From Nanobdellota archaeon (GTDB lineage Archaea; Nanobdellota; Nanobdellia; SCGC-AAA011-G17; JACPIM01): 36,491 bases of DNA. How positions within the stretch are numbered: position 1 is the stretch's first letter; each line of letters begins with the position of its first letter. The notes beneath the pieces were generated by a model. The model was not told the origin of the DNA and did not search any database. It saw nothing but the letters and a program-made list of their open reading frames with translations. This document shows, one piece after another, positions 1-36,491 of the stretch. The position numbers and the translations under genes were made by a program. The stretch is from positions 1 through 36,491 of the forward strand of contig JBBSWZ010000075.1 in assembly GCA_038046025.1 (NCBI GenBank), in the 5' to 3' direction.

Positions 1-2
1 AT

Positions 3-179
3 TATGAATTGGTTTATGATGATAGTGACAAAGTGCCTTTGGCTTTTGTAAATGGTATGTTGATTGGTCCTATGAGAATATGGAAGATTAATTATCCTCT
101 AAATTTTAAGTTAAATGAAACTGAATATGAATATTATACTAGATTTGATTATCCTGATCCTAGATTACAGTTGCCTTAG
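3..179 (+). CDS. 3' end of an unidentified gene (partial, enters from window start)
   Basis: The frame is open from the window edge to TAG 177-179 (...VPLAFVNGMLIGPMRIWKINYPLNFKLNETEYEYYTRFDYPDPRLQLP*). No motif recognised. Convergent with 176..1444 and overlaps it by 4 nt. Confidence 0.3.
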   Translation, partial: YELVYDDSDKVPLAFVNGMLIGPMRIWKINYPLNFKLNETEYEYYTRFDYPDPRLQLP

Positions 180-1444
180 ATTAATTTATTCTCTTTTAAT
201 TTATTAAAAATTGTCTTTGCTACAAATTCATTTCCAAATTTACTATAGTGTCCTCCATATTCTGTGTTGTCTGAGTATAATCTATCTAAATCTTTAACAT
301 TCAGTAATTCTTCTGTTAAGTCAATTATTATGAGATCATCTTTTAATGCTTGTTTAATATCTTGGTAGAAATGTTTATGCTTTTTTATATATGAAACATC
401 ATCTTTTTGAGGTAAAAATGTGAATACTGGAATGAATTTCTGTTCTTTTGAATAATTTATGAAATCTCTTATAATAGCTATTAATAAATTTGTGATTTCT
501 TTTTGTTTGTAGAGTTTTAAGCGCCATGCTTTGTTTATCCTCATTATCTTTTGCATTGCTTTTGCTTTATTTTTTTCAGATAGATTCCAGTAAATTAAAG
601 GGATATTCCTTGTTGGATTTTTTAAGATTGAGATTAAATAAGGAAATTGGATAAGTTCTTTTCTAAATTTAAATTTGTAGAAAAAATCTTCTTTTATTAT
701 TTCATCAATATATTTTTTATAATTATTATATTTATCTTCTGAGTCTATTGGTGTTTTTATCAATCTTAATTTGTTATTTTCTAATTTAAATCTTGGTTTA
801 AATGCAAATGTGTTTCCATATTCATAGAAATGCTTCCATGTGCTCATTATTCTGCTTACTGTATCTGGCACTACTCCTAATAACACTATTTTAGTTTTAT
901 TTTTTGGATATTCTTTTTTTAATCTTAATAATGCTTGGTCTATTCCATGATTACCTACACCAAAATTAGGCACATTAGATTTAGTTAATTTTGATAAGTA
1001 ATAAGGCCATGTTTCATTATCGTTTACTTGTCTGCTGAAAGTGAAAGAGTCTCCATAGCAAGAGATAATTGATTTTTTGTTTTCAAAGTTTGGATTTGTT
1101 CTTGCTCCATTTTTATTAATAGTCCATTTAGTTTTACCAAATTTACCTTTTTCCTCATGCTCAGTGTTTGGTTTTCTGATCCAACCTAATTCTGGATCAA
1201 AACCATGTGGCATGAACTTTTTTATACCTTCTGGATCTAATTTTGGTAGTAGATCTTTATTTTTGGTTATTAACCATTGAAATTTATTCCTTAAATGGTC
1301 TATTAGTAATTTTGATATTATTTCTAAGAATAGTAAAATAGATGCGTAGATTAGTAAGCCAGTGAGGTTAAATTTTAGATAGGATAGTATAGCTATTGCT
1401 ATAATAATTAATGAAACTATTACAGATTTGTAGTTGTATATCAT
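176..1444 (-). CDS. Membrane-anchored SGNH/GDSL-like hydrolase or acyl-esterase
   Basis: 422-aa ORF. It has an N-terminal hydrophobic segment (VIVSLIIIAIAILSYL...). GDS block: ISCYGDSFTFS. Gly block: NFGVGNHGIDQ. C-terminal ...YGGHYS... is a possible DxxH-type block. The ATG (1442-1444) overlaps the stop of the upstream gene by 1 nt. Confidence 0.5.
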   Translation of the reverse strand: MIYNYKSVIVSLIIIAIAILSYLKFNLTGLLIYASILLFLEIISKLLIDHLRNKFQWLITKNKDLLPKLDPEGIKKFMPHGFDPELGWIRKPNTEHEEKGKFGKTKWTINKNGARTNPNFENKKSIISCYGDSFTFSRQVNDNETWPYYLSKLTKSNVPNFGVGNHGIDQALLRLKKEYPKNKTKIVLLGVVPDTVSRIMSTWKHFYEYGNTFAFKPRFKLENNKLRLIKTPIDSEDKYNNYKKYIDEIIKEDFFYKFKFRKELIQFPYLISILKNPTRNIPLIYWNLSEKNKAKAMQKIMRINKAWRLKLYKQKEITNLLIAIIRDFINYSKEQKFIPVFTFLPQKDDVSYIKKHKHFYQDIKQALKDDLIIIDLTEELLNVKDLDRLYSDNTEYGGHYSKFGNEFVAKTIFNKLKENKLI

Positions 1445-2232
1445 TACGCATTTGGGTTATAGAACCTATTTAAATTATTTTCTTTTAGCCATTTAGTTGC
1501 TTTTTCATAGTCTTCGTTAGTGTCAAATTCCATCCAACCATTACTTATTATTATTGGATTTACTTCGTGATTTTTGTTTATTAATGATTGAATCATGTCT
1601 GTCATGTAAGCTTTTTTGAATGATTTAGAGTTTAACCATGGTACATCTTTGTCCCAGAATTTTTCTTTATTTTCATTATATACTTTTTTTAAGGCTTTAA
1701 CTCCTTTTTTTGAGAATTTTATTAAGCCAACATATCTTGTTCTTGCTTTTTCTAATTTGCAGTCTGGTGTGCCTAATTCAACAACTTTATCATCTTGTAT
1801 TATGAAACTTTCAACATCTTCTTCAGGATTGTCTAATCTAGCTTGCCAATATGGCCAATAAGAATTATCTGTAGTTACACCAATATCTACATCTGAATCC
1901 AGAATTTGTTGAATAATCCTCTTTTCATATAAAATATCTGCATAACAAACTAAAACTTCATCATTTAATTCTTGCTCTGCGCAGAACAAAGAAGCAACCA
2001 TATTTGTGTTTCCAAAATCTGGATTGTTGTAGTATTTTACTTTTTTTATGTTTACTTTATCTGGCATGTAGCCTGTTATTATTGAAATATCTGTTATACC
2101 ACAAGATCTTAGTGTTTCAACTTGTCTTTGAATTAATGATTTACCTGCAAAATTTAACATTCCTTTTGGTAGATTTTTTGTGTATTTATCTAATCTTGTA
2201 CCCATTCCCGCTGCTAATATTATTGCTTTCAT
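1444..2232 (-). CDS. LicC/GlmU-type NTP-transferase (putative cytidylyltransferase)
   Basis: The N-terminal MKAIILAAGMGTRL...LPKGML is the canonical nucleotidyltransferase G-loop. About 260 aa. The track start at 2241 is a TTG. The first ATG at 2230-2232 forms an ATGA overlap with the upstream stop (2229-2231), so I prefer 2232. Confidence 0.75.
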   Translation of the reverse strand: MKAIILAAGMGTRLDKYTKNLPKGMLNFAGKSLIQRQVETLRSCGITDISIITGYMPDKVNIKKVKYYNNPDFGNTNMVASLFCAEQELNDEVLVCYADILYEKRIIQQILDSDVDIGVTTDNSYWPYWQARLDNPEEDVESFIIQDDKVVELGTPDCKLEKARTRYVGLIKFSKKGVKALKKVYNENKEKFWDKDVPWLNSKSFKKAYMTDMIQSLINKNHEVNPIIISNGWMEFDTNEDYEKATKWLKENNLNRFYNPNA

Positions 2233-2915
2233 TTTTTCCAAAATAATTCTTTGTTTATGAACGCTTTAACTAATTTTTCATCTAATTCTTTGTCTGAGTT
2301 ATCTCTTTCTGGATGCCATAATATTCCTGCTATTGGATAATCTGGATGGTAAATTCCTTCAATAATTTTATCATCTGAGATTGCAAAATGTTTTAGTTTT
2401 GATGATAATTCTTTTTCTGTAAAACCTTGACTATGAAATGAATTTACAGTTGTTTTATTTTTTCCTAAGAATTTTGAAGATTCTTTATCTGTTATTTTAA
2501 TTTTATGTGTTACTGCAATATGATTAGTATTTAATTCTTCCTTTAAATTTTGGATTAAACTTCCCCTAAAGTAAACATTTAGAAATTGAGTTCCTCTACA
2601 TTCTGTAAAGACTGGTAATTTTTTTTGGATTGCTAAATCTAGTAATTTTTTTTCTGTATTATCTCTATTATCTGAATGATCTGATTTATATTTTGGTTCT
2701 TGATTGTATAATTTTGGATTTACGTTATTTCCTCCTGATAATATTATTCCGTGAATTGGTAATTCGAAGTATTTTTCAAAGTTTTTTGTGTTGTTAGAAA
2801 CTGGGATTAGCTTAATTCCATATTTTTCATAGTATCCAACATAATCCTGCTCTAGAGCATCTCTATTTGCTCCTTTTTCTGCAGGTACATCTCTTTGTGA
2901 AATTAGGACGAACAT
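2229..2915 (-). CDS. Class I glutamine amidotransferase-like / peptidase C26 gamma-glutamyl amidohydrolase
   Basis: 228 aa. GIILSGGNNVNP. Nucleophile elbow FTECRGTQFLNV (C-R-G-x-Q, as in PuuD-type C26 enzymes). HSQG... then ILWHPE supplying the His-(Pro)-Glu pair. One nt separates its ATG from the upstream stop. Confidence 0.75.
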   Translation of the reverse strand: MFVLISQRDVPAEKGANRDALEQDYVGYYEKYGIKLIPVSNNTKNFEKYFELPIHGIILSGGNNVNPKLYNQEPKYKSDHSDNRDNTEKKLLDLAIQKKLPVFTECRGTQFLNVYFRGSLIQNLKEELNTNHIAVTHKIKITDKESSKFLGKNKTTVNSFHSQGFTEKELSSKLKHFAISDDKIIEGIYHPDYPIAGILWHPERDNSDKELDEKLVKAFINKELFWKK

Positions 2916-2916
2916 G

Positions 2917-5775
2917 TTATACTCCTTTAAGATTAGTTATCTTATTCCCTTCACAATCTAACACTATGGATGATGAATTTTTAATATTATCGTATAAATT
3001 GCCACATCCAATTGCTGCTGGCAATCCAAATTCAGCACATCTTATAGACATATGTGAAGCTACTCCTCCATATTTAGTTATTAAACCAGCGGGATTTTTT
3101 GTGAATATCCAATCATATCCTGGGTCTCCATTCTCTAATAAAACAATCTTTCCCTTTAGGTCTGGTATTTCTTCTTTTTTTATTTTATTTAGATCAACTA
3201 GATCAGCGTAAATTTTTTTATTGGTTATAAAATTGGGCTTTGCTGTGAATTCAGATACTACATCAATATCTTTTTCTGAAAGTATTACTGGTGGTAAGAT
3301 TAGTTTTCTATTTATTTCCCTTTCTTTTTTTCTAGTTTCAATTAATTTTAAAAAAGACTTTTGTATTTCTTCTAAATTTTCTACATCTATTAGTCTAAAT
3401 AGATTTTCCAAAGCTAAAAAAGCCAAATCCTTTCTGGATAAGCTAATTTTTTCCCCCGCCTTTGCTATTAATTCTAAGGCTTCACTTAAATTCCTAGAAA
3501 ATTCAAATTTAGATAGCTCTCTTGCTTCTAAAGATTTTTTTATAAATTCGAATAATAATTCTGAGTTAATATTTAAGTTGTGTGAATTTAATTCTGATGA
3601 AATTTTATTGTGTATCTCTTGTGGTATTTTGAATGATGGTTCTTTATATTGTGATGATTTAAGATTAGAAAATAGGCTTGGATTAGAATCATATCTTAAG
3701 TTTGTGATATCATAAGTTCCTGGTCTTAGATGTCCATAGTTTTTTAAGAATTTTTCTTTTGTTAATTTTTTTTGTGTTAGTTTGTGAAAATCCTTAGTTA
3801 GCTGTTTTGCAATTGTATTTATAGAGTTTAAGAAAGAGTCATAAAATTGTTGATCTATCAAATTCCTATTTAATAGACTTTTTAATATTATTTTGCTTAT
3901 AAAAGCTAATCTGGCTATTCTAGAAAAGTGCAATGTTCCTTCCTTACAGCTTTCAAGAAGCCTTTTAGCTTGCTGTATTAGTTCTTGAGGAGTTAAATCT
4001 GATTTAAGCTCTATCTCTTTTACTTGTTCTCTTACAGATCTCATAGATTTTATCGAAGATAGATCTTTTTCTATTAAATCTTTATTTAGAAGGTTATTAG
4101 TTAATTTAATTAGTTCTTCTCTTAGTTCTTTTATTTCATTATAACTAAAATGGTTTTTTAGTTCTTTTATTCTTTCATCGAAAGTCAGATCATAACATGT
4201 ATAAAGAATATCAAATTCTACTTTGTCCTGTAATTCTGGATTGTTTTTTAATTTTTTTAAGTAGAAATTTACTAGTTTTTCTGATAGCGAATCTGATAGC
4301 GAATCTGGAATGAATGAATTAAAGTCATTTCTAACATTAATATATGGTTTGTTTCCAAATAGAACAAGAAGTTTGGCTGGTGAAACTTTTCTGTAGCCCT
4401 GATATGATCTTGCTTCATGCCATATCGAATCTGTAATTATAAATGAATATAAAGAATAGGCTAAGTGATTTGGGCTGTCTCCTATAATTTCAGCTGGATT
4501 CCAGTCTGGCATATCTGCAAAATGATTTTCATAACCAAAAAGATGATCTGGTTTACTAGATAAAGTGTGGAAGTTTTGTTTTAATTGATCTATTTTGTTT
4601 TTTACTTCTTCATCTAAACGAATATCTTTTTCTAAATTTACTGTAACTGGTCTTACTTGGAATATGATTATTTCTTTATTATCATTAATTGCAAATTCTA
4701 TGTCCAGTGTTAAATCTGGTATTAGGGATTCAATTTCATTTACTGATGTGATTAATTTTTTGAATAATTCCGGAATATTTTTTGGATCAGCAAATTTAGA
4801 AATCTTAATTGTTTTGTTTTCTTGACCTTTTGTTACTGTATCTGTTGAAGTTGTTTTATTATCATAATTTATTACATAATAAGGAGCATTATTTTCTAAG
4901 GATCTTGTGAAAAGAACTCCACTCATAATAATGTTTTCTGTTTGTTTTTGAATTAATATTTGATCTTTTGAATTTCTTGATTTTTTATTTGAATATGATT
5001 CAATAACTTTTATTATTGCGTTTTCTATTTCTCTTTTATTTTCAGATGAGATGTTTAATTCAGAATGAAAATATCCGGCCATTGAAGATTTTGTTGTGTC
5101 CTCCGTAATTGCTGAACTTCTAACTACAACCTTAGATGGGTTAAATGTATTTTGTACATTTTCTAGGATTCTTCCTTTGTTATTTTTCCAATCTAAAACT
5201 GTAAATGAATAAATTTCTTCTATTTTTGAATTTTTTAGTAGAGGTTTAAGATTTTTTAGAGTTTCAGCTTTAGTTGAGATTATTGATTGTTTAATCTCTG
5301 ATTTTTTGAAGTTTCTTAGTTTGAAAAAATTTGTAAATTCACCTAAATTTTGGAACTTTCCTTTATATTTATCAAGTAGGGTTGTTATTAGGTTTAAATC
5401 TGAAAATTGGTCATAGTTAGGATGTTTTATTATTTTTCCATTGATTGAGTTTAAGTAATCTGATTCTGGGAAATAATTGTAGTCTTCACTCCTAACCAAG
5501 ATTATTTCTGAATTTGGAAACTCTTTGTGTATTTTTTTTAGATTTTCTGTAGAATCTCTGCTTTCTTGTAAAATAACTCTATCAACACATTTTAAATTTT
5601 CAATTACTGCTTTTCTTTCATCTGGAGTTATGATAGATTCATCTGTTAAAATGCTACAGACATGAAAATCGGCTTGATTTTGGGCAAATTTTAAAGCTCT
5701 TAAATGTCCAAAATGGAAAAAATCTGTAGCTATTGTAGAATATGCTATTTTCCTAATTTTACTAGCTTCTACCAT
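2917..5775 (-). CDS. Fusion protein: HxGH cytidylyltransferase-like domain + PPDK_N ATP-grasp + PEP-utilizer phosphohistidine (swivel) domain
   Basis: The N-terminus has ...TDFFHFGHLRALKFA...CSILTDE..., a TagD/CTP_transf_like HxGH motif. The middle has VVVRSSAITEDTTKSSMAGYF, a PPDK_N/PEP-synthase ATP-grasp signature. The C-terminus has LITKYGGVASHMSIRCAEFGLPAAIGCG, the GG-x-x-SH phosphohistidine mobile domain. The track start 5781 is TTG. The first ATG is at 5773-5775. Confidence 0.75.
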   Translation of the reverse strand: MVEASKIRKIAYSTIATDFFHFGHLRALKFAQNQADFHVCSILTDESIITPDERKAVIENLKCVDRVILQESRDSTENLKKIHKEFPNSEIILVRSEDYNYFPESDYLNSINGKIIKHPNYDQFSDLNLITTLLDKYKGKFQNLGEFTNFFKLRNFKKSEIKQSIISTKAETLKNLKPLLKNSKIEEIYSFTVLDWKNNKGRILENVQNTFNPSKVVVRSSAITEDTTKSSMAGYFHSELNISSENKREIENAIIKVIESYSNKKSRNSKDQILIQKQTENIIMSGVLFTRSLENNAPYYVINYDNKTTSTDTVTKGQENKTIKISKFADPKNIPELFKKLITSVNEIESLIPDLTLDIEFAINDNKEIIIFQVRPVTVNLEKDIRLDEEVKNKIDQLKQNFHTLSSKPDHLFGYENHFADMPDWNPAEIIGDSPNHLAYSLYSFIITDSIWHEARSYQGYRKVSPAKLLVLFGNKPYINVRNDFNSFIPDSLSDSLSEKLVNFYLKKLKNNPELQDKVEFDILYTCYDLTFDERIKELKNHFSYNEIKELREELIKLTNNLLNKDLIEKDLSSIKSMRSVREQVKEIELKSDLTPQELIQQAKRLLESCKEGTLHFSRIARLAFISKIILKSLLNRNLIDQQFYDSFLNSINTIAKQLTKDFHKLTQKKLTKEKFLKNYGHLRPGTYDITNLRYDSNPSLFSNLKSSQYKEPSFKIPQEIHNKISSELNSHNLNINSELLFEFIKKSLEARELSKFEFSRNLSEALELIAKAGEKISLSRKDLAFLALENLFRLIDVENLEEIQKSFLKLIETRKKEREINRKLILPPVILSEKDIDVVSEFTAKPNFITNKKIYADLVDLNKIKKEEIPDLKGKIVLLENGDPGYDWIFTKNPAGLITKYGGVASHMSIRCAEFGLPAAIGCGNLYDNIKNSSSIVLDCEGNKITNLKGV

Positions 5776-5781
5776 ACCCAA

Positions 5782-5846
5782 TCACAAATATTTGCTAAGA
5801 TAATCTATTTATAAATCTTTATATATAGCTGAATTTTGCTATTCTT
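5782..5846. promoter_or_regulatory. Divergent promoter region with two back-to-back TATA-like boxes
   Basis: TTTATAAA (5808-5815, palindromic) and TTTATATA (5818-5825) lie in a 65-71 bp divergent spacer. The second box ends 22 nt before ATG 5847, which is leaderless geometry. The first box is 33-40 nt from ATG 5775 on the other strand. Confidence 0.4.
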
Positions 5847-7355
5847 ATGGCTAAAAAATTGAGCAATGAGTTAAAAGTAATATTGGCTAGTGCTAGTATT
5901 GCTTTTTTTGGATCTATAGTTAATAGGGTTTTTAATTATGTTTTAAGGATTTTAATAGCGAGGGGTTTGAGTGTTGAAGATTATGGATTATTTACTATTG
6001 CTATTATGGTAATGAGATTTACTATTGCTATATCTTTATTAGGTTTAGGAGAAGGGTTAGTTAGATATGTTTCATATTACAGAGGTTTAAAAGATGAAAG
6101 TAAGATTAAAGGAACAATATTTAGTTCATTTGGAATATCATTTTTATTTAGTTTAGTTATAACTATAATATTATTTTTTAGTGCTGAGTTTATAGCTGTA
6201 AATTGGTTTAATAGTCAAGAATTAATTCCTTTATTGAAAATATTTGTTTGGGCAATACCTATTGGTGTTATTGGTTCAAATTTAACAAGTTTGAATTTAG
6301 CTTTTGAAAAAATAAAATATAATTTCTGGTTAGTTGATTTTGGATCTCAAAGTTTAAGAGTTTTAACAATTGGTTTAGTTATTTTACTTGGATTAGGTAT
6401 TATTGGAGTTGGTTTTGCTTATTTGATTAGTTTTTGGTTTATAATTATAGTTATGTATTTAGTTGCAGAATCAAAAGTATTTCCTATCTTGAGGAGTAAA
6501 GTTAAATCAGAATATAATTTGAAAGAATTGTTTAGTTATTCTTGGCCTTTAATTTTTGTTGGTGTCTTAGGGTATGTTATGGGATGGACTGATACTTTTA
6601 TGATTGCTAATTTAACTAATATAACAAATGTTGGTTTGTATAATGCTGCTTTGCCTTTGGCTAATTTGCTGACATTATTACCTTTAATGTTTAGTCCTTT
6701 ATTTTTACCTTTGATAACCAAGAATTATGCTAAAAAGAAAATGGAATTAGTAAGTAGCTTAACTAAGAATGTTGGAAAATGGAGTTATATGGTTAACTTT
6801 CCTGTTTTACTTTTAATGTTATTATTTCCTGGATTATTTATAAATATTTTATTTGGTGTTGATTATTTAAGTGCAACTAATGCTTTGATTTATCTGGCTA
6901 TTGGGTTTTTCTTTTTTTCTTTGAGTTATCCTTCAATGCACTTATTAGGTATGATTAAGAAAACTAAATTGAGTTTGATAAATTTATTAATTGTTATCCC
7001 AATTAATGTTATATTAAATTATTATTTAATTATTGATTATGGTATAACTGGAGTTGCGATTGCTACTGCTATTTCATATATAATTTATAGTTTATTATTT
7101 ATTTTAGAAGGATATTATTATTTGAAATTAGTTCCTATTTCATTTAGATTTTGGAAGGCTACTTTAGCTGGTTTGATATCTTTAGGTATGATATTATTTA
7201 TAAGAAATTTAATTGAGGTTAATTTAGGATTTGCTATTTTGTTGGGAATTATGTTTTCTATAATTTATTTAGGTCTTTTATTCTTGTTTAAAGCTTTTGA
7301 TGAGTATGATAAGATGTTAGTTGGATTTTTGAGAACAAAGTTTTTAAAGAGATAA
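5847..7355 (+). CDS. Wzx-like oligosaccharide/polysaccharide flippase (MOP superfamily)
   Basis: 502 aa and almost entirely hydrophobic, with about 12-14 predicted helices. The N-terminal pattern (...ASASIAFFGSIVNRVFNYVLRILIARGLSVEDYGLF...) is typical of polysaccharide biosynthesis/flippase proteins. Located in a glycan cluster. Confidence 0.8.
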   Translation: MAKKLSNELKVILASASIAFFGSIVNRVFNYVLRILIARGLSVEDYGLFTIAIMVMRFTIAISLLGLGEGLVRYVSYYRGLKDESKIKGTIFSSFGISFLFSLVITIILFFSAEFIAVNWFNSQELIPLLKIFVWAIPIGVIGSNLTSLNLAFEKIKYNFWLVDFGSQSLRVLTIGLVILLGLGIIGVGFAYLISFWFIIIVMYLVAESKVFPILRSKVKSEYNLKELFSYSWPLIFVGVLGYVMGWTDTFMIANLTNITNVGLYNAALPLANLLTLLPLMFSPLFLPLITKNYAKKKMELVSSLTKNVGKWSYMVNFPVLLLMLLFPGLFINILFGVDYLSATNALIYLAIGFFFFSLSYPSMHLLGMIKKTKLSLINLLIVIPINVILNYYLIIDYGITGVAIATAISYIIYSLLFILEGYYYLKLVPISFRFWKATLAGLISLGMILFIRNLIEVNLGFAILLGIMFSIIYLGLLFLFKAFDEYDKMLVGFLRTKFLKR

Positions 7356-7399
7356 TTTTTTAGATAAATTTATTAAACTATTAAAAAATATTAAATAAG

Positions 7400-7657
7400 A
7401 TGTATGAACTATATCCAGCAAACAGGAGAGTTGAAAGGAAATTAGATAATTTAATTAAAACAAGAAAAGACATTATAGAGAAATTAAAAAGATTAAAAGA
7501 AGATCCTAGAAAGAATGTTGTGGCACATAAATTACATGGGCGTTTGGCTGGGAAATGGTCTTGTTGGTTAGGTTCAAATCTAAGAATAATATATATTATC
7601 AATGATTCTGAGAAAAAGATTGAAATTGAAGCTGTCGGAACACATAAAATCTATTGA
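7400..7657 (+). CDS. RelE/ParE-superfamily toxin (type II TA)
   Basis: 85 aa. The pattern ...DPRKN..AHKLHGRLAGKWSCWLGSNLRIIYIINDSEKKIEIEAVGTHKIY matches the RelE/YoeB-like layout (KL.G....W..R.G..RIIY.I......I.I...G.H..Y). Confidence 0.65.
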   Translation: MYELYPANRRVERKLDNLIKTRKDIIEKLKRLKEDPRKNVVAHKLHGRLAGKWSCWLGSNLRIIYIINDSEKKIEIEAVGTHKIY

Positions 7658-7806
7658 ATATTTAATTTTTTAAATTTTATTCCTTTTTTACGATTTTCTT
7701 CACTTTCTCTAATTTGATCCATTATTTCTCTATCCTGTAAAATCTCTATAGTTTCCTTCATTCCTTCATATTCTTTTCTTGATATCAAGATGGTTTCTTG
7801 TCCCAT
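7651..7806 (-). CDS. Small Phd/YefM-like antitoxin candidate (51 aa, not in ORF track)
   Basis: My own translation from ATG 7804-7806 (minus strand) gives MGQETILISRKEYEGMKETIEILQDREIMDQIRESEENRKKGIKFKKLNIQ*, with the stop at 7651-7653. The ISxxEYEgxxETxEIL...D.E....I motif is typical of Phd/YefM antitoxins. Convergent with the RelE-like gene and overlaps it by 7 nt. Confidence 0.45.
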   Translation of the reverse strand: MGQETILISRKEYEGMKETIEILQDREIMDQIRESEENRKKGIKFKKLNIQ

Positions 7807-7889
7807 TTTAATCTTTTTTATATACCATTTATATTAACTATTTATAGTATAGTAAACTATTTAAATATTATCTTTTTAAAATTTATTTA

Positions 7890-8651
7890 ATGGTTACTGT
7901 TAAAGAATTGTGGGAGACTACTTTACACCCAGATGAGGATCAAGCTTATTTGAGTTTTAAGATTTTAAGATTTTTTGGGATATATATTGCTAGAATTTTA
8001 ATTCCTTTTCCTATAACACCAACGCAAGTTACATTACTTGGACTATTAATTGGGTTAATTGGTGTTCCTTTTTTATGGTTTGGTAATTATTGGTATTCTT
8101 TAATTGGTATAGGAGCTTATCACTTTCATTGGATTATTGATGCTACTGATGGGGTTATAGCTAGATATAAGAAACAAGGTTCTATATCGGGTGGTTTTGT
8201 TGATTCAATGGCTCACAGAATTATACAGCCTTTAGTATTACTTGGAATGGGTATTGGTGGTTATATGGCTTTTACAGAGGGAATTGATGTGTTTGGTTAT
8301 TTTACTTTTCAAAGAATGTGGTTTTTATGGGCTGGTATGTCTGCTTCAATCTTTTTTTTAATGCATTATTTAGTTGATATGAAAAAATATGAAGTTATTT
8401 TAATGGAATCTAAATTTTCAGATAAGAAAACTTTAGATTTGTTAAGAGGAGGATTAAGTGATTATATTGCTAGAAAAGGTATTAAAGCTAAATTATTTAA
8501 TTTTTTAAGGATAAACCCATTTATGATTATATTTTTTGCTGCTATATTCAATTTTTTACATTGGTTAGTTGTTTTTTATGGTGTAGTTTACCCATTATTA
8601 TTTATAAAGGCAATGTATTCTAAGTATTTATATTTTAGAAGCCTGCGATAG
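7890..8651 (+). CDS. CDP-alcohol phosphatidyltransferase-family membrane protein (variant motif)
   Basis: 253 aa, polytopic. The motif DATDGVIARYKKQGSISGGFVDSMAH fits D-x2-D-G-x2-A-R-x8-G-x3-D-x3-D, except that the last Asp is His. Confidence 0.7.
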   Translation: MVTVKELWETTLHPDEDQAYLSFKILRFFGIYIARILIPFPITPTQVTLLGLLIGLIGVPFLWFGNYWYSLIGIGAYHFHWIIDATDGVIARYKKQGSISGGFVDSMAHRIIQPLVLLGMGIGGYMAFTEGIDVFGYFTFQRMWFLWAGMSASIFFLMHYLVDMKKYEVILMESKFSDKKTLDLLRGGLSDYIARKGIKAKLFNFLRINPFMIIFFAAIFNFLHWLVVFYGVVYPLLFIKAMYSKYLYFRSLR

Positions 8652-8694
8652 ATAAGCTTATATATTTCTAGTAAAAGTAGAAACTTGATTTAAC

Positions 8695-9795
8695 ATGAAG
8701 GTGAATTTTGTTGATATTACAAGACAAACTGAATCTATTAGGGAAGAAATAGACAGAGCTATAGCTAAAGTGATAGATAGTTCTGGTTTTATTTTAGGTG
8801 AGGATGTTGAGTTATTTGAGAAAGAATTTGCTTCGTATTGTGGAGTTAAATATGCTTGTGGTGTTGATAATGGCACTAGTGCTTTAGAATTAATTTTAAG
8901 AGCTTTAGGTATTAAAGAAGGTGATGAAGTAATAACTCAAGCTAACACTTTTATTGCTACTTCAACTAGTATTGTTTCTGCTGGTGCTAAGCCTGTTTTA
9001 GTTGATATTAACCCTGAAGGTTATCATTTAGATGTTAATAAAATTGAAGAAAAAATTACTAATAAAACTAAGGCTATAATGCCTGTCCATTTGTATGGAA
9101 ATCCGTTTGATTTTGATGCTATTAAAGAAATTGCTGAAAAATATAACTTGAAGATTGTGGAAGATGCGTGTCAAAGCCATGGTGCTAAATATAAAGGTAA
9201 AAGAGTCGGAAGTTTTGGTGATGCTGCAGCTTTTTCATTTTATCCCGGAAAAAATTTAGGTGCTTTTGGTGATGCTGGTATGGTTGTTTCTAATGACGAG
9301 AAATTGATTAATGATATTAAAATGATGAGAAATTACGGGCAATCTAAGAAATATCATCATGATTTTTTACCTTTGAATAGAAGATTAGATGCTTTGCAAG
9401 CTGCTGTATTAAGGGTTAAGCTAAAACATTTAGATAAATGGAATAAGATGAGGAGGAATAATGCTAAATTGTATGGTGAATTGTTGAGTAATAATGTTAA
9501 AGTTCCTAAAATTTCTAGTAATAATGAATCTGTTTATCATTTATATGTTGTTCAAACTAAAAAAAGAGATGAATTACTTAAGTTTTTTGAAAAAAATGGG
9601 ATCAGTGCTGGAATACATTATCCTGTTCCAATACATTTGCAAAAACATTTTGATTATTTAGGTTTTAAAGAAGGTGAACATCCTAATACTGAGGAAGTTT
9701 CTAAGAGAATAATTTCTTTGCCTATGTTTCCTGAATTAAAAAAAGAAGAAATTGAATTTGTATGTGAAAAAGTTAAAGAATTTGTTAGTAAGTGA
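8695..9795 (+). CDS. DegT/DnrJ/EryC1/StrS-family PLP-dependent sugar aminotransferase
   Basis: 366 aa. GVDNGTSALEL, ...VEDACQSHGA..., and FSFYPGKNLGAFGDAG with the canonical Schiff-base Lys. A TATA-like TTATATAT (8658-8665) lies upstream. Confidence 0.85.
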   Translation: MKVNFVDITRQTESIREEIDRAIAKVIDSSGFILGEDVELFEKEFASYCGVKYACGVDNGTSALELILRALGIKEGDEVITQANTFIATSTSIVSAGAKPVLVDINPEGYHLDVNKIEEKITNKTKAIMPVHLYGNPFDFDAIKEIAEKYNLKIVEDACQSHGAKYKGKRVGSFGDAAAFSFYPGKNLGAFGDAGMVVSNDEKLINDIKMMRNYGQSKKYHHDFLPLNRRLDALQAAVLRVKLKHLDKWNKMRRNNAKLYGELLSNNVKVPKISSNNESVYHLYVVQTKKRDELLKFFEKNGISAGIHYPVPIHLQKHFDYLGFKEGEHPNTEEVSKRIISLPMFPELKKEEIEFVCEKVKEFVSK

Positions 9796-9896
9796 ATTAT
9801 TTTTTTCTCTAGAATAAAAGTTACTTGATGGCTTGCGTCTTTTTAAACATCGTTATTTGACTATTTATTTTACTATTGTTAAGGAATGTACAAAAG

Positions 9897-9940
9897 TTTA
9901 TATATCGCTCTTTATTAGGAATAATAATCATACAAGGGGT
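9897..9940 (+). promoter_or_regulatory. TATA box plus SD for the surface-protein gene
   Basis: CAAAAG-TTTATATA (TATA at 9897-9904), with a purine-rich BRE-like 5' flank. AAGGGGT (9934-9940) lies 8-9 nt upstream of ATG 9949. Confidence 0.35.
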
Positions 9941-9948
9941 AAATTTAA

Positions 9949-11715
9949 ATGGATAATAAAAGGTGGTACTTCATTTTTAGTGGTTTAGTTTTTTTAATGG
10001 TTTTATATACCTTCTTCGTTATAAGTGAAGAATTATCTTCAGATGGTTGGACTATAAATGTAAGTTCAGGTACAATAAATGTAACGAGTGCTGATATAAG
10101 TGCTCCATTTGAGAACGGTTCAAGTATATTGGCGAGTGAGATAACATTAAATATTACTTTTGTCGATGGAAATGGTTCATCAAACCAGACATGGTACTTA
10201 TATAATTCTAGTGATGGTAACCTTGCTGCTGCAATTGTATTAAATATATCAGCTGAAGCAGCTAATGAAACTGATCTTGGAACTTTTGATTTGGCTAATG
10301 GTACTATAGATCTTAATAGTACAATTGCTGCAGATAGTGCTACTGTTAAAACTTATTATATACAAACAAATTTAACAAATACAACTATATTAGAGACTGG
10401 TTATAATATTGATAGCAATTTTGTACAGATATTGGCTTTAAAGATATATCCAAACGCTCTAGTTGGAGAGCCATTTAATAATGGAACTGTTAATGTGAAT
10501 GGATATTCTGCTAAGGGTGGTACTGATAGACTGAATAATATAACAGAACAGGCTAATTTAAGTTCTACTGTTTTGTTTAATGCGAGTGTAGCTGCAGGAA
10601 ACACTACAACTAATGTTACATGGTATGTTATCAATGGCTCTACTGAAATTATTTTAGGTTCTCTACATGAAATAGGTAATACTACGTTAGAATTTGATAC
10701 GGGCAATGGAACTTTGAGTGATGGTACTTATAATCTAACTCTTAGTTATACTAATGCTACTATTGGAGATGGTGTAGTATACGATGCTGCAAATTCATTC
10801 AATACAACTGTTTTAAATTTAAATATAGACAATACTGCTCCTAGCTTAGTTGTAGAACTACCAGTCAATAACTCTAACCTTACTACCACTGTAATTGATC
10901 TTAATTTTACAGCAAGTGATGCTGCCACCACATTAGGATCCTGTTGGTATAATCTAAATTTTGCTTCATCTAATACTACTGTTGCTGATTGTTCAAATAT
11001 AACCTTTACCGCTCTAGATGGTAGAAATAATATTACCCTTTATGCAAATGATTCAGTTGATAATCTTAATACATCATTATTTATAGAGTTTAGTGTTGAT
11101 CTTACGCATCCTAGTGCAACAGTTACACTTAGTGATTCTGATGGTATAATTTATACTAGATCAACTCAGAAAGTTAAATGTGACTTTGATGAGGGTAGTG
11201 GCGGTACTGGATTAGACAACCCCACTAGGAAATTGCAGTATCAAAAACCAAACGGGGATATTTTATCCTTTGAGGATGAAGATGCAGCACAAGAGCAGAC
11301 CTTTAAAGAAATTGATACTGCTACTACTGGTGATTATACTGTAAGGTGTTCTGTGAGTGATGTTGCAGGATTGACAACTACAGCAGAGAAAACATTTAGA
11401 GTACATACAAGAGGTGGACCGTCATCAGCAACTAGTGGTGGAGGTGGAGGAACTGCAGTTGAAGGTGTTGAAGGAGGGGAAGATACTGGAGAAGCAGCTC
11501 CGAGTGAACCTAGTGAATCTGGTGCTCCTACAACAGGAATAGGTGGTCCGACTCCTAGTGTATCGGCTCCGGGTGGTGCTGGTGGTACAGTAGCTATAGT
11601 AATAATTGTAATAGTAATTGCAGCTGGTGTGATATATTTCTTAGTTAAAGGAAAGCCTGGGAAGAAGGGACAGATAAAGTTTAGCAGGTCTGAATTATTG
11701 CCTAAAAGAATGTAG
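9949..11715 (+). CDS. Sequon-rich surface (S-layer/adhesin-like) glycoprotein with C-terminal membrane anchor
   Basis: 588 aa. N-terminal signal/anchor WYFIFSGLVFLMVLYTFFVI. About 33 N-x-S/T sequons by hand count in the first ~370 residues. Ig-like repeats follow (DNTAPS...; HPSATVTLSD...). A Gly/Pro/Ser/Glu-rich stalk is followed by the TM segment VAIVIIVIVIAAGVIYFLV and a basic tail KGKPGKKGQ. Confidence 0.7.
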   Translation: MDNKRWYFIFSGLVFLMVLYTFFVISEELSSDGWTINVSSGTINVTSADISAPFENGSSILASEITLNITFVDGNGSSNQTWYLYNSSDGNLAAAIVLNISAEAANETDLGTFDLANGTIDLNSTIAADSATVKTYYIQTNLTNTTILETGYNIDSNFVQILALKIYPNALVGEPFNNGTVNVNGYSAKGGTDRLNNITEQANLSSTVLFNASVAAGNTTTNVTWYVINGSTEIILGSLHEIGNTTLEFDTGNGTLSDGTYNLTLSYTNATIGDGVVYDAANSFNTTVLNLNIDNTAPSLVVELPVNNSNLTTTVIDLNFTASDAATTLGSCWYNLNFASSNTTVADCSNITFTALDGRNNITLYANDSVDNLNTSLFIEFSVDLTHPSATVTLSDSDGIIYTRSTQKVKCDFDEGSGGTGLDNPTRKLQYQKPNGDILSFEDEDAAQEQTFKEIDTATTGDYTVRCSVSDVAGLTTTAEKTFRVHTRGGPSSATSGGGGGTAVEGVEGGEDTGEAAPSEPSESGAPTTGIGGPTPSVSAPGGAGGTVAIVIIVIVIAAGVIYFLVKGKPGKKGQIKFSRSELLPKRM

Positions 11716-11718
11716 AAG

Positions 11719-11759
11719 GAGATAAATTTGAGTTCCACCTCTTTTATCTCTTCTTTTTT
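11719..11759 (+). terminator. Hairpin plus T-tract downstream of the surface-protein gene
   Basis: GAGATAAA (11719-11726) pairs with TTTATCTC (11743-11750) across a 16-nt loop. It is followed by TTCTTTTTT (11751-11759) and starts 4 nt after the stop codon. Confidence 0.4.
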
Positions 11760-11830
11760 AAATTTGGTTTGTTGGATTTGTATTTTTATATACTATTTAC
11801 AAAAAGATTTAAATATCTCCTCTTTTGCTA

Positions 11831-12538
11831 ATGATGAAAATGGTAAACGAGATATCAAATAAATCAATTGTAAATAAATATGTTAAGTTAGGTAATAATG
11901 TAGAAATTGGACCTTTTTGTGTAATTGAAGGTAGTGAAAAAAATCCTGTTGAAATTGGAAATAACGTTGTGATTGGGAGTCATTGTTGTATTTCTCTTGG
12001 GGTTAAATTAAATGATAATGTAATGATTGCAAATTATGTCAACCTGGGAAGTTTTATTGAGGTCGGCAAAGGCAGTAAGATATGGCATTATTGTAATATT
12101 TATGGTACTGAGGACAAACCAACAACAATAGGGGAGAATACTCAAATTGGTGGCTATTCAACTATAAAATATGCTTGCCATATAGGAAATAATTGTAGAT
12201 TCCAAAGCCATATATTTGTTGCAGAATATGTTGATATGGAAGATTATGTTTTTGTAGGTCCTGGTGTTAGTTTTGCTGTTGATAAATATCCTAGTGCACA
12301 AGTAGCTTTAGGAAGAAATTGGAAATTAGATGCTATATTGGTTAAAAAAAATGTTGTGATTGGTTCCGAAGCAATTATTAATCCTGGAGTAACGCTGGGT
12401 GTTGGGAGTATTATAGGAACTGGGGCAGTTGTAACTAAAGATACTCAAGATTATGGAGTTTATGTTGGAGTTCCTGCTAAGAAAGTTGGAATGAGAAGTG
12501 ACAAAAAATATAAAGATGGTTTTGGGATGTCTGCATAA
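11831..12538 (+). CDS. Left-handed beta-helix (hexapeptide-repeat) sugar N-/O-acetyltransferase
   Basis: Repeated [LIV]-G-x4 hexapeptides (VEIGNNVVIGSHCCISLGVKLNDNVMIANYVNLGSFIEVGKGSKI...; VVIGSEAIINPGVTLGVGSIIGTGAVV). The track start 11825 is TTG. The first ATG is at 11831. Confidence 0.75.
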   Translation: MMKMVNEISNKSIVNKYVKLGNNVEIGPFCVIEGSEKNPVEIGNNVVIGSHCCISLGVKLNDNVMIANYVNLGSFIEVGKGSKIWHYCNIYGTEDKPTTIGENTQIGGYSTIKYACHIGNNCRFQSHIFVAEYVDMEDYVFVGPGVSFAVDKYPSAQVALGRNWKLDAILVKKNVVIGSEAIINPGVTLGVGSIIGTGAVVTKDTQDYGVYVGVPAKKVGMRSDKKYKDGFGMSA

Positions 12539-12574
12539 GAACCAGAGGTTATTGATCCTACTAGATAATCTATT

Positions 12575-13300
12575 TTAATCTAACAAAGAAGCTGCATCTT
12601 TGTCTACTAATATTATTGTGTTTGGATGATCTTTTAATGCTGAAGCTGGAAATTTCTCTGTTTTAGATTCATTCATAAGTTTTCTTATATTTTCTGCTTT
12701 TTCTTTTCCATTAGCTAATAAAATTATTTTTTTTGATTTTAATATTGTAGATATACCCATTGTTATTGCTTGAACTGGTACATTGTTTATATCTTCAAAA
12801 AATTTTGCATTATCTTTTCTAGTTTGTTTTGTTAAGTTTACTATTCTTGTTCTTGAATTAAATTTTGAACCTGATTCATTGAAACCTATGTGACCATTTC
12901 TTCCAATTCCTAAGATTTGTAAATCTATACCTCCAGATTTTTTTATTTTTGCTTCATATTCTTCACAAAATTTTTCTGGATCAAAAGCTGTTCCGTCAGG
13001 AATATTTACATTTTCTTTTTTTATGTTAATATGATTGAATAGTTTATCCCACATATAATAATTATAACTTTGTCCATGTGAATCTGGTAATCCTAGGTAT
13101 TCGTCTAAGTTAAATGTTATAATTTGAGAGAAATCTAATCCGTTTTTATGTGCTTTAATTAATTCTTTGTATAAACCTAATGGTGTATCACCTGTTGCAA
13201 AGCCTATTACTGAATTTGGCTTTGATTTTATTTGCTCTATTACTATTTTTGCTGCTTCTTTACTTAATTCCTTATAATTATCTTTTATTATTAGTTGCAT
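12575..13300 (-). CDS. nagB: Glucosamine-6-phosphate deaminase/isomerase
   Basis: 241 aa. GFATGDTPLGLYKEL, TFNLDEYLG and GIGRNGHIGFNES match the NagB signatures (E. coli FNMDEY / GVGNDGHIAFNEP). Confidence 0.85.
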   Translation of the reverse strand: MQLIIKDNYKELSKEAAKIVIEQIKSKPNSVIGFATGDTPLGLYKELIKAHKNGLDFSQIITFNLDEYLGLPDSHGQSYNYYMWDKLFNHINIKKENVNIPDGTAFDPEKFCEEYEAKIKKSGGIDLQILGIGRNGHIGFNESGSKFNSRTRIVNLTKQTRKDNAKFFEDINNVPVQAITMGISTILKSKKIILLANGKEKAENIRKLMNESKTEKFPASALKDHPNTIILVDKDAASLLD

Positions 13301-13301
13301 T

Positions 13302-15254
13302 TTATTGTCTATCTTTTTTTAAGGTTTCTATGACAGATGAATCAGCTAGTGTTGTTATATTTCCTATTTCTTCTCCTGATGCAATTGCCTTTAAAATTCT
13401 TCTCATTATTTTTCCAGATCTTGTTTTTGGTAATGAATCAGCGAATTGTATTTTTGCTGGCTTTGCTATATGCCCTATTTCCTTTGCCACATGCTGGATT
13501 AACTCCTGTTTTAATTCTTCTGATTTTTCAATACCTTGTTTAAGAGTAATGAATGCGTATATGGCTTGCCCTTTTATTTCATCTGGTATAGGAACAATAG
13601 CTGCCTCTGCCACGTTTACATGACCTACTAAAGCGCTTTCAACTTCTGCTGTGCCTATTCTATGTCCGGCTATGCTTATAACATCATCTACCCTTCCCAT
13701 TAGCCAGAAGTCTCCATCTTGGTCTTTTCTTGCTGCATCGCTTGTGAAATAAATCCCTTGGAATTTTGAATAATATGTGTCAATAAATCTTTGATGATCT
13801 CCATATACTGTTCTCATCTGACCTGGCCAAGATTTTTTAATTACTAAATAGCCACCTTCATTGGGAGATGCTTCAGTTCCATCTTCTCTTAAGATTGCTG
13901 GTTCTATTCCTGGAAAGGGTTTATTTGCTGAACCAGGCTTTAAATTAAAAGCTCCTGGTAGCGGTGTTATTAATATACCCCCTGTTTCTGTTTGCCACCA
14001 TGTATCAACTATGGGACATTTTTCTTTTCCTATATTTTTGTAATACCACATCCAAGCTTCCGGATTAATTGGTTCTCCTACTGTGCCTAGTAATCTTAAG
14101 CTACTTATATTGTGCTTGTTAATGGGCTCTTCTCCAAATCTTGCTAGAGCCCTTATTGCTGTTGGTGCTGTATAGAAAAGATTTACTTTAAATTTTTCAA
14201 CAATGTTCCAGAATCTATCATTATCTGGATATGTTGGTCCACCCTCATACATAAGAGTTGTAGCACCATTTGATAATGGACCATAGATTACATAGCTATG
14301 ACCCGTTATCCAACCTATATCTGCAGTACACCAATAAATATCTTTTTCATGATAATCAAAAACCCATTTAAATGTTTGGTAGACATAAGTTAGATAACCG
14401 CCTGTTGTATGCAAAACTCCTTTTGGTTTTGCTGTTGTTCCAGAAGTATATAAAATAAATAGAGGATCTTCAGCATCTGTGTATTCTGGTTCACATATGC
14501 TATTTGCAGATTTCATTTCTTCATCCCAATAGATGTCTCTTCCTTTTTTCATCTCAATATTTTGTTTTGTTCTCTTTACAACTATAACTGATTCTATACA
14601 TTTACATTGAGTAAGTGCTTCATCAGATATAGATTTTAAAGGAATTATTTTTCCATTTCTAAATCCACCATCTGCTGTGATTAGTAATTTACATTGTGAA
14701 TCTAGAATTCTATCTTTTAAGGAGGAAGAACTAAAACCACCAAAAACTATGTTATGAATTGCTCCTATTCTTGTACATGCCAGCATTGCTATAGCTAATT
14801 CTGGAATCATTGGCATATAAATACAAACTCTATCACCTTTTTTTATTCCTTTTTTCTTAAGAACATTTGCAAATTTACAAACCTTTTTATGAAGCTCTTT
14901 ATATGTAATTTTTATTACGTCTTCTTCTGGTTCTCCTTGCCATATTAACGCTACTTTATCTGCTCTTTTCTTCAAGTTTACATCAAGGCAATTATAAGAA
15001 ACATTTATTTTGCCTCCTTTAAACCAAGTGGCTTTTATATTTTTAGGATCCCATGTAAAGATTGTATCCCATTCTTTAAACCAGTGGAGTTGTTTTGCTT
15101 TTTCGGCCCAAAATTTTTCATGGTTTTTTATTGATTCTTGATAGATTTTTTTGTATTCTTCTTCGTTTTTAATATGGGCTTTACTGCTGAAATGTTCTTT
15201 AGGTGGTATTTTTCTCTGTTCATTGCTTACAGAAATTATGGGTTTTTGTTTCAT
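13302..15254 (-). CDS. acs: Acetyl-CoA synthetase (AMP-forming acetate--CoA ligase)
   Basis: 650 aa. The AMP-binding motif is [12 protein letters not shown]. Also ...WWQTETGG..., ...GRVDDVI...[10 protein letters not shown]... and the C-terminal ...[12 protein letters not shown]. Full Acs architecture. Its stop is 1 nt from the nagB ATG. Confidence 0.9.
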
Positions 15255-15330
15255 CTTATTACGCTCGTCTTTTTTCTATATTTAAATTTTATTGAAAAGA
15301 TTTATAAATTATGCGTTTTGAGATGAGGTT

Positions 15331-16149
15331 ATGGGTGTGGTTGAGAGTTTTATTGTTAAAATTGGAGATGAAAATATTAGTATTAAAGCTCCAAAATTAG
15401 AGTTGGATAGTAATATTAAGGAGCTTGGTGAATATTTGGGAGTTTCTTTTGATGTGTTGAAAAAGGAATTGGAAAAGAAATCTGAAAGATATGGTGGTTT
15501 TGGGAAATATGTTAAAGTTTCTGAGGAAGAATGGAATTCTAGAAAAATTAATCAGAATAAAGCTAAGGAAATAATGAAATTTTATTCTGAAACTGAAAAT
15601 TATATGCCTGAGTTAATGATTGTTTCTGCATCTGAGGATAAACAAAAATTGAGAAGATTTATTGCTGCTTATTGTAAAAAAGAGGGGGTTAAAAAAATTT
15701 TAGATTTTGGATGCGGTGTTGGAGATGATTGTATTATTGCTGCTTTAAATGGATTGAGTGCTGATGGTGTAGATATAGAAAGTAAGACTTTTGATTTTGC
15801 TAAGTGGAGATTTAATAAATATGGTGTTAATGTTAATACCTTTAATATTAATGAAGAGTTTTTTAATGAAAAATATGATGCTATAAACTGCATTGAGGTA
15901 TTACAGCATCTGCCTGACGTTGAGAAAACTTTAGAACAATTTTATGAAAATTTAAATGAAAATGGTTTGTTGTTTCTAGCTTTTAGGTTTAAAGGTAATT
16001 ATACATTAGCATTGAAAAAAAATGAAAAATATGAAAATAATTTTGATGGGGTCGTTAGGAAAAAAGGTTTTGAATTAATTGATAAGGTGCATATGTGGGG
16101 TCCTAAAGATAGTTCTGGTAAGTGGTTGTATGTTTTTAAGAAAAATTAA
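15331..16149 (+). CDS. Class I SAM-dependent methyltransferase
   Basis: 272 aa. Motif I is KILDFGCGVGDD. The post-I acidic residue is in ...GVDIE. Motif II is YDAINCIEVLQHL. Confidence 0.75.
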   Translation: MGVVESFIVKIGDENISIKAPKLELDSNIKELGEYLGVSFDVLKKELEKKSERYGGFGKYVKVSEEEWNSRKINQNKAKEIMKFYSETENYMPELMIVSASEDKQKLRRFIAAYCKKEGVKKILDFGCGVGDDCIIAALNGLSADGVDIESKTFDFAKWRFNKYGVNVNTFNINEEFFNEKYDAINCIEVLQHLPDVEKTLEQFYENLNENGLLFLAFRFKGNYTLALKKNEKYENNFDGVVRKKGFELIDKVHMWGPKDSSGKWLYVFKKN

Positions 16150-16154
16150 TTTAA

Positions 16155-17204
16155 ATGGAAAGAAAAATACAAATTGTTAATCATGGAACTAAAACAAAAG
16201 AAGATATTTCTGTTAAGAAAGTAGATACTAAAATATTTTATGATGAGGGATTAACAAAACAGTTTAAAGAATTTTCTAAAAGAAATAATGAAGTTAATTT
16301 TAATTGGTATAGTTCAGATCTTCCATTTTTTAAATCTCTTAAGGTAGTTAATGGAAAAGTAATATATGAAGTAGGATCAACTACTTCCATAGAAACATTA
16401 GGATTTCTATCTTTAATGAGAAATAGAAAAAATTCATTGGAAGTTTTAAAACAGGGGAAAGGATTTGAAAGGTTTAGGGATTTAATATTAAAAAATGGAG
16501 TTTTTTATTTGACTAAACTTTATTTTAGTATGGGTCAAATTATAATTGGGATTACTAAAGATGAAGAAATTATATTATTAAGGAGATCTAAACAATTGAG
16601 TGAGGGGCCAGGGAGATATAATGTTTTTGCTGGTTTTATCTCAAGTGTTAATGAACTTGATGGAAAGAAAGTTGATATTACTGATTTCTTTGGACAGGCA
16701 AAGGCAGAACTTCTAGAGGAAAGTGGATTAAGTTCTTCTGATTTTGATAATAAAAGACTTCAACTTAATGGTTTGGTCAGGGGTTTATACAATTCTTATT
16801 TGCCAGGATTAGCATGGTCTTATAAGTTTAATTTAACAAGTGATGAAATATTAGGATTGTTAAAGAGGGCTAATAAATTTGATAATGTTCATACAGAGCA
16901 TGATTCTGTTTTGTTTTTACCGATAGATAAGATTGGTTTATTGTTTAGTAAAAAAGGCTTTATTGATAGGAGAGGAGTAAAGTTTGATCCTGCGATAGCT
17001 GAAGATGATAATAGTAAGACTGGTATTGTAGATGATACTATTGGTGCTTTGCTTTCTTATTTGTTAAATAACAATTCTAAATATTTTGAGAAAATTAAAA
17101 GGATACTGAAGCAGAGAAATCTTGCCATTGAGGTAATTGATGTTACTAAGAGTAGTAAAAAGTTTTCTTTTAGAGAAGGGGCTCTGGTGCAACCCTCAAA
17201 ATAA
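16155..17204 (+). CDS. Hypothetical protein with a near-complete Nudix box; its 3' end is altered by the IS insertion
   Basis: 349 aa. GKKVDITDFFGQAKAELLEESGL compared with the Nudix consensus G-x5-E-x7-R-E-U-x-E-E-x-G-U matches G, E, U, E, E, G and U, with E->T and R->A. The last 7 codons (ALVQPSK*) are read from the IS left end. Confidence 0.45.
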   Translation: MERKIQIVNHGTKTKEDISVKKVDTKIFYDEGLTKQFKEFSKRNNEVNFNWYSSDLPFFKSLKVVNGKVIYEVGSTTSIETLGFLSLMRNRKNSLEVLKQGKGFERFRDLILKNGVFYLTKLYFSMGQIIIGITKDEEIILLRRSKQLSEGPGRYNVFAGFISSVNELDGKKVDITDFFGQAKAELLEESGLSSSDFDNKRLQLNGLVRGLYNSYLPGLAWSYKFNLTSDEILGLLKRANKFDNVHTEHDSVLFLPIDKIGLLFSKKGFIDRRGVKFDPAIAEDDNSKTGIVDDTIGALLSYLLNNNSKYFEKIKRILKQRNLAIEVIDVTKSSKKFSFREGALVQPSK

Positions 17205-18027
17205 GCAATAAATAATATTGCATTCTGTCAATATTATAAGTTATTAGTTTGCTTATTAACTCTACCTTCTGAGTTGCACAGCTTCTTGATCTAAGTACAG
17301 AACCATATTTCCTTTTAATCACAGAGAATATAGTCTCTACCTTACTTCTCTGATGATAGTCTTTCCCATATATCTTACTATTCCCTATATGTCCATAATA
17401 ATTAGTATGGCTTCTTACTGGAATAATCGGCATAGCCTTTAATTTCCTAATCACAAAACCTCTATTCTTACGACTATCATATCCTTTATCAGCTATAACT
17501 TGTTTAAAATTTAGATCTCTTACTAGATTTATGAAATCAAGAGTATCATTCCTAACCTTCTTCCTTATTTTGTATCTCATAATAAGCTGTTTTTCAAGAT
17601 CAGCTGATATACTTAATTTCATGAATTGCTTTGTTTTCTGCTTATCGGAGCTATTTCTTAGAGTTTTATAATAATAACTTTTACTTTCTAACTCAAATCC
17701 TGTTGCATCTATTCCAACAGTAACTGCTTGTCTAATACCAAGCAGTTTATGTATTTGTTTCCTAGTCTTATTAACAAATCTAACAATAGTACTATGAGAA
17801 GGTACTCTTGTTAGTCCTAGATGCATTCTCATGTCAGAACTAGCTCTTAGTATAGAAGCTATTCCTCTTGTAGTTGTCTTAAACTTCTGCATTAAGACAT
17901 ATATTGCAAACTTCTGATAGTTGCAATATATCTTGTTAGAATACTTACTAAAGTACCTGGGTAGTGATTTAGCAAGATCAAGTGCATCATCTATAAACTT
18001 TAAATAATCTGAATACTCCTTATTCAT
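17170..18027 (-). CDS. DDE transposase (IS5/IS4 family, DDE_Tnp_1-like)
   Basis: 285 aa. GIDATGFE (first D), ADKGYDSRKNR (second D) and RSKVETIFSVIKRKYG (the E region typical of the IS5 family). A GAGGTG SD lies 7 nt upstream of the ATG at 18025-18027. The ORF reads through the left IR, and its stop lies 10 nt outside it. Confidence 0.8.
   Translation of the reverse strand: MNKEYSDYLKFIDDALDLAKSLPRYFSKYSNKIYCNYQKFAIYVLMQKFKTTTRGIASILRASSDMRMHLGLTRVPSHSTIVRFVNKTRKQIHKLLGIRQAVTVGIDATGFELESKSYYYKTLRNSSDKQKTKQFMKLSISADLEKQLIMRYKIRKKVRNDTLDFINLVRDLNFKQVIADKGYDSRKNRGFVIRKLKAMPIIPVRSHTNYYGHIGNSKIYGKDYHQRSKVETIFSVIKRKYGSVLRSRSCATQKVELISKLITYNIDRMQYYLLLILRVAPEPLL
17172..17179. repeat. Left copy of the 8-bp target-site duplication (AGAGAAGG)
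   Basis: An identical octamer occurs at 18105-18112. Each copy lies one base outside the terminal inverted repeat. Confidence 0.55.
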
Positions 18028-18104
18028 TGAGGTCCACCTCTTTGTCCTTTTATAAGGAGGCCTAGGACCTCATTCTTTTAAAATTATAGGAATGCACCAG
18101 AGCA
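17180..18104 (-). mobile_element. Intact ~925-bp insertion sequence (IS5/IS4-type DDE transposase, one ORF)
   Basis: Terminal inverted repeats are GCTCTGGTGCAACCCT (17181-17196) and the reverse complement of 18088-18103 (GCTCTGGTGCATTCCT). That is 14 of 16 identical, with the first 11 perfect. Flanked by the 8-bp direct repeat AGAGAAGG. A single transposase ORF fills the element. Confidence 0.7.
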
Positions 18105-18112
18105 AGAGAAGG
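18105..18112. repeat. Right copy of the 8-bp target-site duplication (AGAGAAGG)
   Basis: Identical to 17172-17179. Confidence 0.55.
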
Positions 18113-18148
18113 AAACGTTTAAAAAGATTGAGAATTGGGGGACGTGTT

Positions 18149-18826
18149 ATGTCAAATATAAAAGCGGTTATCTTTGATATTGGAAAAGTACTAGCTGATT
18201 TTGATATGGATAGGGCTTGGACCGCCTTTGCTAAATTTACTGAGATTCCTGCTTCTGAAATGGAAGGTATAGTTTACGAAACCTCTGATAAAGAGGTACT
18301 AAAATATGGTACTTCTAAAAAGGATGATATTGTTAAAAGATATAATACTTGTAATGTTGATGATGCTAGGTTTCGTGAATGGATGCGAGAAAGATTACAA
18401 TTAAGAAATATAACTGATGAAGAATTTGATCAGGCTTGGGGTGATATTTTTACCACAAATGGCCCTGTTTGTGGTTTGGTAAAAAAATTATCTAATAATG
18501 GATATACACTTGTAGCTTTAAGTGATACGAATCCTATACAGATGAGATATATAATGCAAACTATTCCAGATACGATGAGATTATTTAATGGAAGAGTTCT
18601 TACCTCCTTTGATATAGGAGTTATGAAGCCTGATGAGAGAACTTACAATGAAGCTGTTAAGACAGCTGGAGTTCAAAGCGGAGAATGGGTATATGTTGAT
18701 GATAGAAAAAAATATGTTAGTCCTGTAAGTAAATTAGGTGGACATGGAATATGGTATGATTGGGATAACCCTAGAAGAGATGAGATATTATTAAAAGATT
18801 TAAAAGATTTAGGAGTGAGATTTTAA
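18149..18826 (+). CDS. HAD-IA hydrolase, YihX-like (sugar-1-phosphate phosphatase type)
   Basis: Motif I AVIFDIGKVL (D-x-G variant, as in E. coli YihX IFDLGNVI). Motif II LVALSDTN. Motif III KPDERTY. Motif IV VYVDDR. The overall layout parallels YihX. The track start 18092 lies inside the IS inverted repeat. ATG 18149 is preceded by GGGGG (18137-18141). Confidence 0.7.
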   Translation: MSNIKAVIFDIGKVLADFDMDRAWTAFAKFTEIPASEMEGIVYETSDKEVLKYGTSKKDDIVKRYNTCNVDDARFREWMRERLQLRNITDEEFDQAWGDIFTTNGPVCGLVKKLSNNGYTLVALSDTNPIQMRYIMQTIPDTMRLFNGRVLTSFDIGVMKPDERTYNEAVKTAGVQSGEWVYVDDRKKYVSPVSKLGGHGIWYDWDNPRRDEILLKDLKDLGVRF

Positions 18827-19885
18827 ATGGCTGATGAAACTGTTTTGGAAATATGGAGCAGAAAAAGAACTTGGTTATTAAATGGAGGTGGTAACTATCC
18901 ACAACTAAGAGGAGAGGTTTCTTTGGGGGGTTTAAAAAAGAAATTAGATGCCAATATAGTATTGCCTAGGAATGAAAGGATTGCTTGTTTAGAAACCCTA
19001 AGAATTGATGAAGAACAAGCAGATCCTGGTAAGACTAGTGAGTGGGAAGCTATGTATAGTATGGGTCTTAGAGAGGCACTTTTTTCATGGCATTTAGGAC
19101 TTAACAAGGCTAGAAATAAAGCTAATGCTATTATTGATGATATGTTTCCTAGTAGACATGTATTAGGTTTGAATTCTGGTATCTTGCCACTTGGTATAAT
19201 GGGGATTACCTTGACAAGAGACGGAGGTAATTTTTTACTTGGTGTTAGAGATCCTAATGCTACTGCAACTGTTGGTAATTATTGTTTAGTTCCTGCTGGT
19301 TTTTTTGGTTTTAGAAAACCTGGCGCTGACGACAAAAAAGTAGTTTCAAATACATTTTACCGAGAATTTTTTGAAGAAGTTCTGTATGGACCTGATTTTT
19401 TTGATCTTAATCCTGCTGAAGCACTTCAAAGCTATATTGATCCGTTGGTGAGATCCTATAGTCAAGGACAAATTAGTCTTCCGCATATTGTTGGATTAAC
19501 CTATGAGGATAGAAACAATAGAGGGTTTGGAGTTCCAATTACATTCAAAACTTCATTTACTGCTAAAGGACTGAATGAATATCTTAAAGCAAAAAATCCT
19601 GATGTAGAACATATAGGATACGAACTTAGAGAATTTTCGCCTGAATCTATTGAGCATCTTGTAAGAAGCCGTGGAAGAGGAGTGGAGATACATACACTTG
19701 GTGCTTTACTTTGTGCTGGAGAAAATGAATTTGAAAATGGTGAGGAATGGTATCAAAAAATGGTGACTAAGGTAGTGCCGCAACATTATGGAAAAGTGAT
19801 GACTTTACCTGAAACAACTTTTGATGAGACTAGAGATGTGGTGGAATTAATCAAAGGAACAATGCCACGAAGATATCCAAGCTAG
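18827..19885 (+). CDS. Hypothetical protein, divergent paralog of 16155..17204, with a degenerate Nudix box
   Basis: 352 aa. GNYCLVPAGFFG...DDKKVVSNTFYREFFEEV aligns with GRYNVFAGFIS...DGKKVDITDFFGQAKAELLEES of the upstream protein. R-E-F-x-E-E is retained, but the following G-U and the upstream E are lost. Its ATG directly abuts the HAD stop (TAAATG), and an AGGAGTG SD lies upstream. Confidence 0.45.
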   Translation: MADETVLEIWSRKRTWLLNGGGNYPQLRGEVSLGGLKKKLDANIVLPRNERIACLETLRIDEEQADPGKTSEWEAMYSMGLREALFSWHLGLNKARNKANAIIDDMFPSRHVLGLNSGILPLGIMGITLTRDGGNFLLGVRDPNATATVGNYCLVPAGFFGFRKPGADDKKVVSNTFYREFFEEVLYGPDFFDLNPAEALQSYIDPLVRSYSQGQISLPHIVGLTYEDRNNRGFGVPITFKTSFTAKGLNEYLKAKNPDVEHIGYELREFSPESIEHLVRSRGRGVEIHTLGALLCAGENEFENGEEWYQKMVTKVVPQHYGKVMTLPETTFDETRDVVELIKGTMPRRYPS

Positions 19886-19959
19886 TCTAAATCAAGAATT
19901 GGTTTGTGATGCAAGGTTACCCAAAAGAATAGAGTATAACATTATTGATTTATACTTTT

Positions 19960-20331
19960 TTATTTTTTTATAAATTCAACATTGTCTAGATTTTCAAATT
20001 GTTTATCCCCTGTTAAAAATTTAATTCCTAATTCTTTTGCTTGGGTATAAGAAATACAATCTGTCATAGATAGATTTTTGTTTTTGTTATCTATCCTAAA
20101 TAACATTGCCCTTATGATGGTTTTAGGAGTTGCATGGATAATTGCTGGTGAAACTTCTGCAATATATTCGTTTGCATTATTAACCCTCTCTCGAAACAAT
20201 TTAAAACAAAGTTCGGCAAATATAAAATCGTTAATAACTATGCCTGTCTCTGTAAATTTTTCATAATTTATGTTCTTATTTAAAATCTCTATCAGAGCAT
20301 AAGTATCATAAAGGAAAGTATCTTCATTCAT
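19960..20331 (-). CDS. vapC: PIN-domain toxin VapC
   Basis: The four acidic positions lie in FLYDTYALIEIL, FAELCF, SMTDCISY and LTGDKQF. The track start 20349 is TTG. ATG 20329-20331 overlaps the vapB stop by 8 nt. Confidence 0.75.
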   Translation of the reverse strand: MNEDTFLYDTYALIEILNKNINYEKFTETGIVINDFIFAELCFKLFRERVNNANEYIAEVSPAIIHATPKTIIRAMLFRIDNKNKNLSMTDCISYTQAKELGIKFLTGDKQFENLDNVEFIKK

Positions 20332-20548
20332 TATATAATTCCTTATCAATCTCTCGCATCATTTGTTCTACTGGTTTTTTAAATTTGTGGGCACCGAAAA
20401 ATTTCCTCAGATTCGGTTTGTTTTTCATTATCATAACAATTACTTCATCATTTTCCCGTATTCTAGTATCATCTTTTATGGCACTTTGTGGTACTACTAT
20501 TCCAAATGAATTTCCCCATTTCCTTAGTTTAGATTTTATTTCTATCAT
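20324..20548 (-). CDS. vapB: AbrB/SpoVT/MazE-fold antitoxin VapB
   Basis: 74 aa. LRKWGNSFGIVVPQSAI is the looped-hinge-helix swapped-hairpin signature. Lies immediately upstream of the PIN gene and overlaps it. Confidence 0.75.
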   Translation of the reverse strand: MIEIKSKLRKWGNSFGIVVPQSAIKDDTRIRENDEVIVMIMKNKPNLRKFFGAHKFKKPVEQMMREIDKELYNE

Positions 20549-20558
20549 ATGTATAAAC

Positions 20559-20572
20559 AGTATAATTATACT
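20559..20572. promoter_or_regulatory. 14-bp perfect palindrome (candidate VapB operator) in the vapBC promoter
   Basis: AGTATAATTATACT is its own reverse complement. It sits 11-24 nt upstream of the vapB ATG (20548) and abuts a TTTATATA box (reverse complement of 20572-20579). Confidence 0.4.
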
Positions 20573-20598
20573 ATATAAACTTTTCTATTTTAGAAGAA

Positions 20599-21618
20599 TT
20601 AGACTATTTCTACCTTTTCACCATTATTCTTTAAAGATTTTTGGGTTGCTTCTAAAACTTTTAAAACATCTATAGCGTTTTGTCCGTTTGTTATTGGTTC
20701 AGAATTATTTTTAATACTTTTGATAAAATGAAGTACTTGCTCTTTTAATGGCTCTGGTATTTTTAAATTTGGTAATAATATATCTCCTTCCATTAACCTT
20801 ATGGAGTAATCTTTGTATTCTAAGCCGGTATAATCCACTGTTTTAGCTGCCTCTGCTCCTTTTGAGAATATTGTTATTTTATCTTGAGCTATATCATCAA
20901 AGATAATCATTTTTTGACTTCCCACTAATGTAATTTCTCTGACTTTTTTTGGACTTAACCAAGACGCTTCTATTGTTGCTTTAACTCCATTTTCAAATTC
21001 TAAAAATATATTAACAAAATCCTCTATATCCTTTTCTTTTTGGATAAAAGAACCGCCATTAGCTATAACATATTTAGGTAGTGAATTTAATAGATATAGG
21101 AAAACTGAGATATCATGTGTTGCTAAATCGTGTAATGCACTAACGTCAGTTCTTATTGGACCAAGATTGTTTCTTCTTGCAGTTAAATAAAGAACATCAC
21201 CTACTTCTTTAGTGTCTATATATCCTTTTAATTTTTTAATTGCATTATTGTATAAAAAAGTATGTCCCACCATGAGAGACTTATTTTTTTCTTTTGCTAA
21301 ATTTACAAGTTCTTCTGAAGTTTTTAAAGAATGTGTTAAAGGTTTTTCTACTAAAACATGTTTCTCATGATTTAAACATTGTTTTGCTAATTCAAAATGT
21401 GTTGATGTATCTGTTGCTATTATTACTGCTTGTACTTCATTATCTTTAAAAATTTCATTTGGATCTATGGTTGTTCTTACTTTGAAAATCCTAGATACTT
21501 CTGATAATTTTGATTCATCTTTATCACAGACGTATAATAAATTGGAGTCTTCTAATTCACTAAGAACTCTAACATAATTTCTACCCCAATATCCACAACC
21601 TATTATGGCAAGTTTCAT
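20599..21618 (-). CDS. Gfo/Idh/MocA-family NAD(P)-dependent sugar oxidoreductase (WbpB/WlbA-like)
   Basis: 339 aa. N-terminal Rossmann motif MKLAIIGCGYWGRNY. ...HVLVEKPL (the EKP motif), ...GHTFLYN..., and a C-terminal alpha/beta dimerisation-type domain. Confidence 0.8.
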   Translation of the reverse strand: MKLAIIGCGYWGRNYVRVLSELEDSNLLYVCDKDESKLSEVSRIFKVRTTIDPNEIFKDNEVQAVIIATDTSTHFELAKQCLNHEKHVLVEKPLTHSLKTSEELVNLAKEKNKSLMVGHTFLYNNAIKKLKGYIDTKEVGDVLYLTARRNNLGPIRTDVSALHDLATHDISVFLYLLNSLPKYVIANGGSFIQKEKDIEDFVNIFLEFENGVKATIEASWLSPKKVREITLVGSQKMIIFDDIAQDKITIFSKGAEAAKTVDYTGLEYKDYSIRLMEGDILLPNLKIPEPLKEQVLHFIKSIKNNSEPITNGQNAIDVLKVLEATQKSLKNNGEKVEIV

Positions 21619-21647
21619 ACATACCCTTCCTAGCTGAGAATTTTGGT

Positions 21648-22202
21648 TTATTGTGGATTAATAAATATTTCTATTTTTTCCTTAGAGTATTTATCTAAAG
21701 TTGGTTTTACCCCGAATGGTTTTCTGAATTTATCCAAGAAATATCCATATGGTCTAGCTAATGCTGTATTTAGAACTGCATATGAAGCTAGAGCTACTCC
21801 TGTTTCTTTCCATGAAACTCCTGAAGATTGGAGGATTCCTGTGTAAACTATGCCGTTAAATATTAAACTAGCTGAAGTATCCACTAAAAATTTCCTTGTT
21901 TTACTGCTGCTTTCATCTGCCTTATATATTTGATCGGCATAAAACTGTCTCCATTTTCCAAATGGTCTTCCAAGTATAAAACCTAGTGGGATACTAATTA
22001 ATCTTGCTTTTAATGTTTCATAGGGACCAATACCGGCAATAACTAATTCATTAAAGGCTAATGTTGGTGTATAGAACACATTGATTGCAATACTATCAAC
22101 AAACCAATTTTTTATTTTTCTCTTTAGAGGTGTTGAAGTCAGCCATCTTTGTAGTTTGGTTTCTTCATTACCCATATTAACTATTTGTTCTAATTCTGAC
22201 AC
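21648..22202 (-). CDS. AlaE-like (L-alanine exporter family) small membrane protein
   Basis: ARLISIPLGFILGRPFGKWRQ and ARPYGYFLDKFRKPF resemble E. coli AlaE [21 protein letters not shown] and GAVYGYFLDYCRRLF (from my recall of that sequence). Four hydrophobic segments. The track start 22202 is GTG. An alternative ATG is at 22175. Confidence 0.45.
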   Translation of the reverse strand: MSELEQIVNMGNEETKLQRWLTSTPLKRKIKNWFVDSIAINVFYTPTLAFNELVIAGIGPYETLKARLISIPLGFILGRPFGKWRQFYADQIYKADESSSKTRKFLVDTSASLIFNGIVYTGILQSSGVSWKETGVALASYAVLNTALARPYGYFLDKFRKPFGVKPTLDKYSKEKIEIFINPQ

Positions 22203-22213
22203 TTTATACTTTC

Positions 22214-23194
22214 CTATTTTGTATATTTTCCAAATAAAAGTTTTCTGGAATAACCTACTATGTTACCGAAGATTTTTGTTGTTAAGAAAAATGGGTATAC
22301 TAAAAAAACTTGATAGTCTTTAACTTTAAGAGCTATTTTTGCTGATTGGATTAATATTGCTAAAATTATTAATGCTAATAAGAGTAGTAATGAATTTGAT
22401 AGAGATAATAAAGGAGTGTTATTTGTTGATCCTATTACGGCTCCTGTTATTGATGAGTTTAATGTTAATGTGAAGTAAATTCCTAAGCCTATTAAGGCTA
22501 TTAATCCTTTTTTCCATATATTCTTGAATAGGAATGATCCTCCTATCCATCTACTTTGAAAAAAAGTGTCTTTCCATGAAGAAGGATAGTTATGATATAA
22601 ATGGCAATCTTTTATTATTTTGAATTTTAATGGGTTTTTTTCACCTATTGATTGGTCATCTGCATATCCTCTTTTTGGATTGAATCCTCCTCTTTTAACG
22701 TATTCATCAATTAAGATTGCTTCAAAATTAGGAGCCCATCCTGAAGGAGTATTTGATGTGAATGAAACATATTTTCCATCATGAAGACCCCAACGAGCTG
22801 ACCAACATCTAGCCCATATGTTATCTTGGTTTAAAATATATTCTACATCATGCAAAGTTCCTTTTGCTTCTTTGTTTATTATTGGTCTTGCTAATTGTTC
22901 AATGAAGTCTTTAGGAGCTTGCATATCTCCTGCAAATAAAACCATTATTTTTCCTTTTGCTTCTTTAGCTCCCAAGTTCCATGCTTTTCCAGTACCACCA
23001 TGCTCTTGCTGAATTAATCTAACTTGAGAAAATTGTTTTACTTTTTCAACTGTTTTATCTGTTGAACCGTCATCTATTACAATTATTTCAATAGGTTTAT
23101 ATGATTGGTCTAGGAGTGATTGAATAGAATTAGAAATTAGTTCTTCTTCATTATATACTGGTATTACTACTGTTACTATTGGGTCTTTTACCAT
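22214..23194 (-). CDS. GT2-family glycosyltransferase with C-terminal transmembrane segments
   Basis: VTVVIPVYNEEELISNSIQSLLDQSY..IEIIVIDDGSTDKT is the classic GT-A/GT2 N-terminus. The C-terminal ~100 aa are hydrophobic. Confidence 0.8.
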   Translation of the reverse strand: MVKDPIVTVVIPVYNEEELISNSIQSLLDQSYKPIEIIVIDDGSTDKTVEKVKQFSQVRLIQQEHGGTGKAWNLGAKEAKGKIMVLFAGDMQAPKDFIEQLARPIINKEAKGTLHDVEYILNQDNIWARCWSARWGLHDGKYVSFTSNTPSGWAPNFEAILIDEYVKRGGFNPKRGYADDQSIGEKNPLKFKIIKDCHLYHNYPSSWKDTFFQSRWIGGSFLFKNIWKKGLIALIGLGIYFTLTLNSSITGAVIGSTNNTPLLSLSNSLLLLLALIILAILIQSAKIALKVKDYQVFLVYPFFLTTKIFGNIVGYSRKLLFGKYTK

Positions 23195-23287
23195 GTTTAA
23201 AAAACTTCAATTTATATGATTTATAAATTTTATTGATTACTGATTTAGACAAAAACTTTTATAAGTTTAACGTATTAAGTGGTGGTG

Positions 23288-23605
23288 ATGAGATTACATC
23301 CTATTAAGATACCTAAAAATTTGAATTTTATTGAAGTTGAAGATTTTAATAAACCTATAGTTATGGATAAGAAGTGTTTTCTTTTAATTAGGTTGAAGAA
23401 TGAGAAAATTGAGGTTGGAATTTGTAATTATAAGTATGAGATGATTAAAGCTTATAGGGGTAAGGATAATTTTGCTTTAGCTAAGAAGATATTAGATGAT
23501 GGGTGGATATCTAGATTAGATCATGCTGCTTATTTAGGTAGGGAACTTGCGAATGCTAAGAATTGTTTAGAGAATGGGAAGGAATATGTTCAGGAAGGTG
23601 CTTAA
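23288..23605 (+). CDS. DUF4346-like small protein
   Basis: ...CFLLIRLKNEKIEVGICNY...AYRGK...ISRLDHAAYLGRELANAKNCLENGKEYVQEG matches my recollection of the DUF4346 pattern (GYF.I......I.v.hY ... HAaYLGRELakAE..L..g..YvQD). The track start 23279 is GTG. ATG 23288 lies 24 nt after a TTTTATAA box (23257-23264). Confidence 0.45.
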   Translation: MRLHPIKIPKNLNFIEVEDFNKPIVMDKKCFLLIRLKNEKIEVGICNYKYEMIKAYRGKDNFALAKKILDDGWISRLDHAAYLGRELANAKNCLENGKEYVQEGA

Positions 23606-25035
23606 TTTTCAACAAATATCTTAGCTGTTTGAGAACCTACAAATTTTCTCGTTATTTCTGATTTCATTAAAACTTTATTTAGAACAACGTCTTTTACAAA
23701 TTCATATCTTAATGCTAAATATGCTAGATCTCCGAAGGTACCTAATTTACTTAATCTTCTTTTTAGTGCTTTTCTTTTGATTTTTCTTGAAGCTATTCTT
23801 GCTAATTTTAATGCTTTTTTTCTTTCTTCTGCTGAAAATTCTGGAGTTGCAAAAACAGGTTCATCTCCAAAGTAAGGAATTTCTTTAATATATTCTTCTG
23901 GTGGAATTATAAATAACCCTTTTTCTTTTACATAATCATATAATTCTGTTCCTGGATATGGAACTGTGTTATAGAAATTAGCACCACAAATAGGATATTT
24001 TAATGCCAAGTTAATTGAATCTTGTACGTCTTCGAAAGTTTCAGATTGATTCCCAACTTGGAAGAATAAAAAGACGTCAAATCCAAGTTCTGTTGATAAT
24101 TTAATTGCATCATCAATTTGTTCTATTGATTCACCTTTTTTCACAGCTTGTAAAACTTTATTGTTTCCTCCTTCAACTCCAAAAGAAACATATTTGAAAC
24201 CTGCTTGTTTCATTTTAGTTAAAACTTCTTGGTCAACCATATCTGCTCGAACGCCATCGCAAGCAATAGTCACTTTTAATCCTGATTCTATAATTTTGTC
24301 TGAAATTGCTATTACTCTTTTTTTATTTAAAGTAAAGTTATCATCTATTATATGAAAATATTTGAAACCTTTATTATTCCAATATTTCATTTCTTCTAAA
24401 ACATTATCTGATGTACGTGAACGAAATGGCATTCCAGATGCAAGTTTTACAGAACAAAAAGTACATTGATATGGACAACCCCTTGAAGTGACTAATGATA
24501 TACTTGAATTTTTGTATTTATCAAATTCACATTTTTCATATTTTGGAAATGGTAATTCATCAAGATTATGTATAAATGGTCTATTTTCATTTTCAATTAT
24601 ATTATTTCCGTCTCTGAAAATAAGATTTTGAATTTCCCTTAGATCCTTTCCTTTGCATAATTCAAGTAATGGAAACTCACCTTCAAGTTTAACTCCGAAA
24701 TCTGCTTTACATTCTCTTAGTACTTGAGTCTTTAATGTTGAAACATGAGGTCCTCCTGCAAATACTGTAAAACCTTTTTCTTTTAATGTGTCAACCACTT
24801 TGTAGCCAATGTCTCTGTTATAAGTTGTTAAAGAAACTGCTACTAGATCTGGGTTAAATTTCTTTATTTTTTTTAATGCTTGTTCTAGAGTATAGCCTAG
24901 ACGCATATCAATAGTGGAATTATCAATACCATGTTTGATTAAGAACTCTGATAAGTACCCAATTCCAGCATGTGGAAAATCTGGATAGTAGAACTGTTGT
25001 GCTGGTATTATGAACATAACTTTGTTAAATCTCAT
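23602..25035 (-). CDS. B12-binding-domain radical SAM enzyme (class B type)
   Basis: 477 aa. The N-terminal Rossmann-like cobalamin-domain layout is ...DLVAVSLTTYNR...VFAGGPHVS. The radical SAM cluster motif is TSRGCPYQCTFCS (C-x3-C-x2-C). Confidence 0.8.
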   Translation of the reverse strand: MRFNKVMFIIPAQQFYYPDFPHAGIGYLSEFLIKHGIDNSTIDMRLGYTLEQALKKIKKFNPDLVAVSLTTYNRDIGYKVVDTLKEKGFTVFAGGPHVSTLKTQVLRECKADFGVKLEGEFPLLELCKGKDLREIQNLIFRDGNNIIENENRPFIHNLDELPFPKYEKCEFDKYKNSSISLVTSRGCPYQCTFCSVKLASGMPFRSRTSDNVLEEMKYWNNKGFKYFHIIDDNFTLNKKRVIAISDKIIESGLKVTIACDGVRADMVDQEVLTKMKQAGFKYVSFGVEGGNNKVLQAVKKGESIEQIDDAIKLSTELGFDVFLFFQVGNQSETFEDVQDSINLALKYPICGANFYNTVPYPGTELYDYVKEKGLFIIPPEEYIKEIPYFGDEPVFATPEFSAEERKKALKLARIASRKIKRKALKRRLSKLGTFGDLAYLALRYEFVKDVVLNKVLMKSEITRKFVGSQTAKIFVEN

Positions 25036-25137
25036 TTTTACCTCAGGTTTAAAAAGAATGGCTTATAGCCTTAATAAAATTTACTGATATATAAATCATA
25101 CGGTAAGTTTTTATATGCTATATTAAAGGTAAAAAGG

Positions 25138-26175
25138 ATGCTAAAAACGCTTATGATTGGTTTAACACCTCCATTAGAAGGCGGGAGTGAGAGGCATATA
25201 TTTGAGGTAGCTTCTAGGATGGATAATGTCGTTGTTTTAACTCAAAAAGGGAGTTTATGTAAGGATAAAATAGAGATTTATGTTTCTAAAATGAGAGGTT
25301 ATATGCAGAGTTTGACTTTCTTTTTATCTGTTTTTTTTAATTTACCTAGAATATTTTTATCAAAGTTTGATACTGTACATATTCATGAGAATTATTTGTT
25401 TTTGTTATTACCTTTATTTAAAATAAAATTTAATACTGTAGTTACTATACATGGAATTAGTGGATTTAGATTTTATGAAAATAAGTTAATATGGAGCATT
25501 TTTAGGAAAGTTTTGAAGTTTTCTGATAAGATAATTGTAGTAAGTTTACCTGAGAAACATATTTTAGAGGAGGAATTTAAGAATACTTATTATATTACAA
25601 ATGGGGTAGATAATTCTGTTTATGATGATATTAGAGTTGATGTAGAGAAAAAAATAACTTTTGTTGGAAGGATTCATGAACAAAAAGGGATTTTGTATTT
25701 ACTTGAAGCTTTTTATAAAATTAAGGATAAAAGACCTGAATTTAGACTAGAGCTTATTGGAGAGATAAATGATGAAGCTAAAGAGTTTATGAGGAAGTTT
25801 CCTGATAAAAGAATAATTTGGAGAGGATTTATACTTGATAGAAAAGAATTATTTAGAGAAATAAAATCATCATATGTATTAGTTTATCCTTCTTTATGGG
25901 AAGCTTTACCATGGCCCGCTTTATTAGAGGGCTTAGGATCTGGAAGACCTGCTATAGCTTCTGATCTTAAAGGAATGAATGAAATTTTTTTAAATAAGGA
26001 GAATATTTTGTTAGTTGAGTCTAAAAATTCTGATGATATATATGAAAAATTATTAAAAGTAATTGAAGATGAGAAATTTGCTAATTTTATAGGTAGTAAC
26101 GGAAAAAAAGAAGCTAAGAAATATGATTGGGGTAATATTGTTATTAAAGTTAATGAGGTGTTGAGTAAATGGTAA
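25138..26175 (+). CDS. GT4-family (GT-B) glycosyltransferase
   Basis: 345 aa. ...ITFVGRIHEQKG..., ...VYPSLWEALPWPALLEGLGSGRPAIASD... (E-x7-E motif). Confidence 0.8.
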   Translation: MLKTLMIGLTPPLEGGSERHIFEVASRMDNVVVLTQKGSLCKDKIEIYVSKMRGYMQSLTFFLSVFFNLPRIFLSKFDTVHIHENYLFLLLPLFKIKFNTVVTIHGISGFRFYENKLIWSIFRKVLKFSDKIIVVSLPEKHILEEEFKNTYYITNGVDNSVYDDIRVDVEKKITFVGRIHEQKGILYLLEAFYKIKDKRPEFRLELIGEINDEAKEFMRKFPDKRIIWRGFILDRKELFREIKSSYVLVYPSLWEALPWPALLEGLGSGRPAIASDLKGMNEIFLNKENILLVESKNSDDIYEKLLKVIEDEKFANFIGSNGKKEAKKYDWGNIVIKVNEVLSKW

Positions 26176-26858
26176 ATGCATGGGAAAAATATTATCAAGA
26201 AAGGAAAACAAATTATTTTGGAGAAACTATTAGCGATGCTTCTGATATTATAAAAATTTTAGATATTAAAGAAAGTGATATTGTTTTAGATATAGGTGCA
26301 GGTCCTGGTGCTCATTTAGAATATATGAGACAGAAAATTCCTAATGTGAAATGTATGGGCATTGAAATTTCTCCTACTGCTATAAAGAAAAAATTGTCTA
26401 AAGAACTGGATATTAGATTAGGGGATATGAGAAAAATGCCTTTTAGAAATGAATCTGTGAATAAAGTTTTTTCTTTAGGTACTGTTGAGCATGTTCCTGA
26501 TACTTTGCAAGTTTTAAGAGAAATTTATAGAGTTACCAAATCCGGAGGCAAAATTTATTTAACTATCCCTAATAAAATATCTTTTTTTCATATTACAAAA
26601 AATTTTAAAATGTTGATTGGAAAATGGGATATTGGATATGAAGCTAGTTTTAGTCCTAGACAATTTAGGAAACTATTGCATAAAGTGGGATTTAAGAATG
26701 CTAAATATTTTATTATGCCTCATCCTAGGGTAAATAATATCTTTAATTATATGGATAATAGGTTAAATAAGTTTAAAGGAAAATATTTTGGATTTTTTTT
26801 ACACTTTGTTGCAGAAAAGAACTCTTTAGAAAATAGTTCGCAGAAAGAAGAAAGATGA
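26169..26858 (+). CDS. Class I SAM-dependent methyltransferase (Methyltransf_11-like)
   Basis: Motif I is VLDIGAGPGAH. ...GIEIS..., ...VNKVFSLGTVEHV.... Its ATG overlaps the GT4 stop (ATGGTAA). Confidence 0.8.
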   Translation: MVNAWEKYYQERKTNYFGETISDASDIIKILDIKESDIVLDIGAGPGAHLEYMRQKIPNVKCMGIEISPTAIKKKLSKELDIRLGDMRKMPFRNESVNKVFSLGTVEHVPDTLQVLREIYRVTKSGGKIYLTIPNKISFFHITKNFKMLIGKWDIGYEASFSPRQFRKLLHKVGFKNAKYFIMPHPRVNNIFNYMDNRLNKFKGKYFGFFLHFVAEKNSLENSSQKEER

Positions 26859-27646
26859 GATTAGTTAATATATCTGTGGATGTTGAAAAAGATTTACATA
26901 GTGATAGTTTTTTGGGGGTTACTAATGGTTTGAAACTTTTTGAAAAATTAGCTGAGAAATATAATTTTAAACCAACTTTATTCGTTACTGGTGATGTTAT
27001 AGAGAAACATGGGAATATATTTAAGATTTTACAAGATAAAGGGTGGGAAATAGGATATCATTCTTATAATCATAAGAGATATGATGAGATGTCATTTAAA
27101 GAAAAAGAAGAAGATATTAGAAAAGGTTTAGTGATTTTTGAGAAATATGGATTAAAAATGAAAGGTTTTAGAGCTCCACAGCATAGTATTGATAAAGAAA
27201 CGTTTAGTTTATTAAAGAAAAATGAATTTAAGTATGATTCTTCAATTGCTGCGAAAGATGGACATCAATTAGTACATGTTTTTAAGATTGTGAATAAGAA
27301 ACCATGGAATTGGTTGAAACAAGTTTTTTCTAAAAGTGATCCTTATAATAAAAATGGAGTTTATGAGATACCTACGAGTGCTTTGTTTTTTTCTTTTGTT
27401 GGATATTCATTGAGAGTTTTTCCTTTAGTTTTTATAAAATTTTTATTCTTGATTTTTTTTAGAAGGAAAATAGTTGTTTTTTATTGTCATTCTTGGGATT
27501 TTATAGAATTAAAGAATAGTTTAACTTATAGGGTTTGTAATTTGAATAAATTCTTAAATAGACTGGATAAATTATTGTTTTTTATGGCTAAGAAAGGCAA
27601 ATTTGTGAAGTTGGAGGATGTTCATGAAAATATTAATCGTAACTGA
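26855..27646 (+). CDS. Polysaccharide deacetylase (CE4 / NodB-homology) family protein
   Basis: ISVDVEKD (DVE-type motif 1), EIGYHSYNH (H-x4-H zinc motif) and FRAPQH (R-x-P motif). ATGA overlap with the upstream stop. Confidence 0.65.
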   Translation: MRLVNISVDVEKDLHSDSFLGVTNGLKLFEKLAEKYNFKPTLFVTGDVIEKHGNIFKILQDKGWEIGYHSYNHKRYDEMSFKEKEEDIRKGLVIFEKYGLKMKGFRAPQHSIDKETFSLLKKNEFKYDSSIAAKDGHQLVHVFKIVNKKPWNWLKQVFSKSDPYNKNGVYEIPTSALFFSFVGYSLRVFPLVFIKFLFLIFFRRKIVVFYCHSWDFIELKNSLTYRVCNLNKFLNRLDKLLFFMAKKGKFVKLEDVHENINRN

Positions 27647-28727
27647 TTTTTCACATCCTAGTGTGTGTGGAGTTTGGAATAGAGCTTATAATGATGCAAA
27701 ATATTTAGTTAGTAGGGGTCATGATGTTCATATTTTTTCTAGTGACATTATAAAAGGAAGTAATGATAGATCTGGTATTTATGAAGAATATGAAGGGATT
27801 AAGATTCATAGATTTAAAGCTAAAAGGTTAAGTGAGAATATCTTATTTTGGAAGTTTAAGAAAGAATTTTTAGAATTAAATCCTGATATTGTGCATGCAC
27901 ATAACTACAGACATCCTTGTACTCATTTAGCTTTGAAATATTCTAAGTTGATTAATAAACCGTGTTATTTGACTACTCATGCTCCTTTTGTTAGTAAAGA
28001 AATTAGAGGTTGGTTTAAGACTTTTTTAGCTGATAGATATGATAAGCAGTTTAAAAATGAGTTAAATGAATTTACTAAAGTTATAACTATAAGTAAATGG
28101 GAAGAGCCTTTTTTGTTGGATTTGGGTTTAAATCAAGATAAAATTGTTTATATCCCTAATAGTATACCTGGTGATATTTTTAGAGAGAAAGTTTGGTCAC
28201 AAAGAACTACGCCGAGAGTTTTATTTTTAGGAAGAGTTGATCCTATAAAAAATATTGAATGTTTGATTAGAGCTGTTGAAAATATTGAGGAATTGGAGGT
28301 TAGTATTGTTGGGCCTTATAATAATGGATATTGTGAAAAACTAAGATGGATGCTTGTTGAAAGAGGAATGAGTCATAGAGTTAAATTTTTAGGACCTGTT
28401 TTTGATAAAGATAAAAAAATTGAATTATTTAATACGCATGATGTTTTTGTTTTGCCTAGTTTTAGAGAAGCTATGCCACAGAGTTTGATAGAAGCAATGG
28501 CTGCTGGTTTAGTTGTAATTAGTTCTAAAACTGATGGTGGGAAAGAATTAGTTAGGCATGGTGAGAACGGATATTTATTTGAGATTAATAATAATAGAGA
28601 ATTGGCTAGTTTATTAAAGAATTATAAGAGTAATGATATTGTTACTAAAAATGCTATGGAATTTGCTAAGCAATTTAATGAAGATTTAATTGGTGATAAA
28701 TTATTGGGACTGTACGGGAAGAATTAA
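27624..28727 (+). CDS. GT4-family (GT-B) glycosyltransferase
   Basis: MKILIVTDF..., ...VLFLGRVDPIKN..., ...VLPSFREAMPQSLIEAMAAGLVVISS... (E-x7-E). A GGAGG SD (27613-27617) lies 6 nt before ATG 27624. The track start 27618 abuts the SD, so I disfavour it. Confidence 0.8.
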   Translation: MKILIVTDFSHPSVCGVWNRAYNDAKYLVSRGHDVHIFSSDIIKGSNDRSGIYEEYEGIKIHRFKAKRLSENILFWKFKKEFLELNPDIVHAHNYRHPCTHLALKYSKLINKPCYLTTHAPFVSKEIRGWFKTFLADRYDKQFKNELNEFTKVITISKWEEPFLLDLGLNQDKIVYIPNSIPGDIFREKVWSQRTTPRVLFLGRVDPIKNIECLIRAVENIEELEVSIVGPYNNGYCEKLRWMLVERGMSHRVKFLGPVFDKDKKIELFNTHDVFVLPSFREAMPQSLIEAMAAGLVVISSKTDGGKELVRHGENGYLFEINNNRELASLLKNYKSNDIVTKNAMEFAKQFNEDLIGDKLLGLYGKN

Positions 28728-28733
28728 AATAAA

Positions 28734-29318
28734 ATGAATACTGATAATACTAAGGATACGGAAGGTGAAAATTTAATTGCAGATTTTTTTGAGGAGAGGG
28801 GAATTGGATATGTGCCATATAAGGAAATTAAAGATCTGAAGGAAGATGATAAATTTTTTCGAGTCTCAGATTTCTACTTACCCGACTATAAGGTGTATGT
28901 TGAATTCCTAGGTCAATGGAACAATCCCAATCACAAAAAGAGATACCAAAGGAAAATAGCAATATACAATGCCAATAATATTCTATGTGTATATCTATGG
29001 CCAAACAATTTGGGTAATTTAGACTGGATAATAAAAAGGAGAATTACTGCTGCTTATTTGAAGCACAATAAGAGGTGGTTGTTATTTAAATATGAACTCT
29101 TTAAATATATAGAAGAACGAGGATTGCCTGTATTTGTATTGGGAATACTAATTTATTATTTGAATAGTTTTCCTGCGAAAATAGTATTCGGTGCTCTTTT
29201 GCTGATTCATCTTTTCACTTCTTTAAAGAAAAGTATTAAAAGGATTTACACAATTAAAAGATCTGAATGGGTCTCTGGATCCAAATATAATAATGTGTAT
29301 TCTGAAGAACAAAACTAA
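28734..29318 (+). CDS. Hypothetical membrane protein with an N-terminal PD-(D/E)xK-nuclease-like core
   Basis: 194 aa. E..IADFFEERGIGYVPYKEI...RVSDFYLPDYKVYVEFLGQW... resembles the restriction-endonuclease-like fold seen in Vsr, DUF559 and the helicase IV N-terminal domain (Y.yE....PDFyLp...iyiEy.G). Two C-terminal hydrophobic helices (LPVFVLGILIYYL; IVFGALLLIHLF). Confidence 0.35.
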   Translation: MNTDNTKDTEGENLIADFFEERGIGYVPYKEIKDLKEDDKFFRVSDFYLPDYKVYVEFLGQWNNPNHKKRYQRKIAIYNANNILCVYLWPNNLGNLDWIIKRRITAAYLKHNKRWLLFKYELFKYIEERGLPVFVLGILIYYLNSFPAKIVFGALLLIHLFTSLKKSIKRIYTIKRSEWVSGSKYNNVYSEEQN

Positions 29319-30397
29319 ATCTGTGCTTGATTTTTATAACAAGTTGCACAAACTAAGTCTAGTTTAGGATCTGGTTTGTAATTTTTTCTATTTAACATTC
29401 TAGCCGCAATATATTTTTCATTATTCCATATTTCCATAAATGGAGTTTCATTTACATTACCAAAATCAAACTTTTCATGCCAGATAGCACAACATGGTGA
29501 AACGGAACCGTTAGGATGAACCATTGCTTGAGTCCAAAGCCAGATGCAGTCATCATTTCTTATGTTTTTCTTTTCTTTTTTAGAATAATTATACATTGAG
29601 TAACCTTCATCAGTTGGTAAAAAGTCTTTTGCACTTTCAAATTGTTTATCATTATCCATTAATACTTCACGACCCATATCACATCTGAAAGGAGCTAGTT
29701 CTAATCTATCTACTCCAATTTCTTTAGCCATTTTTTGTGCTTTAGGTATTTCATGTTCATTATGTTTTGTGACTATAAATCTCCATTGTACAAATGGTTT
29801 CTTACTTTTCAGTTTTTTCTTCATTTTAACAATTTTTGTCATGAATTCTATTCCTTTTTCAAAATTGCTTCCTACTTGATATGTTTCCACTGATTCTTGA
29901 GATGCTCCGTCTAGGGAAACGATTAGTAAACCAAGTTGGGATTCTACTGTTTTTCTTATGATTTCATCATTAAATACCATTCCATTGGTGCTTAACATTG
30001 TGTGTATCTTTTTTTTATTTGCGTATTCAATCATGTCAAATAAATATTTACTTAAGAAAGGCTCACCCCAACCATATAAATCAACTTCGAAAGTATAATC
30101 TCCTACTTCATCAATAACTTTTTTGTATGTTTTCCATGGTGTCATTGCTTTTGTCCTTCCTTCTAGTCCAATACCTGTTGGGCAATGTTTGCATTTTAGA
30201 TTACATAGATTAGTTGGATCTATTTTGATTCTAAAAGGATAACTAGTAAGTTTAGCTCTTTTTAGAAGCTTCCACTGTATTACCGCTGACAGAACATTGT
30301 ATTTTCTTTTCATAGTGGAGTTTTCAGCAAACATAAATTGGCCCATTCTAACTACAGCTTTCTGCAGTACGTTTAGATTATTGATAAATCCTCCCAT
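29315..30397 (-). CDS. Radical SAM enzyme with C-terminal SPASM/twitch-like Cys-rich domain
   Basis: 360 aa. The cluster motif is CNLKCKHCPTG (C-x3-C-x2-C). GWGEPFL. The C-terminus has CIWLWTQAMVHPNGSVSPCCAIW...FGN...LVCATCYKN, typical of SPASM auxiliary-cluster domains. An AAGGTG SD lies upstream of ATG 30397. Confidence 0.75.
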   Translation of the reverse strand: MGGFINNLNVLQKAVVRMGQFMFAENSTMKRKYNVLSAVIQWKLLKRAKLTSYPFRIKIDPTNLCNLKCKHCPTGIGLEGRTKAMTPWKTYKKVIDEVGDYTFEVDLYGWGEPFLSKYLFDMIEYANKKKIHTMLSTNGMVFNDEIIRKTVESQLGLLIVSLDGASQESVETYQVGSNFEKGIEFMTKIVKMKKKLKSKKPFVQWRFIVTKHNEHEIPKAQKMAKEIGVDRLELAPFRCDMGREVLMDNDKQFESAKDFLPTDEGYSMYNYSKKEKKNIRNDDCIWLWTQAMVHPNGSVSPCCAIWHEKFDFGNVNETPFMEIWNNEKYIAARMLNRKNYKPDPKLDLVCATCYKNQAQI

Positions 30398-30437
30398 AAA
30401 AAAACACCTTGTTTAATGGTATTTAAGTAAAGATCAT

Positions 30438-31730
30438 TTATAAGTATTTCTGTAAGAAAGAATCGAAAGTTGAGACTACAAAATCCCTCATTTCTCTGGT
30501 TAAACCTGGCCAACAGCCTATGTAGAATGAGTTTTTAGAGAAAAATTCTGTATTTGGAAGTTCTGAGGACCTATGCTTTATGTTTAAAAATGCTGGATGT
30601 TTGATTAAATTTCCTCCTAATAAAGGTCTTGTTTCTATATTATGTTCATTTAAATGTTTGATTAGCGCTTCTCTTTTAAATGGGGTATATTTTTTTATTG
30701 TGATTGGGTAAGAAAACCAGCTTGGTGAAGAATTGTTTGTTGCTTTTGGCAAAGTTAAGAATTTCTCATATTTTTTTAAGTTTTCATTATAGAAATTTAC
30801 GTTTTCCTGTCTTTTTTTAATAAATTGATCTAGTCTTGGTAATTGTTGTAGACCAATTGCTGGTTGTAAGTCTAGCACTCTTAATTTGTAACCTGGGTTC
30901 ATTGTCACTGTCCTTTCATCATAATCTGGAAGTTTTGAAAGTTCTTCCTCCCATGCAGGATCTTTATTTTGGTTTCTAATATCATAAACTCCACAGGTTT
31001 TTAATGATCTTATTGTTGGAGCAAAAGAAGCATCTTTCATTGTAATTGCACCACCTTCCCCCATAAAAATTGCATGGGCTCCATGAAATGAGAAACATCC
31101 TAGGTCTCCAATTGTACCAACTTTTTTTCCATTGTAAATTGCTCCATGAGCACCACAACAATCTTCTATAACAAATAGATTATGTTTTTTAGCTATCTCC
31201 ATAATTTTATTCATCTGCGCTGGATTTCCTAAATGATGTGTAACTAAGATAGCTTTTGTTTTTTCTGAGATCATGTTTTCAATTAAATCTGGATTTAGAT
31301 TGTAATTTTCATCTACATCGACAAAAACAGAAGTTAGATTATTAAGAACTATTGAACTTAAGTTTGTTGAGAATGTTAAAGCTGATGTTATTACTTCGTC
31401 TCCTTCATTTAAATGATTTTTAATAAATTTATTTTTTAAAGTTGATAAAGCTAATAATAAAGCTGATGATCCTGAATTAACTAAAACTGTTTCTGGGATA
31501 TTGTTATAATTAGACCATTCTTTTTCAAATTGTTCTGTGTTTTTTCCTTCTGGCAACCAACCTGATAATAAAACGTCTATTGCTGCATTTAATTCTTTTT
31601 CATCATAAATTGGCTCGCAATAAGAAATTTTTCTTTGTTTTGGTATGAAAACATCTTGTTTTTTCTGAAGTTTTAGAAATTTTGCTACATTATTATAAAT
31701 TTCTTGTTTAATTTTATCTGATTCAGTCAT
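30438..31730 (-). CDS. DegT-family PLP/PMP enzyme with Lys->His active site (ColD/E1-type sugar 3-dehydratase-like)
   Basis: 430 aa. VNSGSSALLLAL, VIEDCCGAHGA. FSFHGAHAIFMGEGG aligns without gaps to FSFYPGKNLGAFGDAG of the aminotransferase at 8695..9795, placing His219 (codon CAT, reverse complement of 31074-31076) at the Schiff-base Lys position. Confidence 0.75.
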   Translation of the reverse strand: MTESDKIKQEIYNNVAKFLKLQKKQDVFIPKQRKISYCEPIYDEKELNAAIDVLLSGWLPEGKNTEQFEKEWSNYNNIPETVLVNSGSSALLLALSTLKNKFIKNHLNEGDEVITSALTFSTNLSSIVLNNLTSVFVDVDENYNLNPDLIENMISEKTKAILVTHHLGNPAQMNKIMEIAKKHNLFVIEDCCGAHGAIYNGKKVGTIGDLGCFSFHGAHAIFMGEGGAITMKDASFAPTIRSLKTCGVYDIRNQNKDPAWEEELSKLPDYDERTVTMNPGYKLRVLDLQPAIGLQQLPRLDQFIKKRQENVNFYNENLKKYEKFLTLPKATNNSSPSWFSYPITIKKYTPFKREALIKHLNEHNIETRPLLGGNLIKHPAFLNIKHRSSELPNTEFFSKNSFYIGCWPGLTREMRDFVVSTFDSFLQKYL

Positions 31731-32413
31731 CTTACTATTCTAACAGGCATGAATGCTTCTGCTGCTTTTATACCTACTTCTGCTCCTCTTTTTTTTGCTA
31801 ATACTTCTAGGTATTCTACAGATCTTGGGAATGGGAATTCTCGTAATTCATCTTTATAGGCTTTCATTGCTTCTATTTTTTTATACAATGTTTTTTCTAC
31901 ATTAACATAAACTGAAGGTATGAAAGCGTTTGCTGGATGTGGAGCAACCCATTCTGTTGATGACGGGACTTCGTAACATAATATTTCAGTTGGTCTATGT
32001 TCCCAAACTGGTCTGCATGCTGTAACTGTTGCCCTATGTAGAATAGAATGATCAATATTTAATTCTGCTGATCCATGAGTATAGATTATATCTGGTTTTA
32101 TTTTTTCAATATATTTCATTATTAGTTTTACAAAGTCAATTAATGGTGTTTGATCAAATATTAAACCACGCTTTCCTATAACTTCGAAACTTTTTATTCC
32201 TAGAATTTTAGCTGCATCCATTGCATGATCTTTTATTGCTTGTACTTTTTTAGCTACTTCTTCTGTATATTCATCATAACGAGCAGAAACTCCATCTCCT
32301 ACTATAACTACATGAACTTCATCTCCTTGTTCTGCATGTTTAGCTATAGTTGCTCCAGCTCCCAAGGTTTCATCATCAGGATGAGCTCCTATTACTAGTA
32401 TCTTTTTATTCAT
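31727..32413 (-). CDS. PIG-L/LmbE-family de-N-acetylase
   Basis: MNKKILVIGAHPDDETLGAGATI (the AHPDDE signature), ...HVVIVGDG..., ...HSILHRA.... I chose the internal ATG at 32411-32413 because the longer track ORF (to 32476) would overlap the upstream gene by 56 nt. ATGA overlap with the downstream gene. Confidence 0.8.
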   Translation of the reverse strand: MNKKILVIGAHPDDETLGAGATIAKHAEQGDEVHVVIVGDGVSARYDEYTEEVAKKVQAIKDHAMDAAKILGIKSFEVIGKRGLIFDQTPLIDFVKLIMKYIEKIKPDIIYTHGSAELNIDHSILHRATVTACRPVWEHRPTEILCYEVPSSTEWVAPHPANAFIPSVYVNVEKTLYKKIEAMKAYKDELREFPFPRSVEYLEVLAKKRGAEVGIKAAEAFMPVRIVR

Positions 32414-32420
32414 TTTTTTA

Positions 32421-33167
32421 TTATTTTTTAAGATCCTTTTTAAAGTTTTGTAGATCATCATGAATTGAAAAATCAATATCTGGTTCTAAATAAAGGTCTT
32501 TTGGTCTTCGAATTTCTTTTTTTTCTTCTTGTGATTTAGTTGAGATTACCCTTGATTTGTCTATGTTAAAAATTTCACAAACTTTTAATGCAAATTCATA
32601 AAAGGATAGCTTTTCTTTTGTTACTACATTTAAAATTCCCGTTTTATCTTTTAATTTAAAAATATAATCTGCTAATGTTCCCATGTAAATGGGATTGAAA
32701 AATTTATCATTATAAGCATTTAAATTTTCTTTTGTGTTTAGTAGTTGATTTATAATAAAAGTTTTTGTATCATAAATATCTGTTCTAATTACTAAGCCTT
32801 CTTGTGAAGCAAATGCTTCAGATGCTAATTTTGACCATCCATATTCATTTACTGGCTTTAAAGTATAATTTGATGAGAAATGGATTAACTTAGCGTTTAC
32901 TTTTCTTGCTGCTTCTACTAGGTATTTTACTGCTAATGTATTTACTTTCCAACATTCTTCTGGATTTTTATTACAATACTCGATATCAGTTATTGCTGCA
33001 CAATTTATTATTAAAGAAGGTTTTTCTTTTAGGATTAGATTAGTTATTTGTTCTTTGTTTGAGATATCAACTTTATCTTTATCATAGCCTATAACTTCTG
33101 GATGTTTTTTTAATATGAAAGAGGCTAATCTCCCTTTTGATCCTAATAATAAGATTTTTTCTTTCAT
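32421..33167 (-). CDS. Short-chain dehydrogenase/reductase, RmlD-like (NDP-4-keto-sugar reductase type)
   Basis: 248 aa. The N-terminal ILLLGSKGRLASF is a degenerate Gly-rich loop. ...INCAAITD.... Catalytic Y-x3-K in NEYGWSKLASE. Confidence 0.6.
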   Translation of the reverse strand: MKEKILLLGSKGRLASFILKKHPEVIGYDKDKVDISNKEQITNLILKEKPSLIINCAAITDIEYCNKNPEECWKVNTLAVKYLVEAARKVNAKLIHFSSNYTLKPVNEYGWSKLASEAFASQEGLVIRTDIYDTKTFIINQLLNTKENLNAYNDKFFNPIYMGTLADYIFKLKDKTGILNVVTKEKLSFYEFALKVCEIFNIDKSRVISTKSQEEKKEIRRPKDLYLEPDIDFSIHDDLQNFKKDLKK

Positions 33168-33168
33168 T

Positions 33169-34230
33169 TTAAATTGGCTGTCTAAATTCTTGAGGACCTA
33201 AATGTTTAACTGTATCTTCTTGTGTTGTTCCTGGTTTATCAAGCCAACCTCCTTGCCTTAGTAATATTTTTATTTCTTCTTTGTTTAGTTGTCTAGTATT
33301 TACAGAACTAAATGCGTCTGGTAAACTTGTTTTTTTATGATTTTTATAGTGTTCTTTAATACCTGGAACTTCTACTGATGGTAGAACTATAAAATAATGT
33401 TCATCATCTATTATATTGTTTCTTTCATGTTTTGATAATAATACTTCATCAATTTTTTCTCCTGGTCTTATCCCAATTGTTTTTATGTTTGTTTTGTTAT
33501 TTCCTAATTCCTCAATCATGGCTTTGATTAGATCTGTGATTTTCATTCCTGGCATCTTCATTACGAATAACTCACCACCAAATGATTTTTCTAATGCTTT
33601 GAATATTAAAGAAACTGCGTCTGATAAAGTAAAAATAAATCTGGTCATTCTTTCATCTGTTAATGTTATTTCATTATTTTCAAGAATTTGACGTTTAAAT
33701 AATGGTATTACAGATTCAGATGAGCCTATAACGTTTCCTCCCCGAATATATGAGAATTTTGTTATGTGATGTTCTGAGTTTGCAGCAATTGTTAGTTTTT
33801 CAGCACAATTTTTCGTTATCCCATATAAATTATATGGTTCGCAGGCTTTATCAGATGAAACTCCTATTACTTTTTTTACATTGTTTTGAATTGATGCTTC
33901 GATTAAATTTTGAGTTCCTATTATATTTGTTCTTATAGCTTCAATAGGTTGAGCTTCGCAAATATGAACATGTTTTAAGGCTGCTAAATGAATTACGTAA
34001 TCAACTCCTTTTAATGAAGAGGATAATCTTTCTTTGTCTCTTACGTCTCCTATTATAAATTTTAGAACTTTATTGTTTTGATATTGTCTTTGCATTAAAA
34101 CTTGCTTGTTTTCATTTCTGCTATATACCCTAATTTCTTTAGGATTGTATTTTTCTAATAGTTGTCTTACTAGTTCTTGCCCCCAAGAACCGGTTCCTCC
34201 TGTTACAAGTATAGTAGAGTTATCAAACAT
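33169..34230 (-). CDS. PseB/CapD/FnlA-like NDP-HexNAc 4,6-dehydratase (extended SDR)
   Basis: 353 aa. ILVTGGTGSWGQELVRQLL, IHLAALKHV, SSDKACEPYNLYGITK (Y-x3-K), and RGGNVIGS...RMTRFIFT, typical of the polysaccharide-biosynthesis CapD/PseB clade. Confidence 0.8.
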   Translation of the reverse strand: MFDNSTILVTGGTGSWGQELVRQLLEKYNPKEIRVYSRNENKQVLMQRQYQNNKVLKFIIGDVRDKERLSSSLKGVDYVIHLAALKHVHICEAQPIEAIRTNIIGTQNLIEASIQNNVKKVIGVSSDKACEPYNLYGITKNCAEKLTIAANSEHHITKFSYIRGGNVIGSSESVIPLFKRQILENNEITLTDERMTRFIFTLSDAVSLIFKALEKSFGGELFVMKMPGMKITDLIKAMIEELGNNKTNIKTIGIRPGEKIDEVLLSKHERNNIIDDEHYFIVLPSVEVPGIKEHYKNHKKTSLPDAFSSVNTRQLNKEEIKILLRQGGWLDKPGTTQEDTVKHLGPQEFRQPI

Positions 34231-34278
34231 TGGTTTTTGTATATAGTGTTTCTTTATAAAATTAATGGGAAAGATTTA

Positions 34279-35037
34279 TTAATAGTATTTATTATCTAGG
34301 GCAGGAACTTTGATGTTTGGTCTTTTTGTTGCAACTATTAATGTTACTGCCTCTTTATTCAATTCATTGGGTTCTTTTCTGATCCAGTGCTTTCCTTCTT
34401 TTACATAGAATTTTTGCTCTTCTATGACAAACTCTTTGAATAAATCTTGGATATCTTCTTGACCATAGACGCGACCTTCAGATCTTACTTGAGATTTACC
34501 AAATGGTGTTGTTAAGATTAATCTTCCATCTGATTTTAATATTTTATAGATTATTTTTAAACATTCTTTATCTTTTCTATTATCTTCCTTTCCTGGTTTT
34601 TCTCCTAAAGCATATTCTAGGCCCATATGTTCTATTGTTGATATGCATGTAACTACATCATATGATTTATCTTGAAACGATAATTTTGTTATGTCTCCTC
34701 TTTGTAGTGTAAAGTTAGGATGTTCAAATGGATATTTTTTTATGTCTAATCCTGTAACTGTATGACCTAATGATGCCATTTCTAATGGTAAGATAGAATC
34801 AGCACATCCTATGTCTAGGATTTTAGATTTTACATTTGGTAGATGGTTTAATGCAAATGGCCTTTCTATTATTCGTTCATTTACGTTGTAATTCATTAAT
34901 TTAGTTTTAAATAAGAATATCTTTGATAATTCTATGAATCCTTTTAAAATTCTAGTTGGTTTTCTTGATATTAAATAGAATGAAAGAGGATAATTTAGGT
35001 ATTTGTAATTATTATAAAACCAAGATTGAAATCCCAT
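34279..35037 (-). CDS. Class I SAM-dependent methyltransferase
   Basis: 252 aa. Motif I is ILDIGCADS. ...TGLDI.... YDVVTCISTIEHMG. Confidence 0.7.
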   Translation of the reverse strand: MGFQSWFYNNYKYLNYPLSFYLISRKPTRILKGFIELSKIFLFKTKLMNYNVNERIIERPFALNHLPNVKSKILDIGCADSILPLEMASLGHTVTGLDIKKYPFEHPNFTLQRGDITKLSFQDKSYDVVTCISTIEHMGLEYALGEKPGKEDNRKDKECLKIIYKILKSDGRLILTTPFGKSQVRSEGRVYGQEDIQDLFKEFVIEEQKFYVKEGKHWIRKEPNELNKEAVTLIVATKRPNIKVPALDNKYY

Positions 35038-35148
35038 AGTTTTGTTTGTTGTTGAATTATTTAAAAGCTTATCTAATCTTGGAAAATAGTGAATTTTGAT
35101 AGAAATGTTTATAAATTATGGCTTAAGGAGAGTTTTGGGGGATTATTA

Positions 35149-35727
35149 ATGATTGATACTGCAATAATTTTATCTTATAATAGAGAACCAGATGGTTCAT
35201 TTGGAGAAGAATATAGAAGTTTACTTGACTTTGGTATTAATTTATATTTTTCTAAAATAGTTTCTAGCTTAACTATGAGTGGAAAACATGGTAATAAAGA
35301 AGGAGAATTTGATACTACGCAAGCTGAGGATATGAAAGATTATGCTGTTGAAATGGGAGTTCCTGAAAAGGATGTCTTTGTAGAAGACAATTCAATTGAT
35401 ACTGTTGGTCAGGCTGTTTTTTCATACAGAGATATAGTTACTCATAGTAAGATAAAAAGTGCAATTATTGTGGTTTTTGATTATCATTTAACTAGAGCTG
35501 CTGCAATATTTGATTTTGTTTTTGGAGATAAGATAAGAAAAACATATGCACCCATACCAACTGAATTAATTAGAAATCCTGATATTAGAGCAGCTCAAGA
35601 AGAGAGTCTTGTTGCTTTTCTTGGTACTTTTGATGGTGTTGAAAGAGGTAATCTTGAAGCAATCCAAGATAGATTATTTGAAAAACATAGATTATATGTT
35701 GGAAAAAGAGAAGAGTTTGGAGGTTAA
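35149..35727 (+). CDS. DUF218 / YdcF/ElyC-family protein
   Basis: ...TTQAEDMKDYAVEMGVPEKDVFVEDNSIDTVGQA... and ...VVFDYHLTRAAAIF match the DUF218 layout (eA..m..y....Gvp...i..e..S.nT..n...; v.s.yH..Ra...f). The track start 35089 is GTG. ATG 35149 follows GGGGGA (35137-35142). Confidence 0.6.
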   Translation: MIDTAIILSYNREPDGSFGEEYRSLLDFGINLYFSKIVSSLTMSGKHGNKEGEFDTTQAEDMKDYAVEMGVPEKDVFVEDNSIDTVGQAVFSYRDIVTHSKIKSAIIVVFDYHLTRAAAIFDFVFGDKIRKTYAPIPTELIRNPDIRAAQEESLVAFLGTFDGVERGNLEAIQDRLFEKHRLYVGKREEFGG

Positions 35728-35821
35728 TTAGATGGTTGAAAGTCAAGTTTACCAGTAGTAAGTGCTTCAAATCTTGGTTTAGCAAAAAATATTTTACCAT
35801 ATGTGGCACTAGTTCAATAAA

Positions 35822-36491
35822 ATGGATAATCCTCTAATCTCTGTAATTATTAATAATTGGAATGGAAAAGAAGATACTAAAGGGGCAATTAAATCTTTTT
35901 TAGATAGTTCTTATAAAAATATTGAGGTAATATTTGTTGATATGGCTTCTGAAGATGGAAGTTATGAAGAAATTTCTAAGATTAAAAATGTTAAAGCTAT
36001 TCAAGCTGGTGCTAATTTGGGATTTGCCAATGGGATTATGAAAGGATATGAACATAGTAAAGGTGATTTTATTTTTACTTGTGATTCTGATGTTGAAGTA
36101 GGAAAAGATTGTTTTAAAAAATTAGTAGAAGCCGCTGAAAATAACCCTGAATTTAGTATTTTCTGTCCTGTTGAATATAACAGAGAGGATAGGAAAGTTT
36201 TACAACATTTTGGAATGTCAATTGATTTTACTGGATATCCTTATCCTTTGCATCATGATAATAAATTAGAAGATTTAAAAGATGAACAAATATTATATTT
36301 TTCTGGATCATGTTTATTTATTAAAAGAAACGTTATTAATAATCTTGGCTTTTTTGATAAAGATTATTTTATGTTTGTTGAAGATTTAGATTTCTGTTGG
36401 AGAGCAAATATTGCTGGGTATAGATTAAAATTAGTTAAAGATGCTGAGTTTTTTCATGCTGGTGGAGCTAAAGTTGGAGAAAAAAAAGAAA
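35822..36491 (+). CDS. GT2-family glycosyltransferase (partial, runs off window end)
   Basis: My own translation from ATG 35822 gives MDNPLISVIINNWNGKEDTKGAIKSFLDSSYKNIEVIFVDMASEDGS...ANLGFANG...CDSDVEV...FMFVEDLDFCWRA.... It shows a GT-A fold with a D-x-D and an ED-x-D-x-C-x-R motif. There is no stop before the window end, so it is absent from the ORF track. Confidence 0.75.
   Translation, partial: MDNPLISVIINNWNGKEDTKGAIKSFLDSSYKNIEVIFVDMASEDGSYEEISKIKNVKAIQAGANLGFANGIMKGYEHSKGDFIFTCDSDVEVGKDCFKKLVEAAENNPEFSIFCPVEYNREDRKVLQHFGMSIDFTGYPYPLHHDNKLEDLKDEQILYFSGSCLFIKRNVINNLGFFDKDYFMFVEDLDFCWRANIAGYRLKLVKDAEFFHAGGAKVGEKKE

What the first reader, a model, noticed from the sequence alone, without database searches (positions are those of the whole stretch)
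1444..5775. Campylobacter-type phosphoramidate (MeOPN-like) precursor triad in an archaeal-looking glycan island
Three translationally coupled genes encode, in this order: (i) a PPDK_N ATP-grasp + phosphohistidine swivel protein (VRSSAITED...; GGVASH); (ii) a peptidase-C26 / class I amidotransferase-like hydrolase (ECRGTQ...WHPE); (iii) a LicC-type nucleotidyltransferase (AIILAAGMGTRL). From established biochemistry, this combination is what C. jejuni uses to build the O-methyl phosphoramidate capsule modification. There, Cj1418 is an L-glutamine kinase with a PPDK-like fold. Cj1416 is the CTP:phosphoglutamine cytidylyltransferase. Cj1417 is the gamma-glutamyl-CDP-amidate hydrolase that yields cytidine diphosphoramidate. 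As I recall the cj1418c-cj1416c locus, the gene order is the same. P-N-bonded glycan decorations are, to my knowledge, not described for archaea. The island also carries three class I methyltransferases that could supply an O-methyl group. The pathway assignment is inference from domain content and synteny only.
Basis: partly seen in the sequence, partly recalled or inferred. Interest (0 to 1): 0.8.

Follow-up and report, generated by a model that had tools for sequence, protein, structure and literature searches.

The report
Archaeal phosphoramidate-precursor gene cluster
A tiny uncultured archaeon carries a four-gene operon that most likely makes the nitrogen-phosphorus sugar-decoration precursor known from the food-poisoning bacterium Campylobacter, and relatives of this operon occur in hundreds of bacterial and archaeal species, so this "rare" chemistry is probably widespread but untested.

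Summary
On the minus strand, tightly coupled, lie a PPDK-type kinase (2917-5775), a C26/class-I-amidotransferase hydrolase (2229-2915) and a LicC-type nucleotidyltransferase (1444-2232).

- **Kinase:** it passes NCBIfam equivalog NF004508 (872 bits, cut-off 501) and scores 68 bits or less on PEP-synthase and rifampin-phosphotransferase models. IMG names relatives "glutamine kinase".
- **Hydrolase:** its best family is gamma-glutamyl-CDP-amidate hydrolase, though below that model's cut-off.
- **Linkage:** the three families co-occur in 23-24 of 24 archaeal and most of 62 bacterial loci, often in the same order. In other genomes they are fused to each other and to an APS-kinase (Cj1415-type) domain.

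The window has no Cj1415-type kinase. A CDP-alcohol phosphotransferase gene (7890-8651) is a conserved neighbour.

The best reading is synthesis of cytidine diphosphoramidate for a surface phosphoramidate decoration. The transfer step and any methylation are unknown.

This is not unique. At least 573 species genomes carry the kinase, including cultured Haloferax elongans, and a 2024 preprint predicted the same cluster in Borgs. I could not obtain C. jejuni sequences for direct comparison.

The parts
2917..5331 (-). Glutamine-kinase-type domain of the large protein (residues ~151-954). It comprises an ATP-grasp (PPDK_N), a family-specific middle region, and a phosphohistidine swivel domain with GGVASH (His910).
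   Evidence: NCBIfam NF004508 scores 872 bits against a cut-off of 501, covering residues 161-951. Pfam finds PPDK_N and PEP-utilizers and no PEP-utilizers_C. R221/S222/S223/E227/D228 and G905/G906/S909/H910 are invariant in 40 diverse family members.
5332..5775 (-). N-terminal HxGH (HFGH) cytidylyltransferase-like domain fused to the kinase.
   Evidence: Pfam CTP_transf_like, 8.6e-06. It aligns to the Fom1 CyTase domain 5x3d (1.1e-06) and TagD 1coz, including the HxGH motif. HxGH is present in 208 fused family proteins. The fusion is seen in 19 of 24 archaeal loci.
2229..2915 (-). Class I amidotransferase / peptidase C26 hydrolase, the candidate gamma-glutamyl-CDP-amidate hydrolase (Cj1417-like).
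   Evidence: Peptidase_C26, 2.6e-36. Best NCBIfam hit is NF045546, 96 bits, below its cut-off of 250. Cys106/His201/Glu203 are invariant in 70 of 70 triad-linked homologues. Its ATG lies one base after the kinase stop.
1444..2232 (-). LicC-type nucleotidyltransferase, the candidate CTP:phosphoglutamine cytidylyltransferase (Cj1416-like).
   Evidence: NTP_transf_3, 7.2e-16. Best solved structure is LicC 1jyk. It is 32-46% identical over its full length to triad-linked nucleotidyltransferases of Vibrio, C. tetani, Legionella, Pseudomonas, Cohnella and Haloferax. Its start overlaps the hydrolase stop as ATGA.
176..1444 (-). Fourth coupled gene: a membrane-anchored SGNH/GDSL-fold protein ('f425'). 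Its role is unknown; it is a candidate downstream transferase or esterase.
   Evidence: TAATG overlap with the nucleotidyltransferase. It is on the same strand as the kinase in all 11 census loci that carry it, and next to the triad in L087 and L088. AlphaFold2 pLDDT is 93.5. Foldseek matches SGNH enzymes (CgnD, TesA, PatB, DltD). G131-D132-S133 and H399 are invariant. There is no Pfam or NCBIfam family.
5782..5846 (.). Divergent intergenic region between the operon and the flippase gene. An A/T-rich TATA-like element (tttataaata) lies about 35 nt upstream of the kinase ATG.
   Evidence: Read directly from the sequence. Its function as a promoter is inferred, not tested.
5847..7355 (+). Wzx-type polysaccharide flippase, divergent from the operon.
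   Evidence: Polysacc_synt, 3.2e-23. This flippase family lies next to the kinase in 14 of 24 archaeal loci.
7890..8651 (+). CDP-alcohol phosphotransferase-family membrane protein, a candidate user of a CDP-linked donor.
   Evidence: PF01066, 3.3e-06. The motif DxxDGxxARx8Gx3Dx3H is present, with the last Asp replaced by His. This family lies within 10 kb of the kinase in 11 of 24 archaeal and 6 of 62 bacterial loci, and directly adjacent in L011, L074 and L079.

Best explanation
The four-gene operon (cytidylyltransferase-fused kinase, hydrolase, LicC-type nucleotidyltransferase, SGNH-fold protein) is an archaeal version of the Campylobacter phosphoramidate-donor pathway.

Inferred steps:
1. 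[quoted passage not shown]
2. A cytidylyltransferase joins the product to CMP from CTP, giving CDP-L-glutamine.
3. The Cys-His-Glu hydrolase removes glutamate, leaving cytidine diphosphoramidate.
4. That P-N donor is used to decorate a surface glycan or lipid built by the surrounding island.

Shown here: family membership of the kinase, intact catalytic motifs in all domains, operon coupling, conserved co-occurrence, and gene fusions.

Inferred only: the substrates and products. They are transferred from the C. jejuni biochemistry summarised in PMC11800397 and PMC6429109.

Unknown:
- which of the two cytidylyltransferase modules acts on phosphoglutamine
- how the phosphoramidate is transferred
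- whether it is methylated

Because the window has no Cj1415-type 3'-kinase, the donor may be used without 3'-phosphorylation. The neighbouring CDP-alcohol phosphotransferase and/or the SGNH-fold protein may carry out the transfer; this last point is speculative.
For: Kinase:
- NF004508 equivalog scores 872 bits (cut-off 501), against 68 bits or less for PEP-synthase models and 33 bits for rifampin phosphotransferase.
- IMG names 48-54%-identical relatives 'glutamine kinase'.
- The ATP-grasp and GGxxSH residues are invariant.

Hydrolase:
- The best family is gamma-glutamyl-CDP-amidate hydrolase (96 bits, against 59 for PuuD).
- The catalytic triad is invariant in 70 of 70 homologues.

Synteny:
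- The hydrolase is present in 23 of 24 archaeal and 51 of 62 bacterial loci. The LicC type is present in 24 of 24 and 47 of 62.
- The strict order kinase > hydrolase > LicC holds in 48 of 85 loci.
- The same order occurs on Vibrio and Azospirillum plasmids.

Fusions:
- LicC-kinase, kinase-hydrolase, APS-kinase-kinase and APS-kinase-CyT-kinase fusions all occur.
- An APS-kinase gene lies in the operon in 8 archaeal and 18 bacterial loci. This mirrors Cj1415.

Context:
- Flippase, DegT aminotransferases, glycosyltransferases, an acetyltransferase and a surface protein surround the operon.
- Four genes are translationally coupled.
Against: - No direct comparison with Cj1416-Cj1418 was possible. 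Campylobacter was not among the 80 loci kept, and the primary papers are not held.
- The hydrolase is below the curated cut-off (96 against 250).
- No curated model exists for Cj1416, so that assignment rests on synteny alone.
- The window has no APS-kinase, TagF-like or sulfatase-type gene and no linked methyltransferase. The pathway is therefore incomplete relative to Campylobacter.
- The extra cytidylyltransferase domain has no counterpart in the characterised pathway. It could mean a different or additional CDP-activated intermediate.
- No archaeal phosphoramidate glycan has been observed chemically.
Confidence: 0.65

Rival explanations
1. The cluster makes a CDP-activated amino-acid or small-alcohol donor that is transferred whole, as a phosphodiester-linked decoration, as CDP-threonine is in Clostridioides difficile FtaABCD. 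The product would then be, for example, phospho-glutamine or another phospho-compound rather than a phosphoramidate. The second cytidylyltransferase module and the CDP-alcohol phosphotransferase would be the key players.
For: - There are two cytidylyltransferase modules per locus: CyT or LicC fused to the kinase, plus a separate LicC gene.
- Transferases that use CDP donors recur next to the triad: CDP-OH_P_transf in 17 loci, TagF-like in 15, and LicD in L088.
- There is precedent for a CDP-amino-acid donor used by a TagF-like enzyme.
- The CyT domain is closest to Fom1, which cytidylylates a phosphonate.
Against: - The Cys-His-Glu hydrolase is nearly universal in the loci and is sometimes fused to the kinase. 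This argues that removal of the glutamyl part is integral to the pathway.
- APS-kinase modules, as in Campylobacter, are common.
- The kinase is a full-length member of the glutamine-kinase equivalog family.
Confidence: 0.15
2. The phosphoramidate product is not a glycan decoration. It is instead a lipid head group, a soluble metabolite or a natural product, such as a phosphoramidate nucleotide or antibiotic.
For: - The conserved CDP-alcohol phosphotransferase partner usually makes lipid head groups. Its best NCBIfam hit is archaetidylinositol phosphate synthase, below cut-off.
- A HIT-family gene lies inside the related cluster L003.
Against: - The operon sits inside a typical glycan island, divergent from a Wzx flippase.
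- In C. tetani the homologous set lies in a flagellin glycosylation island.
- In bacteria it lies next to glycosyltransferases.
Confidence: 0.12
3. The large protein is an ordinary PEP synthase, pyruvate phosphate dikinase or antibiotic phosphotransferase, and the neighbouring genes are unrelated.
For: Pfam sees only generic PPDK_N and PEP-utilizers domains. The closest solved structures are PEP synthase and rifampin-phosphotransferase-type proteins.
Against: - It scores 68 bits or less on PEP-synthase models with cut-offs of 598-1063, and 33 bits on rifampin phosphotransferase with a cut-off of 999.
- It has no PEP-binding TIM-barrel domain.
- PDB matches are limited to the swivel region at E about 1e-6.
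- The conserved triad and the fusions are hard to explain this way.
Confidence: 0.02

Closest known systems
Campylobacter jejuni MeOPN donor pathway Cj1418 (L-glutamine kinase), Cj1417 (gamma-glutamyl-CDP-amidate hydrolase), Cj1416 (CTP:phosphoglutamine cytidylyltransferase), Cj1415 (cytidine diphosphoramidate 3'-kinase)
   Same: - The same three protein families in the same transcriptional order.
- The kinase passes the family's curated model.
- The hydrolase's best-scoring family is the Cj1417 model.
- Both sit inside a surface-glycan gene island.
- Relatives of the archaeal operon also carry the APS-kinase module.
   Different: - The kinase carries an extra N-terminal HxGH cytidylyltransferase domain.
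- The window has no Cj1415-type kinase.
- A coupled SGNH-fold gene and a conserved CDP-alcohol phosphotransferase neighbour are present.
- No linked methyltransferases are present.
- The host is a DPANN archaeon without a bacterial-type capsule.
- Similarity to the actual Cj proteins could not be measured.
Predicted MeOPN cluster of Cobalt Borg (genes 308-311), an extrachromosomal element of Methanoperedens (bioRxiv 10.1101/2024.11.05.622173)
   Same: It is an archaeal-associated, purely computational prediction of glutamine kinase, hydrolase and cytidylyltransferase in a glycoconjugate region.
   Different: - In the Borg, the second cytidylyltransferase is fused to a PEP-mutase domain rather than to the kinase.
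- The host lineage differs.
- I did not compare sequences.
Clostridioides difficile FtaABCD (CDP-threonine pathway for the flagellin Type A glycan)
   Same: The logic is shared. A phospho-compound is cytidylylated and the CDP-linked donor is used by a CDP-alcohol-phosphotransferase-type enzyme to decorate a protein-linked glycan.
   Different: - Fta has no PPDK-type kinase and no amidotransferase-type hydrolase.
- Its product is a phosphodiester, not a phosphoramidate.
Fom1 cytidylyltransferase domain / TagD-type HxGH cytidylyltransferases
   Same: The N-terminal domain shares the HxGH motif and aligns over about 80 residues.
   Different: - The C-terminal RTEGISTT-type motif of TagD is not evident.
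- The substrate here is unknown.
- The domain is fused to a kinase rather than to a PEP mutase.

Membership tests
L-glutamine kinase family (Cj1418 type; NCBIfam NF004508 / PRK05849) | Full-length match to the curated family model above its cut-off | tested here: met
   872.2 bits against a cut-off of 501; residues 161-951 match profile positions 4-788 of 789. The library labels the model only 'hypothetical protein'. Its link to Cj1418 rests on my own knowledge and on IMG naming close relatives 'glutamine kinase'.
L-glutamine kinase family (Cj1418 type; NCBIfam NF004508 / PRK05849) | ATP-grasp domain plus phosphohistidine swivel domain with the catalytic His, and no PEP/pyruvate-binding TIM barrel | tested here: met
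   PPDK_N and PEP-utilizers are found and PEP-utilizers_C is not. RSSxxxED and GGxxSH (His910) are invariant in 40 members.
L-glutamine kinase family (Cj1418 type; NCBIfam NF004508 / PRK05849) | Closer to Cj1418 than to PEP synthases or rifampin phosphotransferases (reciprocal best hit or phylogeny) | tested here: inconclusive
   HMM scores separate it clearly from PEP-synthase and RPH models. No Cj1418 sequence was available, because the genome scan kept only the best 80 of at least 573 loci and none was Campylobacter.
L-glutamine kinase family (Cj1418 type; NCBIfam NF004508 / PRK05849) | [quoted passage not shown] | not testable with these tools
   Needs an enzyme assay with 31P-NMR.
gamma-Glutamyl-CDP-amidate hydrolase (Cj1417 type; NCBIfam NF045546) | Match to the curated equivalog model above its cut-off | tested here: not met
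   96 bits against a cut-off of 250. It is still the best family by a wide margin; the next is PuuD at 59 bits. Triad-linked hydrolases of Vibrio and Azospirillum also score only 107-127 bits, so the cut-off appears specific to Campylobacter.
gamma-Glutamyl-CDP-amidate hydrolase (Cj1417 type; NCBIfam NF045546) | Class I amidotransferase fold with a Cys-His-Glu triad, encoded next to the glutamine kinase | tested here: met
   Peptidase_C26, 2.6e-36. C106/H201/E203 are invariant in 70 of 70 homologues. The gene starts one base after the kinase stop.
CTP:phosphoglutamine cytidylyltransferase (Cj1416 type) | LicC/NTP_transf_3 fold with the GxGxRL loop, encoded in the triad | tested here: met
   NTP_transf_3, 7.2e-16. 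The motif LAAGMGTRL is present. It is 32-46% identical over its full length to triad-linked homologues in six other genera.
CTP:phosphoglutamine cytidylyltransferase (Cj1416 type) | Orthology to Cj1416, or activity on phosphoglutamine | not testable with these tools
   NCBIfam has no curated model for it, no solved structure exists, and no Cj1416 sequence was available.
Complete Campylobacter-type MeOPN system | Cj1415-type (APS-kinase family) cytidine diphosphoramidate 3'-kinase | tested here: not met
   An unfiltered six-frame HMM scan of the window finds nothing (best E = 1.3). The module is present in 8 of 24 archaeal loci and is fused to the kinase in P0018 and P0029. It could lie elsewhere in this genome.
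Complete Campylobacter-type MeOPN system | Cj1421/Cj1422-type phosphoramidate transferase | not testable with these tools
   No sequence or model was available. Candidates here are the CDP-alcohol phosphotransferase (7890-8651) and the SGNH-fold protein (176-1444).
Complete Campylobacter-type MeOPN system | O-methylation of the phosphoramidate by a linked methyltransferase | tested here: inconclusive
   Three class I methyltransferases lie in the island. None is adjacent to the operon or conserved with the triad; each family occurs in 8 loci or fewer. Even in C. jejuni, Cj1419 and Cj1420 have no assigned function (PMC11800397).

The most novel reading that the evidence does not exclude
DPANN archaea, and perhaps marine Thaumarchaeota, use cytidine diphosphoramidate directly, without the 3'-phosphorylation seen in Campylobacter. 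It would serve as donor for a CDP-alcohol-phosphotransferase-family membrane enzyme and/or a membrane-anchored SGNH-fold enzyme. The product would be a phosphoramidate-bearing lipid or lipid-linked glycan. That would be a P-N surface chemistry not known in archaea, with a transfer mechanism different from the bacterial one. The kinase-fused HxGH cytidylyltransferase would channel phosphoglutamine.
Probability: 0.15. Interest if true: 0.8.

Novelty: new variant of a known kind. Interest (0 to 1): 0.55.

Why it matters
O-methyl phosphoramidate is treated in the literature as a rarity found only in Campylobacter (PMC6429109). The data here show that the donor-forming gene set is old and widespread:
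- at least 573 species genomes carry the kinase
- a coherent archaeal clade exists in DPANN
- copies occur in marine Thaumarchaeota and in a cultured haloarchaeon

Biological P-N surface decorations may therefore be common and overlooked, including on the tiny symbiotic archaea whose cell-surface contacts define their lifestyle.

The variable downstream modules offer a handle on the still-unknown phosphoramidate transfer step. These are the APS-kinase, TagF-like, CDP-alcohol phosphotransferase, sulfatase-type and SGNH-fold genes and two unknown families. Haloferax elongans ATCC BAA-1513 gives a cultivable archaeal test system.

Tried and rejected
1. **C. jejuni Cj1415-Cj1422 sequences for reciprocal comparison.**
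   - The Raushel primary papers are not held.
   - The plasmid collection has no Campylobacter hit.
   - A guess that the lowest-GC unfused representative, P0263, was Campylobacter-like was wrong; its relatives are gut Firmicutes and Melainabacteria.
   - The single genome scan kept the best 80 of at least 573 loci, none of them Campylobacter.
2. **The 588-aa Pfam-less ORF (9949-11715) as a Cj1421/22-like transferase.** Rejected. It is a repeat-rich surface protein with a C-terminal membrane anchor. It shows no similarity to the long N-terminal part of the Azospirillum APS-kinase fusion or to same-sized neighbours in L001 and L003.
3. **A hidden APS-kinase, TagF-like, sulfatase-type or f205/f242 gene in the window.** None was found in a six-frame scan.
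4. **An anticorrelation between APS-kinase and CDP-type transferases.** This would have argued for two alternative routes. No clear pattern emerged.
5. **tRNA and Rfam scans of the window.** Nothing was found.
6. **The idea that the CyT-kinase fusion is specific to archaea.** Rejected. It also occurs in Clostridium tetani, Parabacteroides, Gastranaerophilales and Lactobacillales.

Full report
**What is there**

Four genes lie head to tail on the minus strand.

- **Gene 1 (2917-5775; longest ORF to 5781).** It encodes a 952/954-aa protein with three Pfam domains:
  - CTP_transf_like, residues 20-101, 8.6e-06
  - PPDK_N, 3.2e-12
  - PEP-utilizers, residues 876-944, 2.7e-11
- **Gene 2 (2229-2915).** A 228-aa Peptidase_C26 / class I amidotransferase (2.6e-36).
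- **Gene 3 (1444-2241, probable ATG at 2232).** An NTP_transf_3 / LicC-type nucleotidyltransferase (7.2e-16). Its best solved relative is LicC 1jyk.
- **Gene 4 (176-1444).** A 422-aa protein with no Pfam family.

The junctions are TAA-c-ATG, ATGA and TAATG, so all four genes are translationally coupled.

Proteins identical to genes 1 and 4 are deposited from a 'Nanoarchaeota archaeon' MAG. The window has no tRNA or Rfam match.

**Identity of the large protein**

Against NCBIfam, the kinase part (residues 161-951) matches equivalog NF004508 (PRK05849) end to end, at 872 bits against a cut-off of 501. The best PEP-synthase model gives 68 bits (cut-off 945), and the rifampin phosphotransferase model gives 33 bits (cut-off 999). 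No PEP-binding TIM-barrel domain is present. Solved structures match only the swivel region, at E about 1e-6.

IMG names relatives that are 46-54% identical 'glutamine kinase'. In an alignment of 40 diverse members, the ATP-grasp residues R221/S222/S223/E227/D228 and the swivel motif G905-G906-x-x-S909-H910 are invariant.

The refutation condition 'clusters with genuine PEP synthases or antibiotic phosphotransferases' is therefore not met. A direct comparison with Cj1418 could not be made.

**The other two enzymes**

The hydrolase's best family is NF045546, gamma-glutamyl-CDP-amidate hydrolase. It scores 96 bits, ahead of 59 bits for PuuD-type hydrolases, but below the curated cut-off of 250. 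Hydrolases in the equivalent position on Vibrio and Azospirillum plasmids score 107-127 bits, so the cut-off seems tuned to Campylobacter. Cys106, His201 and Glu203 are invariant in all 70 triad-linked homologues.

NCBIfam has no model for Cj1416. The window's nucleotidyltransferase is 32-46% identical over its full length to the nucleotidyltransferases found in the same position in Vibrio, Clostridium tetani, Legionella, Pseudomonas, Cohnella and Haloferax.

**Do the three families travel together?**

Yes.

- An exhaustive profile search finds 1,550 representatives (50% identity clusters) of the kinase at E <= 1e-30.

I called ORFs in 86 loci and built HMMs for the recurrent neighbour families. 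The loci were 24 archaeal ones, including the window, and 62 bacterial ones.

| Family | Archaeal loci (of 24) | Bacterial loci (of 62) |
|---|---|---|
| Hydrolase | 23 | 51 |
| LicC-type nucleotidyltransferase | 24 | 47 |

The bacterial figures are lower bounds, because some contigs are truncated and one high-GC locus was lost to my ORF filter. The strict order kinase > hydrolase > nucleotidyltransferase holds in 48 of 85 loci. It also holds on annotated Vibrio and Azospirillum plasmids.

Domain fusions tie the steps together:
- LicC-kinase, about 56 of 267 sampled proteins
- kinase-hydrolase, abundant in gut Firmicutes
- APS-kinase-kinase and APS-kinase-CyT-kinase

The APS-kinase family is that of Cj1415. 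It is present as an operon gene in 8 archaeal and 18 bacterial loci. [quoted passage not shown] This pattern is strong comparative evidence that the triad makes the same or a very similar donor.

**What differs from Campylobacter**

1. **A fused cytidylyltransferase domain.**
   - The kinase carries an N-terminal HxGH cytidylyltransferase domain. It aligns with the Fom1 CyTase domain (5x3d) and with TagD.
   - HxGH is kept in 208 fused proteins.
   - The fusion is present in 19 of 24 archaeal loci. It is not specific to archaea: Clostridium tetani, Parabacteroides, Gastranaerophilales and others have it.
   - In lineages where a LicC-like domain is fused instead, a separate LicC gene is usually still present. 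Many systems therefore have two cytidylyltransferase modules, and the role of the second is unexplained.
2. **No Cj1415-type kinase.** The window has no APS-kinase, TagF-like or sulfatase-type gene, and none of the two unknown families f205 and f242. The six-frame scan was unfiltered.
3. **The fourth coupled gene belongs to the system.**
   - Its family is on the same strand as the kinase in all 11 census loci that carry it.
   - It follows the triad in L088, and sits beside it in a Thaumarchaeota MAG, L087.
   - It has about 900 homologues, many from marine samples.
   - AlphaFold2 gives a confident model (pLDDT 93.5) with an SGNH/GDSL fold behind an N-terminal membrane helix. Foldseek matches CgnD, TesA, PatB and DltD. 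G-D-S133 and H399 are invariant.
4. **A conserved CDP-alcohol phosphotransferase neighbour.**
   - The gene is at 7890-8651, with motif DxxDGxxARx8Gx3Dx3H.
   - The family lies within 10 kb of the kinase in 11 of 24 archaeal and 6 of 62 bacterial loci. It is directly adjacent in three.
   - TagF-like CDP-glycerol-type transferases take the equivalent position in 15 other loci.
   - A CDP-amino-acid donor used by a TagF-like enzyme has just been shown in C. difficile. This makes direct use of a CDP-linked phosphoramidate donor plausible, but it remains inference.

**Archaeal distribution**

Kinase-bearing genomes include:
- Woesearchaeota, Pacearchaeota, Nanoarchaeota, Micrarchaeia and Altiarchaeales
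- a Marine Group I thaumarchaeote single-cell genome
- a 'Euryarchaeota' MAG
- the cultured Haloferax elongans ATCC BAA-1513

Most archaeal kinases are each other's nearest relatives. This is therefore an established archaeal clade rather than contamination. The Haloferax copy is of the LicC-fused type and is nearest to bacterial sequences. It sits in a complete operon: sulfatase-type, LicC-kinase, hydrolase, LicC, APS-kinase.

**Novelty**

No paper in the held library links phosphoramidates with DPANN archaea. A 2024 preprint already predicts the same enzymes in a Borg element of Methanoperedens. IMG's pipeline already labels DPANN homologues as glutamine kinase. The triad itself is a new member of a known pathway. 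I rate the whole as a new variant of a known kind because of three features:
- the fused cytidylyltransferase
- the missing 3'-kinase
- the SGNH and CDP-alcohol-phosphotransferase partners

**Limits**

- Substrates and products are transferred from Campylobacter biochemistry, not shown here.
- No C. jejuni sequence could be retrieved.
- The three methyltransferases of the island are distant and are not conserved partners. An O-methyl group is therefore unsupported.
- The end acceptor (glycan, protein or lipid) is unknown.

Noticed in passing
L057:7497-14442 (Haloferax elongans ATCC BAA-1513, NZ_AOLK01000024.1): A cultured haloarchaeon carries a complete operon: sulfatase-type protein, LicC-fused kinase, hydrolase, LicC-type transferase and APS-kinase. 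Its kinase is nearest to bacterial LicC-fused kinases, which suggests a separate acquisition.
   Followed up: partly
L087:7636-15471 and one search hit list: The SGNH-fold fourth gene has hundreds of ~55%-identical homologues from marine metagenomes (TARA). One Thaumarchaeota MAG has it flanked by two sulfatase-type genes and followed by the nucleotidyltransferase, hydrolase and a split kinase. The pathway may be common in marine ammonia-oxidising archaea.
   Followed up: partly
L010:7557-8884; L014:16122-17551; L020:13863-15200: Two families of unknown function (~205 aa and ~240 aa, the latter with a faint Formyl_trans_N hit) occur as an adjacent pair right after the triad in many loci (16 and 23 loci). 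In a Pacearchaeota genome they are fused into one protein. They form an alternative downstream module.
   Followed up: partly
L003:10967-14105: In the closest related Woesearchaeota locus, a HIT-family gene and a low-molecular-weight phosphatase gene are inserted among the triad genes. HIT enzymes are known nucleoside phosphoramidases.
   Followed up: no
window 9949-11715: A 588-aa Pfam-less protein has repeat-like extracellular regions, a Gly/Pro/Thr-rich stalk and a C-terminal membrane anchor. It lies in a stretch of higher G+C (0.32-0.36, against ~0.28 elsewhere). It is probably a surface protein and a possible glycosylation target.
   Followed up: partly
window 7400-7657 and 19960-20349: A YafQ-like toxin gene lies between the flippase and the CDP-alcohol phosphotransferase. 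A PIN-domain gene lies further on. Toxin-antitoxin-type genes are thus embedded in the glycan island.
   Followed up: no
window 17170-18027: A DDE transposase (DDE_Tnp_1 plus DUF772) lies inside the island and overlaps the end of a Pfam-less 349-aa ORF. This is a sign of mobility or rearrangement in the island.
   Followed up: no
window 23602-25035 and 29315-30397: The glycan island contains a B12-binding radical SAM enzyme and a SPASM-domain radical SAM enzyme. This hints at unusual sugar methylation or modification chemistry.
   Followed up: no
window 21648-22202: A protein matching the bacterial L-alanine exporter family AlaE (2.2e-27) lies next to a GT2 glycosyltransferase in this archaeal contig.
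   Followed up: no
L009, L013, L017, L019, L028, L029: Six third-party-annotated MAGs are labelled 'uncultured Methanosarcinales'. Their CyT-kinase genes are 46-55% identical to the window's, and their neighbourhoods look like Woesearchaeota loci. The taxonomic labels may be unreliable.
   Followed up: no
L004:8458-11358; L033, L037, L052, L057, L063 kinases: Where a LicC-like domain is fused to the kinase N-terminus, its glycine loop reads GxxRGIRRL rather than GxGTRL, and a separate canonical LicC gene is still present. Two non-equivalent cytidylyltransferase modules per system seem to be the rule outside Campylobacter.
   Followed up: partly
L006:6148-13235 (Clostridium tetani): In C. tetani the set sulfatase-type, APS-kinase, CyT-kinase, hydrolase and LicC lies inside a flagellin glycosylation island with Maf/MptE-like, NeuB and flagellin genes. 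This suggests a phosphoramidate-type decoration of flagellin glycans in a pathogen.
   Followed up: no

Follow-up and report, generated by a model that had tools for sequence, protein, structure and literature searches.

The window analyzed here is a stretch of DNA of 36,491 nucleotides from a tiny DPANN archaeon with a genome that is 82% complete. It is a surface-glycan island encoding a flippase, DegT aminotransferases, GT2/GT4 proteins, a CE4 protein, an acetyltransferase and a GFO/IDH protein, together with a CDP-alcohol phosphatidyltransferase and a cytidylyltransferase/PEP-utilising fusion. Four open reading frames (ORFs) reported here in an earlier note, for a methyltransferase (MT), two ~350-aa proteins (P1 and P2) and a HAD phosphatase, were all found at the coordinates claimed for them (Table 1). 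An insertion sequence (IS) that lies between P1 and the HAD gene was absent from that note.

Table 1. Features of the locus, numbered by position in the window
Feature	Position	Strand	Description or basis
Class I SAM-dependent methyltransferase (MT)	15331..16149	+	272 aa; N-terminal extension of ~100 aa; Pfam Methyltransf_23
P1, NUDT22-like two-domain Nudix hydrolase (predicted)	16155..17204	+	349 aa; family profiles
Left copy of target-site duplication, 8 bp, AGAGAAGG	17172..17179		Direct reading of sequence
IS5-family insertion sequence, 925 bp	17180..18104	-	Transposase, terminal inverted repeats, target duplication
Right copy of target-site duplication, AGAGAAGG	18105..18112		Direct reading of sequence
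YihX-like HAD-IA phosphatase (predicted)	18149..18826	+	225 aa from likely start MSNIKAVIFDIGKV
P2, highly divergent NUDT22-like Nudix protein	18827..19885	+	352 aa; profile-profile comparison

MT ends 5 nt before P1, and the start codon of P2 directly abuts the stop codon of the HAD gene. The longest ORF for the HAD spans 18092-18826; orthologues, which begin MIK(A/T)VIFD, point to the ATG at 18149 as its most likely true start. The "operon" of four genes that had been described is broken by the IS, which is carried on the opposite strand. The transposase ORF (17170-18027, minus strand) matches Pfam DDE_Tnp_1 (E = 5e-15, 56.2 bits; cut-off 23) and scores 128.6 bits against NCBIfam transpos_IS5_2, slightly below the cut-off of 140. 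Its terminal inverted repeats (TIRs), GGCTCTGGTGCA and TGCACCAGAGCA, match at 11 of 12 positions, and the octamer AGAGAAGG forms an 8-bp direct repeat on both flanks. In the same-genus genome G317, P1, HAD and P2 are uninterrupted; the spacer is 38 nt long and lacks the IS. All of the hallmarks of the IS5 family are therefore present, namely a DDE transposase, TIRs, a target duplication and, in a relative, an unoccupied site. A second, partial copy occurs on contig C54. The final seven residues of P1 (ALVQPSK) come from the IS end, and we infer that its native C-terminus was ...KFSFREGNV. The element inserted into the final codons of P1 and now cuts HAD and P2 off from the upstream promoter. 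Because of this insertion, MT, P1, HAD and P2 no longer make up a single transcription unit.

MT matches Pfam Methyltransf_23 with E = 1.2e-17 (64.6 bits; cut-off 27). In relatives, its orthologues adjoin acetyl-CoA synthetase, and MT and P1 are split by opposite-strand genes in all three relatives examined. MT had been grouped with its neighbors; since the MT-P1 neighborhood occurs in this genome only and is not kept in these relatives, it is no conserved part of the Nudix-like/HAD module.

As a single sequence, P1 has no match in Pfam, NCBIfam or the PDB. A profile of its family (A3) matched human NUDT22 with E = 2.6e-13, and a 36-sequence profile including P1 (A7) matched NUDT22 in the PDB with E = 1.3e-29 (106.6 bits) over almost its full length (profile positions 27-276 of 303 against NUDT22 positions 39-285 of 304). 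This homology extends to the domain that precedes the Nudix fold, and the matches of A7 to canonical Nudix structures cover the core only (E >= 7e-5). A search of 1.8 billion library proteins tied P1 to distant family members with E = 3e-23 to 3e-4. Comparison by hhalign to a 33-sequence alignment of canonical DPANN Nudix proteins gave probabilities of 91% for the shallow P1 profile (A1), 97% for A3 and 98% for the 36-sequence set. Neither P1 nor P2 matched PF00293 (gathering threshold 21.1 bits) at E <= 1, a level reached by 2 of the 14 A3 members (best 0.0015). The Nudix box of P1 is non-canonical (...AGFISSVNELDGKKVDITDFFGQAKAELLEESGL, residues ~159-192); within it, E185, E188, E189, G191 and L192 are invariant in the family. 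R144 never varies among the 36 NUDT22-like sequences; G160 and E189 are conserved in at least 90% of them. The AELLEE of P1 is aligned to QEICDE of NUDT22 (in full, A-E-L-L-E-E-S-G-L against Q-E-I-C-D-E-V-N-L), an insertion preceding it in both.

Human NUDT22 (PDB 5lf9, 5lor, 5lou), a UDP-glucose/UDP-galactose pyrophosphatase of similar size (~300-350 aa), converts UDP-glucose to UMP and glucose-1-phosphate (PMC10101856) and has no conventional Nudix box (PMC10101856, PMC5688067). The ~350-aa family that had been left unnamed can thus be identified as NUDT22-like, and the products of this characterised member match those proposed earlier (PMC10101856). Like NUDT22, the family has a non-conventional box with a long insertion ahead of the ExxEE helix and is an outlier with respect to canonical Nudix proteins. 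Unlike the animal enzyme, its members here are archaeal, share only ~15-20% identity with it, and occur as tandem divergent copies that are HAD-linked, in a glycan island, and of predicted activity.

P2 had no match in Pfam or the PDB, whether as a single sequence or as a family profile, and HMMER with its profile recovered no Nudix protein, NUDT22 included, from the PDB. When the P2 family was compared by hhalign to the 36-sequence NUDT22-like alignment, a probability of 97.0% (E = 9e-11) was obtained over 272 columns, with P2 1-325 set against P1 1-325. In hmmsearch, the 36-sequence profile scored P2 itself at 23.6 bits and members of its family at up to 37 bits; hhalign against the 33-sequence DPANN Nudix alignment gave 63-67%. 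Column permutation and reversal were used as controls for this assignment. Of 80 trials with permuted columns, 78 stayed at or below a score of 18.7, and the remaining two were end-of-profile artefacts of 3-6 columns. P2 is placed in the NUDT22-like family by profile-profile comparison alone. The core of its Nudix box, REFFEE, falls on the same alignment columns as AELLEE of P1 and QEICDE of NUDT22; R179, E180, E183 and E184 are invariant within the family, and the terminal G-U is missing. AlphaFold2 models reached a mean pLDDT of 45.2 for P1 (alignment of 7 sequences) and 33.3 for P2 (alignment of 6 sequences), and Foldseek with the low-confidence P1 model returned noise only. Because of these low values, the Nudix fold of both proteins is assigned from sequence profiles only.

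P1 and P2 show no similarity in pairwise BLASTP (best E = 1.9), their shallow profiles (A1 and A2) give 0.2% in hhalign, and neither shallow profile recovers the other gene from their own genome at E <= 10. The paralogy stated in the earlier note is visible only through the deeper family profile, in which the two appear as remote homologues. In the hhalign alignment, two of the motif pairs cited for it coincide, IIGITKDEEIILLRR / IMGITLTRDGGNFLLGVR and GRYNVFAGF / GNYCLVPAGF, but the third, DGKKV / DDKKV, is ~4 columns out of register, and its likeness is probably coincidental. The Nudix-box remnants pointed out in both proteins are real, their core residues being invariant in each family, and the profile searches place both on the NUDT22-like branch. 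We regard P1 and P2 as anciently diverged members of this branch of the Nudix superfamily, each with a putative N-terminal domain followed by a Nudix domain with an interrupted, non-canonical box.

The degenerate boxes (P1 lacks the Arg, and P2 the Gly-hydrophobic pair) would be consistent with a non-catalytic partner, an option raised earlier, or more broadly with one or both paralogues serving as binding or regulatory subunits. Alternatively, they could be decapping enzymes for NDP-sugar-capped RNA, a role put forward for NUDT22 as an untried suggestion (PMC11253889). Both ideas are most improbable: neither family shows any variation at the metal-binding ExxEE residues, NUDT22 is active despite its non-conventional box, and neither the glycan-island setting nor the linkage to a sugar-phosphate phosphatase suggests RNA.

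The HAD protein has its best PDB relatives in E. coli YihX (2b0c/8pno/8pne; E = 1.8e-13, residues 7-198 against 3-179); as had been recognized earlier, it resembles YihX, its closest solved relative, with which it has the DxG motif I in common. Its best NCBIfam model is PRK09456, glucose-1-phosphatase, at 68.4 bits, far under the cut-off of 295; it also matches Pfam Hydrolase PF00702 (37.3 bits; cut-off 26.4) and TIGR01509 HAD-SF-IA-v3 (33.7 bits; cut-off 29.4). Motif I (FDIGKV) retains the nucleophile Asp and has Gly at Asp+2, and is accompanied by motif II LSDTNP, motif III MKP and motif IV DD. The catalytic residues of motifs I-IV that characterize subfamily IA are all present, and D10, G12, S125, T127, K160, D184 and D185 are invariant in the alignment (A5). 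The protein shares its length class, C1-cap layout and a motif I of the form F-D-x-G-x-V with YihX, a HAD-IA alpha-D-glucose-1-phosphate phosphatase, but has an extra cap insertion of ~15 residues. By these comparisons it is YihX-like, not a YihX orthologue, and its substrate may differ from that of YihX because of its low score on the equivalog model (68 vs 295 bits).

Adjacency of P1 and HAD or of HAD and P2 was seen at every same-genus locus examined, and the HAD-P2 pair is kept in L003, L004, L049 and G317. Of 23 distant NUDT22-like genes, 6, from at least four other DPANN families, have a YihX-like HAD no more than 1.5 kb away, the baseline being only 1-4 YihX-like HADs per genome of 1.3-1.6 Mb. 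The Nudix-like/HAD pairing thus recurs in other DPANN families. The other 17 distant genes lack a neighboring HAD; several stand in non-glycan settings. Three HAD-linked NUDT22-like pairs adjoin epimerase, DUF354 and GFO/IDH genes, and a distant relative, P0020, lies within a dehydratase-aminotransferase-nucleotidyltransferase operon.

We hypothesize, with a confidence somewhat better than even, that P1/P2 and the HAD carry out a two-step disassembly of nucleotide-sugars. The ExxEE metal-binding helix of P1 and P2 would serve to hydrolyze the pyrophosphate bond of the nucleotide-sugar to NMP and sugar-1-phosphate, as human NUDT22 does for UDP-glucose and UDP-galactose, and the HAD would remove the anomeric phosphate, as YihX does from glucose-1-phosphate, for a net conversion of NDP-sugar to NMP, Pi and free sugar. 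P1 and P2 may cover different substrates. From the place of the genes in a surface-glycan island, the module would most likely trim, proofread or recycle particular, probably modified, nucleotide-sugar pools. Such a two-step arrangement is a sensible and only modestly new combination of known enzyme types. A hydrolytic futile cycle within a biosynthetic island would need a rationale, which speaks against disassembly.

In E. coli, the colanic-acid cluster encodes Gmm/WcaH (NudD), a GDP-mannose mannosyl hydrolase that probably tunes a nucleotide-sugar pool. Like P1 and P2, it is a Nudix-superfamily protein with an altered box, encoded in a surface-polysaccharide cluster. It has a single domain of ~160 aa and cleaves at the sugar C1 to yield GDP and mannose, not NMP and sugar-1-phosphate; it is not known to have a partner phosphatase and does not belong to the NUDT22 type.

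Sugar-1-phosphates might instead be re-activated, for the most part, onto another nucleotide by a sugar-1-phosphate nucleotidyltransferase, or the NMP salvaged, as has been suggested for human NUDT22, with the HAD as no more than an overflow valve. We consider this rather unlikely. P0020 lies one gene from an NTP_transferase gene in an NDP-sugar operon without a HAD, and the genome under study has at least five NTP_transferase-family genes, but the immediate, translationally abutting partner at this locus is a phosphatase and the nearest nucleotidyltransferase is ~14 kb off. With regard to salvage, human NUDT22 is tied to pyrimidine salvage in cells (PMC10101856), and a search of the genome turned up no PyrB; genes of the PyrD and PyrF families do occur in it, so that, with the genome only 82% complete, a dependence on salvage is no more than a possibility.

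The module might also act on other NDP-X substrates, such as CDP-alcohols, intermediates of a CDP-phosphoramidate pathway or ADP-ribose, the HAD then acting on the resulting phospho-compound or nucleotide. The substrate range of Nudix proteins is wide and hard to predict, the island's CDP-alcohol phosphatidyltransferase and cytidylyltransferase/PEP-utilising fusion would suit such chemistry, and several distant family members stand in the non-glycan neighborhoods mentioned above. This is nonetheless improbable, given that NUDT22, the sole characterised member of the family, acts on UDP-hexoses, that the HAD's best-characterised relative has a hexose-1-phosphate as its substrate, and that the recurrent neighbors are NDP-sugar-modifying enzymes.

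PseG, NeuC and LegG are the nucleotide-sugar hydrolases of nonulosonic-acid pathways; they have GT-B or epimerase folds and work in a single hydrolytic step. They are not known to occur without a NeuB-type synthase. The earlier note had drawn an analogy to them, in which free sugar would be released for downstream condensation. The net chemistry, from NDP-sugar to free sugar, would indeed be the same, through unrelated folds and in two proposed steps versus one, and dehydratase and aminotransferase genes lie beside P0020. The condensing enzyme NeuB (PF03102), however, did not turn up in the genome, which is 82% complete, and no aldolase or synthase is encoded within the window. The analogy therefore does not hold up, and we find it very hard to credit a role in condensation.

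Two-step disassembly of nucleotide-sugars could form part of a larger pattern, which we put forward as a speculation that is itself doubtful. DPANN archaea may possess arrays of fast-diversifying NUDT22-like paralogues of at least three types (P1, P2 and a 319-aa type) that swap at the same locus, each with its own YihX-like phosphatase, as a substrate-specific disassembly line. If so, this line would proofread unusual glycan precursors, or would strip NMP and sugars from host-scavenged nucleotide-sugars. It would represent a layer of glycan metabolism devoted to catabolism or editing and undescribed in any organism, and an archaeal origin would be indicated for the eukaryotic outlier NUDT22.

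All four open reading frames (ORFs) claimed in the earlier note are present in the window: a class-I methyltransferase (MT), the two proteins P1 and P2, and a HAD phosphatase between them. The source DPANN archaeon has a low-GC genome (~29%) with an assembly size of 759 kb and a completeness of 82%, and close homologues carry the names Woesearchaeota or Nanoarchaeota. The P1 and P2 genes are annotated as "hypothetical", and Pfam and NCBIfam models assign no family to either. The description of these ORFs as a four-gene operon stands as far as the genes themselves are concerned, but it left out an IS5-family transposase encoded on the minus strand.

Coordinates of the methyltransferase, P1, HAD and P2 genes and of the IS5-family insertion in the window
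Feature	Position	Strand	Details
Class-I methyltransferase (MT)	15331-16149	plus	Methyltransf_23, E=1e-17
P1	16155-17204	plus	349 aa
IS5-family transposase	17170-18027	minus	285 aa
IS5-family element	17180-18104		inverted ends GGCTCTGGTGCA and TGCACCAGAGCA; 8-bp target duplication AGAGAAGG
HAD	18092-18826 (longest ORF)		start MSNIKAVIFD at 18149, matching MIK(A/T)VIFD of orthologues
P2	18827-19885	plus	352 aa; start abuts HAD stop

In a genome of the same genus (G317), P1, HAD and P2 are contiguous without the insertion sequence (IS), and the P1-HAD spacer is 38 nt. Deleting the IS and one repeat copy from the window restores a P1 that ends in ...KFSFREGNV*, followed by a short spacer and the HAD start at 18149; orthologues of P1 end in ...KFTFR(Q). 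A partial second copy of the IS end is found on a different contig of the same assembly (G000:C54:14475-14584; 89% identity over 110 nt).

Membership of the MT in the module was not borne out. Its adjacency to P1 is unique to the window's genome, and we rejected it as a conserved member because opposite-strand genes part MT from P1 in G317 and in two loci of relatives, L001 and L005. In relatives, an unknown gene of 297-305 aa lies on the opposite strand between MT and P1 (L001:6894-9923, L005:3233-4870 and L008:548-1441), and the L001 interval additionally holds two genes, one of 177 aa and one with a MutS_V domain. In the window (16149-16155), MT abuts P1 and these intervening genes are absent. 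The methyltransferase encoded near P0020, a distant NUDT22-like relative, displays only generic class-I similarity to the window's MT.

P1 and P2 had been proposed to be divergent paralogs, and direct comparison gave no sign of this: BLASTP detected no signal (E ≥ 1.9), hhalign of two shallow family alignments returned 0.2% probability, and the profile of either family failed to find the other gene in the window's genome at E ≤ 10. Because these comparisons were negative, the P1 family was deepened. Searched with its profile, a library of 1.8 billion representative proteins yielded ~300-aa relatives at E=3e-23 to 3e-4. The enlarged P1 profile had matches in 36 of 400 DPANN genomes at E ≤ 1e-5, including 23 ORFs of at least 240 aa at E ≤ 1e-8. 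When family alignments were compared, the P2 family (7 sequences) matched a 36-sequence NUDT22-like alignment that includes P1 with 97.0% probability (E=9e-11) over 272 columns, spanning residues 1-325 of both proteins. Control scores were 13.7 for a reversed template, 14.6 for an unrelated HAD alignment and at most 18.7 in 78 of 80 column permutations, the other two being end-of-profile artefacts of 3-6 columns that scored ~130. With column-permuted templates, hhalign -loc -norealign occasionally produces such template-end alignments of 3-6 columns, scoring ~130 at a probability of 99%, and its output needs filtering. In hmmsearch with the 36-sequence profile, P2 of the window scored 23.6 bits and its relatives as much as 37 bits. 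Since the P2 family aligns to the 36-sequence profile and the controls are low, we judge P1 and P2 to be true but very old homologues, a relationship that the BLASTP and shallow hhalign negatives, taken alone, would have led us wrongly to reject. Among the motif pairs cited for this relationship, the first two, including GRYNVFAGF/GNYCLVPAGF, are aligned, whereas DGKKV/DDKKV is out of register. Deepening of the P2 family by word-indexed search, and with genome contigs and metagenome contigs, yielded only close relatives, and the family is rare.

Single-sequence searches of Pfam, NCBIfam and PDB with P1 and P2 returned nothing useful, leaving both as orphans; matches to MspA, GPR55 and GnsA at E>0.01 were discarded as noise. 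The enlarged P1 profile matched human NUDT22 at E=2.6e-13, and the 36-sequence profile did so at E=1.3e-29 (106.6 bits) over NUDT22 residues 39-285 of 304; in the same search, structures of canonical Nudix proteins such as NUDT17 and MutT were matched over the core only, at E ≥ 7e-5. In hhalign comparisons with 33 bona fide DPANN Nudix sequences, the P1 family reached 91-98% probability and the P2 family 63-67%; each family was aligned across the Nudix-box strand-loop-helix. The suspected Nudix relation of both proteins was upheld by these profile matches. NUDT22 is an outlier of the human Nudix family that lacks a conventional Nudix box (PMC5688067). It hydrolyzes UDP-glucose to UMP and glucose-1-phosphate, and the first account of its role in biology is recent (PMC10101856). 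An interrupted Nudix box is common to NUDT22, P1 and P2. The Nudix-box remnant noted earlier in each protein has invariant residues, acidic ones among them: E185, E188, E189, G191 and L192 are invariant in the P1 box AELLEESGL, as are R179, E180, E183 and E184 in the P2 box REFFEEVLY. All 36 aligned sequences have R144, and conservation of G160 and E189 among them is 90% or more. That P1 and P2 have both kept their acidic triads argues for putative catalytic activity in the two proteins, and thereby against a non-catalytic role, an alternative considered along with a role in decapping. AlphaFold2 models of P1 and P2 were of low confidence (mean pLDDT 45 and 33, respectively), and Foldseek with the P1 model returned noise. 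P2 is a third divergent NUDT22-like subtype. Our literature search found no description of prokaryotic, including archaeal, NUDT22 relatives.

The likeness of the HAD to E. coli YihX was confirmed, as its best solved relatives are YihX entries (alpha-D-glucose-1-phosphate phosphatase; E=1.8e-13) and an unusual motif I, F-D-x-G-x-V, is common to both. Motifs I-IV are invariant in nine family members. YihX is also the best NCBIfam model for the HAD, yet the score of 68 bits is far under the cut-off of 295, and on this basis the HAD is classed as YihX-like and not as an orthologue of YihX.

Close relatives of the window's genus carry these genes in various arrangements: P1, HAD, a 319-aa protein, a second HAD (HAD2) and a small Nudix in L001; P1, the 319-aa protein, two HADs and a small Nudix in L005; HAD-P2 in L003 and L004; HAD-P2-HAD2-small Nudix in L049; and P2-HAD in L052. 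The 319-aa protein fills the P2 slot in two of them (L001:11789-12748 and L005:5972-6931). It is without BLAST similarity to P1 or P2, and an alignment of just two sequences of its kind, compared by hhalign with the 36-sequence NUDT22-like profile, gave a probability of 76% across 222 columns; it is a probable remote member of the NUDT22-like family. Given this match, the locus seems to exchange divergent NUDT22-like subtypes. Following the P2-slot gene, relatives encode another YihX-like HAD as well as a small Nudix protein of the canonical type (PF00293, ~200 aa; L001:12805-14089 and L049:1319-2564). Both are absent from the window (19886-19959), where 74 nt separate P2 from a convergent PIN (VapC) gene. 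Outside the genus, 6 of 23 distant NUDT22-like genes, from at least four other DPANN families, have a YihX-like HAD no more than 1.5 kb away. Because those genomes hold only 1-4 YihX-like HADs per 1.3-1.6 Mb, chance adjacency is estimated at less than ~1% per gene, although related genomes are treated as independent in this figure and the true significance is lower. Of the three-gene co-occurrence put forward for survey, the Nudix-like/HAD pairing recurs; direct MT-P1 adjacency was seen in the window's genome only.

The window is a surface-glycan island, with genes for a flippase, two DegT aminotransferases, a hexapeptide acetyltransferase, NagB, acetyl-CoA synthetase, GFO/IDH, GT2, two GT4, a CE4 deacetylase and radical-SAM enzymes. 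Three of five extended HAD-linked pairs adjoin epimerase/dehydratase, DUF354 or epimerase-GFO/IDH genes. The P0020 gene is flanked by genes for a 4,6-dehydratase-type epimerase and a DegT aminotransferase, followed by NTP_transferase, epimerase and Methyltransf_23 genes; neighborhoods of P0019 and P0021-P0026, also distant relatives, were mostly uninformative. The P0020 operon (L054:3971-9507, a marine metagenome contig) is co-oriented and has no HAD. DUF354 proteins, which have weak similarity to UDP-GlcNAc 2-epimerase, are encoded next to a HAD/NUDT22-like pair in two f28-family DPANN genomes (L107:2753-3784 and L108:4151-5191); the pair in L107 also adjoins a gene for a 646-aa epimerase-GFO/IDH fusion.

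We propose as the most likely mechanism that P1 and P2 would hydrolyze nucleotide-sugars to NMP and sugar-1-phosphate and that the HAD would then remove the anomeric phosphate. The module would in this way edit or recycle certain pools of nucleotide-sugars within the glycan island. Alternatively, it could serve carrier exchange or salvage via nucleotidyltransferases. Pyrimidine salvage as its rationale is unproven: no PyrB (OTCace_N) gene turned up in the window's own 82%-complete genome, yet PyrD- and PyrF-family genes are present. A PyrD-family (DHO_dh) gene and an OMP-decarboxylase-family gene lie side by side at G000:C33:2813-4472. P1 and P2 could also act on non-sugar NDP-X substrates, or the module could release a free sugar for a condensation, as in the nonulosonic-acid pathways to which the earlier note drew an analogy; NeuB was not found in this 82%-complete genome, and the nonulosonic-acid reading was rejected.

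The NUDT22-like family occurs in ~6-9% of sampled DPANN genomes, shows recurrent linkage with a HAD of the glucose-1-phosphatase type and is located in nucleotide-sugar contexts. The P1/HAD/P2 finding is real and coherent, with putative enzyme activities, and from sequence we regard it as adding incrementally to known enzyme types, here arranged in a modestly new way, and not as a new kind of system. Through the spread of the family, its HAD linkage and its nucleotide-sugar contexts, two orphan proteins gain a concrete, testable predicted function. These findings also suggest that the glycan metabolism of minimal archaea includes deliberate nucleotide-sugar hydrolysis.

Follow-up and report, generated by a model that had tools for sequence, protein, structure and literature searches.

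Two routes are known for the C-3 deoxygenation of nucleotide sugars, one in which PMP acts together with a one-electron reduction by a [2Fe-2S] cluster, as in E1 and SpnQ, and one in which PMP acts through hydrolysis and transamination, as in ColD (PMC8987622). E1 and SpnQ are dependent on the cluster, which in E1 is associated with a motif of four cysteines, whereas ColD is cluster-free, releases its product by hydrolysis and is regenerated with glutamate (PMC8987622). The known substrates of these 3-dehydratases are CDP-, GDP- and dTDP-linked, and no pathway to a UDP-GlcNAc-derived 3-deoxy amino sugar is described in the same source (PMC8987622). Here, we describe an archaeal gene of this enzyme group located in the window, that is, the whole stretch of 36,491 nucleotides of Nanobdellota DNA that was analysed, and its product combines an E1-type sequence with the loss of the cluster-binding loop, while the genes around it suggest that a 3-deoxy amino sugar is derived from UDP-GlcNAc. 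The features on which the comparison draws are the following:

8695-9795: Lys-type DegT aminotransferase of the window, bearing the comparison motif FSFYPGKNLGAFGDAG
29315..30397, minus strand: radical SAM/SPASM protein (Pfam Radical_SAM and SPASM), last gene of the operon
30438..31730, minus strand: E1-lineage His-type PMP-dependent NDP-sugar 3-dehydratase homologue, 430 aa, without the [2Fe-2S] loop
30945..31001, minus strand: shortened loop, residues 244-262 (LKTCGVYDIRNQNKDPAWE), replacing the CxC...C [2Fe-2S] loop of E1 according to the alignments
31074..31076, minus strand: codon CAT of His219, at the aminotransferase Schiff-base Lys position according to the alignments
31727..32413, minus strand: PIG-L/LmbE-family de-N-acetylase, 228 aa from the ATG at 32413 (Pfam PIG-L, 3e-23)
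32421..33167, minus strand: short RmlD-like SDR, a predicted 4-ketoreductase, 248 aa (Pfam RmlD_sub_bind, 4e-32)
33169..34230, minus strand: PseB-type UDP-GlcNAc 4,6-dehydratase homologue (Pfam Polysacc_synt_2, 3e-98) with the catalytic motif SSDKA...YGITK
34279..35037, minus strand: class I SAM-dependent methyltransferase (Pfam Methyltransf_11/31/23), first gene of the minus-strand operon

The reading frame at 30438-31730 is free of stop codons and encodes a 430-aa protein of the DegT fold, in which the Pfam domain DegT_DnrJ_EryC1 (PF01041) covers residues 42-421 (1e-92) and the motif FSFHGAHAIFMGEGG begins at residue 213. From an ungapped alignment, the earlier note had placed His219 (CAT, minus strand 31076-31074) where the Schiff-base Lys should be found, using as canonical comparison the motif FSFYPGKNLGAFGDAG, which is real and belongs to the DegT aminotransferase at 8695-9795. 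HMMER alignments bear this placement out, with His219 lying opposite His220 of E1 (PDB 3bcx), opposite His188 of ColD and, in the archaeal sugar transaminase 7b0d, opposite the Lys, as well as opposite the introduced Lys in the structure of the E1 mutant H220K (PDB 3bb8), and no alignment puts a Lys at residue 219. Among 272 aligned sequences, including homologues and controls, the column holds His in 267 and Lys in only three, all aminotransferase-type and with the window's own DegT enzyme among them, while the relatives with neither residue carry Arg (P0181) and Gln (P0242). A family alignment of 71 sequences has 30 invariant columns, that of His219 among them, and all 30 invariant residues are present in the 430-aa protein. 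Given this invariance and the prevalence of His in the column, the placement at the Lys position is not a matter of chance.

E1 is also the closest described relative in the databases searched, being both the top PDB sequence match (3bcx, E 9e-91) and the top Foldseek match (TM 0.92-0.95, compared with approximately 0.82 for ColD) of an AF2 model with a pLDDT of 94.5; TM values range from 0.78 to 0.95 across E1, ColD and sugar aminotransferases. The NCBIfam model RfbH (NF011936) scores 411.2 bits, which is under its equivalog cut-off of 423, and the second-best model, PseC (TIGR03588), reaches 221 bits, where its cut-off is 423.5. In the phylogeny, a branch with support 98 splits all His-bearing rows from the three Lys rows, and ColD forms a separate clade of 19 rows (99) with the query outside it; a second tree places the query on the E1-type side (100/99), with ColD on the outgroup side. 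The trees thus group the protein with the His-type dehydratases and apart from ordinary Lys aminotransferases. Membership in the His-type PMP-dependent sugar 3-dehydratase group (E1/ColD/SpnQ), to which the earlier note had assigned the protein, is supported by fold, His219 and phylogeny, and the likeness in size to E1 that it had drawn is correct (430 versus 437 aa). As judged from sequence, the predicted activity is elimination of the C3 hydroxyl from an NDP-4-keto-6-deoxy sugar.

The [2Fe-2S] motif of E1, which we take to be C193-x57-C251-x-C253-x7-C261 (Agnihotri et al. 2004), was mapped onto the protein by the 3bcx alignment. C193 is kept as Cys192, whereas Asp takes the place of C251 and Lys that of C261, and C253 is lost by deletion, the latter three equivalents being missing because the loop of residues 244-262 is shortened; this loop is also the sole low-pLDDT stretch of the AF2 model (62-85). 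Inspection of the cysteine pattern, as proposed in the earlier note, therefore gives a negative outcome, and without the equivalents of C251, C253 and C261 the enzyme cannot be a canonical E1. The same loss is seen in orthologues of 64-79% identity, the six orthologues coming from independent metagenomes, while CxC...C is kept in at least 110 other homologues. The Cys-less clade of four members (support 100/100) falls within a clade of 29 rows (99/97), 22 of which have the Cys loop, and since it nests among cluster-bearing, mostly archaeal relatives, the loss of the cluster is secondary. In the maximum-likelihood tree, P0028/29 are sister to the cluster-bearing P0025/27 (98/95), which suggests at least two independent losses of the Cys loop; a single Cys-less clade is not rejected by the AU test (p 0.19-0.24), so that there may have been one loss or more.

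The dN/dS values of 0.05-0.11 among the six orthologues indicate purifying selection. Fifteen otherwise conserved positions are altered in the Cys-less clade, including T222F three residues past His219, and the chemistry may consequently differ from that of E1 and ColD alike. Additionally, the position of E1 Y217 is His in two members of the clade (FSFH, as in PseC-type enzymes). Cys191, Cys192 (the C193 equivalent) and Cys246 are retained in the 430-aa protein and may lie close together, and they may form an unconventional metal or cluster site. His195 was ruled out as a substitute cluster ligand, being equally conserved in the cluster-bearing siblings.

The earlier note had described the gene as following a 4,6-dehydratase; it does share one operon with the PseB-like enzyme, but the RmlD-like and PIG-L genes intervene. 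The most strictly conserved neighbour is PIG-L, which has an alternative upstream TTG start at 32476 and whose stop overlaps the start of the 3-dehydratase gene (ATGA), a translational coupling that is conserved in orthologous loci. All five readable loci of the Cys-less clade have PIG-L immediately upstream of the E1-like gene. Orthologues in this upstream position have 68-85% identity in L003, L005, L064 and L066 and 51% in L065. The RmlD-like gene, whose PDB matches are dTDP-4-dehydrorhamnose reductases, has an adjacent counterpart in all related loci, and in L006 and L061 the related enzymes are accompanied by other SDR types. The PseB-type dehydratase scores 360 bits with NCBIfam PseB, under the cut-off of 408. 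In L003, L008 and L062, its orthologues (46-49% identity) stand next to related E1-like genes. Together with the RmlD-like reductase, a PseB-type dehydratase accompanies the subclade in the window, L003, L008, L062, L064 and L066; in L062, the PseB-type module has beside it a second, classical NDP-hexose module, which is separate and contains an E1-like paralogue of its own. The methyltransferase is likewise found in the L003, L064 and L066 cassettes. The radical SAM/SPASM protein, whose best PDB match, BtrN, covers only the auxiliary-cluster domain, has an orthologue of 71% identity at the same position in L005, but none was found beside the E1-like gene in L003, L007 and L064, and L066, whose sequence stops within 0.5 kb of the gene, is uninformative (the L005 and L007 loci themselves end at contig ends). 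In L053, genes for a flippase and a glycosyltransferase lie between a 44%-identical radical SAM gene and an E1-like gene, so that the former looks like a general island gene. The radical SAM/SPASM gene is accessory and outside the conserved core.

The genome, which is 82% complete, was also searched for the partners of a classical pathway. A 16S rRNA gene was not found in this MAG, and its archaeal origin was instead established from ribosomal protein S28e. The best score was 91.5 bits for the RfbF cytidylyltransferase (cut-off 300) and 124.6 bits for the RfbG CDP-glucose 4,6-dehydratase (cut-off 278), no E3-like reductase was found, the sole FNR-like (NAD_binding_1) protein having 236 aa and lacking an Fe-S domain, and no Fer2 domain was detected; at this level of completeness, E3, RfbF and RfbG may still be encoded in the missing part. 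Of the pseudaminic-acid genes downstream of PseC, NeuB (PseI-type) was the one searched for, and it was not found either.

The reading that we favour, with moderate confidence, is that the enzyme is a PMP-dependent nucleotide-sugar 3-dehydratase of the E1 lineage (RfbH/DdhC/AscC) that has secondarily lost its cluster and carries out a ColD-like, non-reductive deoxygenation of UDP-4-keto-6-deoxy-HexN(Ac). In such a pathway, the PseB-type enzyme would convert UDP-GlcNAc to UDP-2-acetamido-2,6-dideoxy-hex-4-ulose, and PMP in the 430-aa enzyme would condense with the C4 keto group of this sugar to a Schiff base, followed by removal of the C4' proton by His219 and expulsion of the C3 hydroxyl. The ene-intermediate would be released by hydrolysis as in ColD, giving a 3-deoxy-4-keto sugar and ammonia, and an amino acid, for instance glutamate, would serve to regenerate PMP; hydrolytic release appears most likely because there is no cluster and no E3-type reductase was found. 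As the query falls outside the ColD clade, chemistry of this kind would be convergent. Reduction at C4 would then be due to the RmlD-like enzyme, PIG-L would remove the 2-N-acetyl group either before or after the 3-dehydration, and further tailoring of the sugar may fall to the methyltransferase and the radical SAM protein, the predicted end product being a UDP-2-amino- or 2-acetamido-2,3,6-trideoxyhexose for an archaeal surface glycan. Given its amino-sugar gene partners, the enzyme thus probably serves to build a deoxy-amino sugar of the cell surface that has not been described before. The 3,6-dideoxy (amino)hexose predicted in the earlier note is changed accordingly, since the dehydratase partner is a Polysacc_synt_2 enzyme of the UDP-GlcNAc type, which would lead to the trideoxy amino sugar and not to a classical 3,6-dideoxyhexose.

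Other readings of the locus have to be weighed against this one. PseB-type dehydratases usually have a 4-aminotransferase as their partner, and the H220K mutant of E1 reportedly acts as a transaminase, so that an enzyme working mainly by transamination or other PMP/PLP chemistry (4-amination, epimerisation), with 4-amino-4,6-dideoxy-HexN(Ac) and no 3-deoxy sugar as the outcome, has to be considered. The PseC-like FSFH of two clade members and the altered residues close to the active site would agree with this, as would the aminotransferase activity that SpnQ displays when its reductase is absent (PMC8987622). We nevertheless consider it unlikely, as the site strictly retains His instead of Lys, all His-type members characterised so far are 3-dehydratases, and ColD and E1 have no transferase activity under SpnQ-like conditions (PMC8987622); further, a bona fide Lys-type DegT aminotransferase is present elsewhere in the window and NeuB was not found in the genome. 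The pseudaminic-acid pathway in particular, with PseB and a PseC-like enzyme, is ruled out by the His in place of Lys and by NeuB not being found in the 82%-complete genome. A reductive, E1-like deoxygenation with electrons supplied in trans, either from the auxiliary clusters of the radical SAM/SPASM protein or from a general ferredoxin, would be in line with the E1 lineage indicated by sequence, fold and tree, with the radical SAM/SPASM gene being next in the operon and having its orthologue in the same position in L005, and with the use of general cellular reductases by SpnQ, although SpnQ still requires its own cluster (PMC8987622). As an obligate redox partner, however, the radical SAM/SPASM protein is weakened by its absence beside the orthologues in L003, L007 and L064 (L066 ends too near to tell) and by the loose linkage in L053, and no Fer2 domain was found in the 82%-complete genome. 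To our knowledge, there is no precedent for electron transfer to PMP from a cluster of another protein, and a trans-reduction of this unprecedented kind seems to us quite improbable.

A canonical E1 (RfbH/DdhC) acting with E3 on CDP-4-keto-6-deoxyglucose to give a classical 3,6-dideoxyhexose would explain why E1 and RfbH are the top database matches and why size and fold agree, but three of the four cluster cysteines are missing, the RfbH score is under the equivalog cut-off, RfbF, RfbG, E3 and Fer2 were not found in the 82%-complete genome, and the neighbours are UDP-GlcNAc-type enzymes; with both the Cys motif and the partners missing from what was searched, we reject this reading as very improbable. 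Loss of a cofactor-binding loop is a change typical of pseudoenzymes, and two relatives lack the His (P0181 and P0242), which would be compatible with a relic, an E1-type gene in decay or with a product that no longer catalyses. Set against this are the intact frame, the presence of all family-invariant residues, the low dN/dS across the six orthologues (0.05-0.11) and the conserved translational coupling to PIG-L, and we see hardly any likelihood of a relic.

Of 400 genomes from the same phylum, 33 contain a homologue of the enzyme, but no match above 42% identity was found in these genomes, the same genus and family included, and a search for further members of the Cys-less clade gave just 28-31% matches in genome contigs and none in metagenome contigs. 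The gene is a sporadic island gene, and with no close copy in the 400 genomes its biological reach is limited. The earlier note knew of no report of the sugar class in archaeal surface glycans; within the literature searched (PMC7725333), this is correct as far as glycan structures and cultured genomes are concerned, but not for the genes, as RfbH-annotated homologues are common in archaeal MAGs and occur in the phylum as given above. If the secondary loss of the cluster did lead to ColD-like deoxygenation, the enzyme would represent a natural evolutionary experiment of an 'E1 turned into ColD', and its product a sugar class undescribed in any archaeal glycan, extending the surface-glycan chemistry known for small-genome DPANN-type archaea. 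The cluster-less clade and its cluster-bearing siblings (47-55% identical, with the same cassette) form matched natural pairs, which could reveal the residues that switch reductive to non-reductive deoxygenation. Tentative, and somewhat doubtful even to us, is the broader proposal that the enzyme and its five orthologues could constitute a fourth substrate class of 3-dehydratases, UDP-HexN(Ac)-specific, of E1 lineage and cluster-free by secondary loss, with the cassette leading to 2-amino-2,3,6-trideoxyhexose.

Among the described systems, E1 (AscC/DdhC/RfbH of Yersinia pseudotuberculosis and Salmonella; PDB 3bcx, 3bb8), the CDP-6-deoxy-L-threo-D-glycero-4-hexulose 3-dehydrase, shares with the 430-aa protein 38% identity in the structural alignment, a similar length, the N-terminal helix, the position of the catalytic His, the EDCC motif with the C193 equivalent and the side of the tree. 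In contrast to E1, the query lacks C251, C253 and C261, has a shortened loop and an RfbH score below the cut-off, carries Ala for H221 and Phe for T223, and has UDP-GlcNAc-type and PIG-L partners, with no E3 or CDP-glucose genes found. ColD (WbdK; PDB 2gms, 3b8x, 2r0t, 3gr9), the GDP-4-keto-6-deoxy-D-mannose 3-dehydratase, has in common with the query the His at the Lys position and the lack of an iron-sulfur cluster, and being likewise cluster-free, it provides the sole documented mechanism open to a cluster-free enzyme, namely hydrolysis with glutamate-driven regeneration of PMP. It is, however, a separate clade with 27-28% identity in structural alignments and a TM of about 0.82, and ColD itself has 390 aa, no N-terminal extension, a RAHGW-type loop and a GDP-mannose-derived substrate. 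SpnQ, the dTDP-4-keto-2,6-dideoxyglucose 3-dehydratase of the spinosyn forosamine pathway, was compared by its description and is E1-type, with no dedicated E3 and a C2-modified substrate (PMC8987622), indicating that the E1 lineage tolerates changes both at C2 and in its partners; it differs in keeping the [2Fe-2S] motif, in needing ferredoxin/flavodoxin reductase systems and in its dTDP substrate. PseC, the UDP-4-amino-4,6-dideoxy-N-acetyl-beta-L-altrosamine transaminase, is likewise of the DegT fold and would act on the PseB product as well, but it carries the Schiff-base Lys at the position of His219, and the query scores far below the PseC cut-off. The nearest relatives are those of the cluster-bearing archaeal cassette (for example P0008 in L062, P0015 in L008 and P0023 in L065; 47-55% identity), which shares the order of PseB-like, short RmlD-like and E1-like genes, in the case of P0023 also with PIG-L directly upstream, and which differs in retaining the Cys-rich loop CGRACxCx3C...C that the clade of the window has lost.

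The minus-strand ORF at 30438-31730 encodes P0001, a protein of 430 aa, in which FSFHGAHAIFMGEGG starts at residue 213 and His219 is encoded by CAT at 31076-31074 (-), as stated in the earlier note, which had placed a His at the Schiff-base Lys position and proposed a ColD/E1-type sugar 3-dehydratase. The motif used there for comparison, FSFYPGKNLGAFGDAG, indeed stems from a genuine Lys-type DegT aminotransferase of the window (8695-9795), and profile alignments concur with its ungapped alignment: His219 lies opposite His220 of E1 (3bcx; replaced by Lys in 3bb8, the H220K mutant), as well as opposite ColD His188 and, in the archaeal sugar transaminase 7b0d, opposite the Schiff-base Lys. His occupies this column in 267 of 272 aligned homologues and controls, and the three Lys sequences are of the aminotransferase type. 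The His at the Schiff-base Lys position is confirmed and is no chance match. In two E1-type relatives that lack the Cys loop (P0181 and P0242), the catalytic His is replaced by Arg or Gln; they may be pseudoenzymes or enzymes of other chemistry.

P0001 matches the Pfam family DegT_DnrJ_EryC1 at 1e-92, and its top NCBIfam model is RfbH (NF011936) with 411.2 bits, slightly under the 423-bit equivalog cut-off; the models for PseC and other aminotransferases trail far behind. Among solved structures, E1 ranks first by sequence (9e-91), with ColD and aminotransferases at 1e-46 or weaker. An AlphaFold2 model based on 71 homologues (pLDDT 94.5, pTM 0.92; weak only at residues ~250-280) likewise has E1 as top Foldseek match (TM 0.92-0.95, E 2e-51), with ColD at TM ~0.82. 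In a FastTree phylogeny of 147 rows, all His-type rows are separated from the Lys aminotransferases (support 98), ColD heads a cluster-free clade of its own and P0001 falls in the large E1-type clade; its placement on the E1-type side was upheld by an IQ-TREE tree of 43 rows, from whose alignment the loop columns were taken out. Neither a Lys at the active site nor a grouping with ordinary aminotransferases, the two outcomes named in the earlier note as contrary to its proposal, was found, and P0001 is very probably a His-type sugar 3-dehydratase. Many E1-like representatives are fusions of 660-830 aa (P0122, P0124, P0127, P0129, P0143, P0137, P0140 and P0154), with the extra domain either N-terminal (290-330 aa) or C-terminal.

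The [2Fe-2S] ligands of E1 we take to be C193, C251, C253 and C261. Inspection for this pattern, as had been advised, showed that only the C193 equivalent, Cys192, is kept in P0001, and that the E1 loop RDCYCAPGCDNTC is replaced by the shorter, Cys-free VYDIRNQNK (3bcx alignment). The four-Cys motif is present in E1 and SpnQ and absent from ColD (PMC8987622). The Cys-free loop also occurs in the nearest relatives, P0002 (79% identity) and P0003/P0004 (64-65%), and two orthologues reached via their PIG-L neighbour (L064 and L066) lack the E1 loop as well; as the Cys-less state is seen in six independent assemblies, it is no assembly artefact. More than 110 other homologues retain CxC...C, and in the next-nearest relatives (mostly archaeal, 46-55% identity) the loop is even richer in Cys (CGRACxCx3C...C). 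In the IQ-TREE tree, the four-member Cys-less clade (100/100) sits inside a 29-row clade (99/97) with the loop in 22 of its 29 rows, itself nested in the cluster-bearing E1-type side. Given this nesting, the absence would most simply be a secondary loss. Other Cys-less rows of the same subclade (P0026 and P0028/29) are placed elsewhere in the ML tree, and the union of all Cys-less rows was not rejected by the AU test (p 0.19-0.24). The Cys-less clade also differs at fifteen positions with at least 85% conservation elsewhere, among them T222F, three residues beyond the His, as well as R248V/G, R259A/K and Y276T, which suggests changed active-site chemistry or substrate.

The E1-like gene is the fifth gene of a six-gene minus-strand operon.

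Genes of the operon, in order of transcription
34279-35037, minus strand: methyltransferase (family assignment by profiles)
33169-34230, minus strand: PseB-type Polysacc_synt_2 dehydratase (PseB model 360 bits vs cut-off 408; SSDKA...YGITK motif)
32421-33167, minus strand: short RmlD-like reductase (YGWSK motif)
31727-32413, minus strand: PIG-L de-N-acetylase (AHPDDE motif)
30438-31730, minus strand: E1-like gene (DegT_DnrJ_EryC1 and RfbH matches)
29315-30397, minus strand: radical SAM/SPASM protein (family assignment by profiles)

The E1-like start codon shares an ATGA with the stop codon of PIG-L. The mechanical PIG-L ORF starts at TTG 32476, which gives it a 56-nt overlap with the RmlD-like gene; because its orthologues measure 227-228 aa, the start is likely the ATG at 32413.

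In all five Cys-less loci with a readable upstream side (window, L005, L003, L064 and L066; the L007 record is cut there), the gene immediately upstream of the E1-like gene is PIG-L, with PIG-L identities of 68-85%, much like those between the dehydratases. The cluster-bearing P0023 (L065) likewise has its start overlapped by a PIG-L gene (51% identity), so the pairing predates the loss of the loop. The RmlD-like reductase adjoins the E1-like gene in every related locus, and a PseB-type dehydratase with 46-49% identity to that of the window is found in L003, L064, L066, L008 and L062. L062 is the most informative of these loci: its PseB-like, short RmlD-like and cluster-bearing E1-like genes follow the order of the window, alongside a second, classical module of a nucleotidyltransferase, an E1-like paralogue (40% identity) and two GDP_Man_Dehyd-type SDRs. 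Such paralogue pairs within one glycan island (L062 947-7332; L061 2546-7362) are split between a classical NDP-hexose module and a PseB-like/RmlD-like module. The P0003/P0004 branch (L003 1089-10199; L064 1799-10962; L066 536-7438) has the order PseB-like, GT2, methyltransferase, class I/II aminotransferase (~384 aa), PIG-L, Cys-less E1-like and RmlD-like; the additional aminotransferase of this branch could act on the 3-deoxy-4-keto product and aminate it. A PIG-L subfamily with 47% identity to the deacetylase of the window (P0330, L067/L068 6001-6681), very large with over 7000 matches at E<=1e-20, neighbours NeuB, CMP-sugar synthetase, formyltransferase and ATP-grasp genes of nonulosonic-acid clusters, a setting that fits a PIG-L role in 2-N-acyl exchange on UDP-6-deoxy-HexNAc-type intermediates.

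The radical SAM/SPASM gene is shared only with L005; in L003, L007 and L064 it does not neighbour the orthologue (L066 is uninformative, as its record stops less than 0.5 kb from the gene), and we treat it as accessory. A homologue (44% identity) at L053 3748-4821, from a different glycan island in a genome of the same order, has a flippase and a glycosyltransferase between it and an E1-like gene. The best solved-structure match of the window's radical SAM/SPASM protein, in the auxiliary-cluster domain only, is BtrN, a radical SAM dehydrogenase of butirosin biosynthesis; the combination of DegT-fold enzyme, PIG-L deacetylase and BtrN-like radical SAM enzyme also occurs in aminoglycoside pathways. 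B12-binding radical SAM genes, such as that at 23602-25035 (-) of the window, recur in glycan islands bearing the archaeal E1-like subclade (homologues in L008, L060 and L062, 27-32% identity).

The MAG (0.76 Mb, 79 contigs, 82% complete) is archaeal by ribosomal protein S28e, and its assembly lacks 16S rRNA. At this completeness, it contains no CDP-glucose 4,6-dehydratase or glucose-1-phosphate cytidylyltransferase above cut-off, no Fer2 domain and no NeuB. Its sole FNR-like (FAD/NAD-binding) protein has 236 aa, is without iron-sulfur domain and is encoded at G000:C70:3282-3992 (L063 1282-1992, -), adjoining a TIM-barrel-like gene. Thus, as far as this incomplete genome shows, there is no sign of either an E1/E3/CDP-glucose system or a pseudaminic-acid pathway. 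The gene is sporadic in the phylum: E1-like homologues occur in 33 of 400 sampled genomes, none above 42% identity and with only generic SDR neighbours (23-30% identity to the PseB-like protein), and in none of two same-genus and four same-family genomes.

Building on the fold, catalytic His, E1 lineage, absent canonical cluster site, selection and conserved neighbours, and by analogy with mechanisms summarised in PMC8987622, we propose that PMP would condense with the PseB-type product at its 4-keto group, giving a Schiff base, after which His219 would take the C4' proton and the C3-OH would depart. As cluster and reductase are lacking, the ene-intermediate could be released as in ColD, with hydrolysis to a 3-deoxy-4-keto sugar and ammonia, a step to which we give an even chance. 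An amino acid would regenerate PMP, the RmlD-like enzyme would reduce C4 and PIG-L would free the 2-amine. That the substrate is UDP-HexN(Ac)-derived is somewhat probable; the composite reading, a cluster-free E1-lineage 3-dehydratase with such a substrate and ColD-like release, may be right or wrong with about equal probability.

Among the alternatives, reduction in trans appears unlikely, and a transaminase or other PMP chemistry is doubtful. A relic gene is scarcely credible, as the Cys-less clade is under strong purifying selection (dN/dS is 0.049 between L007 and L066 and 0.11 between the window and L005; the remaining pairs are saturated) and keeps all 30 family-invariant residues. A canonical E1 is very improbable, despite the RfbH and E1 matches, as Cys motif, equivalog score and E3/CDP context, the three defining tests of E1/RfbH, all fail in P0001.

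For characterised 3-dehydratases, PMC8987622 gives CDP-, GDP- and dTDP-linked substrates only, and most rare monosaccharide pathways, 3,6-dideoxyhexoses included, were not found in 303 archaeal genomes (PMC7725333); the literature searched yielded neither a UDP-GlcNAc-derived 3-deoxygenation pathway nor an archaeal 3,6-dideoxy sugar. At the gene level, RfbH-annotated homologues are frequent in archaeal MAGs. P0001 belongs to the His-type group as a predicted sugar 3-dehydratase; by these tests it is neither E1/RfbH nor, by phylogenetic membership, ColD. The cluster-free state is not new, being found in 74 of 267 His-type enzymes across the wider family; what sets the present case apart is a loss of the cluster inside the E1 lineage, in a type of cassette that also houses cluster-bearing siblings.
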